Part shown: in pieces, positions 1 to 64,000 of the stretch
Position numbering within the stretch: the first letter of the stretch is position 1
Layout: the number at the start of each line of letters is the position of its first letter
NCBI GenBank assembly: GCA_904063045.1
Contig: CAJFCJ010000016.1
Span: 972,556-1,036,555 of the forward strand
From: Dimorphilus gyrociliatus
Taxonomy: Eukaryota; Animalia; Annelida
Direction of reading: 5' to 3'
DNA: 64,000 nt
Translations under genes and position numbers: made by a program
The notes under the pieces: generated by a model
Seen by the model: only the letters and a program-made list of their open reading frames with translations
Told to the model about the DNA's origin: nothing
Database searches by the model: none

Positions 1-156
1 TATATTTCCCTCCTTTCCCAGAAACGTATACACTCTTCATTTCTATTTAGATCTATTGGAATAATAGCTATTGCCTGGAGGTAATGTCGGCTAGATTGTC
101 TATTGGAAGGGTGGAAGCCATTGAATAGGACAGCTGTCTATTAATACTAGTATTCA

Positions 157-400
157 TTTATTTATTTATTACATCACTTAATAAGAAATCTCTTATTCAG
201 CCAACTCTATTCGTGGCTTGAAAATATTAAAAAGACGGCACGCGACTGCCAATTGATAGGTCTTGTAGATAAACTTTAAACAATCTCTCATAGATCATAG
301 TCTGTCAGGTAATGAATGTTGGTGGATTGCGGCTGATGATCTTGGAGAAAGGACGCTAAAAGATATTTTCAATAGCTATCTATAGTGTAATTTATATAAT
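157..400 (-). mobile_element. possible 3' end fragment of a non-LTR retrotransposon (L2/CR1-like)
   Basis: The minus strand ends in an (AATA)n tail after a short GC-richer segment, and a broken frame reads SLPDRL*SMRDCLKF, loosely like LINE C-termini. Pattern resemblance only. Confidence 0.25.
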
Positions 401-774
401 TCTTATCAATACAAAACAATTTGTTATTGTAAAGAATTTTGACGTGTCTTTCGGATATTCCTAATGATTGTTGTCGTCAGACTCTTGAAGTAAGTCATCA
501 ACTATGGAGAAGAGAAGGATTGCGGATTGATTTCTTTTAAAAATCTATCCTACAAGAGGCTATTCTATAAATTCAACTATATCTTTAACAATCTTCATAA
601 CAACATGAAGTATTGAACAAAGAATAAGAAAGTAGCCCAAAATCATTGTTTGGCTGAACGAAAATCTTTTACCAACTAACCCATAGGAGGCGACACCTAC
701 ATGACTTGCCTAATCAGAAATATACGATATTAATTCGTTATTGTATTGATTAAAGGTTGAAAAAATTGAAAAAT

Positions 775-1707
775 TTATTGCAGTGATTGCAGTGGTGATA
801 TTGACCTTTTCCTCTTCGTCGTTATCCGTTTTAAAGTAGTTAGAAACGCTTTTTTTATTGATGAATTACCAATAATTGTTATAATTGGATTAATGAAACT
901 TTGACAAAGTATGAAATATTCAATAGATATGGATATTTGAATACTAAAATTATTTGGTTCGGTTAACAGAAACACTATTCCTATACAATAGATCGTCCAT
1001 AAACATAACATTAATATCAATTGTAATAGAGTTGCTTTAGACGATTTCGAGATGTTCTTCATCTTTTTAGTCTGACTTTCAATTTGAATTGCGTGCTTTT
1101 TAGCTATTTTTAGAATGTTTATATGCAAAAATAACGATGTAACGACTGTTGGTAGGAAGAATCCCATATTGATAAAGACATAGTAAAACTCGTAATTCAT
1201 ATAGCCATTACAAAGTACAATATAACGTCTTCCCATAACAGCCGCGTAATAAGGATAAAAACCAATGGCAAACGATAAAATAACAACCATAGATATAATT
1301 AGAACAGTTGTTTTCGTACGAAAATACTTTTCAAAGTGAAATGGGTATTTAATCATTATATATCTATATATGAATACGAATAATAGAAAATACTGCGATT
1401 GCAGGTAAGCGATATGCTGCAATAGATGCGTTAACAAGCACCAGAGTGGAAAGGTACTCGGCTTCGTAACTATGCTTTTTAGAAACTCGGCGGTTGGACT
1501 CCATATCGATATAAAAAGATCGCATATTGCCACGCCAGGAATAAATATAATTGTTGAATGTCGGACGTTGGCGAATTTTATATAGAGATATAGAACAAAT
1601 CCGTTAAACGTTGTACTGCAAATAACTAATATCAGGTATATCACACCTATGAGTATATCATCACCTCCGGAGAAGGAACCACTGGATACGAAAGAAGTAT
1701 TGTTCAT
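775..1707 (-). CDS. rhodopsin-like (class A) GPCR, single exon
   Basis: 310-aa ORF with seven hydrophobic segments. TM1 N (TFNGFV), TM2 D (AICDL), TM3-end YRY followed by IKYP, TM5 P (FFLP), TM7 NPIIT; N-terminal glycosylation sequon NNTS. Confidence 0.9.
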   Translation of the reverse strand: MNNTSFVSSGSFSGGDDILIGVIYLILVICSTTFNGFVLYLYIKFANVRHSTIIFIPGVAICDLFISIWSPTAEFLKSIVTKPSTFPLWCLLTHLLQHIAYLQSQYFLLFVFIYRYIMIKYPFHFEKYFRTKTTVLIISMVVILSFAIGFYPYYAAVMGRRYIVLCNGYMNYEFYYVFINMGFFLPTVVTSLFLHINILKIAKKHAIQIESQTKKMKNISKSSKATLLQLILMLCLWTIYCIGIVFLLTEPNNFSIQISISIEYFILCQSFINPIITIIGNSSIKKAFLTTLKRITTKRKRSISPLQSLQ

Positions 1708-2557
1708 GATTTTGTAAGAAAGGATTGTTTAGCATCAAATGTAAGGAGAATATTAAATCTCCATTTAATGTGTAGTATCCTTTATACATTTTTTATTGGA
1801 CTTAATGGTAAACACCCATATATACAGTATTATAATCTGCTAAACACTGCTCATAGATTTTTCAACTGTTAATGGAGTCTTTAAAGCTTTTAACCAAGAT
1901 AAATAATCATTTTCTGCATTATTAAACTCTCGCCCAGAATAAACACCGACTGAATTTTTTCCAGGGTTATTAATAGAGAATTTCATGTATTTTCTCTATT
2001 TTTCCACTGTGTAGACGTCGAGTAGACGTCTTACAATAGAGGGAAAATCTTTTAATACAGTATATAAATTATAAATAAATAATAGTTTTAATAATAATAT
2101 TAATAGCATTAATAAAAGAAAAGCATCAATTAAGGGCAGAAAATCAATCGTTTTATTAAGAAACACCTCCCAAAAAAGTTAATTACAATGTCACCTATGA
2201 CTGATTAACGAAAGGTAATATTATTCAAAGAGAAAGTTCTTTTTCTTCTTCTTCTTCTTCTTCTTCTTCTTCTTTAAAAACAAAAAAAAGGCAACTTTCA
2301 CCTTGCATTCTCCTATTTTATAGTCTTAGCGTAATTTCCTTGTAGAAATTGATTTCTCGTCTCCTATTCTATAATAGTAACGATAATATAGCAAAAAAAA
2401 ATCAATAACTCTCTGACTCACCGATTAACTTTTTCATATAAAATGTCATATTGCTTAAAGAATCTTTTGGTGGTGTTGTTATTGTTGTTGTTTTAATGTT
2501 CTTCTAGATGATATTTCTTGTTCGTTTCTTTTTGGCCTGTGATTAATAGAGACTCAA

Positions 2558-4757
2558 ATGCTGCTCTCCTTAAAAGAAATTACACTACTCTCCATTGCGA
2601 AAAATAGCCATTTAATCTTTAGGGATGTTTTTCTCAAGGAGCAGACATTTCCACTTTCGATTTCTGAAGATTTATTAACCTGTTTGGATAGGGGAAGCAT
2701 TGGAATAGAAGAGACATATTTGAAATTCTTCTCCAACGATAAAAGCTATCTTAGAAGTATCAGATTACATTGCTATAAAATTAATAACATCTCTTCCATG
2801 TCATTTCTTCAAGGTCATCAGTTGAGAACTCTCTATTTAGAAGGACTAAAAGATTATGACGTAATGGATTGGCTACCCTTTGTCGAGTCTAATTGCCTAG
2901 AGGAGTTATCTATTGTTGAGTGTTCTTTTAATAAATTAGGTCAAAAGAAAAGAGTGCTAAGACCGTCTTTAGAGGAGAGAAATCATGATATAAATTATTT
3001 TTTAAACAGCTTAAAATCATTTAAGAGCATTACGAAATTAAGCGTCTGCTCAACGGATTTTACTAGTAGTCACCTATTGGTAATTTGCAACGAGTTCTCC
3101 TTACTTCAACACTTGAATATATCTAAAACTTTTGTCGATGACCTTTCACCTCTAACTAAATTACAAAATTTAAATTATCTCGATTGTTCGTGGATCTTTT
3201 GCGGATCTTGCTACGATTCATTTTGCATATTGCACCAGCTAAAGCTTTTGAACTATTTGGACATATCCAAATTATATACAGTTTCGGCCAACTTGAATAC
3301 CGACTTATTCCTAAAGTCTGCTTTATGGGAGTGTTTATCATGCCTTAATTTGTCCGGAGACTGGAAGATTTCAGACCAAACGCTTAAGTATTCCATAAAC
3401 ACACTATCGTCAATAGATCGAGAATATAATTCATTTGCCACTCCTCAACAGAATTTTCATTAAAAACCATCCCAGTTTGAAGAGTCTGTTGATTTTCGGC
3501 AAAGATCCGTCTAGTAGGCTGGAACGAGAGTTGACATTTAACAGCGATATTATCCATAGAAATGTAGTAAAATCCATTTTCAAACAAAACAACTACAATT
3601 CAAAACAATGTAAAATAAAAACGGTTAATTAATAAATAAACAGAATTCAACGGACAACGATCAAAAGGACACAATGACAAATTTGAAATATCTCAAGAAA
3701 TTAAATTACGAAGTTGGCGATTTTTTAATTAAAATCTTTAAAAGATTAAATAAGGAAATCATAAAGAATGAACCGAAATTTTTGAACGAAATTCAAAATG
3801 ATCCAACTCTGTTTCAGGCAAGAAATCTATTCAAAGAGACGCTTTATTTATTTATTTATTTGTTTATTTATTGTTATTCTCTTTAGATTCTAGTCGATAC
3901 GCTGGACGAGTATAAATTCAAGATTATCCATGAAAAATTTCAAAATATCATCTATAATCTTATCTTTTGTAAAATAATATGGATATTTTGCCATCTAACA
4001 TTACCGAATTTCTGCAGGAATATACTGATTATCTATCAGATTTGTAGTCAAGTGATTAAGGAATATCCAAAGAGTTGGAAGGATCCGGACGCCGGCGTTA
4101 CGTACAATTACCACGAAATAATGGAGCAGATTTTCTTATTATTGCATAGAAACATTGCAAACATTTTCTGGGTGAATAACAGATTGTTTGTAAATCGTTT
4201 GCTAAATGTTTCCCTATTGCAGATAGTCAACTCTTTTGATTTTTCAATTTCTCTTATGAAGATTATACCTGGATTTAATATCATTAAATTTGAAATACCA
4301 GGATCAATTCTCTACGCCGACGTTCATCCAGAATTTAGTAAAAAGACCTATCTAACCAGCTTTATTCATTTACTCAAAGAAGTGCTAAGACGGATTCAAT
4401 TCGAAGAGGTTTTAAGCTTGAAAGCTCTCTGTTATTCTATCTTTACGTTTTTCCTTACTACAGTTATCGAATAATCAACTCGAGGACTTTTTACTTCATT
4501 TCAAAGAATATCTCGTCTACTTTACTTCGGCGGAAAATCAACTTTACTTTGGAAAATGTAGAAATTCAATAAGAGAAATAATAGAAATAGTTTTCACCGG
4601 TATAAACAGTCATTTGTCGGTTATAATTGAAGATTATCTTATAAAATTAATAGATAATCCTTCTTTTAGTATTCCCATTCCTAAATCTATTCATAATATT
4701 TTAGAGAAAAGTGTGCTATTCGAAAAATATTATACGGATAAAGATCTATTGAATTAA
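2558..4757 (+). CDS. ZYG11/ZER1-like LRR protein, paralog 1 (multi-exon)
   Basis: N-terminal BC-box-like LSLKEITLLSIAKN and LRRs (ITKLSVCSTDF, LQHLNISKTFV, LNYLDCS). Intron 3388-3451 (GT..AG, phase 2) joins in frame to IFIKNHPSLK. The last exon reads to TAA at 4755-4757. Family assignment is by motif resemblance. Confidence 0.7.
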
Positions 4758-4860
4758 CAGATTATTGTTGTTCAACAGTCTCTATTCTCTTTCTATTTTT
4801 ATTTCTACAACTTAAATATATAGCTATTCTATTTGGAGAGAACAATTTTATTAACGACTT

Positions 4861-4930
4861 GGCTCCTATGGTGTTACGGCTAGCGCTTTCGACTTTTACA
4901 CCCAACGATCCGAGTTCAAATCAGCAACCT
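4861..4930 (+). pseudogene. decayed tRNA-Gln copy
   Basis: Aligns by eye to the intact tRNA-Gln at 5571. It retains A-box-like TGGTGTTACGG and B-box GAGTTCAAATC and the exact CCAACGATCCGAGTTCAAATC stretch, but the acceptor, anticodon and T stems are broken. Confidence 0.75.
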
Positions 4931-5570
4931 GAATCTTTTTCTCTTAAGCGATAAAACTCTTTCAATAATCAATTCGTGTTCAAGAGAATTCCCACTCTTC
5001 CCAGTTTTCTTTCCTAACCCTGATAAAACCGTTTTCGAATATATCTTATTAGATAAATCAGTTGAAAAGTTAACAAGGACCTGATATTGATAGAATTCGA
5101 TTGATATTGCTCATCCTAACTCTAACAGTTACTGATTGGCTGATAAATCAGAGTGAATAATTTCAAAACTAATTTTTAAATTGCTCCTTGTTTTTGTCTG
5201 GGTTAGAGAAAAGATAGCAATTATATTATAATCGTTTATCCATAATAACTATAACTATATACAATATATCGTTTTATACATTTTTTGACCTTGTTTTATG
5301 ATATGATTGAACGAACTCTTACATAAATAATTAATAATGCTTGGATAAAATGAAAATGAATGAATGAATGAATGATGAATAAATAACAGTTTATCTATTT
5401 CTCCTTCTGGATTAAGAATCGAAGAATTGAAACGGATACTGTAGTGTCTTTTCAGAACAATACTGTATCACTTTTGGAATATGGGCTTTGGAATAGTTAT
5501 TACAAAGAGCCTTAAATCAACTTGGAGGGTTAAAAAACCTAAGAACTAAAATCAATCTACCAATCAATAA

Positions 5571-5642
5571 GGTTCCATGGTGTAACGGTTAGCACTTTGG
5601 ACTCTGAATCCAACGATCCGAGTTCAAATCTCGGTGGAACCT
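5571..5642 (+). tRNA. tRNA-Gln-CTG: tRNA-Gln (anticodon CTG)
   Basis: 72-nt GGTTCCATGG...GGAACCT cloverleaf; anticodon arm TTGGA-CTCTGAA-TCCAA; T-run Pol III terminator just downstream. Confidence 0.97.
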
Positions 5643-6848
5643 AAGCAAACTTTTTAGCTTTTGAAATGCTGTTTATCGTATCTTTAGCTGAATTCATTTT
5701 AAGAGAACTTCCCTTTAGTTTCTTTCAACAACAAAGAATTTCATATAACAAATCATCATATGAGCATTTAATTGACTAATGCGCATGATCGACTATATAA
5801 TTTGCTTGATCGGTCTGTTTACATGAACCACCTGATCAAGTGAGTATTTTGCAACGTCTATTGACACTTTATACTTTTTCAAACGCTTTTCACCCTACTT
5901 TCAGAAGCTTTTAACGGATTTTGTCTTTTGTATTATATTGGCAGGAAGATGATGGCTATAGACAAGAGGTTAAAGACAAATACAAGCCTAAAAGAAGAAT
6001 GGTCATCAATGATCAATGTCCTTGTAAACATCTTGTAAAGTATTTCAAAGAAAAGCCTCCAATCCATCATAAAATATCGATATCTAATTGAATTCTCATC
6101 GAGCTAGTTATATCTTATTGTTTAGTCAAATCCTAGATCAAACTTGTATAAAAAAGTTGATTACTGAATACTTTCACATCTTTTTACAATTGGAAAGATT
6201 ACCTAATCACTAGAGTATTCAACAGCAATAACATTTTCTCCACGTAGTCTCTTTCATAGAGAGACTTCAATTCCCATAATGTCCATCAGTGTTCCCCCAT
6301 CACCTGTATAAATTATACAGTATGAATGCGTAATAGATGTACAACACTTTTTTCCTTGGAATAGTTTAAATAGGTTTCTTGAGTAAGTGCATGACAACGT
6401 TGAAGAATGTACCACTTATTGCATTAAACTACGATTGGAGATGAATCTAACCTTTAACCCTAACCGTCGTTTATATAATGTATATATTGTATATATATAT
6501 ATTCCCTCGTTCTCATCAAGTTCATTAATAATTTCTCAATTGAAAAACATTCCACCCTTTTTAAGTAGTATATGGACAAAAGAAATAGCATTATTTATTC
6601 AACCCTTCAGCCTGTTTAAAGAGTTCCACTATTTCTTTTGTTATCGATTTGAAATATTGCGAAAAGCGATGAGAAATTGATATTTATATCTTAATTTATA
6701 TAAACGAATGGCACAGTTGTTTATTCAATAGTTTGCTGGGAGAATTATCTATTAGAAGAGACAAACACACTTAGCATTTTCTCCATTCGCTGATCGTTCG
6801 TCGTCATGCTTTCACTCTGCTATTCCGTATCAGATAATTATCTTCTAG

Positions 6849-7176
6849 TTTACGCTACAATCCTTCAAGTTCTCTCTTCAGTTCACACGGCGAGTTGTCA
6901 GTAAAAAACTAACCCTTCTTCCACTAGATTATTTCAAAATTTTCTCCATAGATATAATAAACGGATACAAAGTGTTTGAAGGTAAATCCTCTCCTGGTAG
7001 TGTTCTGGGCACTATGTCTTCTACAAATTACAACGACTGTATCAGCCATTGCAATACTTTGACCAACTGCGAAGGATTTAACTATCAATCACCTTTATGC
7101 ATTTTTAAGGCATCGATGGCAGATGACAACGCATTAATGAATAGTCTGGGAATTTTGACAATTAAGAAAATAACTG
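6849..7176 (+). CDS. secreted PAN/apple-domain protein A (partial model)
   Basis: Exon 6952-7176 is bounded by AG/GT and encodes YKVFEGK..DCISHCNTLTNCEGFNYQSPLCIFK (PAN cysteine pattern). A short hydrophobic exon lies upstream; start and end are not resolved. Confidence 0.55.
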
Positions 7177-7438
7177 GTAATAGTATTTTGATACTTGACT
7201 GTTGTTTGTTCATCATCATCAACATCGTCTTCATCTCGATTTGTAGGTAACATAGAATATTTTATTATTTAAAAATGTCTTTACAAACAAACAAACAAAC
7301 AAACAAACAAATATGTTTGGCTTATTTTCAAGTATAAATAATACGTTAGGCTTGCAGACTATCATCGCAGTTTGAATGTAATGCTGAGCCTATTAATGGT
7401 TGAAAAACGACAGACAAACAGGTTAATTGAATAATAAC

Positions 7439-9526
7439 TCAGATTCTAAATTTCCAATCGTTCAACCTTTTCAGCTCCTCGTCCAAATGCATGCAAACTT
7501 TATAGTTTTTACGCGAAAAGTGAACGGTATTTGTGCCTTTTACAGTCTTATAGTGGTTTAAACCGGAAACAATTAAACGATATATCTTTTTAAGCTTGGA
7601 ATCTTGATTCGAATCAAAGTAGTTGATTAAACCGCCAGAATAGTTGCAGGTCAACATTTGAAAAGTATTTTCAACGCATTTAAACAACTGATTCTCCGTT
7701 AACTATTTCAATAAATAAAACATTTATAATTACTTCCAAATATAGAAATCTAATCTACCGTCTGGAATGTTATATCATTTAGCATTGTCTCTAGTAAAAC
7801 GAAAGCATTGTTGGCGTCCGGATCGAATTTTACGAATACAAGTAAAGCTATAGATAGCTTTATCTTTTCTTTCTATTTTAGAATATAGACAATCGAATGA
7901 TTAATGGAAAAATTAATGAAAGATATTCAACTAATTTAAAATGTTACCATCTTCAATAATTTGTATTTTAGCAGGACAATCGAACACAGTTTTTTGAGTA
8001 GGTAGGAGAAATTTTCATAAATTCCACCCATTTTTCTATAAAGTAGAATAAACTTACAACAAGATTCGACGCTTTTCACCCAAAATCTTTCATAGCCATT
8101 CAATATCTTCAACTTTTTTATAATACTAAAGCAAATGTATAGAATATAAATACAGAATTCATCCGATTCGAACATCTCAAAATACATCTTGTGATAATCA
8201 ATAATATCAAATAGTTTCTGTTGATATGACAACGCATTCCTAACACTTATTATCTTTCTATATTGTATACATTACCTGCCACAATCTTTCAATGTCCAAC
8301 CTCATCATATACATTCTTCTCTTATCGATCTCTCGACATTCATTTATTTCCTTTTTCAACAATTCCAAACTCTTTATTGCAAGATCGTAGAATCTTTTAA
8401 ATACTATATTTGAACTTTTAGGGAAGAACAATTGGAAATATCTGTCGTCTTTTAGCTAATTGTATAAGAAAATCTAATACTTTTGCCATTCGAAAAATAC
8501 ACTTGAAACTTACTGTAATTCTTAAAGGATAGATAACGTTTAGACGATTTTCCATTAAATCCGCCAAATTATTTTCTCTAACGTCTAAATCGATGGCGAA
8601 ATATTTCAATCTTTCATGATTTTTAATGAATTTACTGTAAAGAATAAGAATAAGAATAATAACGAAAGAATTGAAATACACATGGTATTTTATTCTCGTC
8701 TTGTTTCTCGTCTCTACCTTAATACGGCAATTTCAACGTGTTGAATTTCACCAATTACCAATGATTCCAACGCTTTGAATTGATTGTTATCCAAGAAATT
8801 TTCAAACCATTTACACAATCGGCAATTGTGAATTGAATGATTATTACCAACAGATATTTCTTTCAGATGTTCAAACTCTTTTAAATATTGAATTTCATCA
8901 AATTTCCACGATTCTTTTTGAGAAATGAATGTAAAATTTGTTAAGCTTTCAAGTTTTTTAATTGGATGTATTGTATCGACAAGAGTATACGAAATATCCA
9001 AATTCTCTAATTGGGATAATTCATTGGAAATGAACAATAAACATTCATTTGTGAATAGAGTATAGCTAACGTCCAATTTTAAGAGATTTTTGAAATTCTG
9101 CAAATCTTCAATCCGTTCAAGTATATCGGAATATTGAAAATTATAACTTTCTCTATATAATCTACAATTAGATATTGTTAATTCCTCAAGAAAACTGGTA
9201 TTAATATTTCCAATCCATTGTTTTAAATCGATTTTCAAATTATTCATTTCAATTACTTTTAATGGATGATTTTTGACGAAATTGATAAAAGACAATTCAT
9301 CGTAAATTCTACATCCGTTCAGTTTAATGCAAGTTAAAGTAGTCTTTTCAAATGTGAAATATTTCAAATGTTCCTTAGACACACCAATATGTTTATTATT
9401 GAAATATTGTAAAATTTCTTCGGCTAGGCCGTGAGGAATAGTTTTATCGTTTTTAAAATATTTCCCTAACCCTTTACTTCCATCAAAATCGATTGAACGT
9501 AGAATTAATTCTTGTAAACTGAACAT
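7439..9526 (-). CDS. ZYG11/ZER1-like LRR protein, paralog 2 (multi-exon)
   Basis: MFSLQELILRSI N-terminus; LLKLDVSYTLF and LENLDISYTLV LRRs; same phase-2 intron after AVLR as the other paralogs. Downstream exons 8418-8681, 7936-8232 and 7439-7687 resemble the C-terminal exons of paralogs 3 and 4. Confidence 0.7.
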
Positions 9527-9894
9527 TATTAATAAAAGTAGTTAATTGGTAAATAAAATCAATAACATGTTAAGGCGATGAAATGAACTGAAATCCTCTT
9601 CATCGCTGTAGAACTATTTTTGTTTTCCTCCTAATCGAAATGCATTCGGATAGAGAAACTCTTTTTTTTATGCAGTGTCCAAAAAATACTGTTGCTTTTT
9701 TTTTGTTTGTAATCTTCTTATGCGTTGAAAGAAAGTCGAAAGACTTTTAGAATGGGATCCGCTATTTTGATATACACTTATATCTATGTTAACTAAACGA
9801 ATTTCAAGTAGAACAATCAACAAGTTTTTTGATACTTTTTATTATGTAAGAATCGAATTTCTATTCTATTGTATTACGGTATGATTCTTCCTTC

Positions 9895-9925
<31 letters not shown>

Positions 9926-9965
9926 TTTATCTCCCCCCCCCACCGCTCTCTCTCTCTCTCTCTCT
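9895..9965. repeat. (CT)n microsatellite pair in the divergent intergenic region
   Basis: Two CT dinucleotide runs flank a poly-C tract between head-to-head paralogs 2 and 3. Confidence 0.9.
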
Positions 9966-10082
9966 ATCCAACCAAACTCATCTAGGCTTAATTTTCTATA
10001 AACTTTTGAACTTTTCACCATAGCAGGTTGTGGACACTGCAACGCGAAGAGTAGGAGTACATTTCGAGAGCTTGTTTTGTAA

Positions 10083-12215
10083 ATGTTAACATCGTCTACT
10101 AGTCAAAGGGAGAAGTGTTCCTCTGTAAGGAGAAAATTGATGGAGGAGAATAGACTAAAGGACATCTGTTTGGATTATATAGCAAAGAATATTGACATTA
10201 TAATAGAGTTTGTAAATAGGACAAATGCAACTTTACCTCATGGAATTTCAGAGAAAATATTCGAATGTTTGGAAGAGAAAGATTTCGGCATAAAAGAAGA
10301 ATATTTAGAATTCTTTTCTTCCAATGGAAAATTACTACAGAACGTACGATTATACGGCCGTAGAATAAAGCATAAATCATCTCTACGTTTCCTCAAATAT
10401 CATCCTATAAAGAATTTAATAATTAGAAATTTACAACAATTAACTATAGCCGAATGGTTAAATTACGTTAATAAAGAGACATTAGAAACTTTAAGCGTTT
10501 CCGGTTGTCAATTTTCAGAGGTAGAAGTTGATTTATACCCAAAGAGTCTACCAACGCAAGCCGACTATCTAGGAGGATTTAATAGTCTAATTAAATTAGA
10601 TGTCAGCTATACGGATTTCGAAGATGCTCACTTCAAAGTTGTTTGTAACGAATACGTTAATTTAGAGGAATTAGATATATCAGGAACATTAGTTAAATGT
10701 TTAGGTTGTTTAACGAAATTGGAAAGATTAAAAGTATTTAAATTCTGTACAAGGAGATCTTTGTTGAATTGGAACGAATATACAAATCTATTGTACTTGA
10801 AACATCTTCAGATAATCAACATTGGAATGTGCCTTGGAGATTACGAAGCTAATTCGGTCGATAAGGCATTTTGCGAATGGTTATATCATTTCCTGCAGCA
10901 GGCTCAATGGAACGATTTACAAAGTATTAGTATTTCCGAATATGGTGATGTCGATTTGAATATTTTAAGGTTTCTCTCCTCTCCTCCTTCTATATCTTAT
11001 CTATCTCTTTTACTTTCCACAGGAGATTTATAGACAATCATCCAAACTTGAAATTCTTTGGACTCGACGTGAATAATGTTACTAAACACTTGAACGAACT
11101 CGGTAGCATTTCAAATGTTATATACGCTTCCTGCTATTCGGTAAGCTATTCCTCTCAGCCAATCAATCACTCGATCAAACGGTGTTCTATTCTCTTTTCA
11201 GAACAAATTATCTGAAATAATCAATGTATTCTTTTCGCCTTATTCCACCTATATTTTTGAAGTTTTCAACGATCAAACAATGGCTCTATTTCACGTATTT
11301 TCAATTGAAATTAAACGTATGAAAAAGCCTGATAGAGTAGAATATTTCAATTCTTTAAATATGGACGAACTATGGAGGGTTAACTTGACATACTTTTTAT
11401 CCGTTGTACAATATTCATTCTAACTATTATTCATCCTTACAGATTCTATTAGCTATTATTGACGAACATAAAACCATCAATTTTAAACATTGGGTTAGAG
11501 ATAATAACATCCTCTTTATCATTCAAGCTTTTGAATTAATTAAAAAGATGAGAATTCTACCTGGCTATAGGCAAAATTGGATTAGAGTTATTAAAATATC
11601 TTGCCAAATAATTGAATTATATTACGACTTAAAAGAGCCTGCCGAAGATTTTTTACCATTTAGACTTATATCATCGATTTTCCTCCACTTTTACGATTTA
11701 ATTCATTTAGTAAGCCTATATCTGTTCTCTTTCTTTATTTTCTACCTTTAATCTTACAATTTCAAATTTAGGTTGCAAATAAACTGAAACTAGTTACGAT
11801 GCTATTCGGATTAGTTGGAGAAAATTCAGTTGTTCGTAACGTTCTAGCTCTTATACACCGGCTCATTGACGAAGTTGATTTTACAACTGTAAGATATCGA
11901 TCGATTATACCGTTTTATATATTACGTAATTTGTGCTTTTTACCATTTGTAAAGCTTAATGAAAGCGAACTACACGAAATGATTAACAACTTTGGTATCT
12001 TTCGAAATATTCTCGTCAGATCCTACCATCCCGATCAGCCGGTACTTTTTGAGAAAATTCACGACATCGTACACGAAGGATTGTTAAATTATAAACAATT
12101 TTACGGAACGCAACATTTGTTCATTGAATCGGTTAATAATCAAGAAATTATTGATTTAGACGAAATACTTGCTTCTTTTTCAATAATAACTTTAAATCAA
12201 TTTCAATTTGAATAA
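10083..12215 (+). CDS. ZYG11/ZER1-like LRR protein, paralog 3 (multi-exon; start may be ATG 10140)
   Basis: RLKDICLDYIAKN BC-box-like motif; LPHGISEKIFECL; LIKLDVSYTDF and LEELDISGT LRRs; phase-2 intron after NILR rejoining RFIDNHPNLK; later exons 11404-11751 and 11799-12215. Confidence 0.75.
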
Positions 12216-12359
12216 AAAGTCTTATTGAATTATTCAATTTATCGTTCGCACTCTCTCTCTCACACACACACACACACGCACTCTCTCTCTTTCTTATAAA
12301 TGAATAATACCCATTGCGTAATCCAATTGAATAGAAAACATCGTCATCAATAGTTTCGA

Positions 12360-14244
12360 ATGATTCTATTTGTTTACTACGGCAGTTGTCTAATTGTTAC
12401 GTTTATCTTGCAAGTGTTAACGCTTAATAGACTTAATTGGAACGTACCTAATTATCGTATTGAATTTGAATTTAAGAGACTGTTTAGGGTGGATAAACCT
12501 TGTTTTGCAGGTATATACACACACGCACAGAAACGCATCGTTCATAATACTCTATTAATGTGTCTTTCAAGGAAATAGGCTAAATAAACGAGAATGTAAT
12601 ATTAACAGTAAGGTTTCCATTTAGATAATATATCAATGACTAAAAAAAACTGTTTTTTACTCTTTCTTTTTCATTGATTATAGAAGTATACCTAAGTCAA
12701 AAGGGTCTAAATTTATTTACCATCTATTATCCAAAGGAGTCAAAGTTGATTGTTGATGAGAAAACTGGTAAATATTTCAACGAGAACAGAAAGAATACAT
12801 TTTCCTATGTGGGCTATATGTGCTTTTTATATTTATTTACAATGAACGGAATTACTAGACCTTATGAATTCGTTGGCGAAATTAACATACATTCGGAAAT
12901 TGAGAAATCATCGCAAAGGAATATGGGCAGGAATGTTACATTCTATTTTAAAGAAGACTACGTTCTTGAATTGGTTCTTCGGGTATTTTTCAATTATCAT
13001 TCCAATCAGAATTCGTCCATTTAATCAACGTCTTCTTACCTATTAGGTTACCTGTTTAGACAACTATTTCGGTGATTATTGTACCTGTAAAGGTAGAAGG
13101 AGGAAAACTGACATTTGCTTTAAAAATGGTACCGTTCTCTGTAAATTAACTAATCAACCTTACACGCATGTCGAAGAGGAATGTATTGATACGAGAATAT
13201 CGCAGTTAACCGTCGCAATCTATATACAATCCGTTCAATTAACAAACAAAGTATCGTGTAAGGAATACGACGACTGCAGTCTTAACAATACGAGATTTTG
13301 CTTTGGATTGCATAATAAATACGAAATAGTTTGCGACGATTATCAATTCAATCGCAATTCGAACAATAGTAAAGAATTTCTACCAGTTGACGTTAAATCT
13401 ATGAAATTTCATATTGGAAGTAGAAAATTCATGTACTTGGGTACCGAAGTTCAACTATTCAAGAATCAATCTTTGTTCACTCTCTACGAATCTTTCGATA
13501 AAACATTATATATAAAAAACATCAAGAATCATTCGATTATCGTGATTTTAGGCGACTTTGATAAACTTGAATTTACATTGCGATTTGAAGTAAAATACAA
13601 ATTATTTTTAACTCTCTACCAAATTCATCTTGTTGCCGTTTGCTTATCTTTTCATTCATTTTTTTCCCTACCAGTTTTCTTGCTCTCAAACAATCAAATC
13701 AAACTTTGGCAAACATTGCCAATGTAACGGTAAAGAAAAGGATAATATGATATGCTTGGAGAATGGTACTATTACTTGCCAACGTGGATTTCTATACGTT
13801 TCTTCAATTCACTCTTGCTTGAATAGGACAAATTTCTTGAATAGTAAACATCTATTGATTGAATCAACGACAAATTCGAGTAGTATTAATATATCTTTAC
13901 AATCTAACACTATATAACTTACGATGCTTTTACCCTTATCTTTTATAAAAGCAACTAATCGGTTGGATCTGCCGCTTAAAGAGGATTTGTTCAACGATTC
14001 GTTAATAGCCTTATCGTTCGCTTTACCTTGTTCATTCGTAATTATTACTATGGTTGGTTTATTAATTTATATTGCAAAATACGTTTATCCCGTCACGAAA
14101 AAAGACTCTACGTCGTCTATTCGTCTAAACGATTACTCTTACTATGGATACTCTTCCTATTCTTCTTGCCTGTCGTCGTCCAGTCAGTCTAGTCTCAGCT
14201 ACGATAGACAAAATTCGAGTGTTACCTACGAAAAGAACAGCTAA
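12360..14244 (+). CDS. type I membrane protein with two DSL-like Cys modules (divergent Delta-like)
   Basis: Hydrophobic N-terminus at 12360. Modules VTCLDNYFGDYCTC..DICFKNGTVLC (from 13047) and FSC..NFGKHCQC..MICLENGTITCQRGF (about 13675-13800). TM segment SFALPCSFVIITMVGLLIYIA, then a Ser/Tyr-rich tail. Confidence 0.55.
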
Positions 14245-14350
14245 CAGTATTCTTAATAAACTAGTATAAACAATTAAGTAAAACGTCTCGGTTTTTACTT
14301 TTTACTGTATTGAATGGAGAATAAATGAAAAAGAAAAAAAAAACGGATTC

Positions 14351-14422
14351 AGGTTCCACCGAGATTTGAACTCGGATCGTTGGATTCAGAGTCCAAAGTG
14401 CTAACCGTTACACCATGGAACC
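14351..14422 (-). tRNA. tRNA-Gln-CTG: tRNA-Gln (anticodon CTG)
   Basis: Reverse complement matches the 5571 gene; T-run terminator downstream on the minus strand. Confidence 0.97.
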
Positions 14423-14693
14423 TTCACATGTTTGCGAGATTCTATTTATCTTCTATGAAACCTATCATCATATTCAGTATTAAAAAAAAAGAAAAGAATG
14501 AAAAGTCTTGATAATCCTGAACGTAAAATGAACTCTTTTGAATTTTTATGAATAAATTACCTTAATTTATTAATAGTTGTATTTATTAGAAACTATAAAT
14601 CGTTCTTTTTATTGTTCATTCTTATATATTATTAAAATTACGGTTAATTTAAACGCAGTAAAACTCTACTCATCCATCATTAACACTTTCACC

Positions 14694-16942
14694 ATGTTGG
14701 AAATGGTTTTACTCTGTTTTCTCTTTGGTAAATATTTGCCCAACATTTTACTTTGTTTTTATCTATTCCTTCTCTCCTTTCTCTTCTTCCTTTCTATCAT
14801 AAACAAAATATTCCCCATCATTTAGTCACCTCTCAGCAAGTTCCTACAAACGATTTGGCAAAATTCAAAAGAGCTTATCAATCAACAATTATGATAAAAG
14901 AATCAAGTGACGGTCCAAGTTTAGCGGTAGACGGTTTATCAACTTTTATAAAAGTAACCTATCAGGCATACTATATAAGAAATCTCAGTCAACATCTATC
15001 TATACAATATATACAGTGTATAAGTAAAAATTCATAAAAACAGTGTTCGAGAACTGGAGCCCATCCTAATCTGAAATCATGGTGGTCTGTCGACTTGGAA
15101 AGAGAGTACGAGATAACCAGCGTATGCCTTTTAAATACAAATGGAATCGATTGTAAATAAACAACAATAAGGGAATCTTGTGATTTTTTTTCAATTATAT
15201 CTTAATTACCACATTTTTTAGATGATAAACTAAGTAATTTTCAAGTAAGCGTTGGTAATTTTCCACTTGAAACGTCTAATATATGCACAACATATTCTGG
15301 AACTGTCCCTGAGCCTCAAAATTCTAATGAATATATATGTTTTAACTGCCAACAAGATTCAATAGGTTCTTTTTTAACAATACAACATTTGGACGAGGGA
15401 AAGAATTTAATACTATGCGGTGTAACGGTAAATGGTCAATCGGAAAAGCCTTCTAGTAAGTCAAATGTTTCATTCAACTATGTTAAGGGTGTTATTTATA
15501 ATTGTATATTAAAGATATTGCCTCTATCAATCAACCGCATTTTGTGGCTTTTGGAGGAAAAACTTCTTCTACGATACACGCCTTCGATAAGTTTTACGGA
15601 TCATTCTTCTCCACCAAAACAACCGATCTCAATTATAAGAGGCCATTTCTGAGGATTGATTTACACGAAAGCCGCCTTATCTACGGACTTATCATCATTT
15701 CTGCTGAAGATGGTTTGTAGTTTGGTTTTCTTCATATTTATCCTTTTCAGACAAAGTATTAACGTTCTACAACAGAGAGTTTATCGAAGAGATATATTGA
15801 AAATATCAACATAGCTGTTCAATCCACGCTGGAAACGCTCCTGCCGGAAGGAGACAAGTTTTGTTATAGAAATTTTTCATCAAATTTTTACAAATATTAC
15901 CAAGCGAACGTTATTGCGTGCAGTCGACAACTATACGGAAGTTCTATATTGATAATTAAAGACGACGACGGTACAGTGGAATTAAAGTTTTCAGAGCTCA
16001 TCCTCTACGAAAAAGCTTCTTATATTTGTACATATTGCGGTAAAAAACAATTCTATCAATACTTTTCAATAGTTTGAATAGTTTACTGGAAAATCTTTCA
16101 GAGAATTCAATGAACTTTAAAATCTTTCCGTCAAATATTCAATCATCTCCAACTTTCGTTCTAATCGATTCCATCTATTACTTATTTGGCAATGCGGAAT
16201 TTATACCTTTACCTAGACTGCAATTTTTTGAATTCAACTTTTCAAAAGTTCTACTATTCAATTCGGTTTGTTTAACAGGTAAACCGTTGTTTTTACATCT
16301 GTATTATATGCTTGAAATAGCTAATATATCTCTCCTCCTTTCGTCAAGTTTCCCTCTCTCAATCCTACTCCGACGTGGCTATAGTTGAAGTTGTTAATTC
16401 CGTTGGTCATTCAATTAATCATTATTTATCTAATCAGGAACTAGAATTGGCAATGACCGGTTGCTATTATTTTCCGGTTACCCTTTCAAAATTAATAAGA
16501 GTACACGCAAAAACCGATATAAATGTCAGTGAAGTCGACTTTCCGACAACATCCAAAATGGCGGTAAAATGTAAGAGTTTATGTGAATAGTTACGTTTCT
16601 TTTCATTTCAACTGCCTTTTCTTTTCTATAGATGAAAACACATCGTGCCAAGGTGCATTTTCTTCTAAAACTATCTCTTTGAATGAAATTTCCAACGATT
16701 TCATAAATTATCAATCATTTCTTATTGTTATATCTGGTTATGGAATTATTAGGGAATCCTTTCTTGTTCTTACCAACAATCTCACTGTTAATAAAGTACA
16801 CTATTGCGAGAATATTGTTGAACAGGACTTTTTCGATCCATCCGTATTACTATTTAATTGTTCTACAACTTTTCATCATTCAATCGTTATTTATCCTTTC
16901 AAAATTGAAACGCTAATTGCCAATATCTTTATCTATTTATAA
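14694..16942 (+). CDS. secreted multi-domain F-type lectin (FTP)/discoidin-fold protein
   Basis: Signal exon MLEMVLLCFLF. Spliced exons give DLAKFKRAYQST..SLAVDG / CSRT..SWWSVDLEREYEITSV / KLSNFQVSVG..C..GSFLTIQ..LILCGVTVNG (FTP pattern). A second domain includes PFLRIDLHESRLIYGL; further domains are degenerate. Confidence 0.65.
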
Positions 16943-17648
16943 ACACGATTAACCCTGGGCATAGAATGGAAGAAAAACGTAAAATTATCACGAATAATAA
17001 TTGCAGTCTGTCTATGCAAAGTTTAATAGTAGAAAACAACTATTGTATTTATGTGTGGGCGGTTGAATGAAATTTAATAAAAGCTTTGACGTTGTATTGC
17101 ACAATATCGAATAAACGCTTTCAACAGTTTTACCATATAGTAGAGAGATGTATTATTATATTCTTCACCTTCTAAGAAAGGACATTGAAATCACGAAAAA
17201 GACATAAATCAATCAAGTTTTACTCAATTAATTCCTATTGAAGAAGAGGAAGAAGGAGGAGGAGGAGATAAAGTAAATGCAATTAATTCCATAGAGATCC
17301 TTTATTTAAACATGCGCAAAATTGATCATCTTTTCAAAAGATGAGGTGACAAAAAAGCGATTTTAAAGAGACGCTCACCTTCCGCTAGCCAAAGAGACTA
17401 GCAAAACAATTAAAATAAAGGGTAGTTCTTTCGTTTTCTCGTTCCGTGTTTCTTCTATTGTTTACCATAGAGACTATGATAACAGAAGGGATGATAATAT
17501 TCCTATAGATTTCTTTACCATCTCAAAATCGTTAAGCATAAGATGTAATAGATATATCGAACTCTGTACAGGGTTATATTTATTATATAAGAACTTTCGC
17601 CATTAGATTTATTTGACATTTTTAGCATGATAACAAAGCGTTATTCGG

Positions 17649-18121
17649 ATGGAAACTATGAGGAATTTATGTATAATTGTACTATTAACATTATCATCGT
17701 TTCCACTATCGTTGTCTTCTAATGAAGGTTTGACAATTTCCTTTTTCGTTATGCCATGAGAAAAAGCAAATTGATTCTTTTATACTTTCAGTTTGTTCTT
17801 ATAAATATACTAGTTATGTTTATCTGTTCGGTTATAACTTGTTTATACCTGGATACTCACCCTCAATTACCAATATAATTACTAATGTTACCTACTGCAA
17901 ACAGCTTTGCAGCGGTTTGAAAGATTGCAAGTTTGTTGGAAAACTTTTAAAATTTATCATAAAGAATTGTCTTTCTTTCTTTCCCTTCTCGTTTAGATCG
18001 ATTGACTATCATTTGACTCTACGTAAATGTTATCTAAACTATGAAACAATATGGTCAAGAGTTAGCGATGCTCTTAATTCTCAAGTTTACAATTATTACG
18101 AGAAAGTTGACGATACATGCG
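17649..18121 (+). CDS. secreted PAN/apple-domain protein B (3' end unresolved)
   Basis: Signal exon METMRNLCIIVLLTLSSFPLSLS; exon 2 VCSYKY..LFGYNL..CKQLCSGLKDCK; exon 3 SIDYH..CYLNYE..YNYYEKVDDTC; GT-AG junctions in frame. Confidence 0.7.
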
Positions 18122-19119
18122 GTAAGTGAACTTGACCCTCTATCCATTTGCCTATCATCATGAACATTCAACTCTTCATAATCACGTCAAAATTCACATT
18201 GAAATGAACAATTTTTATAAATTATACACTATAGTACTGTATATTAAAGTAATGGGATGTTTTTTTGATCGATTTAACCTTAAGGGTCATTTATTCACTC
18301 AATTCTTTATCAAAAGTCATTGGATAAGGTTTGTTCTTTTTGAATAACTTGTACTTGTATTCAGACTCCTTGTATAGTTTATTATTTTGAATTGTTAACT
18401 GCATCTAATCCAAAACTGAATAGAGGACAAGCAAGTAAACAGAACGTTCTTCTCCACCATTAGCATCATTCCGTAAGTATATTACGTAGATACTTTCATT
18501 TCCAGATAGAATAACAATTTATTTCTTCATTTATACAGTATTTTGCAGTTGAAACATTTCAATAACATATTCATTTTTCTATCAGCAAAATAAGCGGAAA
18601 CCAGAAATCAACTAGAGTTTTTCATTATTTTCGTAAGGATTTACATACTTTTCGTTATAAATCCAATAAATAAAAGACATGCTCAGTTCGATTGATCGAA
18701 TAACAACAACAATAATAAATAATAATAATAATCAATTTTATATAGAATGTTATGAAATATCTAGATATTGTATAAACAGTATATACTGTATATAAGTTTA
18801 TACTGTCTATACAATATATGTTTCGGTCTGAGACTTTAATTAAATAATATTAAAACTATTTACATGGAATAACGCTGGTTTTTATGATAATATCAGTATA
18901 GTAAAAGATCGATTAGAAACCATCGAGCATGTCATTACATCAGTGCTGTAGTTTGTTGTGTATGTGTGTGTGTGTGTGTGTACCAATTAGTAAAGTACTA
19001 ATATTACAATAGGAAGCTGAACTTGATTTTCTACAGTTTGCTTATGAAATGAATGAAAAGAGAGAGAGAGAGAGAGTGTGTGTGTGTGTGTAAGTGTGTC
19101 TCATTTCTCCTATACTTAC

Positions 19120-19575
19120 TCGTATTTGTTACTTTATGATAATAATCGTAGAGGTGTGATGTAACAAAAGATATCTTCATAGTATCTTTCGATTGTGAAT
19201 TAAGGAAGCATCGACTCTGGCTGAATTTATAATCAAACGATCTGAATGCATGTTACACAATGCAATAGCTGTCATTGAAATTAAAAGATCATAACTTACA
19301 AACATTTCTTGTAGGCATTGCACATACTTTTACAAGTATCCACACTGACGACGACTGATTCGGCATTAGAGAATTCAGTTATCTTAATATTATAGTCATT
19401 TAATACAGACAACGGATACTTTTCATAGACAAAAGCTTGAAAAGAATAGAAAACAATTTTGTAGCAATTAATATTAACCAATTAAAAGGTAAAGAGACAA
19501 AAGTATACCTTGATCAGTGTATCTGATAAGATGGCAATAAACTATTAGTATTCTTATTAGTTTATAAGTTTTCAT
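19120..19575 (-). CDS. secreted PAN/apple-domain protein C (3' end unresolved)
   Basis: Signal exon MKTYKLIRILIVIAILSDTLIK; VDTCKSMCNAYKKCL | SFDYKFSQSRCFLNS..YDYYHKV, with the same phase-2 intron after the third Cys as protein B. Confidence 0.7.
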
Positions 19576-20772
19576 TTCGTTCTGAAGAGAGAAGAGTCTA
19601 ATAGCAGATGACAAACGTTTCTTGAATGCGAAAAAGAGCTCTCTCTTCCATTTTATTTAATGTTTTTCATGATGTTTAAATAAATCATTTTATTTGACGT
19701 TTAGTAAACAGTAAACGCCAATATGTGTTAATAGTTCAGGTCGATTTAATCTGATATTTCCCTCTTATGGGTCTAAATCTAGACTAAAAAATCGTTCTTC
19801 TTCCATCTCCGTTTCATAATAAATTAACGAAAAGTTGGTGTAGAAATGTTATTTTTCCTCTGTTTTCGTTCTTTTAACATTATTTATTTGACGTTTATCT
19901 ACTAAAATAACGATTTCTATTAAATAGATTATAAAATAATTAAGGCCTATATCTTTATAGAAATATATATACAGTATATATATATATTCAATATTCGTTA
20001 TTTAAACTAACTATTAACAACTCTGCAATACATTCACCTTACGCAAAAATGACATAAATCTCTTCTACACGGTTCATTCTCTCCCTCTTTAAACTTCTAA
20101 AACTACTTATTTATAATAAGCACAATCTTAACGATATCAATTACAAGAAATAAACCTAAACCATAAAAATGAGCCGACAGGGATTATTACAAAATATTGT
20201 CAACTAAGCAGACAAGACTTAAAGTCTATTTTTAAGGTTGGAAAACAGGCAAATCTATACTTTACCGTAGATTCGTTTGTTCAACTTGATATTCTATTTT
20301 TAGACGAGATAGGAAAGTTAGAGGATGAATATACGAAACGAACGAAATAGTTCCAAGAATTCGTTCTATGTTGAATATAGAGAAATACCTTTAGATATAG
20401 ACTGTCTATAGTCATATGCATATATATAGAATAAAAGATAAAAATAGAAAAAATAATCAGTACTCGATAGAAAGAAAGAAAAAAAAACATTAGTCTGCTA
20501 ATCAATAACTTTTGTACCGCAAATGGTAAATGGTTCATTGGTTAGTTGGTCGGTCGGTCGGTTGGTCGGTTGGCTGATATTGAATAAGAGGCCTAGGTAA
20601 ATTAAACACGCTTTGCAATTTCAAGACAGAAAGCGAGAGAGTAAGAGAGAGAGAGAGAAAAAGAATTATACCTCATGTTATATATTCAAGGGAATTGAAT
20701 ATACTAAGGTAGGTGTAAACATTATACAATTTCAATACATTTATAACGGTATTACCAACTACTTTGCAGTCA

Positions 20773-23700
20773 ATGGAATCTCTGGAATTACTTTCGTTAA
20801 ACTTTTATAAATCTATACTAAAAACCAACGTTGGAAAATATATATCATTTCAAGAGTTTTGTTCAAAGCTATACGATCTAAAGCTAACAACTCGAATCGA
20901 ATTGAACGATTTGCACTCGCAATTCGACAATTACGGAGAATCAGCTTTTAATTACTTAATTCAAATTCTAACCGATTCTACAATAGACAACTTTTGCAAC
21001 AATCTCAAGGAAAACGACAAGAAATCTATTAAAGAGTTTGCCAACAAGTTGAAAACCAGTAAGATATTATGGAAGCTATTAATTGACGATGTAAAATGTC
21101 TAAGGAGAAAGGATTTATGCGAGATCCGCCCACTACTCTTCGAAGAGATTAAACCCATTCGACTATCGGATGTAACCGCAACTATAAAATTAATAACAAC
21201 TAAGGATAAAAGCACACTTGAAAATTGTTGTGAATGGAATGGAAACGGCGTCGATTATAGTAATTTCTACGGAATTTTTGATAAATTCAATAAAATCCTA
21301 ATAGAAGGAGGAGAAGGGATTGGAAAGACTATTCACGTTCGACATCTTATCTATTGTTGGGCGAACGATGTTTGGGAAAAGCATACAGATAAATTAATTA
21401 TTCGTCTATCCTTACGCAATTTAACTAATCAACAAGATATCTTTGACGCAATTATTCAACAAAATTTCCAACAGATTAGCTATATCGACAAAAGACTCGT
21501 ACAGTTATTTTTCCACGAAAACAACTCCAAAGTTCTACTATTCTTAGACGGAATAGACGAGATAAACAACTCGTACGGAATTGATGATTTAACGAACGGC
21601 ACTTCAAATAGAGAATTATCAACAGTGGTTAATTCTAGAAAATGGAAAATTAACGATTTAATAAATAATCCTAATCCGGAATTATCGACAATTGTTTGGT
21701 CGAGAAAGTGGAAATTAGAAGAAATACAAGAATCATTCGATATAGTATTTGAGTTGGAAAGTTTTAATGATAAAGAATTGAAATATTTCTACGAAAAATC
21801 CATTATTGGCTGTTCAGAAAGAATTCAATACTTTCTTCAAGTGCTGAACAATCAAAAATGGTTCATTAAGGATTTTTGCCGAATTCCTTTATACTCTCTA
21901 ATTGTTTATATTGTTTGGCAGTATAATAAATGCGAATTTAAAGAGAATCGCTTCGAATACTATACGGAAATCATGAGGATTATTCAAGAGAGGGACGGTC
22001 TCGATAAGCGAAACACTATGCCAATTATCCATAAACTACACAAGCTGGCGTTCAGTCACCTAAAAACGAATCAATCAACAATCAACATTGCCGACGATCA
22101 TCAACTAAAAGAGATTATAGTCACATTAGGCAACATTCTTCAATTAGACGATCAAAACAATGTTCAATTCTATCATCACTCCTTTCAAGAGTTCTTTACG
22201 GCTAAGTATATTATTGCGCAATATCCGATTAATTTCTCCGGACGTGTTAAAAGCATAAGTAAAACTTGGAAACAATTCGAAAAGAATATGAAAGAATTTC
22301 TTATGGCAGTGAAAAGAATTCAATTTTTCAACACAATGAACTTTATTAAACAAGGAAATATTGATATATTTGAAAAAATCATTCTTAAATTTGATATTAT
22401 TCCAACTCTATACGAATCTAAATATCTCGTAAAGGAACACCTTGGAAAGAGACGCTACCATAATTACGAATTAAAATTAAACGACACGAATGAAGGACAT
22501 TCAAGTTCAACAATACTAGCCGTTCTCCTACATAGAATTGGATCTAATCTAACCAATATGACGATTGCAATTAACTCGGTTTCTTTCAAATCTATTCTTC
22601 ATATTTTAAGTAAACATTCACCGAATTTGAAGGATTTATCGTTGATTTGTGGCGAAAGAATAGAGTTGTTCTATCAGAGTGAATCGTTTCTAGAAGTTTT
22701 TCTAACTTTAATCTCTTCAACGAACGTCGAAAGAATACAATGGAAAAAGCATATTTTCAACATCTCTTCCCACAGCCGCAATAGAAACGAAACGAATTCG
22801 ACAATACAAAGATTCATTGAAGAGTTTGAAATTTCCAACGATCCTAATTGCAAAGACGTCTTCGATATTCAAACGGCAAACGGTTCAGTTTTCTTGAAAA
22901 GTTATCAAGATAAAAGCAAACACTTCCTACGGATTGTTGATAGAAATTACATGAATTTTTTAAGTAAATTAAACGATACGGAGACTTTAATACTCGAAAA
23001 TAAAATAATACCATACTATATTTATTTGGATTTTCACGATATGTTGGAAGAGAGAAAGAAGAGGGAACAGATCAAATCTATTATCATCCTCAATACAATT
23101 GTACGAAATAGAGATAATTCAACGTTTATCAACTACAATAGTCATTACAAAAGTAACGCTTCCAACATACCAAATGGAGTTATAGAAAGTAAACATGTAG
23201 GAAAGTTTGTCCTATTGAATTCCAACGTAAATTGCTCGAATAGAGAGGGAAAGTACGAATTTCTTGCCAGAACTAAGAGAAAGGCATTAAAATTGATCAA
23301 CTCTTCCTCAATTAATGACAATACCGGCAGCAGCAATAGTTTTGAAACGAATCTCGTAATTGTCGAAGAGAGTATGAAATACAGAAACGACTGTAGATTG
23401 AATCTATGCAAAAAGGACGACCTATTTAAAAGACGTCGAATGGTTGGAAATTGTTTTCATTCAATTAAACCGTTCAAGTATTTTATGAAAAAGAACATAA
23501 AAGAATTACAAGTGATAAACATTAATTTTCAATATATGCCTACAACGAAACTTGATAGGGATGTATGGAAATTAAATTCAACTATAGAAGTATTGGATTT
23601 TAGCTATAGTACCTTTACAAATCAGACTTTTTATTCAATATTCTCAGCCTTAAAGGAACACTGTCGTCGTATAATTCATATTAATTTATCAAATTGCGAA

Positions 23701-26226
23701 CTAACCGAAACACAAGGTAAAATACTAAGCGATTTATTAACGAAACTATCAACAATCAAGGTTATTAATTTGGCTTCGAACAAACTACTCAAAGGCAGCT
23801 TTGATAAAATTATTCCATCTCTGAAACTCTCCGATCAAAAGATTCAAGAAATTAACTTTTCAGACTGCAATCTAACAACTGATCAGGGTGAATTGATAAG
23901 CGCTATCCTCTTGAATTGCTTTTCGCTTAAATCGCTTAATCTCAGCTCGAATAGGAAATTGAAAGAAAGCCTTTATTCAATCATTCGCTCGATAAAAAGG
24001 TCTAATCCTAGAATAGAATACTTAAACTTTTCCAACTGCAATTTACAAGGAAATCACGGAATTTTACTAGCCGAAGTGTTTGAATATAGTAAATCAATTG
24101 AAAAATTCTATCTGGCTACCAATCCGGATATGAAGAGAGGACAAGGCGCTCTCCTTTCGTCGTTAAAGGGATGTAGTTCGTTAAAAGTTCTACATCTGTC
24201 CACTTGCAACCTGAACGCAGAACACGGACTACTGCTTGCCGAACTATTCTCAATATGCCCCCTATTGGAGGATATTTGCTTGAAGAATAACGACGAGATT
24301 GAGAAGGGTTTTGACGATATTTTAACGTCTCTTCAACAGTTACGTTGTTTGAAAAAGTTCAATTTCACTAATTGCCGATTGAATGACAAACACGGCAAAC
24401 TATTGGGTGATTTAGTCAAACGATTTAATTTTAAACTTGAAAAAGTCAATCTTAACGGAAATATTAGCATTACAACTGGCTTTGATAATATATTATCTAG
24501 TTTGAAAGAGTCGACAACCCTTCGGGAGATTAATCTATCGAATTGCGGATTGAACGTTTGTCAAGGAGAAATATTGTCAAAAATCGTATCGAATTGTTCG
24601 CATTTATCGAAATTATACTTGAAAAACAACCAGAATATTGAACAGAACTTCTATTCGATTATTAAATCGTTAAGATCGTCAAATCACCTTAAAGAAATAG
24701 ATTTCTCCGGATGCGATCTGAACGATAAATGCGGATTATTGCTTGCGGAAATCTTTCGAAATTGTTGCACTTTGGAAAAAGTCTATTTGAAATGTAATCA
24801 TAGATTAGAGAGTAGTTTCGATAAAATCATTTCGTCGCTTAAAAGATCTTCAAAGAGTCTTCGAGTAATCGATCTATCCGGTTGTGGATTGAATGAAAGG
24901 AGCGGATCGATAATTGCCGAATTGTTTAAAAGTTGTTGTTCGTTAGAAGGGATTCATTTAAAGTATAATCAAGATATGAAAGCAAGCCTCAATAAAATTA
25001 TTCAATCGTTTCAAACAACTTTAATACTGAACGAAATTGATCTATCCGGATGTAATCTGAATGAAAAACAGGGCGAATCATTGGCTCAAGTACTGCAAAT
25101 TAATAGGTCGTTGGAAAAACTCTATCTAAGGTATTGCAAGAATATTGGATTAGGTTTCTATCCGATTTTCTGTTCTCTCGATACGATTACCACCCTAAAA
25201 GAATTGGAATTATCCGGATGCGGATTGAATGCAGCTCACGGAAAGCTGCTCGCCAAAGTATTACGCCGTTGCAGTTGCTTGGAAAGAATTTGCTTGAAAT
25301 TTAATAAAGGTCTTTGTTCAAGTTTCGATACGATTATTGAAAGTTTACAACGGCTGAAATATTTAAAGGACGTCGACTTTTCCGGTTGCGAATTGAATGA
25401 ATATCACGGTAAATTACTGGTAGGATTACTTAGAAATTGCCCTCTCCTACGTAGAATTGGATTGGATTATAATAAAACCATTAAAGGAGAAATAGATAAT
25501 ATTCTTGTTGCGATGAAGAGATCGTGGATTATCGATCAAATCGATCTATCGGGCTGCGGATTAAAAGCGAAACAGGGAGAAATTCTCGAAGAACTATTCA
25601 TAAATTCTTATTCATTTCAAAGAATCTACCTTAAATACAACGGAGGCGTACAAAGCGGTTTCGATAGAATTATTTCATCGTTAAAATTGTTACCCTATCT
25701 TAAAGACCTTGACCTTTCGTTTTGCGAATTGAATAAGAAACAGGGAAAACTGTTGGCTGAATCCTTTCAAAAGTGTCTACTATTGGAGAGAATCTATTTA
25801 AAGAATAATTTTGGTATGGAAGAAAGTATTACTAGTATTATTCGCAGTTTAGAAAAGTTGCGCAATTTAAAAGAACTAGATCTATCCAGGTGTAAATTGA
25901 ATGAGGAGCAAGGAGTTATCTTGGGTAAAGTTTTTAAAGATTGTCCGCTTCTGGAGAAGGTTCTTTTAAATTCAAATATGGACATTAACGCAGGTTTCAA
26001 CTCTCTAATTCCAGCCTTAGAGCTGCTGCACAATCTAAGAGAAATAGATTTAGGCTGTTGCCGATTGACAATAGAACAGGGAATGTTGCTCGCAAAAGTC
26101 TTTAAAGATTTCGCTTCTCTCGAAAGAATCAATTTGAAACGAAACTTTGTTGACTTGAGAACGAAAATTGACGTTGTAATATCGCTCTATTACAATTTGA
26201 GTGATTCTGTACAGTTGGAACTATAA
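20773..26226 (+). CDS. NLR-type NACHT-LRR protein 1 (intronless coding region, probable N-terminal death-fold)
   Basis: Walker A GGEGIGKT, Walker B LLFLDGIDE, winged-helix motif FYHHSFQEFFTAKYI, then many 28-aa RI-like LRRs (e.g. LKEIDFSGCDL / LEKVYLKCN). First ATG is at 20773; the ORF track starts at TTG 20764 inside a probable intron 20709-20769. Confidence 0.9.
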   Translation: MESLELLSLNFYKSILKTNVGKYISFQEFCSKLYDLKLTTRIELNDLHSQFDNYGESAFNYLIQILTDSTIDNFCNNLKENDKKSIKEFANKLKTSKILWKLLIDDVKCLRRKDLCEIRPLLFEEIKPIRLSDVTATIKLITTKDKSTLENCCEWNGNGVDYSNFYGIFDKFNKILIEGGEGIGKTIHVRHLIYCWANDVWEKHTDKLIIRLSLRNLTNQQDIFDAIIQQNFQQISYIDKRLVQLFFHENNSKVLLFLDGIDEINNSYGIDDLTNGTSNRELSTVVNSRKWKINDLINNPNPELSTIVWSRKWKLEEIQESFDIVFELESFNDKELKYFYEKSIIGCSERIQYFLQVLNNQKWFIKDFCRIPLYSLIVYIVWQYNKCEFKENRFEYYTEIMRIIQERDGLDKRNTMPIIHKLHKLAFSHLKTNQSTINIADDHQLKEIIVTLGNILQLDDQNNVQFYHHSFQEFFTAKYIIAQYPINFSGRVKSISKTWKQFEKNMKEFLMAVKRIQFFNTMNFIKQGNIDIFEKIILKFDIIPTLYESKYLVKEHLGKRRYHNYELKLNDTNEGHSSSTILAVLLHRIGSNLTNMTIAINSVSFKSILHILSKHSPNLKDLSLICGERIELFYQSESFLEVFLTLISSTNVERIQWKKHIFNISSHSRNRNETNSTIQRFIEEFEISNDPNCKDVFDIQTANGSVFLKSYQDKSKHFLRIVDRNYMNFLSKLNDTETLILENKIIPYYIYLDFHDMLEERKKREQIKSIIILNTIVRNRDNSTFINYNSHYKSNASNIPNGVIESKHVGKFVLLNSNVNCSNREGKYEFLARTKRKALKLINSSSINDNTGSSNSFETNLVIVEESMKYRNDCRLNLCKKDDLFKRRRMVGNCFHSIKPFKYFMKKNIKELQVININFQYMPTTKLDRDVWKLNSTIEVLDFSYSTFTNQTFYSIFSALKEHCRRIIHINLSNCELTETQGKILSDLLTKLSTIKVINLASNKLLKGSFDKIIPSLKLSDQKIQEINFSDCNLTTDQGELISAILLNCFSLKSLNLSSNRKLKESLYSIIRSIKRSNPRIEYLNFSNCNLQGNHGILLAEVFEYSKSIEKFYLATNPDMKRGQGALLSSLKGCSSLKVLHLSTCNLNAEHGLLLAELFSICPLLEDICLKNNDEIEKGFDDILTSLQQLRCLKKFNFTNCRLNDKHGKLLGDLVKRFNFKLEKVNLNGNISITTGFDNILSSLKESTTLREINLSNCGLNVCQGEILSKIVSNCSHLSKLYLKNNQNIEQNFYSIIKSLRSSNHLKEIDFSGCDLNDKCGLLLAEIFRNCCTLEKVYLKCNHRLESSFDKIISSLKRSSKSLRVIDLSGCGLNERSGSIIAELFKSCCSLEGIHLKYNQDMKASLNKIIQSFQTTLILNEIDLSGCNLNEKQGESLAQVLQINRSLEKLYLRYCKNIGLGFYPIFCSLDTITTLKELELSGCGLNAAHGKLLAKVLRRCSCLERICLKFNKGLCSSFDTIIESLQRLKYLKDVDFSGCELNEYHGKLLVGLLRNCPLLRRIGLDYNKTIKGEIDNILVAMKRSWIIDQIDLSGCGLKAKQGEILEELFINSYSFQRIYLKYNGGVQSGFDRIISSLKLLPYLKDLDLSFCELNKKQGKLLAESFQKCLLLERIYLKNNFGMEESITSIIRSLEKLRNLKELDLSRCKLNEEQGVILGKVFKDCPLLEKVLLNSNMDINAGFNSLIPALELLHNLREIDLGCCRLTIEQGMLLAKVFKDFASLERINLKRNFVDLRTKIDVVISLYYNLSDSVQLEL

Positions 26227-26706
26227 ATTTGTAAATATTAAAATGGTTGAACGCCATCTCTATTATACAATTTGGTGTGTGTCCACGTGCATATATACAC
26301 AGTATATATGTATATTGCATATACAAATACAAACATGCTGCCAAGTTGAAATCCTTCTTTTCAATGTCTTTATCCTAAATATTTCATTAGTAAACTCGTT
26401 CTTTCCCTCTCCTCTACTCCCCCCCCCACCTCCCCCTCTCTCTTCTTCTTGTTCTTCTTGTTTCACCATAAAAAACGGCAACAGCGAAATAGAAATTATT
26501 TCTTTCGACATCTTTCATTCTTAATAAAAGTTTGATGTAAATAAATAGAAAACTATTATGAAAATATTGAACATTTATTTTCATTGCTTTCTTTGGTGTT
26601 TTTTAGTTTTGTCTGAATTGTTGGAAAAGCAATAAGAAAAGAATTAAAAGTAAATATTTATTGTATACAATGTTGGTATTGTTGTAAAAGTATGTGTTTG
26701 TTTAAA

Positions 26707-27255
26707 TCAAAGAGATGTGTCTAATGTTGAATATTCTAAATGAATCAAGTTATTATGAATAGTTGTTTTGAACAATTCCCTTTCTTTTATCTTACAAATT
26801 ACATCTACTTACCGCAATCAATCTTTTCGTAGTAGTTATACATGGAATTTGTTAGGAAATTACCGAAATCTTCATCTTTTCTTTTGGAATTTAAGCCGCA
26901 AAAATCGGTTGAATGGAAAAAATCCACAGCTCTGTTTTGTGAATTATTCATATATAGTTTGTACGCTATATCCAATCTATGGAGATATACTCACTTGCAA
27001 TCCTCCCTCTTGCTGCAAAGCAATTTACATTGAGTTAAATTTGCAACAACGTTCGTCGAACCGGTTGCTGGATTCAAAACTAGGTTATGACCGTACAAAT
27101 TCTTACCAGGAAAATATTCATAGTTGCAGCTTGAGACTGTTCAAGTGGGCATATGGAAATGAGTATTGGAAGAGAGAAAGACGACGAGATTACTTACCTA
27201 TTGCAAGTATAAAACACCAAAGAAATGCTCCGTCTTGCTGCAACTTTGTATTCAT
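26707..27255 (-). CDS. secreted PAN/apple-domain protein D
   Basis: Not in the ORF track. Exons 27198-27255 (MNTKLQQDGAFLWCFILAI), 26995-27136 (SCNYEYFPGKNLYGHNL..CKLLCSKREDCK), 26813-26931 (AVDFF..CGLNS..YNYYEKIDC) and a short last exon, all GT-AG. Confidence 0.75.
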
Positions 27256-27841
27256 TATTGTAAATCAAAAGGATAAAAAGTGAGCTTTCGTATTCAGTTG
27301 TCTAATTAATTATTAGTATATTGAATATTCATACTTTCTCCGCCAATGCTAAAGCGAATCGATGTATTACTAATACAAAATACAAATGAATAAAGTCTCT
27401 CGTCCCACTTAGGTCGCGGAGGGAAGAATGCAAACAATTTCGTTCCAGTCCACTTCTCTTTATGCATCGTGTTGTTCTTTCTACATAAATAGTAATAGAT
27501 GGGTTATAAATAGGTGAAAATTACTTATTTCTTAAAGATTTTCATTGATTGCATACCGAATTTTCTTTCTTTCGAAAACTCAATAAATCTTATAGGGAAA
27601 CCAATAATTTTCTTATTTCTACTTATAGACACTTTTCTTTTTTCCTATAGATCTCCAACGATTGAACTATTTTCACTGAAAATTCTCTTTTTGTCTCGAT
27701 CTTCTCTCTTATAAACAAATCACACGCATCAACGAAAATATAACGACCAACTACTCCCTTTCTTAACAATTCAACGCTTTGCGCATGCTTCCCCACCTAA
27801 GCATAAGGAAACTTTATCCAAAAAGATGTCGACTTTTTGTC

Positions 27842-27913
27842 AGGTTCCACCGAGATTTGAACTCGGATCGTTGGATTCAAAGTCCAAAGTGCTAACCGTT
27901 ACACCATGGAACC
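27842..27913 (-). tRNA. tRNA-Gln-TTG: tRNA-Gln (anticodon TTG)
   Basis: Same 72-nt body as the CTG genes with anticodon loop CTTTGAA; T5 terminator about 17 nt downstream. Confidence 0.97.
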
Positions 27914-28699
27914 TTCACATTATGTAAATAATGTTAGAATTAAGATAGAACGTTTTTTATTAGACGATTAGACCTATATCTACAATAGTAACTTCGGAAT
28001 TCAAATAAGGTAACAGGGCACGAATCAACGGTCAGTTATTACTAATATTTGAAAATAGCATTCTGGTAACGTTCTTCTTCTTATATAGAATGTTAACGTT
28101 GATAAACGATTGTCGCCAACCGGAGCGCGTTCTTCTAAGTAGTATAAGAAAATACTATGAAGCTAGCGAGTTACTTTGTTATCATCTCATATAGTAAAGC
28201 CTGCATTATTTCGCAACTACTTTGAAACACGACTAGTCTGTCAGAGAAATAACTTGAAACAAACTTCAAAATCAATCTTTTTATTGATTTCTCTCTCTGT
28301 CTCTCTCCTCAAACGTATCGATATCTCTATCCTAATCAGACAATAGCGAATTAGGTTATTGTTAAAAACTTCTGAAACTACGTTCAAATACTTGAAAAGT
28401 TGATGGGAAAACAGCAAAAGATGCTTCGTTCTCTTCTCTAACACTCTTTACGATTTTTCTCCCTGGAATAAAATCACTATAGATTGGATTATCTCGCTAC
28501 TGTGTTATTTTTATCTTATGTACAATACTCAATTGATTATATAATATTTAAACAGCTGAAGTTGAGCTAATAGCGAAAAAATCAAGACAGAGAAACCGCC
28601 ATCGTCACTCTCCCCTTTTTATACCAGAATAACCAAATGACTCATTCTCCAACTTTCGATTAAAAGGTAAAACTATTGCAAAAAGTTGGATAATTAGTC

Positions 28700-28771
28700 A
28701 GGTTCCACCGAGATTTGAACTCGGATCGTTGGATTCAAAGTCCAAAGTGCTAACCGTTACACCATGGAACC
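28700..28771 (-). tRNA. tRNA-Gln-TTG: tRNA-Gln (anticodon TTG)
   Basis: Matches the 27842 gene; T5 terminator downstream. Confidence 0.97.
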
Positions 28772-31700
28772 TTCTTATTGTTTAAGCGAATGATTTGTAA
28801 ATAAATTTCAATCGATACATCCTGAAAACCTATCACAGAAACTTGGCATAATAACATATTCAAAGAATATTAGCAAGCCATCATCATCTCTTCAATAAAT
28901 TTCAGCTTCTTTCATTGTCTACATCGGTAAATCGCTTATTAATATTGAATACTAAGTGATTGCCATCATCATAATCATATTAAATCTATCTCCAACATAC
29001 TAGCAGCGAAATAAATATATAAATATTTAATTATAATTAACGTATTCCTATAGAAATTCACAGGTAGACTGAAACGTTCATACTCTCCAGTGAAACCATA
29101 CTGATGATATAGGCCATTTTTATACAAATGCCATATGTATTTGACAGTGTATATACGCTATAAATGTTAGCAAGTTGAAACGAAAGTACAAGGAGTGGTA
29201 AACGTACTCGTGGTAATTGTTTTTTCTTTTTTTTAATAATCATTCATCCAGTCTATTTTAGCTGGACAGAAAGACTCGGAGAGAGGTTTGCTGTTATTCA
29301 ATATATTATATGCCAAATATGACGTCAACCCTGTATTGAAAACTTTCAGTGTTTATCGATAATGAATGGGACCTTTTACCGTATTCCCATTTCAAATTTA
29401 ATAAATACATCAGCAAATATCGCTTGTAAGCATTTTGGCTTTCAAAGAAAGTAATGTATATTTACTGGGCCGGTATACTACTAATGAAACCTCGGCGTTC
29501 TATCTTGTTTGTACCGACCTACAAAACTGACTATTTAAACGACTGCAAAATATGAAAAGTTGCTATTTATTTTTGTATAAATTCAAAGGAAAATTATGTT
29601 TTACAATGACACAAAGTTATTTTGTAAGATGTTCAATTCACCAGGGTTAAGGGTATCCAGTCGGGACGAAGCACAAATTTATTGATCATATTATGATATC
29701 GGACGCGACGTAGGACAGTCTATCATCTTCAATTCAAAATATACAGCAGATACCGCAAGGAATAGATAGTAGATGTATTAAAATCTATTCTCGACGGAAG
29801 ATGTGAGTGTTTTTTTTATTTTGAAATAAAACTTGTCTCTCCAATCCTGATGACGCCAACTTGCGATAGATTTTCCCATGTAAAATTGAAAATGCATGTA
29901 TTAGTAGTAAATTTGTTTTGATGGTCATCCAGACTGCTCCGACGGATTAGACGAAAACAGCTGTAGTCAATTAGAAATAGTTCAAACAGTATAAATATCG
30001 TTTCTGTTTGCGAAATTGATTGTACTACGGTTTACTTCTGGAAAACAATGTTCATTTGTATTGTATTTAATCGCGATGAATGCAAACTTTTGAATTTATT
30101 CAGCGACTTTAATTTCTGCGATAAGAAGAAAGTTCATCCGTGTGGAGAGAATGAAAAAGTCTCTCATTGCTATGACAAAAGTATATCCTTGTCATCTGTT
30201 AATTCTTTAATTGAAGGACTGCTTTCCTAATGAATAATAATTAGGTCAATATGGAAGATGAACTTTGTATAATAGTTATCGAGATGATTTGCTATTTTAT
30301 TCCAAACTATACGATAACAAGATTATCCAAAACAACAATAAACTATTCGTTATAATAGCTAAGCGTAATGACAACCAACATTCTCTATATTAAAATATAT
30401 CTTTACTTTTCAATACTGAAGTTCCTTCCAGAATCAAACAGTTCAGACTAGCAGCTCCATAATTTGATCTATATTATTTCATCTTTAGTCGGTTATCAAG
30501 TATTTTCAGATATATTGAAAATGATAATACAGTATGCTGATGAACACAAAAAATGTATAGTATAACAATAGAAAAGTTTCTTTACATAGAAAATGTTTAC
30601 AGAGGAAAAGGTGGAAACCTAACCAATTTTCTTCTTTCACAGCCCGTATGATTTCTACTCAACTGATGTATTTACTTTGAAAATTTCCCAACATTCAACT
30701 CATGCAATATAACAACAATCTTTCGAGAAAGTTCACAATTGCAAATTGTAAACTTTAAGAGAATGGAATTTTGCACCGTCCTGCAAACAACGCTAAGCCA
30801 ACCTGTTCTTTGGGATCAATTACAAGCAGTAGAGGACACGTTAGAACAAAAGTTAGAACAAAAATAAAATATACTAGCTCTCGGCTTATTATTAGGGAAA
30901 TGAGTAATAAAAGGAATAGAGGTAGCCAATCCCGAATGCATTCTACGCAGTATTTTCCCTCAAACAACAATAACTCTCTCTGCTTTGTTGTTTTTAATTT
31001 AGATGTGGAATAAATAACCTGGCAGTCGTTATCACTCGTTCGAGCAATCGTTGACCCAAACTCAAGAATAGATATTATTCTTTTTGTTTAGTGCGCATGC
31101 TCTAAAATGAGGAAAAACAATTAATCAATCAATCACCAATAACTACATTCCCAATAGTCTTTTTCGAATGACGTCAAAATGTTTAGTATGCGTTTGCATA
31201 ATTGATAGTAAATGTCAGATATTTTTATACCAAGAGTATATAGAAGGAACGAAATTATAATGTATTAACTCTCTTAACAATGCAAGTCAATCATTAATGT
31301 AAGACTCTCCTATTATTATTACTGTAAAAAATAATGACCTTTTATTGCTAACTCAATTGAAGGGAAATTGAAATTCATTCACATATCACTACTTATATTA
31401 GTACCAAGTGTCTCGATTCGCTTTCTTTTTATACAGAATGCTGCTAGCTCTATCTAGAGTTCGTTCATAACTCGAATATAAAGAACTTTGCAAAGTTTTA
31501 CGAATAGGAAAGACAATTAGCTTTTAACAGGGTTAGGTGACAAAGTTTTATCCACGATTTATATCTATGTAGTTAAAAATTACTTGTTTGAGCTAACTCT
31601 GACGCATTGATAACCAATCTAATCGGCTTTATTATCAAGAATTCTTGCAATGAAATGTTGCTGAAAGTTAAACTATCTTATTTAATCTAGTTCCTCTTTA

Positions 31701-32284
31701 ATCAAAATACACAGTACAGTTTGAATATTCCATACTTGTAACCGTTTACATTTTTTGAATTGAAACGTGTCCAGGGATGATATTCAAACATTCAAACATA
31801 GCCATCGACATTAAGATTGCCGAGGCAACATCAACCTCTGCAGAAAGAGTGGAAACGATTTGTCCTATTCATCCCATACACCGGTCACCACAAAATAATA
31901 CATCATCTCAAGTCTGCTTTAGTCCTGCATAGCTGCTGCTATGCCCAATTCATCTGCCCAGGCTGTTGATTACTAAAGCTATAAACCAATCGAGCATCAT
32001 GATAATAGAAAGTAAAATGATTAAATTATACTGAAAAAGAGTAATAGCGAAAAAAGTTGATTATGTATAGAGCAAACGTACAGACTAAATTAAAATTGGT
32101 CCGAGATCGTAGAGTTTTCATTTTATAAATAATCTATAGAACTTGATAACTACGTTATCAATCTTTTTTATTGAGATAGCAAATCAGAATGATAATGGCA
32201 AAGACTTATATTAACATATAATTTCTGGAATTAGATATTTATTTTAAAGTCTCTCTTCGCCATACTCTCAAATTTAGGCAGAAC

Positions 32285-33231
32285 ATGCTGAACAGACGAC
32301 TTTTAGGACTAATTTGTAGCTATAAAAGGGTTGGAACGGTTGATAGATTAAAGAATAATGCGGAGAAGGTTATCAAATATCCTACAAGGGAAAATCTGGA
32401 ATTTAGAACTATGAGAAAGGGTGAAGAAGGTAGCGTTGCACAACTATTTGTGAAAGGATTTGTAAAGAATTTGTCATACATTACGTCTAAGGAGGAATTT
32501 CCTAGTCTTGAGAAATTTTACAAAAAGTCCTTTGAATATGATGAAGAAAATAGGAAGAATTTTTTAGTAGCCTACCACACAGTTGAAAAACGAATAATTG
32601 CAATTTGTAGAATACGAGATTCAAACAGGTAAGCTGTTATATTTTGGCTATGAAAAGTATTCTAACGAAATTAAACACTCTACCATTATATTTCCTGCTT
32701 CAAGGGTCGAGAAAAATTTACCAATTTCAGTGATGTTTAAAATGTTGTCGGCGAAAACCGTCCTGGGATTACTCTGTACATTTGGTTCATTCGATTTATT
32801 GAATAAGCAGATTGTTGAGAACGAACAGATCATAGAATTTCTTACCGTTTGCGGCAAGCATAAAGGTAAAGATTTAGGAAGAACTATGATGCAATGTATG
32901 GAAAGTGTGGGTAAGGAAAGGAATGCTAGCGTATGAATAGATTGATCAACCGTATCCTTTCAAAACAATATTAATCTTGGATTTTCGATCCATAGAAACT
33001 ATCCATGGTCGTTCACGCAGAGGAAGAAAGAGCTCTTAAAATGTACGAAAGTGAAGGATACAAAATAACTCACATTATACACAGTTTAAAGTCTGTAACA
33101 TTTGGTAATAAGGTAAGCAATTGATATTAATCTTTTTCTTACGCAAAATGTTTCATTCACTTGTTTCAATTGTTTCCATTAAACGTCTCATACCACCATA
33201 GGTCAGCTTTAAGATGGAGAAGGCAATTTAG
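32285..33231 (+). CDS. GNAT-family N-acetyltransferase (multi-exon)
   Basis: Acetyl-CoA motif A-like IEFLTVCGKHKGKDLGRTMM; a downstream exon encodes KLSMVVHAEEERALKMYESEGYK (motif B-like); canonical GT-AG introns; TAG at 33229-33231. Confidence 0.8.
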
Positions 33232-34781
33232 AAATGCGAAAGCGAGGAGGAAATCCTTAAAAAAGGGCAATGGCCGCTCTGCATACACGTAGCACATTGA
33301 AATTAAATGGCTAAAGCATCGTAACATTAAATACGTTCCGTCTAGTAAAAACTCAATAAAGGCTACGATTTCTATAAATTCAAATTTTTGTTTCTCTGCT
33401 CAGTTATAGTGTGTGTATCTGTGAAAAATTTATAGTAATTAAAGATGTACGCTGGAGCATGCAAACAATTAAAATTTTGAATTAGTTATGAATGAATTGT
33501 ATTATGTACTAAATATCAACCATATAGGACAGTACATAGTTTAGGATTAGAGTATGTTTATCAGGTTTTTTGTGTACTCTGTTTTGTTTGGTTTTTGTAT
33601 GAGAATGCATGATGAAAATGAATTTTGAATGAGTTTACCTAATGAAAATTTAGCTAAAAAACTTGAATCAACAAACAGTCAGTCATTTTTCAAAAAGAAT
33701 TTACTTACTGCAATTAATTTTAAAGTAATTCGAAATTCCATTATAACTTCCGGTATATTTTCTCTTTTTTAGTCGACAGGTACCAGAGGAGAAATAATCA
33801 AAAGCCCTAATCGTTTTAAACAATCAATCAATCAATCAATCAACAAACATAAGGTTTATCTATGCGTATTTATTACAAAATATCTCTAGCTTTACTAACC
33901 GGCAAGCCTTGCTCCGAGCACAAAATTCCTTGCATTTGGCAATTGAATATTTTCCTGAAGGTGAATGACCAGATATCGATATATCATAGCCTGGAATACC
34001 TCTGTTTCCCGCTTTTTGATATTCGCAAACTTCTAGATTTTCTACGGAAATTCAAACATAGATTAGAGAAAACAAATGGCAAAAATGATCATTCAATGAA
34101 TCAATGAATCAATTAATCTATGTATCTATCTATCTATCTATCTATCTAATTGCAAGTTATTCTTACCTGAGTAGCAATGTTTTACCCATAAAAATGCCAA
34201 AAAATAGGTGAATAGCTGTAAAAATTCCATCATATTTGACACTTTCCAAATGAGGATAGTGTGATCAAGTAAAGTTTTTTTGAAGGGCGCATTTACATAT
34301 CTATATATATCTCATATGTATGCAAATTTATGCTGTAGATATACATATATATATATATATATATGCATGCATATACGTCTAAATGTATCAAAAAATGCGT
34401 TCAGTTAATGTTTTAGTATCTGCTATTTATTTATAAAACCTTTGTAATCCTGTTGAAAAATACTAAATATTAAATGATTCTTTATTTCCAACAGCATTTG
34501 TTAACAGACACTCTGCGTATTTGAAGAATAATTTATTAGTGTTAAAATCCTACAAAACCTATTGCAGTTTGAAAATATAGGACCTTTTGCAGATTCATTA
34601 TTATTCAAGCGTTGTATTCGATGTATCGTTCTTTATCCTCCATCTATGCAAATTAACATTTGTTTAATATAGACCTATTATTATTTTTCAATGCTAATAA
34701 TATTGAAAGAAAAAAATATCAATCAACCAGTTTAGTTTTAGTGAAACACTACACTGAACCTACGATACGGTTAAGGTTAGA

Positions 34782-36749
34782 ATGTTGAAATTAAGGAACA
34801 TTCTATTAAATTTTATTGCCAACAATTGTGAATTAATGACTAATTGGTTAGATTCGAGATTAATTAGTTTACCTTCCGCATTATTCATTCAAATTCTGGA
34901 TTATTTTAACGAATACGAATTAGGTATTAATGACAATTACTTTAAATGTCTCTCCTTCATTGCTCATAATCTCGACTATATTCGATTCAATGGCGAAAGT
35001 ATTGGTGACAAGTCAACTTTATCCTTCTTGAACAATCATCGTCCCACATCTCTACGTGTTTATAATCTACAAGTTGTAGAGATTTCCCAATGGTTTCATT
35101 TCCTTCACTCGACAAATCTAATAGAATTAACCTTAGACGATTGCCTATTAAGTAGAGCTAATCCACTAAATGCAATTCAATACTTGATCAAATGCAAAAG
35201 TTTAACAAGGTTAGACGTTAGCTTTACTGATTTTAATAATGATTGTTTAACGGTTGTTTGCAAAGAAATCTTCCAGCTCAGCCATCTCAATATCACCGGT
35301 ACTTGTGTTACAAAACTAGAGTCTATAAAATCCCTTAAAGGTTTAACAGTTTTTAAATATTCAACCAACCATCTACAAATATCGTTTCTTCAACTGCAAT
35401 ACTTGACATTTCTTTCCCAACTTGAACATATCGAACTAAGTCGATTACAATTGAACTTTTTTCAAAATCCATCCTCAATTAATGAATTCTTCGATAAATC
35501 TTTATGGAAAAATTTGAAATATTTCACCATAATTGGCAGATTATCGATTGATATTGAAATTCTAAGGTTTGTACTATTCGTCTCTTCTAAACCAACTAAA
35601 CTAACCCTTTTCTATCCGATCATCTATAGGAATTTTGTATTGAAACACGATAAACTTGAATATCTGGGATTATTCATTAAATGTTTGAATGACGAGGAAG
35701 ATTTAAAAGTTTTTCAACGAATTTCCAATAAAATTCATACATTTTATTTACCCGTAATTGCCAATGTTTATCTTCTTCTTCTTCTTCTTTTTCTTCTTCA
35801 GTTTCTTCAGTTTTTCTTAACGCTTTTTTCATATTATTCTTTTTCCTTTGAACAGAATGAAAGAAAACGAGACGTTGAATATTTGTTGGAATGTTTATCT
35901 AAATTCAAATTCGGTAATACATTCAGCGAATCCATCTTTTTGCAGTATGACATTGATCAACTAATAATTGATAATTGTTCAAAAACGACTAAAGACCATT
36001 TATGGGAGGTAGGGGCGAATTGTATATGTTGTAGTGGTATTGTATAATCCAGCTTGTATCCTTTTATTCTGAATAGGTTCTAATTGAGATAATTGATTAT
36101 CATAAATTTACTGACGAAAGTAAAGAAAAGTTGAAAATCAAAGTGACGATGCTTCGCCACTGTTACGTTCTCTTATCAAAACTACTGCAATTTCCCAACT
36201 ATGAACAGCAATGGATTAAAGTAATAAATATTGGATGTAAAATTATTCAACATTTTCACAAATACTACGATCCTTGCGATGATTTATGGCTACTTTTGAA
36301 ATCGGTTTGTCATATAACCAATCATTTCTACTATAAAGTTCATTTTGTACGTAAACAAACAAACAAACAAACACCGATAAGCAATCAACGTCTACAGTTT
36401 ATTTCCAACTCTTTTTGTTTAGGTTTTAAAGAAGTATCATTTGGTAAAAGTACTTTTAAAAGTTGCTCATCCAATTTCGAACGACTCGTCGATTCTCGGC
36501 CTCTTGGAGAAACTTCTCAACCATATAGACTTTTCAATATTAAAGAAAAACGAAGCAATTGACTACTTGAAATGTTGCGATCATTTCCTCCACAACTACA
36601 GCGACGAAATGACTAGCCGCTTTTTTGTTGATCAACAATCTTTAACGCAAGTGAAGAGAATACAAATCATCATGGAACGGAAACAACGCGAATTTTCCTT
36701 TATCAACACATCGACGACGACGACGACGACGACGACGGTATTTCATTAA
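34782..36749 (+). CDS. ZYG11/ZER1-like LRR protein, paralog 4 (multi-exon)
   Basis: MLKLRNILLNFIANN, LPSALFIQILDYF, LTRLDVSFTDF, LSHLNITGT; phase-2 intron after EILR rejoining RNFVLKHDKL; C-terminal exons similar to paralogs 2 and 3; poly-Thr from (GAC)n near the end. Confidence 0.72.
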
Positions 36750-37228
36750 TTTAGCAGAAAAACTCCAACCCTGACTAGAAATGAGGAAAATTGAAAAAAT
36801 AATGATTTCCAAGTGGTAAATAACTGAAATGAACGACAATTTAATGCTTAATACGCGTTTTGCAGTTGACAATTTACAGAGTTTTCAATTAAAACTTGCG
36901 AAATTACGTAACGTTAAATTGTTAAATTATTTATGTAGTTTCTTTCCTTTTATACTTTCCTATTAAAATAGTCAAAGAATTTACTATAAATTTCAACTTG
37001 ATTAACAATCTTTTCAACAAACATTTTGTGTAATTTATTTGTTTTTCATTTTTCATTCATTTAATATTTAATTTGTCTCGATAAAATGAAAATTTTCACC
37101 AGTTTTAACTCGGACACAAACTTAAAGTTTGCCATTCTCGAATTTGCATTGAATACAAGCAATATTTCAATTTCTATTACAAACCACTTGTACCAAGTTG
37201 TGTTAATGAAAACATAAAACAGCTATTG

Positions 37229-39880
37229 TCAGATTGTACAGCAATAGGCAGTTTGGCATTTATCATAGTCGGCCAACATCTTCTTTCCGACAAGAGATAG
37301 CGAAGAATATTCAAGTGAGTTTGTATCTTTCAATCTAACGCTATTCAAACAACATAAATTAGTAGCAAAGTTGAATGATAAAGTTGAACATTTCGTTTCG
37401 TTGCAGAGAAAGAAGCAGTTTGTTAAATTTTCAGTTGTTCTATTCATTGAACAATAGTCGTTGTTTGCTTTGAACTTCATATTTTTTTAATATTTTCACC
37501 TTATTAAAGCAGGCCTTGTTTTGATCTGGAGAGGAAAAAACAAATTGAGAATAAGATAACTATTATTCATTCTGGCTGAATTGGGGCTTAGAAAAAATGA
37601 AAGATTTTTACTAAGCCCTTCTCTTTCCAAACACTTTCAATTCGCATATATCTAACCTATTCGAATGGTCTTTTCTAACTATTGATAATTCACTACCAAT
37701 CATTGATCTATTACATTCAATTTCAATTAGGAAATTAACAATAAGTTTGTTTGTAGTAAATGTTGAACACAATTCCACCATATTCCGTTCTTTCCAATCG
37801 ACGAATATGCTTACGTTGTTAAATACGTCTGTACAGAGAAGACGAAACAAAACAGTGAGAATAATGGAAAAGATTGGACCGGCTTACTTGTTGTTGTTAC
37901 GTCGTAGCGAGATTGAATAATTACTTGACTAACGTAATAGGCGGAATTGAAGATAACTGTCAATGTAGCTGCGACAGTATTTTTAATTATTGTACAAGAT
38001 GTAAAGGGGAAGATTGAAGGAATATTATTGAAATTTCCATCAATAGCCTTTAGAGGGGAATTTTTATAATCTACCATATCGTCCAAAGATTCGTTGGAAT
38101 TTGAATAAGCACCAATCAGAGGTATCTGAAAAGTCGATTCATGATGACTTTCGTTCATTTGACCATAGGCAAACAGCTCATTAATTTGCAGTACAACGTC
38201 TTCAACATTCTGTACAAATATATATCTGCCACTTTTAAACGGTTCGCTACAAAACCAATTCAATATTTCTCCATCCGGTTCTGGTGGATTGTTTATACTT
38301 TTATTACAGTCTGATAAAGTATATTTCCTATTCGTATCAATCGTTATCTTCTTATCAACAATTTTAAAAATGATGTCATATCTCTTCTCTGTAATAGAAA
38401 TGATTGCAATTATTCAGTCATTCATTCAGTCATTTGCTGCATTACCGATCTTATAAACTCTCGATGGAATTAATAAAGAATAAATGTCATAAACATTCAA
38501 CATGTCAATAAACAGCCAACTGATATCGTTTTGTAATTGTGTCAACAAAAAATGCCTTCCACTAAAGCCGTCTGTAGAATAATAAGGATAAAATGGTTGA
38601 TCGATGTGTTGGTCGTTAAAAAAGATAGAATTCACCCAAGCAGGTTTACCAAACGCGGCGTTAACGACAACTGTTTTTTATATCACGAACAGATTTTACT
38701 CTTTTAATCACTTTACGAACAAATTACAAAAGATTTTCACCTGAATCTGATTGAAAAACACCAAATACTTGGCATTTTTGAAAACTCAACTTTACTGCGG
38801 ATTTTAAAGTTACGTATTCGCCAACCAAATGATTTTCACATTGAATAAACAAATACAAACTATCAACCGAATTACTTTGGTAATTTTTGCACAATTCTTT
38901 TGACGTCGTTGATTGGTTGATAGCTACATTTGTATTTTGTATATAAACTTGTAGGTGGCTGGAGAATTGAACATTAAACAGGTCAACACCGTAGACTAGA
39001 TATTTGCCGCGAAGATAAACTGTAAACCATACGAGAGGTTCATCTTTTGAGGTGAAATGTGTTGGAGGTTTATTCTCGTCCAAACCGTATCCTGGATAAG
39101 AGTTCGAGTCTCTAACGCTCGAACTGAAACCATCCCCGCCCAGCGCCAGACAATCTAGAATTATTAGCGGTAGGAAACAAGTATGAAACGTATTTATTTG
39201 TATTCATTGATAATATACAGTGGTACCTGTATATATTTCTAGTTCGCAGGTTGTCTTACAGTTTGCGGTTGAAGAGCGTAAAACAATATATTGCCCAGGT
39301 AACATTTCATCATAACAGTCAATAATCAACCGTTCACCATTCGAAGTAATTGTGTAATTTTTAACGCAGTATTCATAGATAATCGATGAGATGGTAGAAT
39401 CAATTTCAATCTCCTTCTCTTTACCGTAAATATCAAGAATTTGCAGATCTTCGGCTGTTTTATACAAACAATGAATTGTAGTTGCAGTAAATGAAGTGAG
39501 TAAAGGATAAACAAACTTTGACTATTTGGAAGATAGATTATTACTCTTTTAACAATGTACCTTTCACCTAAATCCACTGCTATCCATATTGAAAGAGAGG
39601 TACTGCGCAATTTTACACATCCACCTAAACTTACATTTGAACTTGTCACTCCGTCAACGAGATGACTCTTATGATAAATGTAGCTCTCCTCGTAGGCTAT
39701 CGATTGGTGAAAGACTCGCTTATTCAAGGCAATATTGTACTTTCCTGACGATAAAACTCCGTAGCATAGATTTCTATACAATCTATTATTTATCCACGAT
39801 TTTCCTTGTTCAAAATGTTCAGCATTTTAACTTATGACCTTCATCTGCTGTTGAATAGCGGTGACTGTTGTTTTCCTCAT
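37229..39880 (-). CDS. multi-domain protein with about four F-type lectin (FTP)-like domains and a C-terminal PAN/apple domain
   Basis: YNIALNKRVF..LVDG..WIAVDLGERYIVKRV; repeated GQYIVL..CELEIY / GEYVTL..CQVFG / GRYIFVQ..INELFAYG / GSELSIV..ICELKVFG endings; last exon NCFFLCNETKCSTLSFNFATNLCCLN. The 5' end is approximate. Confidence 0.65.
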
Positions 39881-41565
39881 CCATTTCGAAAGATTTTCCT
39901 TAAATCCCGGAGAGTTTAATGAGCATTTCGTATGCGTTCTCCAAAGGTACTCAATACATTGTTTAATATGATAGGTGTCGGCGTTTGCAATTCCGCAAAT
40001 TCCCTTTTCGGAATCTGTTTAAATGCATGCAACGATGCAAATGCTCAGAGTACTAGAAAATGGAAGAAACGAAAAGTTTATACTTTTTAGAACGATTGTA
40101 GCAATTTGCTTAAACTGTCCAATAGGCTTAAATATCCTTAAGGGATAGTTGCATTTATTTTTTACAAAGCAGACTAATTCGCCGTTAGTTTTGAAAACAA
40201 CTGTAGCTGCGACTCTGTTTGAATTCTCTTGAATCATTTCAAAACATTTGTAAACGTTCGATACGACAGCGTTCGCTACATCATTCCTTAAACAATCTTT
40301 TTCAGTATAATGAACCGTTGAACCTGAAATGCTTTTTTATGTATTCTTTCGAAAGGCAACAAACAAAACAAGTTGAATATCAACTCTACCTAAATTGCAA
40401 ATGCTATTGTTCATTGGAAATTCGCAAACGCATATTCCTTGTACGCACTGGCCACCATTTAAGCAGTAGTTTATCTGTGTACAATTGCCTAACGGCAATC
40501 GAGTATTATCGTTATAATCTATACATTTACGCTAATATCGCCCAATAGGCTAATCATCCTACCTAATAAAACAGCAACGTTACACGATAATAAAATTACA
40601 ATTGAGTATAGCAAAACATTATGCAACTTGATGAAAATATATTCAGCCATAGACATTCCATGCTGAATGAAACATTCAATGGCGTCTACAAACATTTGAA
40701 CGCCTTTACCAAAGAACAATAGACGTATAGAATACTTCAAAAGTATTTCATCAGAGTATTCACTATTTCATTGGTATATTCTCCAGATGTTAGCCAACAC
40801 TCGGCAAACGTTGACAATTCCACAAAACTCATCATTTCAGTCTTTCTTCCCTTAGCCAAAGCTCTTTGATTTTAGAATTTAAACGAAAATTTGCCAAATA
40901 TTCACCAAGATTAGTAGAATCTTTGATAGATAAATAGGGTTAGGTTCAACATTCCACAAGATTTGATTAGGAAAATACTAGTTCACAATTTGAATGTTGT
41001 ATCGATCAAACTTTCGACGATTGTTAAACAAGCGAATTCTACTAACGAAAAGAGCTTTGTTGCTCGTCAACGAAACAGTCTTTTTGAAGATAGTTTGCCT
41101 GATTTAAGGGAAATTTGAAGATTGGCAACTCGGGCAGGAATATTTTACATTTTTGTCGTTTTCTTGTAATTAATAAATGAGTAATGTTTGATTGTAATTT
41201 TACGTAAAGTTTAAGGAGAAGATGGATCCCCGCCCCTTCCTCCCTACGAAAATCAACATATATATATATTGTATAAAAGTGTAATTTTTGAAAAGTATAA
41301 AGCAGCCTTTTAATTCAGTAAATATAAATTTGTACAACCAATATAAATTGAATTGAAAAGCCTGGTTTAACCAAGTTTGCTTTAGACAAGTTTCTATTAC
41401 AACAAACATTAAGCGTAGTTAGGCAACACAGTAGAGTTATTATTGAACTTTCTTGCCCATCTTTTTTCACAGAATTTCAATTAGTTTTAAACATTTCATT
41501 TACACAAGTCCAGTTGACAAACTGAAAGATAATTTGTTTTATAATAGTTTGATAGCATTGTTTGT

Positions 41566-42411
41566 CTAATTGTTGTTGAGTGAATTCTCGTCATTAAACT
41601 TTCTCTTTTTGCTACAGTTACTATCGTTATTTTCAAAGAATTTCATCGTGACTTGAAGCTTATTCTCGTTCTTATCCCTTAAATTATCCTTTAATAATAT
41701 TTCCAATTCGTTATTTTTCTCCTCCAATTGTTGATTTAAACTTGAAATCTGCTCTCTAAGCTGTTCATTGTTCTTTCGCAATTCTTCTTCGGCTGTTTCC
41801 ATTTTAAGAAATACATTCATATCAATCGACGTAAAAAGCAATTTTTCTCCGCTAAGAACCGACATAAATGGATCATTGCCGGTAGTGTTCAATCTCCACA
41901 GATTTTCAATTAGATCAACGCACAAACCTTCAATTTCAAAAGTGAACGGTATTTGCTTGCAAGTAAATTTAATGGGAGCTTTAATGCTTAGTAGGCTATC
42001 CCGTTTCAAGCTTTTCGCAAGTTTTTTCCATTCGGAGGAGGCGACCATATTCAGTATCTTGACCGTTTTTTGAATTATACACATATCGGCGGTAGGTTCT
42101 TTGGCTATTGGCGTAAAAGTCATACATTCCGCTTCGCACGCAAACATGTGCTTGGAAATTGGTCCACATGCATTTTCCTCCGTCCTCTTTAAAATATTAC
42201 TAATCCTATTCTCAAAAGTAACCTTACACCGACTTACAATTCGAAATGAGCACTTTTTACAGATGGCCAACAGCAATAAACCGCAAGATTTACAAGTTAA
42301 TTCGTTATTAATTGGTACGGTAATCCTCAAATCGGACGACGACCAATATTCAGCTTCGACGAAAACGTTACAGGATTGACAATTCTTTTGATTACATTTT
42401 CTGGCCGGCAT
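41566..42411 (-). CDS. intronless orphan Cys-rich protein with C-terminal coiled coil
   Basis: 281-aa ATG-started ORF; CxxC motifs (CQSC, CKSC, CKKC); heptad-like EELRKNNEQLREQISSLNQQLEEKNNELE; basic KKRK near the end. Confidence 0.65.
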   Translation of the reverse strand: MPARKCNQKNCQSCNVFVEAEYWSSSDLRITVPINNELTCKSCGLLLLAICKKCSFRIVSRCKVTFENRISNILKRTEENACGPISKHMFACEAECMTFTPIAKEPTADMCIIQKTVKILNMVASSEWKKLAKSLKRDSLLSIKAPIKFTCKQIPFTFEIEGLCVDLIENLWRLNTTGNDPFMSVLSGEKLLFTSIDMNVFLKMETAEEELRKNNEQLREQISSLNQQLEEKNNELEILLKDNLRDKNENKLQVTMKFFENNDSNCSKKRKFNDENSLNNN

Positions 42412-42490
42412 TTTATGTTTTCTCCTAGTTTTTCATTCCTTACGACATGCTTCCGCTTACGCAATACAATCCCATCTACCCATTCCTACA

Positions 42491-42698
42491 GGGGTCGACA
42501 GAAAACGTCCACAAATGAGAAATTTCAAGACAAAAATTTTGATTGAGAAATGGTTAGGCAGAAGAAAACAGCAACTGATTTGTACTTAGGAGGGTCTCCT
42601 CTGAGGGTTAGGGGTAAAGGAAAAAGGTTAGGTACAGCTAAGGGCTGGGTTAGGGTTAGGGTAAAAGCACTGATTTGTGGACGTTTTCTGTCGTATCC
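42491..42698. mobile_element. Mutator-type MITE (208 bp)
   Basis: 26-bp TIRs (GGGGTCGACAGAAAACGTCCACAAAT versus the reverse complement GGATACGACAGAAAACGTCCACAAAT); flanking 9-mers ATTCCTACA / GTTCCCACA (7/9 match); TIR core shared with the element at 48878. Confidence 0.85.
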
Positions 42699-43498
42699 GT
42701 TCCCACAGTACCCGCCAAAAACCAGTTTACCCATAATTCTTTCTTATTCGCTCTAATCTTCAACAGCGTGTTTCTTTCTTACTTTCTTTCTTGTTCGTAT
42801 ACTTAAAACAGAGTGATTTAAGCGTCTCTTCGACGCATTTTCTACCTTTAGAAAAAATCCAATCACTACTTAAGCGATTATTAAACCTTTCTTAATGGGA
42901 ATAACATTGAAAAGTAAAAATATAATATAAACAAAGCATACAAGGAGAATGATTGTTTTGGTTCAGCTTCGTACCGGCCTTTTTTGGGGGAATGACCTTT
43001 AAAGGTTAAGGGTCAGGGTTGGATAAATTAAAAATTAAAGTTGGTTGGTTAATCTGAAAACTTGAACTTGATTGCGTTTCCTTGGCAATTTTATCCTTAA
43101 ATATTCATGTATTGCTTAAAAGCGTATCCCTTCTAGACAGTTGAACATATAATAATTGGTTTGCAATAATCAAGTTTGCTTTAGACAAGTTTCTGTTACA
43201 ACAAACACAAGCCGTAGCTTAGCAACTTAATTGACCTTCTATTGAATTTTTTTTTCTTTATCTTTCAATCCTGTTAATTTTTCTTTTTCCGCCATATTTT
43301 TGGATTGAAAAGTTAATTTCGGCTATTATCTTATAGGAAGAGGAGGAGATTTCCCGCCTTTAATTACGTCTCGTTGATGAAACAGAACAAAAGAGTATAG
43401 GAAAAGGCGAAATTTTTGATTTCGTACCATTGAAATTCAACTTTAGAGCGTTGCTTTTCTGTTTTTGTTGTGTTTTGCCGTTGTCGACTGATAGAAGA

Positions 43499-44572
43499 AT
43501 GAGAACATTTTACAGATGGACAACTGCAATTGTTGTAGTTGTTTGTCAGATGGTAGACATTTTAATATACTGTTAATCTCTTTTAATAGTCTTTTTTTTC
43601 TCTCTTTTTTTTTGTTAGGCATTTGCACACGGTCTACGCTGTCAAAAATGCTTCGATTGCCTAAATGAAAAGTACGAAATTGAAGAATGTTTACCCAACT
43701 ATACCTGCTCTTATCAATCTAAAAGTTGTGTTTTCACTATTTCATTCCGTATTTAGCCTATGATTTTTACTTAGATATTTTCAGTGTATTATTAAGATTA
43801 GATAAACAATCTAGGCTATTGCGTACAATATTACTATCTTTCTATATAAGCATAGAATTTCCCTACAGTTGTTGAAGGGATGGAAAGGGTTACTAAAATG
43901 TGCGCACCACCCTACGAAACGATTGAGAATAATTGCAAAATTGATAGAGAATACGGTACATTGACGACAACTTGTACTTGTTCCACAAACGACGAATGTA
44001 ATAGACATGCTATTCCTAATTTCATTGACAAACTATCCGGTAAGTTAGGTTTCGTGTATTAAAAATCCTTTTTATAGTTAGCCTCTTCTTCTACTACTAC
44101 AACTACTACTACTGCTTTTTAGCTGTTTCCTGCTGGCAATGCGACTCGAGAAGAGAATCTTGGTGTGGCAAGAAATTTCTCGCACCATCCGGAAGTATTG
44201 ATCAATTTATTTGCAAAACAAACTTTTCCTGCGCAATAATAGTAAAAAATTACAAGTCGAAAGGTTCGCCTTATTACTTATAGATTTTCAAATAGTTCAA
44301 ACAAATAAATACGTTAACGATTGCTTTTGTCAAATGCAGACGAGTACTATCAACGATACTGCTACAATTCATTAGCGTTTAGGACTGGTTGCGCTACACC
44401 TTACCCTGGGATGACTAAAGATTTATGCCTGTGCAAATCGACAAAATGCAATACGGATAAACCGAAACAACGAAGCCCGTATATTCCATATTGGAAAAAA
44501 GATATCAGTGGAGCGAAAATAGTGGATTATTCTGTCTTTCCGCTGTTAGCAGTACTGCTACTGACGAGTTGA
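43499..44572 (+). CDS. Ly6/uPAR (quiver/sleepless-like) protein with two three-finger domains, probably GPI-anchored
   Basis: Signal exon MRTFYRWTTAIVVVVCQM; LRCQKCFDC..; TCTCSTNDECN; VSCWQCDSRRESWCG..; CLCKSTKCN; hydrophobic tail VFPLLAVLLLTS. Confidence 0.75.
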
Positions 44573-47500
44573 CGAGGGGGGGGGGATTTGTGCGTTGAAG
44601 TATTTCTGTTTGTTTGTTCGCCGTTGGTGCAGAAACAAAAATGGGATAAAAGCACGAGAATCTTAGGAAGTTCACTTTTCTCTCTAATTGAAAAATAAAA
44701 GAGTAAAATTAGAATAATTAATTAATTTAATCATTAAAGAAAGATTACACAAAAGAGAAACTAGACACAATGATAGAAATGAATTCTAATCTAATAGTAA
44801 AGTATACAAATTGTTTTTTATCCATTCAAAGCTTTTGCCATTGTTTGAAAAAGAAAGAAAAAAAGAAAAGTGGTAAAATACAAGATAATTCAATAATTCC
44901 TCTAGTTAATTACCTCTTTTTTGTCTATTGTTTCAAAATAATAATAATACATTCTTCAATATTCCGATATATTCTTCGAATAGACGAATGAATGAATGAA
45001 TGCTTGAATAGCTTACAAAACATCGATGGAATAATTACGGTTGACAATACTGTTGAGCGGAATCTGTCAACTAGCAAAGGTTACGTAAATATTTCTACTT
45101 CCTCATTCACCGCTCACATAACAAACTGATTTACCCTTTTAATATACGCTCTATTGATCTCAACTTCAATTTTATAACTTGTCCTCTTATAGAGGTCATC
45201 TTTTAATATACATTGCATTTAGCAATTATTCCCTCATCTCATTTTCTTTCCTCCACTCCTAATATACAATTTGGTCATTTTGTATTTTAATAGTGAAATC
45301 TGTGGCGATTGCAGGTAGAGAGTATTAATCTATTTTGGGAGTAGGAGTCTTTGAATAAATTAATTTTTCATGTAGAAAACAAAATCTTGCATGACTATCT
45401 TTCAATTGCAGAAAAGATGATGATACTCGAAGGTTAAATGATAAATATCAGCAATCTGTTCAAAAGTTCTGTCACTTTGACATTCATTCAAAGTGAATGT
45501 TCCAAGAAAATTTCTTGTACATAAGTAAGAGGAAGCGTATTCAGGCAAAAACACCTTGTACCAATTCTTATTCTATTTAGATAGTTTAACTATTGTTATT
45601 CAAAACACTGTGAAATGTTTACACTGAATACAAATTTTACAACATTGACGATAAAATTTAATGATACTATTGACTACTACGAAAAAGCCATTTGTGGTAA
45701 ATTAGTAAATTTACGTATGCAATCGTAATTTTCATCAAAATTCATAAATATAAACAAACGAACAAACAGCTAATAGACTGGTACTTTTCCTATAAAATCG
45801 TATTATTGTATGGAGAATAGGAATTGTTTTTTTTTTACATATGCTTTTAGACACTTGATTTAAGACAAACTGAATTCAAGCATAAAGAAACTGCAAAATT
45901 CAAGAAAGTTTCTTGCAGAAATTATTCAAGTTTTGTTGCTGTGAGACTGGAACCAAAACTGTTTCTTACTACTTCTCCGCTATCTTTTTTCCCTACTTAA
46001 TTAACAAACACAAACTTATCAGCTATAGATAATATTATATAATGCCAATGTGGGAACATGAAATTAGTAAACTTTAAAAGCACAGATAATCAAACTAAAA
46101 ATGTGTGTGAGAAAGTTCTACAAACATGTTAAAAAGAGATAAGAATATGTAGTAATAAAAATTCTGTAGGACTGTACACCATATTCATAAGAGTGACAGA
46201 TATATAGGCATATGTATAAAAATCAGTTTAAAATTTGAGATGAAATAATTGAATTCTGTAAAAGTATTTAATAACAGCATTATAGTATTAGTCTATGTAC
46301 TGAATTTCAAAGATCTATCTTAATTAATAACAGAGTTGGTTCTACCCTGACAAATATATTAATATAGGCTTTTATGTAAGAAAGACCATGTAAATTTTGA
46401 TGGCTCCATAACTCTGGAACTCTAACAGATAATTGAATTCTGTAAAAAGATTTGGAATGAGTATATCGATATTAGTTTGTGTACAAAATTTGAAAGCTCT
46501 ATGATTATTAATAAGAAATTTAGTTTTTTTGTGACAAATATTTTAAGGTATGCTACAGAGTTTAAATATAACATTCATAACAATCCATATCTCAGCAACT
46601 ACTTAGCCGATTGTGATGAAATTTGAAGTGAAATTAATGACAGAATGAGACTAAATTAAATTACAATCAATTGAAACTGTAAAGTTAATTGAAATAAAAG
46701 TATTAATAATTTTTTAAAAAAATATTTTATTTAAAAAAGAAAAAGTATAGAAATTAGAAGAAAAGAAATCTATATCTAAAATTAAAAGCATATACAGGGA
46801 AAAAACTATTATTATCTTCTATATAATTGTTTAAGAAATTTTAAAAGACTGTTTCTGTTTTCTATTCTCAAAACCCACTGAATCTAAGTTGAGGGTTGAT
46901 TTTAACCTGCAGTTTGGACTTGAAATATTTTTGAAAATTTATCAACTTTTTTCAGTTGAAATTTTTCCAAGTCCAGTGCCTCATTGAGGGTAAATTTTCA
47001 AAATTGTCGGATTGCTTTCAAACTTGAATCCAAGCTTGCCCCTACATTGGAAAGATAGAAAAAAATATTTTCAATTTTGTATCAGAACTCTGAAAATTTT
47101 TGATTTTCAAAGCTCAGCCACTCTTGAACCATAAGAGCTATATGGACTATGTAGCATATTGATGAAAAGCTCTGTTTGTGCTCTTTCACCTCCAGCTGAT
47201 TTGAAACATCTAGGGTGACTCATAACAAAACAGATTTGGGACATTTTTACCACAGCACTGATTTTTACCCAATATTGTTGGAATGACTGATATTAAAGTT
47301 ATCATTATGAGTATAAAAATTTTTGAAAAATTCTCATAAGATGTTTTGCACATATCAAAGTCTTCATCACTTGTACTTTTACAGTCATACTTAATGTTAC
47401 AACAATGTCTCTTAGATAGGAATTTTTTTCACATGACAATTTCAAGTTTACAGGTGCAAGATTCTAATAATTCCCCACAATGTTTCACATCTTTTGAATA

Positions 47501-48877
47501 AAATACTTCAAATATTGTCAATTATCATCAAATTTTCATACTAAAATTGTATATAAATCAATTAGAAATTTTATAAAAATGATTTATAATTAATGTTCAT
47601 TCACTTGACCTAATCTATATTAATAACAAGATGCTTTTTTTATCAAATCAGCTTCAACACAGGTTCAGAAAAGAAAAAATAGAGATAAAGTGTTAAAAAT
47701 ACAATTCATGTCATATATTTCACATGTGTTCAAATTTAACTAGTAGCAGTGTATAATCAATGTCCTTTATAAATTTTAATGAAATGCATCTTTAAATCAT
47801 TAAAAAGCAGAGCTTTTATTTTTGTACATGTTAATTTATCTCCTAAAATATAAATTTCATTTCCAGATTTACCAGTAACATCATAGCTTATGGTGAAGGG
47901 TGTATTTGCATTTCTATTAACAACAGTTAGGACAGCATGTTAACTGACCATTCAGAGCATTAGGTGTTTTATAATATTCATCATACCCAGAGTTAGCTTT
48001 TCAGATTTTTTTTTTAAAGTTAAGCTGTCTAAGATCTGTACTATGGTTGTCTTGTTGAATGCATTTGTTATTGGTGCGCATTTCAGTTTGATATAGATGC
48101 TGTCTAAAAAACTGTACACATATATTCATCACCTTTTCTCTACAATAGACAAGTAGTATTCAACCAGTATTGTACTGTTTGGATAGCACTGATAGAGATA
48201 AGCTGAATCAATTAATTATTAATATTAAAGTAGAATACTTTAGTATGTTTAACCTAGGAAATATTAATCTAGATGGTTGCCAAGTATCGTTGACCTACCA
48301 TGGTTTTGTCTTCCCCTTTTAATGCAAAGACTCATCAGGGTCAATTCAGAGGATAGCATAACCTAAGAACTATCTTGAAGGGGAGGAGAGGATCAATTCT
48401 ACAATTGTATCCTTCCCTGCAGTAAGCTTTTTGGTTATAAGCCTAATCATAATTTGTTATATGTATGTAACCCTGTATAATTATGTGTAGGTGTATGTCT
48501 GATTGTGTATATATATATCAACCATTGAAGTTGATTTTTGTAATAGTTGTCAAAAAGTTGACATTTGTTTTTTGTAATTTTTCCTTTTTTTCCTTTTAGG
48601 ATTATGAAGATGATTTTGGTCATATAGATAGTTGTATTTTGATGCCTAATTTTTTATAATTTGTGAGGTTATATATGGTATTCATAAGAACTTTTGTTTT
48701 TATCAATGAATGCATGTGTGTATGTTTGTGTGTGAATATGTTTTTTATTTGTTTTGAATGAATAAAAGTTGATGTTTTTTAATTTTTGATTGAATTTGTG
48801 ATGATCAGATGTTAAGTTTAACTTGTACTGTTCCTCAAAACCCCTTGATTCTTCTTACTTGTGATTAGGTTTTATAT

Positions 48878-51800
48878 GGGGGCAACAGAAAACGTCCACA
48901 ACAGAAAATGTCCACAATTGACAGAAAACGTCCACAGATGGACAGAAAACGTCCACAACAGAAAACGTCCACAAATGGACAGAAAACGTCCACAAATGGA
49001 CAGAAAACGTCCACAAATGAACAGTAAATGTCCACATAGTATTATAAAAATAATTAAATAAGAATAGAGATGATGAAATGAATTAATATATTTTTCTTAA
49101 TTGATTAAATACTAATGATCTGAGAAAATGAAAACCATGAAATTGCAAGTAAAAAAGTTTATTTAAGAACATAATTTTTCAAATGACTTGAACATTTTTG
49201 ATATTTTTAATACTGTTGAATCAATACTGCACATAGTTAATAATATAAAGCAGAACACATCTCAACAAGTTGACTTGCTGTGATGTCACCAACTTTGAAG
49301 TTTTCCCAAATGGAAAACAGTTCCTTTTGAATTTCTGTGTAGACTTTTTTTTGCATTCTCAATATCTTCTTCTCACTTAATAATTTTTCATAGACAGATA
49401 TTAAGTCAGCCTCTCTCTTTAGTTCATCTATAATTGTGTAAAATGATGAGTTTATTCCCATGTTTTTATTGAGTCTATTATGGAATCCTTCCAAGTCATT
49501 ATTAGTGCAGATTGATTGGTTAAACACAGACCAAGTTTCTGGAGGCCAAAAGCTATTTTTTATCCAATTATCCTCCACATATTCTAATAAATCTCCAAGC
49601 TTATTTCTTTCAGCCAGCTCACTTTTTATTTTGTAAAATTGATTTGCAATCAAAGTATGAGGAAGGTAGGGCAAAGCCATAATCATTTTCATTGATTGCC
49701 ATTCTCCTTCTCTCTTTTTAAATTCTGGGCTGTAACCCAGATCCTAAAAGTAGAATAATATACTTGGATTAAATTTTTACATTTATTAGTATTATTTCTA
49801 ACCTGAATTTTTCTAAAAATGGCTTGTGACCAATGAAAACAACAACCAACCATTGTAACATCTGGCCATGTATCTCTGATACTTTTCCAAATGGCCTTCT
49901 CATAGTCCAAAACAATTTTTTGAACAGAGATGTCACCAGTTAATTCATTTACAGCCTAAATACACAAACTATCATTGATTTAAGTATTTAAAAGTATAAC
50001 TTACCTTGAAAAGTAATTTATAAGCTTTTTTCTTTTTTGAAGTTAAGAATGAAAAAAAATCAATGGCACCTGCTTCAACTCTCCATTTTTCTTTAAGAAT
50101 CCATGTATTGAAAACATTTGAACAAATGGATCCTTGGCAATTTTAAAAGTACCATCCACATACCATATTTTAGCCTTACTCAAAAGATTTAACTGATGGT
50201 CAGTTGCAAATACTAATATTCTTTGATTATTTAAATAAATATCTTTCTTTAGAAATCCCAATGGTATAAAAGTCAAATCAAGTTGAAAGTTGACATCATC
50301 AGGCTCAGCTGGTCTATTTTTTCACCTGTTATAGTTGGCTACTTCTTTGCAGTTGTGTAAATTCCCAAATGGATATTTTAAAAGAGTGTCTTCCCTAATC
50401 CTTTTTCCAGATGATTTATTATCACTAAGGCACTTCTCTTTGATATCTTTTCTAATTATAATCTGCTTTTCTGCATTTTTCAATGGAGAATGATTGTGTT
50501 TCATTTTACCAATTACAAAATCACTTCCTTTTTGGTTAATACTTGCAGAACACTTTCTATTTTTGTTACGAACTGAGCAAGTCCAAATTGTAGCTGTTTT
50601 TCTTTTCATTTTGATGTTAAAAGTATATCCTTTGTGGATGAGAAGATCTTTTCCTTTTTGACTGCCATTTTGTAAAATTTTGAAATGTAAATCATCAGTA
50701 CAATTATCTCTTTGACTAGTATTACTTTCAAATGAATCCTCTCGAAAATCTTGAACTTCTGTAGTTGATGTATCCACTGTGGTTACTTCAATTTCATTGT
50801 TGTATGTAATTTCATTGTCATTAATCACATTTCCAGTTTCCAATGGACAGTCAACAAAACCCTCTGAACTACTAAAAGAGAAAGACAACCTCAGCTCTTC
50901 TGTAGGTTCAATGAATTTCTTTTCTTTTTCATTATCAATTCTTGTTAGCAACACAATACAGTTTCTGTTTGATATTTGATAACACATCAAACATAATGGC
51001 AAAGTGCTGGTTGCATCTGAAAAAAAATTAATAACTGACAAAATCAAACTTTGGATATTTCATACCTTTAAAACACTTAATATGACAGTTTTTAAAGCAA
51101 AGACAACATTTGCCTTTGATTTGGTTTTCAATGAATTCATCTTGACATATATAACATGTATTATCCATGTTTTTAAACTTGGGATAGTTTTCTAGAAAAC
51201 TTGGAAAATAATTTATATTAACAAAATACCAGAAATTAGCAATTATCTATAGTATATACACTATTCAATAAGAGAAATCAAACAGTCAATTTTATTGACA
51301 AATCATGCTTTGTAATTAAAGGTTTGTACAATAGTCAAAAAAAAAATTTAAATACACCACATTAGGCAAAAAAGGTAGTATAAGTTTATGTTAAATAAAT
51401 CATTGATTGCTTTTGAACATATACTCCATTTTAACCTTAAAAAAACACTTTTTATTAAAATTGCTTCTTACCTCTGCTGAGTGAAAATAGAAAAGGAAGT
51501 TGATCTTTTCTATTTTCACAGCAGAAGATTTCCAACAATACCTGTTTTTGCTGGGGATCATAAATTTTTTTATTTTATCAAAAGAGTGAATTAAAAATCT
51601 TTTTACTACTATGAAGAGATATCTAAAAGCTTTTTATCACTTTGTAAATATTTTGTTTTTTTGTGGGTGTTTTCTGTCCCTTTGTGGACATTTTCTGTCC
51701 CTTTGTGGATGTTTTCTGTCTCTTTGTGGATGTTTTCTGTCTCTTTGTGGACGTTTTCTGTCAGGGTTAGTTTAACTATCAAAGTCACCTTTTTTTGAAA

Positions 51801-51979
51801 ATATAATTAATTATACATATAAAATTAACACTTTTCTATAAAGTTTTCAAAAGAAAAAGGTTTTTTTTTTGATTTTTTCACCTATTTTTTCATCGTTTTA
51901 ATTTTGTGGACATTTTCTGTCTTTTGTGGACATTTTCTGTTGTGGACGTTTTCTGTTGTGGACGTTTTCTGTCTGAACC
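48878..51979 (-). mobile_element. Mutator-like (MULE) DNA transposon, full-length but mutated
   Basis: Inverted arrays of CAGAAAACGTCCACA at both ends, GG..CC termini, flanking GTTTTATAT / GTTTATATT (shared TTTATAT), internal FLYWCH-MULE transposase. Confidence 0.9.
49237..51047 (-). pseudogene. FLYWCH + MULE DDE transposase with two introns, a nonsense codon and frameshifts
   Basis: FLYWCH LLIHKGYTF..WTCS..CSA..HNH; catalytic YVDGTF, DYEKAI, CCFHWSQA and TNNDLEGFHNRLN; in-frame TGA at 50322-50324; poly-T frameshift near 50052. Confidence 0.88.
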
Positions 51980-52119
51980 GTTTATATTCATTATTAATTA
52001 TTATATTCTCACTATATTACCATTAAATCTACCTTAGGACACTGTTTTACAAGTTATTTACATGAATTATTATAATATTTTATGAAAATATAGTAATAAT
52101 ACTTTTAAATCTTTTTAAT

Positions 52120-52536
52120 ACTTGGTATTGGAAAGATGCAGCTTTGGCCTCTTTTTAAAACTATTAAACAAGTTTTTAACATATTTGGTTGGAATATTGT
52201 CAAATGCTTGCTGTGTTTCCCTTCATGGATCATCTACATTTGTGCACATATGTTTACCAACCCTTCCTTTTAGGTATGACCATAAATTTTCAATAGGATT
52301 GAGGTCAGGACTCTGGGCTGACCAGTCTATGAAGTGCTGATGTTCTTTTCATTTAGATACCTTAAGGTAGTCCTAGATGTATGGCATGGAGCACCATCCG
52401 GCTTGAATACATGGTCCTTATGGTAATTCTCTAGAAGAGATTTATCAAGAATTTCTTGATATTTCTCCAAATTTAAATTACTTTTATATAAATGTATACC
52501 TCTGCTGCCATCTCTTTTTGTAAAACCCCAGATATT
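52120..52536 (-). mobile_element. Tc1/mariner transposase relic
   Basis: The minus strand encodes NIWG..NLNLEKYQEILD..FKPDGAPCHTS..DWSAQSPDLNPIENLW, with frameshifts and stops. Confidence 0.85.
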
Positions 52537-53792
52537 TAGAAATCATTTGCCTCTTTAAAAGCTTTTATAGTATATTTTGCCTTATTGTAGTTTGTTGTTT
52601 TGTAATTGTAGGAATTTCTGGTTCGTCACAACTGTAATTGTGTGTATAATGTATAGATAGTAAAACAACTATAAAAACTAAATTATATGTCTTTAATAAA
52701 AAACATCAGGGACTTGTAATCAAAAATAATAAAAAACTATTTATTATGCAAAACATTAAAAAAGATGATAAAATGATAAAAGGGTTAAAAAAATTTAATA
52801 ATCTTTAATAAACAGCCATAATAACAAATTTTAAATTACTAACTTGAGTTTATTTGGGCAGAATCTTAGTTTGCCAGCTGGTTTAAATCATGGTTATTTT
52901 GATTATCAACCAATAAAATTTTTATGACAAAGCATTAAACAGTGACTATCTAATTTATACAAGTTATTTCTGATTTTTTAAACAGGATTATTAATTCTGA
53001 CAAAAATAATGGAATTTTTGGTTTATGTTCAGCTTTGTTATAGTCATTCCACTCTGATATTTTCTTTTAGAAACTTTTGAAAAAGTGGAATTAAAGACTT
53101 TACTCAGCTTCAACAAAAAATGGATGTGCTAGATTCATTAACATTTTTAGGCCAAGTTAAATGTAAAACTTGCAACAATGAACAAATTTTCTCATCTTAA
53201 GAAATGGAAATATTCAAGTAATATTTCATTGGCAGTTTAAAGTTTGTTTTCAATCAAGGCTTTTACCTATTACGTTTTTGCCTTAAATTGATGTTTTCCG
53301 TTTGAGCTCTTTTGCTGATTATCTAATTTTTAAAGAGCAATTACAGACTATTTGACAAAGACAAGAAGGAAGATGACAAACTGGTATCACTCTAAACTAC
53401 AATGATCAATGCAAATCAAACAATAGAACCCATAGATCTGATTATTGAAGGGAGGAACTCTTTGATGAAGGCCTTCTGGCCAAATGTCTCACACCTTAGG
53501 ACTTCCAAAAATTTTTTTGTTTATAGGGTTAAATCAAAGCAGCCATATTTATCAACCAATGAGTTCAAGAAAGTTTCATATCATCATAGGTCAACTTGAC
53601 TAGGCTCAGAGTTTAAGTAGAGGATTTATCTTGTACAAAATATTTTATTTAGGCATTTACTCTTAAAAGGATAGATACAGAAAATTTTACACATGTGTTT
53701 TACATGGTTACTTATGCAGATTTGAAAGAAGATAGGATACAGATTTCACACTCTGTCTGCAAAAGTTAATTCAGTTGAATATCAAAAATAGC

Positions 53793-54025
53793 TGTACTTT
53801 GTTCTATTGTAATTGTAGGAAGTCCTAGCTCGTCACTATCAAATTCGTCCTCTCCAATCATGTACCAATGTGCCAAAGTACTGGTCCAAATAGAACCTTT
53901 CAAGTTCGTCCACAAGTAGTCTTAATAAATGTAATTCTAGTAAAAATTAACCAACAAACACCAGTATTTCATTCAAAGAATTTGTATTTGAGTAAATGAG
54001 TTTCTAGTTCTAAACAAGCAAGTTT
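53793..54025. repeat. dispersed repeat of about 233 bp, copy 1
   Basis: Nearly collinear with 58243-58475 (roughly a dozen substitutions by eye); a short related stretch lies near 52600-52630. Confidence 0.9.
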
Positions 54026-55061
54026 GAACAACCAGCTGATGGTTATAAAACTGAACTGACTACTGTTAAATTCTAAGGGTTTATATACTTTTCCAATAGT
54101 TCACAGTTCACAGATAAAAATATTCACACAAACAAATGTAACAATTTGGATAAAGGGAAAGTTCAAATATACTTCCATGTTTGTTACTTTTTCTTTATCT
54201 TGGAGAACTTTTGCTCCCTATTTTAGTAGGTCAAAAAGTTGCCTAAGATGTAACAATTATTAATAGAAGTTGGATTGATTCCAAAACACAAAAATAGGAA
54301 AAGGTCAACTTGATGCCGTTTTAATATACAACAAATTATTAATAATAATTGTTTGTGTAAGATAATATGTTTCTGTGTAAAGGACTGGTAGCATAAAAGT
54401 ATTAAACTTAATTAACTAATATAGTATTGTGCATACAATACTGTTGAAAAGTGACAATAATCTAAAAACTTCAAATATAAATAGAATAGTGGAAGATATA
54501 ATTAATATTCATTAAATATGATGTGTATAATAATTAGGGTTAACATCTAAGTTATAAAATACTTTTACAACTTAGTTTAAATAGTGTATGTTGTAGTTTT
54601 AGGCGTGTAGAGTACTCTATAATACTCTTTCAATATTGCTTTCCATCGATGAAAGAAATGTAACAATTTGGGTGTATTGTGTGAATTTGTGAGCCTGGTT
54701 ATAAGCTTATGTGTTTAGTACCTATGAACTGCCTAAATGTGTACATATAAGTTTCATAAAAAAATAGAGTTCAAGCATGTAAAATATAACCAAAGCTGTA
54801 CAACAATAAGGCTTTTTCTTTTGTTATGATTGTGTTCATGTTTACTCTTTATGAAAATATTTCATTTTTGTTGAATAATAACTGGACATTGAACATTCAT
54901 ATTGTACAACTTTGGTTATCTTTTACATGCTTGAACTCTATTATTTTATGCAACTTATACATGTACATCTTAAAACCTACACAAGAAAATGCTATAACAT
55001 TGGCCAAACATAAGTCTGATTAGTCAGCTTGAAGGCTCATCTTTAATTACCAATAAAGGTT

Positions 55062-55195
55062 TGGCCAAGTTATAATTTAATTAACTTGCCTAGGGTGTGG
55101 CCAAGTTATAATTTAATTAACTTGCCTAGGGTGTGGCCAAGTTATAATTTAATTAACTTGCCTAGGGTGTGGCCAAGTTATAATTCAATTAACCT
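55062..55195. repeat. 36-bp palindromic minisatellite, about 3.7 copies
   Basis: TGGCCAAGTTATAATTTAATTAACTTGCCTAGGGTG starts at 55062, 55098, 55134 and 55170 (last copy partial); internal inverted repeat CAAGTTA..TAACTTG. Confidence 0.92.
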
Positions 55196-56501
55196 TCCTA
55201 AATGTTGAACCTTGTAACATCCTCTTACTAAAGATAAATATGAATTACACATTTTTTTCAGTTTCATTTTCATGCAATAAGTTTTCCTCTATATTACAAG
55301 TAATGTAACTTCATAATGATTACAACTGTCTTTAACCCTGTTATTGAGAGTACAACTCAGAGCAGCTTTTACAATGGGATCATCATTGATCACATCTGAT
55401 AAACTAATGAAACAATATCTGTCACTCAAACTTTTGCATGAAGAAGGCTTATCATCTAACATTTCTGTAATATTAAGCAAAGTTAAATAAATATTTGGTT
55501 TTTACATAGTAAATATCATCTTTACAGATATGATGACAAAGTGAATTTCTTCAGTCCTAAACTTTTCTGCACATTTTTTGCAAAACACTCTTTGAGATTC
55601 TAAATGAAAAATGAAAAACATGAATAATTTAATAAAAACATATAAACAGACAGACCTTTGAGCATTCTTCATGTACATAATGTTGGCACTCACTGCATTT
55701 CATCTTACTCTGTCTACCATAAAATCATTTATTACAGTTAATACAAACAGGTGCCCTTAGTAAATTTCTAATTCATTTCTCTTTTAATAGCATTACATAA
55801 TTCAGAGAAAACTGGTAAAAACATTACAATACATATATCTTTCTTCAAAAATATTAATATATTTTTTTTATAAATGAAGTAAATAGCAAAAAGAAATATT
55901 TTTGATTCAAAGTATCAATAATTATACCTGGTATATCCTTAGCCATGCATAGGATGTTTTTTCCCAGGGACGTCTTTTTCAAACCGCCATAGCTCCTAAA
56001 TGGCTGGGCAGATTTGGTTCAAATTTTGTACAGAGATTCGTTTGTATTGGGACTAACTCTGTACCAAATTTTATAGAGATTGGAGCAGTTTGAAAATTTC
56101 GATAATTTTATTGGTCGACTCACAAGTGGAGGACACTTATATTCGACCTGCAGGTACATCAAGCCTGTCAATAATCAGTCTGGTGGCAATTGTACTGTGG
56201 CTTTTCAACTCACTTGAAAAAGGGTCAATAGACCTGAAGTATTGTGAGTGTTTTTATTTTGGTGAATTGTTACATCTGTTAAATACAGGTTCTCTTCACC
56301 CTTGTTGAGAATATGTAAGTGGTTTTGTTGGAGATACAATTACAGCTTAGGCTGGGGAATTGCTACTCAGGATAGCAACTCCTCATTAGCTACACCAAAA
56401 CTTAGCCAAATCTTGGTTACAAGTGTGTGTACACTTTTGTTAGCTATGTGGGCTCTGACTTATACATAATATCAAAGTTTGTTGATCACTACCTGGTCTA
56501 A

Positions 56502-57008
56502 TTGGCTAAGAGCACTACTAGTTATGTCAAAAATACCCAGCATTGTATTAATAAATTGTCCAAAATCCAGAACTGGGAACACAGAAAAATCTATACAGCA
56601 GATGTGGAAGCCTTGTACCCAAGTATCAACCCTGAATGGGGTATAAGAGCTGTTAGAGAATTTATGCTAACACATTACCATGAGGATATACCAGATGAAT
56701 TAATTTTGGATCTACTCTGAATTTGTCTCACCAACAATGACTTTACATTTAGAAACCACAGGTTCCTACAAATCAAGGGCACAGCCATGGGAGCCCCTTT
56801 TAGCCCAGCCTATGCCAACATTGTGCTACACATTTGGGAATGCAAATTGGTCTCCAGGCACTCTGAAAACATTGAATATTATGGGAGATATATTGATGAT
56901 ATCATTGTTGTCTCTAAAGCTGATAAAGATATTAGTGAATTTAAACTGGAACTCAATGGAAAAAACCCTGATATATACAGAGCCCTGACCAAGGGAACCC
57001 CTCATTGA
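56502..57008 (+). mobile_element. Penelope-like element reverse transcriptase fragment
   Basis: TADVEALYPSI, GTAMGAPFSPAYANI and GRYIDD motifs in one frame, interrupted by a single TGA at 56718-56720; truncated shortly after YIDD. Confidence 0.85.
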
Positions 57009-57461
57009 AACCTCTGTGGAGCCCTAACTTAAAGAGAACTCCCATACAACACCTAGAAGCAAATACTGTACCCTGACCAAGGAGAACCCCTACCATAACC
57101 AATACAAAGCTGGTAACATTGATTAACTAACCAGTTCCTAAAACTGACAACAGTTCTGTGAGTGGCCTAACCAAACCTAAACCAAACCCTAACCTAACGA
57201 AATATAAGTACTTCTATATTTGCACCAGTCTAATTCCTATAAAATAGAAGTCTTTCTAATGTACCCCTATATCTAAAGTCTAAGTATTGATATATCATTG
57301 TATCTAAGTGCACACACAATGCCAAACATTAAACATTCATATTAAATTGTATTGAATAAGGTCTACCATTTTATAAAAAGATTTTTATACTGAATTGTTG
57401 TGTACAGTAAACCCAGTTGATTTTAAAACTAAACCTACAAATTGAATTTTTCTGAAATAAT

Positions 57462-60400
57462 ATGGCAAAAGTAAGAATATTTTTTTTTAATTTATTAAAT
57501 TATATTTTTTGGATTTTTTTAGGCAATTATATAGTTGAGATTTCAATAGCAATTTAGTAAAAATGCTGGAATATATGTTAAGATAATATTTGAAAGTATC
57601 TGTTGTCAGCCATTGCAACTAGACTTGGCAAATTACCAAATTTAATGTTACCTGTTTTATTTGCTTACAAATCTTAGTGAAAGGTTGTTTATCATTCTAT
57701 TCTACATTTTTCATCACCAAACACCTATTTAATTCTAAGTATATTTTTAATAATAATATTTCTCAATGATAATTATTGTCTAGTAAACTACAAACTCAAC
57801 CCTTCACTATGACAACAATATATATATTCTTATTTCATCTTTTAAAGATACTAGATTATAGTATGGTAAAAAAAGATCCTTTTGAGAAAATGTTGATCTA
57901 ATTTGAGAACTAATAGTAATATAGTGAGAATATTATAATTAAAAATAAATGTATGTTTATAAAAATGTATTAAAAATGTAAAAAGCTAAGAATGTTATAC
58001 AACGTTTTAAAGTTACTCAAATACAAACAAAATATGGTGAGACACTAAGAATTTTTTTGAATAGATTATTTGCAATCTTCTGTGAGAGGACAGCAGATTT
58101 AATCATTCATTTCTCTTTAAATAGCATCACATAGTTCAGAGCAAGTGGGTAAAATATTGCAGTACATTTTTCATTAAATTTATTACTAATTATGCCCAGT
58201 ACATCTTTATCCATGCCTTGGACATTTTTTCCCATCTATGGGTGTACTTTGTTCTATTGTAATTGTAGGAAGTCCTAGCTCGTTGCTATAAAATTTGTCC
58301 TCTCCAATCATTTACCAATGTGCCAAAGTACTAGTCCAAATAGAACCATTCAAGTTCGTCCACAAGTAGTCTAAATAAATGTAATTCCAGTAAAAATTAA
58401 CCAACAAACACCAGTATTTCATTCAAAGAATATGTATTTGAGTAAATGAGTTTCTAGTTCTAAACAAGCAAGTTTAGATCCCATCTATGGGATATCATTC
58501 CCAGGCATGTTTTTTCCCTAGGATGGTTTTTCTCAATCATAACCATTACATTAGTGATCATTAAAACATTTCTGTGTAGGCTTCAAATCTTTTTTTTCCC
58601 AATAAAATCTGTCAATAAATTTATATTTTACAGCACATTAGAAATAACTTACTTAACTATCATTATGAAAATATATTAGAATGTCTAAATGGTGATGAAA
58701 AATTTCAAACATTTCTACTACAGGAAGATGTGATTAAAGACAATTGTTTATCTGAGCAATTAAATTTTGAAAAGCTTTTTAAGGAACATATTCAATATGT
58801 GCCAACATCTAAATTCCTTTTAATTTTACTTAAAATGAACACAGTAAAATGTCAAAGACTTTCGGAATTGATTAACAATACTTGGACTATTTTAATGAGA
58901 GAGAGAAAGAATATTTTATTAAAGGATTTGGAAACAATTCCAAAGTTTCCATTTTTAAAAGAAAATCCTTCTCAGATTAATTTCAGTAAAATTTTCACAC
59001 CCATCCAATTGGTATCATCAAAAAGTAATCTGGTTGTTGATGAAAATTTTGATGATATTAAATCCTTTCAAAAGATTTTAATTGATGAGGAAAATAAAAG
59101 AATTTTGATTAGAGGAGATGCTGGTATGGGTAAAACTTATCATGCAATGAAAATTTTACATTCATGGGTTCATGATGACACATTTTTGGACAATTGTCTT
59201 CTTTTGTATATCAAACTTGGAGCTGTTCAAAGAACTGCATCTAAAGAATCTTTGGTTGATGAACTGTTTACAAATAATTTTAAAAGAGACTCCTGCATTA
59301 CCAAAGAACTCTTTCAGTACTTTTTTGAGCAGACAGAATGCAAAGAAAAGATGATTCTTCTTTTGGATGGGGCTGATGAACTGAAATATGAAGATTCAAT
59401 ATTTAATGATATTGTAAAAAAGTGTAATTTTACAATTTATCCAGTAATTGTTTGGGCAAGAAATTGGAAAATTAGACATGTTAGTGATACCTATGATTTT
59501 GTATTTGACATCAATGGATTCAATGAAAGACAATTGAAAATTTATTTTGAAAAATTTTTTAATGAAGACAATTTACCTGATTTAAAACTACCATTTTACC
59601 ATAATAAAAGCCATAAGAAATTAACCACTAATTGTTTCCACCATGATGGAAAAGTTATAAAGAAATCTGATATTCTTTTTCAAATGTTAAAAACAGAAAA
59701 CAAAGAAGTTTTTAACATTTGTAATAGTCCTTTAATAGCCTGTTTAGTAGCTGGTATTTGGGAAGAAAGAGATACAAATATTATAGGTACTAGATATTCT
59801 ATTTTTGATCAATCCATACAGATTCTATTAACTAAGGCTGGCATTGATTCTAAAAGTAATGATTATACGAAAATTTTAGAATATTGTTCAAAACTGGCTT
59901 TTGAAAATTTACTTTACAATAAAGAAATATCAATAAATGAAATTGTAAAAAAGTCAGATTATATTGGTGGATTATTGATTCCAGTTAAGAAAAAATCATC
60001 TATGACGCAATTTAAAGATTTTACATTTATTCATATTTTCTTCCAAGAATATCTAACTGCAAGATATATCATAAATTTATACCAAGATAGCAAGAAAAAT
60101 GAATCAATGATTCAATCACTAAAAACATATTTTGACAAGTTGGAAAATCTATTTTTATTGAAAAATGTTTTCAGTTTTCTTCAAGAAATAAATTATAAAG
60201 TATTTTCTCAAATTATTGAAGAGAATGAAAATATTCTTATGGTATTGGAAACTGATCAAAGAATTATTGATATAATAAATAGAAGGCATTCAAATTTAAT
60301 TGAACTTGAGTCAATATCATTACCAACAACTATTATTAATATTATATTTAATTCCTATAAAAGAAATATCAAAGAAATCAATTTCAAATTTGTTAAGATA

Positions 60401-63400
60401 AATCTACCAAATTTTATTGAGATCTGTACCAGCCAATTGGAAAATATATTAGAAATTTTTAAAATCAATGGAGGTATTGAAGAATTATTAGAAATTGAAA
60501 TAGTAAAAAAGTTAATGACAAAAATGCAAAAATTAAGAGTTTTAAGTATAACTAATGTTTTCTTCAATGGATGTTTAGAATTGTCATCCTTTATACAATC
60601 AACTACAATAGAAGATTTAACATTAGAAAATTGTAATTTACAAAAATGTTCACCTAGATTTTTGAATATGAAATTCAAATGTCTTTATTATTTCAATATT
60701 TCTGAAAATCAATTTGAAGGTAAGGAGTAATTTTTCAAATATGACTATTTTAAAACAATCAATTTTTTAGATAATCAGCCCTTGGATTATATTCTGATAA
60801 ATAACAGAGATATTATCTCATTAAATATTTCAAAATGTTTTAATTCAGGAAAACAATCAGAAAATCTAATAAATCTTCTTCAACAATATCCAAATTTATC
60901 ATTTCTTAATTTTTCAGACAATATCATTCCAAATAATATCTGTAATACAATATTTACAAATCAAAATAACCAAATCAGAGGTTTACAAATTAACAATTGT
61001 AACACAGAACTTGATTCAAAAGACATTATTACATTTTTGGAATTCAATAAAGAAATAGAAATTTTGGAGTTAAAAGGAAATGTTTTAAAAGAAAATGATG
61101 AAAACTCTTTTCTAACAGCTTTATTATCATTGCAAATTGTAAAACATCTGAAATTGCCATTAATAGATCATAAAGAAATGATTTGGAAAAAAGAAAAATT
61201 GTCTCAAAATTGTAAAAGTTTAATAAATCTGAAATTGCTGGATTTGGGAGAAAATTCTTTAGAACATGAATGTATAACTGACTTTTTTCAACAAGTTTTA
61301 CAAAGTTCAAAATATTTATATACTCTTTTTTTAAGAAAGTCTAAAATTTCTTCCAAAGTTATAAACATGATGTCAAATTCTTATAGACAGGTAACTTCAA
61401 CAACAGAAAATCTTCAAAAGCATAAACTTTATATGATATTTAATTCATGTGAATTTGACTTAAAATTGGATGATATTACTAAATTTTTCAATGGTATGTT
61501 CTACTTCATTGACTTAGATATATCTCATACAAAGGCACAATTGGTTATTGATAATCTCTCCAGTCTAAAATCTCTTGAGCAAATTGAAAATTTAATTTTA
61601 GCAAAGTGTCAATTAACTTCAAACGATCTAGCCAAAATTGGAAAGTGTATTCATATGTTCACATCTATAAAAAAGTTAGATATATCATACAATCCAATTG
61701 ATTCATTTGCTCTTTTAAATTTTTTCAAAACGTTCACTATAAATAATCACAAATCAATTAGACAACTCTACATACACAAGTGTAATTTTCATTTGAAACA
61801 TATTTTACAAATTTGTCAAGCTATTCAAAGTTTATACAACTTGGATATTTTAAATTCATTATCCAATCCTCAAACTGTCAATAAATTAAATACTTCAGAA
61901 TTGGACAAAATACTTAATTCAAATCTATTCAATTTGTCTTTTATTCAAAAACTTTTAAATGATTTCTCAGATATATTAGATACAAGATTATTAAAAATTT
62001 CAAACAGTTACAACTTTCCAATAAATAACATACTAAATATAATTAAAGAAAATCAATCAATAGTTATTGACACATTGGAAATAACATCACAATTAAATAT
62101 AACTCAAATATCACATCTAAAAGAAGCTATTGAAAAAAACATTTCTTTTCAAACATTACAAGCTTTGCTCATTGATGATAAAAACATATCAGAGCATGTT
62201 TTAGAATATAATGACAACAATGTTAAAGACAAATGTTCAGATTTAGTAACATTTCTTTTAGAACATATTAAAACAAATTGCACAAACTTGACCTTACTTA
62301 GAGTAAGCAATTGTGAAATTCAACAGGTTTGGTCATACTATTGGAGATGCAATTGGTAAACAAACTCTACTGACTGAACTATTTTTAAGTGACAATCCAA
62401 TTGGAACAGAAGTTGGAAAAAGTATTTTTGAAAATATTAAAAGAAATTGCACAAAGTTGACAGCACTTGTTTAAGCAATTGTGGATTTCAATCTACAATT
62501 GGTGATGTTGTTGGAGATGCAATTGGTAAACAAACTCTACTGATAAAATTATTTTTAAATGACAATCCAATTGGAACTGAAGTTGGAAAAAGTATTTTTG
62601 AAAATATTAAAAGAAATTGTACAAAGTTGACAGTCATTGATTTCCAAAATTGTGGATTTAAATCAGGAATTGGTGATGTTGTTGGAAATGCAATTGGTAA
62701 ACAAACTCTACTAACTAGGCTATCTTTAAGGGACAATCCAATTGGAACTGAAGTTGGAAAAAGTATTTTTGAAAATATTAAAACAAATTGTACAAAGTTG
62801 ACAGATATTTATTTCCAAAATTGTGGATTTAAATCAGGAATTGGTGATGTTGTTGGAGATGCAATTGGTAAACAAAGTCAACTGATAAAATTATTTTTAA
62901 ATGACAATCCAATTGGAACTGAAGTTGGAAAAAGTATTTTTGAAAATATTAAAACAAATTGTACAAAGTTGACAGTCATTGATTTCCACAATTGTGGATT
63001 TAAATCAGGAATTGGTGATGTTGTTGGAAATGCAATTGGTAAACAAACTCTACTAACTGGGCTATCTTTAATGGACAATCCAATTGGAACTGAAGTTGGA
63101 AAAAGTATTTTTGAAAATATTAAAACAAATTGTACAAAGTTGACAGTCATTTATTTCAAAAATTGTGGATTTAAATCAGGAATTGGTGATGTTGTTGGAG
63201 ATGCAATTGGTAAACAAACTCTACTAACTGAGCTATCTTTAAGGGACAATCCAATTGGAACTGAAGTTGGAAAAAGTATTTTTGAAAATATTAAAACAAA
63301 TTGTACAAAGTTGACAGTCATTGATTTCCAAAATTGTGGATTTAAATCAGGAATTGGTGATGTTGTTGGAGATGCAATTGGTAAACAAACTCTACTAACT

Positions 63401-64000
63401 GAGCTATCTTTAAGGGACAATCCAATTGGAACAGAAGTTGGAAAAAGTATTTTTGAAAATATTAAAACAAATTGTACAAAGTTGACAGTCATTGATTTCC
63501 AAAATTGTGGATTTAAATCAGGAATTGGTGATGTTGTTGGAGATGCAATTGGTAAACAAACTCTACTAACTGAGCTATCTTTAAGGGACAATCCAATTGG
63601 AACGAAGTTGGAAAAAGTATTTTTGAAAATATTAAAACAAATTGCACTGAAGTTGAAAGCATTAATTTCAATAATTGTGGATTTGAATCAGGAATTGGTG
63701 ATGTTGTTGGAGATGCAATTGGTAAACAAACTCTACTGACTGAACTATTTTTAAGTGACAATCCAATTGGAACAGAAGTTGGAAAAAGTATTTTGAAAAT
63801 ATTAAAACAAATTGTACAAAGTTGACAGTCATTTATTTCCAAAATTGTGGATTTAAATCAGGAATTGGTGATGTTGTTGGAGATGCAATTGGTAAACAAA
63901 CTCTACTAACTGAACTATTTTTAAGTGACAATCCAATTGGAACTGAAGTTGGAAAAAGTATTTTTGAAAATATTAAAAGAAATTGCACAAAGTTGACAGC
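57462..64000 (+). CDS. NLR-type NACHT-LRR protein 2 (runs off the window; frameshifts in LRR array)
   Basis: Possible micro-exon ATG GCA AAA at 57462-57470; large exon from 58634; Walker A GDAGMGKT, Walker B LLLDGADE, FIHIFFQEYLTARYI; 51-nt intron 60720-60770 joins ORFs 58730 and 60782 in frame; RI-like LRRs. The first exon is tentative. Confidence 0.85.
58243..58478. mobile_element. dispersed repeat copy 2, inserted with a 13-bp target-site duplication
   Basis: TCCCATCTATGGG at 58230-58242 and 58479-58491 brackets the copy. Confidence 0.8.
62351..64000 (+). repeat. 171-bp coding tandem array (57-aa A/B LRR pair), at least 9.6 units
   Basis: The AATTGGTAAACAAA anchor recurs at 62351, 62521, 62692, 62863, 63034, 63205, 63376, 63547, 63717 and 63887. 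Confidence 0.97.

Follow-up and report, generated by a model that had tools for sequence, protein, structure and literature searches.

Dimorphilus gyrociliatus is cited as an annelid that has lost 5-methylcytosine (5mC) (PMC11292947, PMC12153100, PMC13012060), a conclusion built on the adult methylome together with a genome-wide CpG observed/expected ratio (o/e) of 0.9. The only published methylome, obtained from adults by WGBS, gave an mCG of 0.16%, below the non-conversion rate (PMC11292947). Why, then, should part of this genome carry a deep and sharply bounded deficit of CpG? We addressed this question in a stretch of 64,000 nucleotides (the window, to which all plain coordinates refer) at the end of the 1.04-Mb contig C16. 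The initial annotation had described an abrupt, roughly tenfold CpG cliff there and had proposed a sharply bounded, long-lived, methylated and heterochromatin-like domain.

CpG o/e fell 9.5-fold, from 1.14 in 1-45799 to 0.12 in 45800-64000 (binomial p = 3e-101, local C and G content taken into account). All 2-kb bins in 1-46000 lay between 0.85 and 1.48 and all bins in 46001-64000 between 0.02 and 0.17, and no 500-bp window left of the cliff had three or fewer CpGs. Maximum likelihood placed the change point at 45800 (2-lnL support interval 45760-46010), bearing out both the abruptness of the cliff and the sharp boundary; the hand counts behind the original description (33 CG in 44041-45060, 3 in 46021-47040 and 1 in 59041-60000) were exact. 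Following the last left-hand ORFs, which include a Ly6-like C-terminal exon (44321-44572), a 1.1-kb shoulder of intermediate CpG content (44651-45800; o/e 0.73, 19 CpGs) was weakly supported, a three-segment model gaining only 2.3 lnL. The annotation further had the depletion continuing up to the end of the window. All right-hand bins are indeed low, but the window ends where the contig ends, so the true extent of the domain is not indicated.

The loss was specific to CpG. About 373 CpGs are missing from 45800-64000, where about 305 TpG and 257 CpA were gained, and across the cliff TpG o/e rose from 0.97 to 1.30 and CpA o/e from 1.01 to 1.29. TpA o/e did not rise (0.81 left, 0.74 right), and among the 16 dinucleotides CpG alone fell, to 0.11 of its left-hand value. 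GC content went from 0.32 to 0.285. Because GpC o/e was nearly constant (0.95 left, 0.90 right) while TpG and CpA were gained, base composition does not account for the CpG drop.

The two sides also differed in content. The left compartment (1-44650; CpG o/e 1.16) is CpG-replete and gene-rich, and the only repeats in the left 45.8 kb are four tRNA-Gln genes; the right side is mostly multi-copy, in keeping with the reported fall in gene density and accumulation of transposable element (TE) relics at the cliff. A gene-body-methylation footprint was absent from the gene-rich side in this one 46-kb sample (bins 0.85-1.48), which makes "the reverse of typical invertebrate gene-body methylation" a fair description.

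The depleted domain (45801-64000; 45 CpGs in 18.2 kb, o/e 0.12, GC 0.285) forms the terminal 18.2 kb of the contig. Within it lie a segmentally duplicated block, a transposon of MULE type, a multi-copy LTR and an NLR gene that was duplicated recently. Next to its edge lies a relic with two small exons (45269-45768, + strand), about 72% identical to copies on contigs C120, C48 and C64 that sit in depleted DNA; its first splice donor is AT in the window copy and GT, in CpG context, in another copy (L007). A collinear duplicate of C12:2720183-2722684 occupies 46009-48476 (77-100% identical, mostly 96%; CpG o/e 0.10), of which the first ~150 nt (46009-46156) are part of a dispersed repeat found in 20 or more copies at 82-89%. 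The MULE-type DNA transposon (48870-51972, - strand) is bounded by terminal inverted arrays of a 14-nt motif, CAGAAAACGTCCAC, and its broken ORFs include a FLYWCH zinc finger and a weak match to a MULE domain. It has at least eight genome copies at 89-99% identity, and its remaining CpGs (o/e 0.18) are mostly in the end motifs. An LTR of about 953 bp (53785-54747, + strand; CpG o/e 0.30), present in the genome in 30 or more copies that are 96-98% identical, is followed by a degenerate interior (54748-58237; o/e 0.10) that includes a 36-nt tandem repeat (55058-55200) and in which there was no ORF longer than 83 aa and no Pfam match. A 238-nt LTR fragment (58238-58475, + strand) is 95.7% identical to 53793-54025, and CpG sites account for three of the ten differing positions (one CG/TG, one CA/TG double).

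Depletion extended to every sequence class of the domain, with CpG o/e of 0-0.22 in spacers, 0.10 in the duplicate, 0.18 in the MULE, 0.30 in the LTR, 0.10 in the interior and 0.03-0.09 in the NLR gene, which counts against a cause other than methylation. The spacers 48477-48869 and 51973-53784, for which no copy was detected among the best candidates scored, were as depleted as the repeats. Old spacers were the most depleted (0-0.13), so that any halt of the depleting process would have been recent. All depleted sequence analysed was multi-copy or adjoined multi-copy DNA, which fits a domain-wide mark and repeat-by-repeat targeting alike.

The NLR genes on either side of the cliff allowed coding DNA to be compared. 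NLR1 (20764-26226, + strand), a single ORF of 1820 aa with NACHT and LRR domains, is a CpG-rich gene (o/e about 1.4) and, at the DNA level, single-copy. NLR2, on the same strand in the depleted domain, has a copy at 97% identity elsewhere, and its family has more than 90 matches in the assembly. Its NACHT-domain exon (58634-60719; likely acceptor AG at 58632-58633) lies in a frame open from a stop near 58619; an in-frame ATG is lacking upstream of 58730, and the portion of the gene on the contig has no start codon. A 51-nt GT..AG intron (60720-60770), which contains the first apparent in-frame stop, separates it from a middle exon (60771-62340) of about 525 aa with degenerate LRR-like repeats, followed by an array (62341-64000) in which a 171-nt unit (57 aa, two LRRs) recurs 9.7 times, the units being 93% alike; the array has one CpG and is cut by the contig end. 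At least four one-base frameshifts occur, near 62330, 62470, 63600 and 63770; the placeable ones, near 63600 and 63770, fall within a stretch with A5/T5 runs, and the frameshifts in the array are possibly assembly errors. The view that one NLR lives inside the domain calls for caution: its exons are long and open and its intron is clean, but there are also the frameshifts and the missing start codon.

That coding DNA is affected was clear: the NACHT region of NLR1 has 64 CG and the matching NLR2 stretch 2. CGN codons specify 33 of 81 arginines in NLR1 and none of 33 in NLR2, CpGs across codon boundaries number 118 and 1, respectively, and arginine makes up 4.5% of NLR1 compared to 1.4-2.9% of NLR2. 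The NLR2 coding sequence has adapted to CpG loss, and sequencing error cannot yield such a codon pattern.

At all seven further loci with which boundary sequence is shared, distributed over six contigs, CpG o/e was 0.13-0.33 and TpG/CpA o/e 1.14-1.35, compared to a CpG o/e of 1.09 at the DNMT2 locus. As judged from these sequences, the depletion is that of a genome-wide compartment and is not specific to the window. When repeat pairs with 95% or higher identity were compared, the two copies differed by a transition at 5 of 42 CpG positions and at 12 of the 1018 remaining C/G positions (odds ratio 11, p = 3e-4); over all repeat pairs, transitions were found at 28-40% of CpG and 16-17% of other positions, and the commonest double-transition pair among copies was CA/TG. 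A polarised comparison gave two CpG losses and no gains (2/12 CpG vs 10/336 other, p = 0.06). The young-copy tests involve few events (5/42; 2/12) and non-independent copies. In the MULE end motif CpG was lost in 8 of 17 copies, every time by transition, and changes affected 8 of 34 CpG positions compared to 2 of 204 others (p = 3e-6). The pair L003/L005, 99.2% identical, had one CpG change among eight substitutions. This last pair apart, the comparisons, with small numbers and non-independent copies throughout, indicate a recent, CpG-specific hypermutability in young copies.

We then considered which enzymes could be responsible. DNMT1, on contig C5, has RFD, BAH and methylase domains at one locus, where a CXXC domain was absent; the alignment of its catalytic exon to mammalian DNMT1 is close, and motifs I, IV (PCQ), VI (ENV) and VIII are intact. 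Two SRA-domain loci were found. DNMT3 was not: the only PF00145 matches were DNMT1 and DNMT2, in agreement with PMC11292947, and a RID-like third C5-methyltransferase gene was likewise not found among them. As maintenance-only systems exist (10.1101/149385), DNMT3 is not strictly defining for methylated DNA. DNMT1 and UHRF1 transcripts are highest in early embryos and TET transcripts in adults (PMC11292947). TE islands of this genome are gene-free and closed in ATAC-seq (PMC7854359), the published observation on which a heterochromatin-like state of the domain would rest, and B compartments are TE-rich (bioRxiv 10.64898/2026.05.18.725834).

A compartment assumed to make up 5-25% of the genome would, by our computation, hold 0.5-3% of all CpGs, so that global mCG and CpG o/e are blind to it. 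Its full methylation in adults would give a global mCG of about 0.45-2.8%; the 0.16% measured implies no more than partial methylation of the compartment in adult tissue, unless reads from repeats had been thrown out.

We hypothesized that the window spans the border of an island, rich in repeats and poor in genes, in the D. gyrociliatus genome, and that DNA of this type occurs not only here but also at the ends of other contigs and on many small ones. Such DNA would have undergone long-term decay of CpG to TpG/CpA of the kind produced by germline 5mC deamination, while the gene-rich remainder would never have been under such a methylation load. CpG methylation would be limited to the repeat islands, where the retained DNMT1 (RFD, BAH and intact catalytic domain, without the autoinhibitory CXXC), together with an SRA-domain UHRF1-type reader but without DNMT3, would both write and propagate it. 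The germ line or early embryo would be its place of action, with little of it in adult tissue, which would be why the adult methylome and the genome-wide CpG o/e of 0.9 missed it. The footprint, its boundary, its recurrence at the seven other loci, the CpG-specific hypermutability of young copies and the enzyme set are observations; 5mC as the cause, DNMT1/UHRF1 as the agents and present-day activity are what we infer, and not with equal confidence. That the footprint was caused by 5mC, past or present, is very probable; the full statement, in which repeat-island CpG methylation by DNMT1 and a UHRF1-type reader is still active in the germ line or embryo, has about an even chance of being correct. 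More tentatively, and with somewhat less than an even chance, a CXXC-less DNMT1 and a UHRF1-type reader might constitute a DNMT3-independent system in which repeat and NLR islands stay methylated through the germ line or early embryo solely by maintenance and local spreading, the mark being erased in adult tissue. Such a system would be a metazoan counterpart of Cryptococcus Dnmt5 and would give an animal methylome of transposon islands only, with no gene-body methylation.

The footprint may instead be a fossil: ancestral island methylation, for example with DNMT3, would since have been wholly lost, leaving a CpG deficit that mutation has so far not repaired. We regard this as doubtful, although it deserves serious weight. 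It accommodates the adult mCG of 0.16%, the absence of DNMT3 and the precedent for DNMT1 without 5mC (PMC11292947); the CpG-poor composition of young TE copies may be inherited by lineage, and L003 and L005 differ by only one CpG change in eight substitutions. Against this, among pairs with 95% or higher identity the frequency of differences is still 11-fold higher at CpG than at other C/G positions, the oldest spacers at 0-0.13 give no sign of recovery, and the catalytic motifs of DNMT1 are still intact. Gene-body footprints, expected in annelid ancestors, are moreover wholly erased on the left (0.85-1.48), which implies that island methylation outlasted gene-body methylation by a long time.

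An improbable alternative is that mutation or methylation is triggered by repeats copy by copy, through a RIP/MIP-like or small-RNA-guided process, the "domain" being a run of adjoining repeats. A left side without repeats, and the pairing of a single-copy, CpG-rich NLR1 with an NLR2 that has a 97% copy and is CpG-free, are what such a process would leave, but the two spacers in which no copy was detected among the best candidates scored are equally depleted, the TpA excess of classical RIP is missing (o/e 0.81 to 0.74) and a RID-like third C5-methyltransferase gene was not found. RIP is not known in animals, and guidance by small RNA would be a targeting route of DNMT1/UHRF1 island methylation and not a true rival to it.

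We give still less credence to an assembly artefact, in which unrelated pieces, or a contaminant from a methylated organism, were falsely joined at about 45.8 kb. The depleted part is the final 18 kb of the contig, this part begins at a dispersed repeat and includes a 96% duplicate of C12, and the terminal LRR array probably contains uncorrected one-base errors. The right side, however, has TE families in common, at 95-99% identity, with over 30 contigs of the assembly, including large ones such as C5 and C12, and the NLR family there has its more than 90 matches in the same assembly; a contaminant was excluded by this sharing of TE and NLR families with dozens of contigs. The only place for a false overlap is the high-identity duplicate at 46352-48207, and depletion starts 350-550 bp before it, at 45.8-46.0 kb, so that the cliff beside unique left sequence remains even with the far end misplaced; the compartment is present at the seven other loci regardless. 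A mis-join or contaminant at 45.8 kb is thus unlikely on the sequence relationships. Base composition, biased gene conversion or anti-CpG selection in mobile elements, suggested by the GC change from 0.32 to 0.285, has a negligible chance of being the cause, as o/e is already composition-corrected, CpG alone of 16 dinucleotides falls while TpG and CpA rise, the GC drop about equals the effect of losing 373 CpGs alone, and spacers, DNA transposon, LTR and host-type gene are all depleted.

Island methylation by DNMT1 and a UHRF1-type reader would have partial parallels elsewhere. Vertebrate genomes, under global germline methylation, have a CpG o/e of about 0.2-0.25. They share the fall in CpG, the rise in TpG/CpA and the loss of CGN codons, at a depth that is equalled or exceeded here (0.12), but in vertebrates depletion is the default and CpG islands the exceptions, whereas here depletion is the exception in a CpG-replete genome. 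CpG methylation targeted to TEs and heterochromatin occurs in some arthropods, the centipede Strigamia among them. TE methylation is also found in the annelid Owenia fusiformis (PMC11292947). These mosaic-methylome animals resemble D. gyrociliatus in CpG-specific decay over repeats, in gene-poor closed chromatin and in untouched neighbouring genes, but they methylate gene bodies, keep DNMT3 and reach a global mCG of 10-20%, whereas here there is no gene footprint and no DNMT3, and adult mCG is reported as nil. Fungal RIP likewise involves C-to-T/G-to-A transitions in duplicated DNA, spared single-copy genes and sharp borders, but its preferred change is CpA to TpA, so that TpA goes up; in the present DNA TpA falls, CpG alone is lost, and a RID-like gene was not found.

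In Cryptococcus neoformans, the maintenance enzyme Dnmt5 alone has kept CG methylation of transposon-rich repeats for millions of years since the de novo enzyme was lost (bioRxiv 10.1101/149385). Alike are the restriction of methylation or its footprint to TE-rich DNA, the lack of a de novo gene, a maintenance-type enzyme and the implied evolutionary persistence; the differences are that Cryptococcus is a fungus, that Dnmt5 is an SNF2-type enzyme and not DNMT1/UHRF1, and that 5mC was measured there whereas the evidence here is a mutational footprint. Tribolium castaneum also has DNMT1, lacks DNMT3 and has negligible 5mC, and Guynes et al. draw this parallel for the retention of DNMT1 without DNA methylation (PMC11292947). 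The Tribolium model predicts no CpG-decay compartment, whereas D. gyrociliatus has one, young repeats included.

This compartment, at a CpG o/e of 0.12, is depleted more deeply than mammalian DNA; it includes TE families with copies 95-99% identical, and young repeat copies have an 11-fold excess of CpG transitions. Either methylation survives in an unassayed stage, or island methylation long outlived gene-body methylation and DNMT3; both outcomes bear on how animals lose methylation, on why DNMT1/UHRF1 are retained in "unmethylated" species and on maintenance-only inheritance in Metazoa. The depleted DNA also houses a recently duplicating subfamily of NLR immune receptors, in which CpG decay would speed amino-acid change. 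D. gyrociliatus is cultured in the laboratory and has a 78-Mb genome.

CpG dinucleotides were depleted abruptly and severely across the right part of the window. When dinucleotide statistics were recomputed over the whole window, the observed/expected ratio for CpG (CpG o/e) was 0.85-1.48 in every 2-kb bin of positions 1-46000 and 0.02-0.17 in every bin of 46001-64000, with overall values of 1.14 left of the break and 0.12 to its right (binomial p = 3e-101 for the CpG share of the right part, given its local C and G content). The roughly tenfold cliff described at 45.8 kb by the initial annotation is thus real and strong; its hand counts of 33, 3 and 1 CG were reproduced exactly on recounting, and the contrast it drew between the NACHT regions of two NLR genes holds (64 CpGs in NLR1, left of the cliff, versus 2 in NLR2, to its right). 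A Poisson change-point model placed the break at 45800 (2-lnL support interval 45760-46010), with a weakly supported 1.1-kb shoulder at 44651-45800 (o/e 0.73). No 500-bp window of the left part held three or fewer CpGs, and the few right-part windows with at least five lay at both ends of a transposon and at one spot near 56 kb. The window covers C16:972556-1036555, and the depleted stretch forms the terminal 18.2 kb of contig C16 (1,036,555 bases) in the 77.9-Mb, 349-contig assembly, and the portion seen ends with the contig.

CpG was the only one of the 16 dinucleotides to collapse, to 0.11 of its left-hand value, while TpG rose 1.34-fold and CpA 1.28-fold, GpC stayed flat and TpA fell slightly. 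In counts, the right part had a deficit of about 373 CpGs and surpluses of about 305 TpGs and 257 CpAs. GC content fell from 0.32 to 0.285, a drop that the missing CpGs would roughly account for. Base composition, which had been named as a possible cause and a test for it specified, is therefore not the explanation, because the CpG loss is matched by TpG/CpA gain and by a GC fall of approximately the size expected from the lost CpGs. Such a pattern is the one left by C-to-T transitions affecting CpG on either strand.

All components of the depleted domain shared in the loss. About 200 bases of spacer open it, followed by a dispersed repeat of about 150 nt (46009-46156; at least 20 copies, 82-89% identity) which itself opens a 2.5-kb block collinear with, and mostly 96% identical to, C12:2720183-2722684. 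Next comes a MULE-type DNA transposon (48870-51972). Inverted arrays of a 14-nt motif lie at its termini, its broken minus-strand ORFs gave a FLYWCH finger and a weak match to a MULE domain, and it has at least eight genomic copies at 89-99% identity. An LTR of about 953 bp (53785-54747; at least 30 copies, 96-98% identity) precedes a degenerate interior, with a further LTR fragment of 238 nt at 58238-58475. CpG o/e was 0-0.22 in spacers, 0.10 in the duplicate, 0.18 in the MULE, 0.30 in the LTR, 0.10 in the interior and 0.03-0.09 in NLR2; retention was highest in the youngest families and lowest in anonymous spacers. Pfam searches of the LTR-element interior and the small ORFs of 45-58 kb returned nothing except the FLYWCH and weak MULE matches. 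The motif CAGAAAACGTCCAC, probably a transposase binding site, occurs in 17 copies at the transposon ends (48883-49039 and 51660-51983); these arrays hold most of the transposon's surviving CpGs, making its ends CpG-richer than its body. A 36-nt tandem repeat (55058-55200; four copies, 96% alike) lies within the degenerate interior. The only repeats of the left 45.8 kb, and the only hits of Rfam and tRNA scans of the window, were four tRNA-Gln genes at 5570-5643 (+), 14350-14423 (-), 27841-27914 (-) and 28699-28772 (-), two with anticodon CTG and two with TTG; a further tRNA-like fragment match was seen near 4868-4940.

The depletion extends into coding DNA. NLR2, searched one exon at a time, extends on the plus strand from about 58634 as far as the contig reaches and comprises a NACHT exon, a 51-nt GT..AG intron (60720-60770) that explains the first apparent stop, a middle part of about 525 amino acids and an LRR array (62341-64000) of 9.7 units of 171 nt, 93% alike and encoding LRR pairs; no start codon was found within the part present. 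Since the NLR1 and NLR2 proteins are only 23% identical, a directional nucleotide comparison was dropped in favor of codon statistics. None of 33 arginine codons in NLR2 was CGN, compared to 33 of 81 in NLR1; C|G codon junctions numbered 1 and 118, respectively, and arginine made up 1.4-2.9% of NLR2 versus 4.5% of NLR1. Sequencing or base-calling error is excluded as the source of the depletion, because a CGN-free NLR2 is the evolved state of an open reading frame. The LRR array carries four frame changes, all single-base shifts, of which those near 63600 and 63770 fall within a stretch with A5/T5 runs; they may reflect real decay or uncorrected PacBio errors in a tandem repeat at a contig end. 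NLR1 is single-copy at the DNA level, whereas NLR2 is matched at 97% along 4.75 kb of C105 and at 77% on C95, and small contigs carry many further relatives at 64-70%. The C105 copy has a frame change in its NACHT part, for which decay and assembly error are again the alternatives. Genome-wide, at least 90 NACHT matches to NLR2 were seen. Most of them lie on small contigs (C34-C305), and several contain in-frame stops. Expansion of the NLRs seems to be concentrated in the poorly assembled, repeat-rich portion of the assembly. NLR1 and its surroundings (20001-26000) had a CpG o/e of 1.39-1.48, well above 1 and unusually CpG-rich for DNA of 32-35% GC.

The CpG-depleted compartment is not local to C16. 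A query with the boundary sequence retrieved seven other loci, on C120, C51, C114, C80 (two), C48 and C64, all with CpG o/e of 0.13-0.33, TpG/CpA o/e of 1.14-1.35 and typically 0-3 CpGs per 500 bases (maximum 8), compared to an o/e of 1.09 and 8-23 CpGs per full 500-base bin at the locus of a DNMT2-type gene.

No description of such a compartment was found in the published record as searched. The genome paper reports a PacBio assembly of about 78 Mb in about 350 scaffolds, Mariner and MULE as the DNA transposons, an LTR element as the dominant TE, and gene-free TE islands closed by ATAC-seq (PMC7854359); it nowhere mentions CpG or methylation. Guynes et al. measured 0.16% mCG in adults, a level that did not reach the non-conversion rate, and a CpG o/e of 0.9 for the genome. 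They concluded that 5mC was secondarily lost, with the reservation that their data leave room for methylation at earlier stages (PMC11292947); negligible methylation is repeated in later papers (PMC12153100, PMC13012060). A 2026 preprint that covers A/B compartments is silent on CpG depletion (bioRxiv 10.64898/2026.05.18.725834), and a literature search on Dimorphilus and CpG found no report of a depleted compartment. From the measured densities (29.0 CpGs per kb on the left, 2.47 in the depleted part), a compartment that occupies 5-25% of the genome would contain 0.45-2.8% of all CpGs and give a genome o/e of 1.10-0.93; with so few CpGs in it, both published global figures are blind to it. 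By the same arithmetic, a compartment fully methylated in adults would give a global mCG of 0.45-2.8%. Set against the 0.16% measured, this means that in adults the compartment is no more than partly methylated, provided that repeat reads were retained.

We examined the genome for methylation machinery. Only two genes matched PF00145, a single-exon DNMT2-type gene on C7 and a DNMT1 on C5 that carries RFD, BAH and methylase domains and whose catalytic exon aligns closely with mammalian DNMT1 and retains motifs I, IV (PCQ), VI (ENV) and VIII intact. SRA (SAD_SRA) domains were found at two separate loci, C19:346924-347478 and C7:1365570-1366081, one of which is presumably UHRF1. No CXXC domain was found at the DNMT1 locus. 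In mammalian DNMT1, as DNMT1-DNA structures show, the CXXC domain is autoinhibitory and blocks de novo activity. It is likewise termed autoinhibitory by Guynes et al., who report for D. gyrociliatus a DNMT1 without CXXC, no DNMT3, UHRF1 present, and transcripts of DNMT1 and UHRF1 peaking in early embryos and those of TET in adults (PMC11292947). We propose that CpG methylation is confined to the repeat islands, where DNMT1, recruited by a UHRF1-type SRA protein, would copy it during replication; having lost CXXC, the enzyme could perhaps also methylate de novo or spread the mark to some extent, even though DNMT3 is missing. The mark would be present in the germ line or embryo and later erased, which fits the embryonic DNMT1/UHRF1 peak and the adult TET peak. 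The closest worked-out analogue is Cryptococcus, which lost its de novo enzyme and has kept its TEs methylated ever since through Dnmt5 alone (bioRxiv 10.1101/149385). The DNMT1 locus itself (L010/L011, C5:2893845-2898450) had an intermediate o/e of 0.59-0.71, below any 2-kb bin of the window's gene-rich part (at least 0.85) and below the DNMT2 locus.

The serious rival, which we consider rather unlikely although far from negligible, is that the depletion is a fossil footprint of extinct methylation, which the adult methylome and the precedent of Tribolium favor. Conservation of the enzyme speaks against it, as does an excess of CpG transitions in young repeat copies. Across 113 pairwise repeat-copy alignments (30.5 kb of columns from non-independent copies, coding LRR array excluded), 28-40% of C/G positions in CpG had a transition in the partner copy compared to 16-17% of other C/G, and CA/TG was the commonest double-transition pair (98, with at most 51 for any other). 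The excess persisted in the three alignments of at least 95% identity (5/42 CpG transitions versus 12/1018 others; odds ratio 11, Fisher p = 3e-4). A four-copy comparison polarized by an outgroup pair was suggestive, with two CpG losses and no gains (2/12 CpG lineage-sites versus 10/336, p = 0.06). Within the transposon end arrays, the CpG of CAGAAAACGTCCAC was lost in 8 of 17 copies, always by transition (5 TG, 3 CA), compared to 2 changes in 204 at other positions (p = 3e-6), a somewhat biased comparison as the search tolerated up to three mismatches. Of the 10 positions at which the two LTR pieces differed, 3 fall on CpG sites, again an enrichment. All tests were concordant, if small in numbers and drawn from non-independent copies: CpG hypermutability was active within the last few percent of divergence.

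Back-of-envelope estimates place this activity in a long history. Decay from an o/e of about 1.1 to 0.12 takes roughly 2.2 decay half-time units. For a CpG rate raised 10-15-fold, this corresponds to the time in which a site gains about 0.15-0.2 ordinary transitions, and the depleted state is therefore old. Old spacers nevertheless stand at an o/e of 0.13 or less with no sign of recovery, although A:T-to-G:C change at just 1.5% or so of the roughly 2400 TpG/CpA sites would restore 0.1; any halt of the process must therefore be recent, which weighs further against a fossil footprint.

Repeat methylation that continued at least until recently, the reading we prefer, may have been targeted repeat by repeat or set as a domain-wide mark. 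The sequence analyzed (the window and loci L001-L011) is compatible with either, although spacers in which no copy was detected among the best-scoring candidates of the copy search are as depleted as the repeats, which argues against repeat-by-repeat targeting. A false join is unlikely to have produced the cliff, as depletion starts 350-550 bp ahead of the sole high-identity duplicate. Contamination is excluded by repeat and gene families common to the rest of the assembly, and composition, biased gene conversion and RIP all fail on the dinucleotide pattern.

The initial annotation had read the domain as methylated and heterochromatin-like, with one NLR inside it. At the level of sequence, the evidence supports reading it as a repeat island that bears the footprint of methylation, the opposite of a gene-body pattern, and the domain may still be methylated today. 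This kind of signature is well known, and its setting is new within the literature searched: an animal deemed unmethylated, with no gene-body footprint and no DNMT3, a CpG o/e below mammalian values, and an NLR subfamily inside. The setting merits a direct test.

The domain has a sharp edge at the first repeat past the last gene, which hints at a border where two chromatin states meet. Relic exons at 45269-45768, compared with copies in depleted loci (about 72% identical), showed CpG-versus-TpG/CpA differences in both directions. This relic of two small exons belongs to a multi-copy family (copies at the extra loci L002:1471-1963, L007:1479-1837 and L008:1479-1837) and is flanked by splice signals, the first donor being lost in the window copy; by eye, the cysteine spacing of its peptide is reminiscent of PAN/apple modules. 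The last CpG-rich ORF left of the cliff (44321-44572, plus strand) is cysteine-rich with a hydrophobic, GPI-signal-like tail, and may be the C-terminal exon of a Ly6/uPAR-type protein.

Follow-up and report, generated by a model that had tools for sequence, protein, structure and literature searches.

The window, a 64,000-nucleotide stretch of the Dimorphilus gyrociliatus genome, carries near its downstream end a predicted NACHT-LRR gene on the forward strand. The gene is predicted to start at position 58730, and a tandem array at 62341–64000 forms its C-terminal part. Exon 1 comprises an open frame at 58730–60719 (ORF 58730–60730; predicted 5′ end) that encodes an N-terminal region of about 120 residues, followed by a NACHT NTPase and the start of the irregular LRRs; among the annotated proteins of the species, P0001 matches this ORF at 98% identity. 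The NACHT domain, with the Walker A motif GMGKT, is found at 59099–59566 (ORF residues 124–279; Pfam PF05729, E=5.5e-16; 59.3 bits, with the cutoff at 26.7). No Pfam domain was recognised in the N-terminal region even at E≤5, and a structure search of a paralogue's N-terminus against the atlas found only the regions that precede NACHT in animal NLRs, all with TM<0.5. Downstream, a 51-nt intron with GT..AG boundaries in phase 1 is predicted from the sequence at 60720–60770; splicing there would connect the 58730 frame with the 60782 frame without a stop. Exon 2 opens with a non-repetitive region of irregular LRRs at 60771–62340 (ORF 60782–62359), marked by LxxLxLxxN/C motifs in the translation, and continues into the array, which is matched by Pfam LRR_1, LRR_4 and LRR_6 on the same strand as NACHT. 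Continuity from NACHT to LRRs hinges on breaks in the frame, some of which are repaired by short-read contigs (see below). As read, one gene joins a NACHT NTPase with a Walker A motif to a C-terminal LRR domain, the architecture of an NLR. The original prediction of an animal NLR is borne out by the Pfam match and by identity to the annotated protein, which make it the NACHT-LRR of an annelid.

Tandem Repeats Finder reports a single array at 62341–63999, with a period of 171, 9.7 copies, 93% matches and 0% indels. The 57-residue units are anchored at 62349, 62519, 62690, 62861, 63032, 63203, 63374, 63545, 63715 and 63885, and each is a pair of one A-type and one B-type ribonuclease-inhibitor (RI)-like LRR of 28 and 29 residues. 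The contig, C16, physically ends at window position 64000, inside the array, so the assembly cuts the array short and its last unit runs off the contig. A second copy of the gene lies on contig C105. Adjacent units share 82–100% protein identity over 342 residues in the window copy and 81–93% over 696 residues in the C105 copy. Repeats of high internal conservation (HIC) have been defined by at least 70–85% mutual identity over at least 100 residues (Dyrka 2014; 2026 GBE paper), and on these unit identities, used here rather than T-REKS, the array falls within that definition.

An AlphaFold2 model of 62519–63544 (pLDDT 80, pTM 0.77) predicts an RI/NLRP-type horseshoe, in keeping with the ribonuclease-inhibitor fold first proposed from the repeat pattern. 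By Foldseek, the model matches NLRP LRR domains and ribonuclease inhibitor at a TM of about 0.8 (NLRP3, NLRP2, NLRP14 and RNH1 structures). Strands are predicted at unit residues 10–14 and 39–43.

Differences between units are concentrated in these strands. On recount, 14 of 171 nt distinguish the unit at 62521 from that at 62692, exactly as first noted, and exactly 12 of the 14 fall in the two strand motifs (codons 8–14 and 39–41, with eight amino-acid changes); the strand peptides listed at the outset all occur in the translations. We extended the comparison to 31 units, taken from the window locus and the C105 copy and derived from a single laboratory culture. More than half (55%) of the pairwise nucleotide diversity falls within the 12 "x" codons that the two strands contain (permutation p=2e-5), and many codons show five or six amino-acid states. 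The claim that the array is hypervariable only at ligand-facing residues proved too strong, as codons 32, 48, 53 and 57 outside the strands also vary, non-synonymously. Likewise, the near-invariance of the backbone at synonymous sites was overstated: backbone synonymous diversity (pS) is about 0.07–0.09. In the model, the variable sites are every other residue of the predicted β-strands, those turned toward the solvent. The variable x positions map to the predicted binding surface and adjoining loops, the location at which HIC repeats are expected to vary.

The structural L/N/C codons of the strands have an omega of 0.1 and, apart from stops due to indels, no in-frame stop occurs in the 31 units, which indicates purifying selection on the scaffold. 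At x codons, pN is 0.242 against a pS elsewhere of 0.095 (ratio 2.56, bootstrap 95% interval 1.28–6.5, excluding 1). Within the strand segments themselves dN and dS are nearly the same (omega 1.0), so the classic local test does not indicate positive selection. Strand codons show a weak synonymous excess (p=0.015 when all codons are counted, p=0.19 in those whose amino acid is invariant). Old, retained cassettes were considered as its source; given the p of 0.19 in the invariant codons, we keep this as a suggestion only.

The C105 copy is 97% identical to the window copy, and may be an allele or a recent paralogue. In their unique parts dS is just 0.016–0.022; the predicted intron at 60720–60770 shows no difference between copies, and the irregular LRR region at 60771–62340 has a dN/dS of about 1.0. 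The C105 array has at least 21 units, against at least 10 in the window copy, and includes a 12-unit open run of 696 residues, a scaffold gap of 1120 N and a transposon at the array end. The two arrays are not collinear past unit 1 and differ in unit number and order, although both are incompletely assembled, so that number and order may be partly wrong. Across the genome, units of at least 88% identity occur only at these two loci. Unit backbones differ by 3.1–3.4% inside one array but by 4.7% across the two (p<0.0005), codons 48 and 53 carry array-specific variants, and the nearest neighbour of nearly every unit is a unit of its own array. Multi-unit blocks are duplicated at spacings of 3, 4 and 9 units. 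Variants of strands A and B reassort among units: all four gametes occur in 64 of 126 A–B site pairs, and r2 is 0.07 between the strands versus 0.18 within strand A. On this evidence the units evolve in concert within each array. The recombination-driven turnover envisaged in the original prediction is supported by this clustering, the duplicated blocks, the A/B reassortment and the unit order that differs between copies.

Another history would be a young tandem amplification without ongoing homogenisation, in which x positions differ through relaxed constraint and not through diversifying selection. An x-codon omega of 1.0 against local dS is what neutral sites would give, certain neighbouring units are near-identical, and paralogues, too, are most variable at x positions. 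However, an x-codon pN above the synonymous rate elsewhere is not expected of neutral sites. Strand segments differ by 13–16% between units, against a dS of about 0.02 between the gene copies, and the five or six amino-acid states at many codons require multiple hits. Array-specific backbone variants combined with reassorted A and B strands also require recombination. We regard a young amplification as unlikely.

The assembled reading frame of the window copy is interrupted four times, all on the forward strand, and we compared each interruption with Logan short-read contigs from four runs of two studies. The first break, at 62322–62330, is a 2-nt deficit relative to C105, which has TG inserted after 62325; the short-read contigs of runs X2 and X4 have a 2-nt insertion at 62322/62325. 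The second, a 1-nt deletion in unit 1 at 62468–62469, creates an in-frame TAA, and the contigs of all four runs have one additional base there, G or A, which makes a consensus error the likely cause. A 1-nt deletion at 63604, in the unit starting at 63545, forms the third break, on which the reads speak neither way; this unit also bears compensating +1/−1 indels in its B strand. The fourth is a 1-nt deletion in a T5 run at 63791, in the unit starting at 63715 and 210 nt short of the contig end. Short-read contigs thus restore the frame at two of the four window breaks (62322–62330 and 62468). They also show no deletion at the C105 break that matches window position 60380. PacBio-CLR consensus errors, in places that short reads cannot polish, probably account for most if not all of the breaks.

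These breaks raise the question of a decaying pseudogene. The window copy has four and the C105 copy its own; the neighbourhood is rich in transposable elements, one of which abuts the C105 array, the annotated proteins lack the array, and a search for RNA data sets carrying the sequence found none. Nor did we find a C-terminal cap like that of the paralogues: a tblastn search of C105 and the window, in which the tails of P0003 and P0004 served as queries, returned only LRR matches. Decay nevertheless seems quite improbable to us. Frame-restoring bases are present in short-read contigs at two breaks, the C105 deletion is not seen in them, and the breaks are concentrated beside the contig end and the scaffold gap. 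The 12-unit run of C105 stays open, and the low omega of structural codons, with stops by substitution absent from all 31 units, is at odds with loss of function.

An artefact, in which noisy long-read consensus collapsed a more heterogeneous array, would fit the contig break inside the array, the scaffold gap, the indel errors and the making of the assembly, a CLR-era product of pooled worms (PBcR, Quiver, Pilon, HaploMerger2 and SSPACE). We consider it very unlikely, since two independently assembled contigs yield an identical unit type and identical variable positions, and since codon-respecting, strand-restricted substitutions are not expected of consensus errors. Moreover, short-read contigs of the four runs match the array at 93–99% identity, and array word depth, which is not a copy number, is about 8–30 times the depth of the unique part, a range comparable in magnitude to the count of 31 assembled units.

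Four paralogous arrays (C163, C141, C95 and C169) have an identical 171-bp period, yet a nucleotide identity of 65–77% and a protein identity of 30–75%, making the window gene the homogenised extreme of its family. In these paralogues the x positions are again the most variable; this is a qualitative result, as the HMM alignment had 59 columns rather than 57 and the entropy register is consequently unreliable beyond mid-unit. Outside D. gyrociliatus, the closest proteins are NLRC3-like and come from corals (29–33% identity); their lag-57 identity is about 5%, compared with 81–100% in the Dimorphilus array.

The same paralogues bear on somatic diversification, either by copy choice as in VLRs or by conversion templated on donor cassettes. 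The VLRs of lamprey and hagfish are assembled somatically from flanking cassettes; they are not NLRs and have short LRRV modules. Like them, the array shows diverse LRR residues on the predicted concave face of a conserved scaffold, and the one feature in keeping with such a process is that variants in strand A are cassette-like and linked. Donor cassettes such as those of VLRs were, however, not found: C16 and C105 are the sole loci with units of at least 88% identity, and the 36–42-nt strand segments, searched against the four paralogous arrays, have best matches with at least 10 mismatches. With no close donor match, templated import is unsupported. Nothing speaks for the somatic variants initially thought possible, and we consider such a process extremely improbable.

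Vertebrate LRR units of 171–174 bp are separate exons; in contrast to vertebrate NLRs, the Dimorphilus units are contiguous within one exon. The gene resembles vertebrate and cnidarian NLRC3/NLRP receptors in combining NACHT with alternating 28/29-residue LRRs, as found in the LRRs of ribonuclease inhibitor, but the LRR arrays of those receptors are internally diverged, unlike the near-identical units here. In zebrafish NLR-B30.2 proteins, groups 2b and 4 have extensively duplicated LRRs that are not particularly variable, and recognition is assigned to the B30.2 domain (PMC4852459); in Dimorphilus it is the LRR strands that vary, and a B30.2 domain was not seen. Closer parallels exist in fungi, where HIC-repeat NLRs are well described and their C-terminal repeats are 80–100% mutually identical (PMC4986451, PMC13449251). 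Like the HNWD genes het-e, het-d and het-r and the ANK/TPR NLRs of Podospora anserina (PMC4986451, PMC13449251), the Dimorphilus gene is an NLR with near-identical C-terminal repeats, hypervariability at a few predicted binding-surface positions, signs of repeat gain, loss and shuffling, and transposable elements associated with its loci. It differs in having RI-like LRRs, where the fungal repeats are WD40, ANK, TPR or HEAT and never LRRs, in its animal host, and in the lack of a recognisable N-terminal death or effector domain; RIP, moreover, is not applicable. A 2026 survey that included LRRs concludes that HIC-repeat NLRs occur in animals also (PMC13449251). With the class established in fungi (PMC4986451) and reported in animals, the array is a further case of a known kind and not the undescribed system first suggested.

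On balance we favour, as the probable explanation, that the array is the HIC end of a NACHT-LRR (NLRC3-like) gene, homogenised by recombination while diversity is kept at the binding face. Through gene conversion and through unequal recombination of misaligned units, the scaffold would stay homogeneous while unit number and order change. Amino-acid diversity at solvent-exposed positions of the concave sheet and in adjoining loops would be kept or favoured by selection, and each germline rearrangement could present a different binding surface while the scaffold stays as it was. The product may act inside the cell as a receptor for ligands that are non-self or altered self, and its variants would arise in the germline, as alleles or paralogues, and not in somatic cells. 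We also entertain, with considerable doubt, a stronger form in which the gene is an animal HIC counterpart turning over at a population-relevant rate, its strand cassettes serving as a reshuffled library so that receptor surfaces differ between individuals. Short-tract conversion and unequal crossing-over would then reshuffle cassettes carrying linked synonymous differences. If so, each worm would bear surfaces of its own for pathogen recognition or allorecognition; taken to its extreme, this idea would include a somatic component.

The annotated D. gyrociliatus proteome contains neither copy of the array, so HIC surveys based on proteomes miss such loci. D. gyrociliatus has a genome of 78 Mb and is kept in culture, and is thus suited to measuring repeat turnover directly in individuals. 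In the large NLR repertoires of invertebrates, recognition diversity is usually credited to gene duplication. If the favoured explanation holds, the path to receptor diversity that fungi take through concerted evolution would also operate on the LRRs of an animal NLR.

At the downstream end of the window, an open frame with a NACHT NTPase (58730–60730; Pfam E=5.5e-16) and a second one with irregular LRRs (60782–62359) lie on the forward strand, joined in phase by a 51-nt GT..AG intron (60720–60770) recognised by reading the sequence. The second frame continues into a 171-bp tandem array (62341–63999, forward strand; 9.7 copies, 93% matches and no indels by TRF). Given this succession of NACHT frame, in-phase intron and LRR frame running into the array, the array would be the C-terminal sensor part of a single NACHT-LRR gene. 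The best database protein match (98% identity) is from Dimorphilus gyrociliatus itself, a miniature annelid, and the closest proteins beyond this species are coral NLRC3-like (29–33% identity). The array is absent from the annotated proteins, the sole annotated piece being a 521-residue NACHT fragment from a second gene copy, on contig C105. Some 32 kb upstream of the array gene sits an intact, intronless NACHT-LRR gene of 1820 residues (20764–26226) with ordinary, diverged RI-type LRRs; the NLR cluster in the window thus mixes members of low and high internal conservation. Just upstream of the NACHT frame, short-read word depth at 58201–58600 is 200–300x that of flanking gene sequence, marking a very high-copy repeat fragment.

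Each 57-residue unit comprises an A-type (LxxLxLxxNxI) and a B-type (LxxIxFxNCGF) repeat. The 14 differences originally counted between the units at 62521 and 62692 are exact; 12 fall in codons 8–14 and 39–41, with 8 amino-acid changes as the result. Across 31 aligned units (10 from contig C16, where the window spans 972556–1036555, and 21 from the C105 copy), 55% of pairwise nucleotide diversity falls in the 12 variable (x) codons of the two strands (p=2e-5 by permutation of codon labels), with 5–6 amino-acid states at each of codons 10, 12, 14, 39 and 43, and omega is 0.1 at the structural L/N/C codons inside the strands. The concentration of differences is real and statistically strong. The original description of hypervariability only at ligand-facing residues was somewhat too strong, because residues 32, 48, 53 and 57 also vary recurrently outside the strands, all non-synonymously; of these, 48 and 53 belong to the loop leading from strand to helix, adjoining the concave face. 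The unit at 63545 has TEVES in its B strand (63645–63665) where C105 units have LKLKS or QKLKS. Two indels separated by 12 nt, one of +1 and one of −1, account for this; close to the end of the contig, they are either a compensated frameshift or a pair of consensus errors.

An AlphaFold2 model of six intact units (62519–63544; pLDDT 80, pTM 0.77) places strands at unit residues 10–14 and 39–43, with helices between. By Foldseek, it resembles ribonuclease inhibitors and the LRR domains of NLRP2, NLRP3 and NLRP14 (TM ~0.8, E down to 1e-13). In LRR strands, alternate x residues face solvent on the concave sheet; by this textbook geometry and the DSSP string, residues 10, 12, 14, 39, 41 and 43 are predicted to be solvent-facing there.

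Measured locally, the x codons have dN 0.29 and dS 0.29 (omega 1.0), since synonymous differences are also elevated in strand codons (pS 0.21 versus 0.07 outside). This synonymous excess (p=0.015 over all codons; p=0.19 over amino-acid-invariant codons alone) gives no more than a hint of linked "cassette" haplotypes. A young amplification under relaxed constraint is an unlikely, though not negligible, alternative: non-synonymous diversity at x codons is 2.56x the synonymous diversity elsewhere in the unit (bootstrap 95% interval 1.28–6.5), a ratio that neutral relaxation alone should not produce.

The second copy, on the 46.8-kb C105, is 97% identical to the window gene across 6.3 kb of unique sequence (dS 0.016–0.022). 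Between the copies, dN/dS is 0.42 in the NACHT part, against ~1.0 in the non-repetitive LRR part (window 60773–62320; 27.5 non-synonymous versus 6.5 synonymous differences). The C105 array has 5.6 units, 1120 N and then 15.8 units; although the flanks are little diverged, the arrays are collinear in unit 1 only. Backbone distance is 3.1–3.4% within arrays versus 4.7% between them (p<0.0005), and nearly every unit has its nearest neighbour in its own array (1–5 differences versus 8–13). Array-specific variants have spread across most units at codon 48 (AAA in 7/9 C16 units; GAA in 14/16 units of the C105 post-gap block) and at the first base of codon 53 (G in 9/9 C16 units; C in 13/15 C105 post-gap units). 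Near-identical units reappear 3, 4 and 9 units apart, as would be expected from multi-unit unequal exchanges, and A- and B-strand variants reassort (four gametes at 64/126 site pairs; r2 0.07 for A–B pairs versus 0.18 within strand A). Paralogues elsewhere in the genome share the 171-bp period at 65–77% nucleotide identity. Their adjacent units are 30–75% identical in protein, compared with 81–100% here, which puts the array gene at the extreme, homogenised end of a family where unit duplication recurs. Recombination-driven turnover of the array, one part of the original proposal, is supported by the within-array clustering, recurring blocks, A/B reassortment and non-collinear copies. Somatic diversification is scarcely credible.

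The assembly holding C16 (77.9 Mb, 349 contigs) was built from PacBio RS II reads of pooled females with PBcR, Quiver, Pilon, HaploMerger2 and SSPACE-LongRead (PMC7854359). Position 64000 is the physical end of C16, so the assembler broke within the array; the run of N in C105 is a scaffold gap, as the SSPACE-LongRead step implies, and is not in phase with the 171-bp period. An assembly artefact is very improbable; word depth over the array is ~8–30x the depth over unique sequence, which agrees in order of magnitude with the 31 assembled units, although such depth is not a copy number. A pseudogene is a further reading, since the window copy has four frame breaks and C105 has breaks next to the gap and at the equivalent of window 60380. 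We consider it doubtful, because Logan contigs (four runs, two studies) restore the frame at two of the four window breaks: one extra base at 62468/62469 in all four runs, and two extra bases at 62322/62325 in two runs. The breaks at 63604 and 63791 fall within the last 400 nt of C16. The C105 deletion at the 60380 equivalent occurred in no Logan contig checked, and other differences in these contigs mostly match C105 letters. The window breaks are probably mostly consensus errors, with frame-restoring read contigs for two of four only.

The C105 array breaks off mid-unit (…NCGFG, then stop) precisely at the start of a multi-copy element (L034 6338–6620, the stretch from C105:43132 onward), whose first 280 nt match sites on contigs C5, C14 and C3 at 98–99% identity. 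The arrangement has the look of a transposon inserted into the array; no C-terminal cap like that of the paralogues P0003 and P0004 follows. One and the same 36-bp tandem repeat, in 2–4 copies, neighbours several NLR loci of the 171-bp family (window 55058–55200; L034 9548–9618; C163:12820–12900; C95:97629–97699) and probably belongs to a transposable element accompanying them. Also on C105, a ~1.7-kb element (29794–31500; L035 3000–4700) has at least 18 genome copies at ~100% identity, which suggests a recently active transposon.

Fungal NLRs can carry highly internally conserved WD40, ANK or TPR repeats, though no LRRs; these repeats evolve in concert, are polymorphic in number and are hypervariable at a few positions of the binding surface (PMC4986451). 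The array gene resembles them in its near-identical repeats, its variation concentrated at predicted binding-face positions and its signs of concerted evolution, but differs in its LRR repeats and animal host. Zebrafish NLR-B30.2 groups 2b and 4 likewise repeat one LRR type, more than 20 times, but these repeats are reported as not particularly variable (PMC4852459). A 2026 study described repeat exchange between paralogues and transposable-element association in high-internal-conservation (HIC) NLRs, and concluded from a SMART survey covering LRRs that such NLRs are present in animals, plants and bacteria too (PMC13449251). Our literature search found no paper on D. gyrociliatus NLRs or an annelid HIC LRR array. 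We favour, with moderate confidence, an HIC-type array shaped by concerted evolution as the best explanation. HIC NLRs being already known, it is not the new kind of system first supposed; what is notable is an HIC array of LRR type in an animal.
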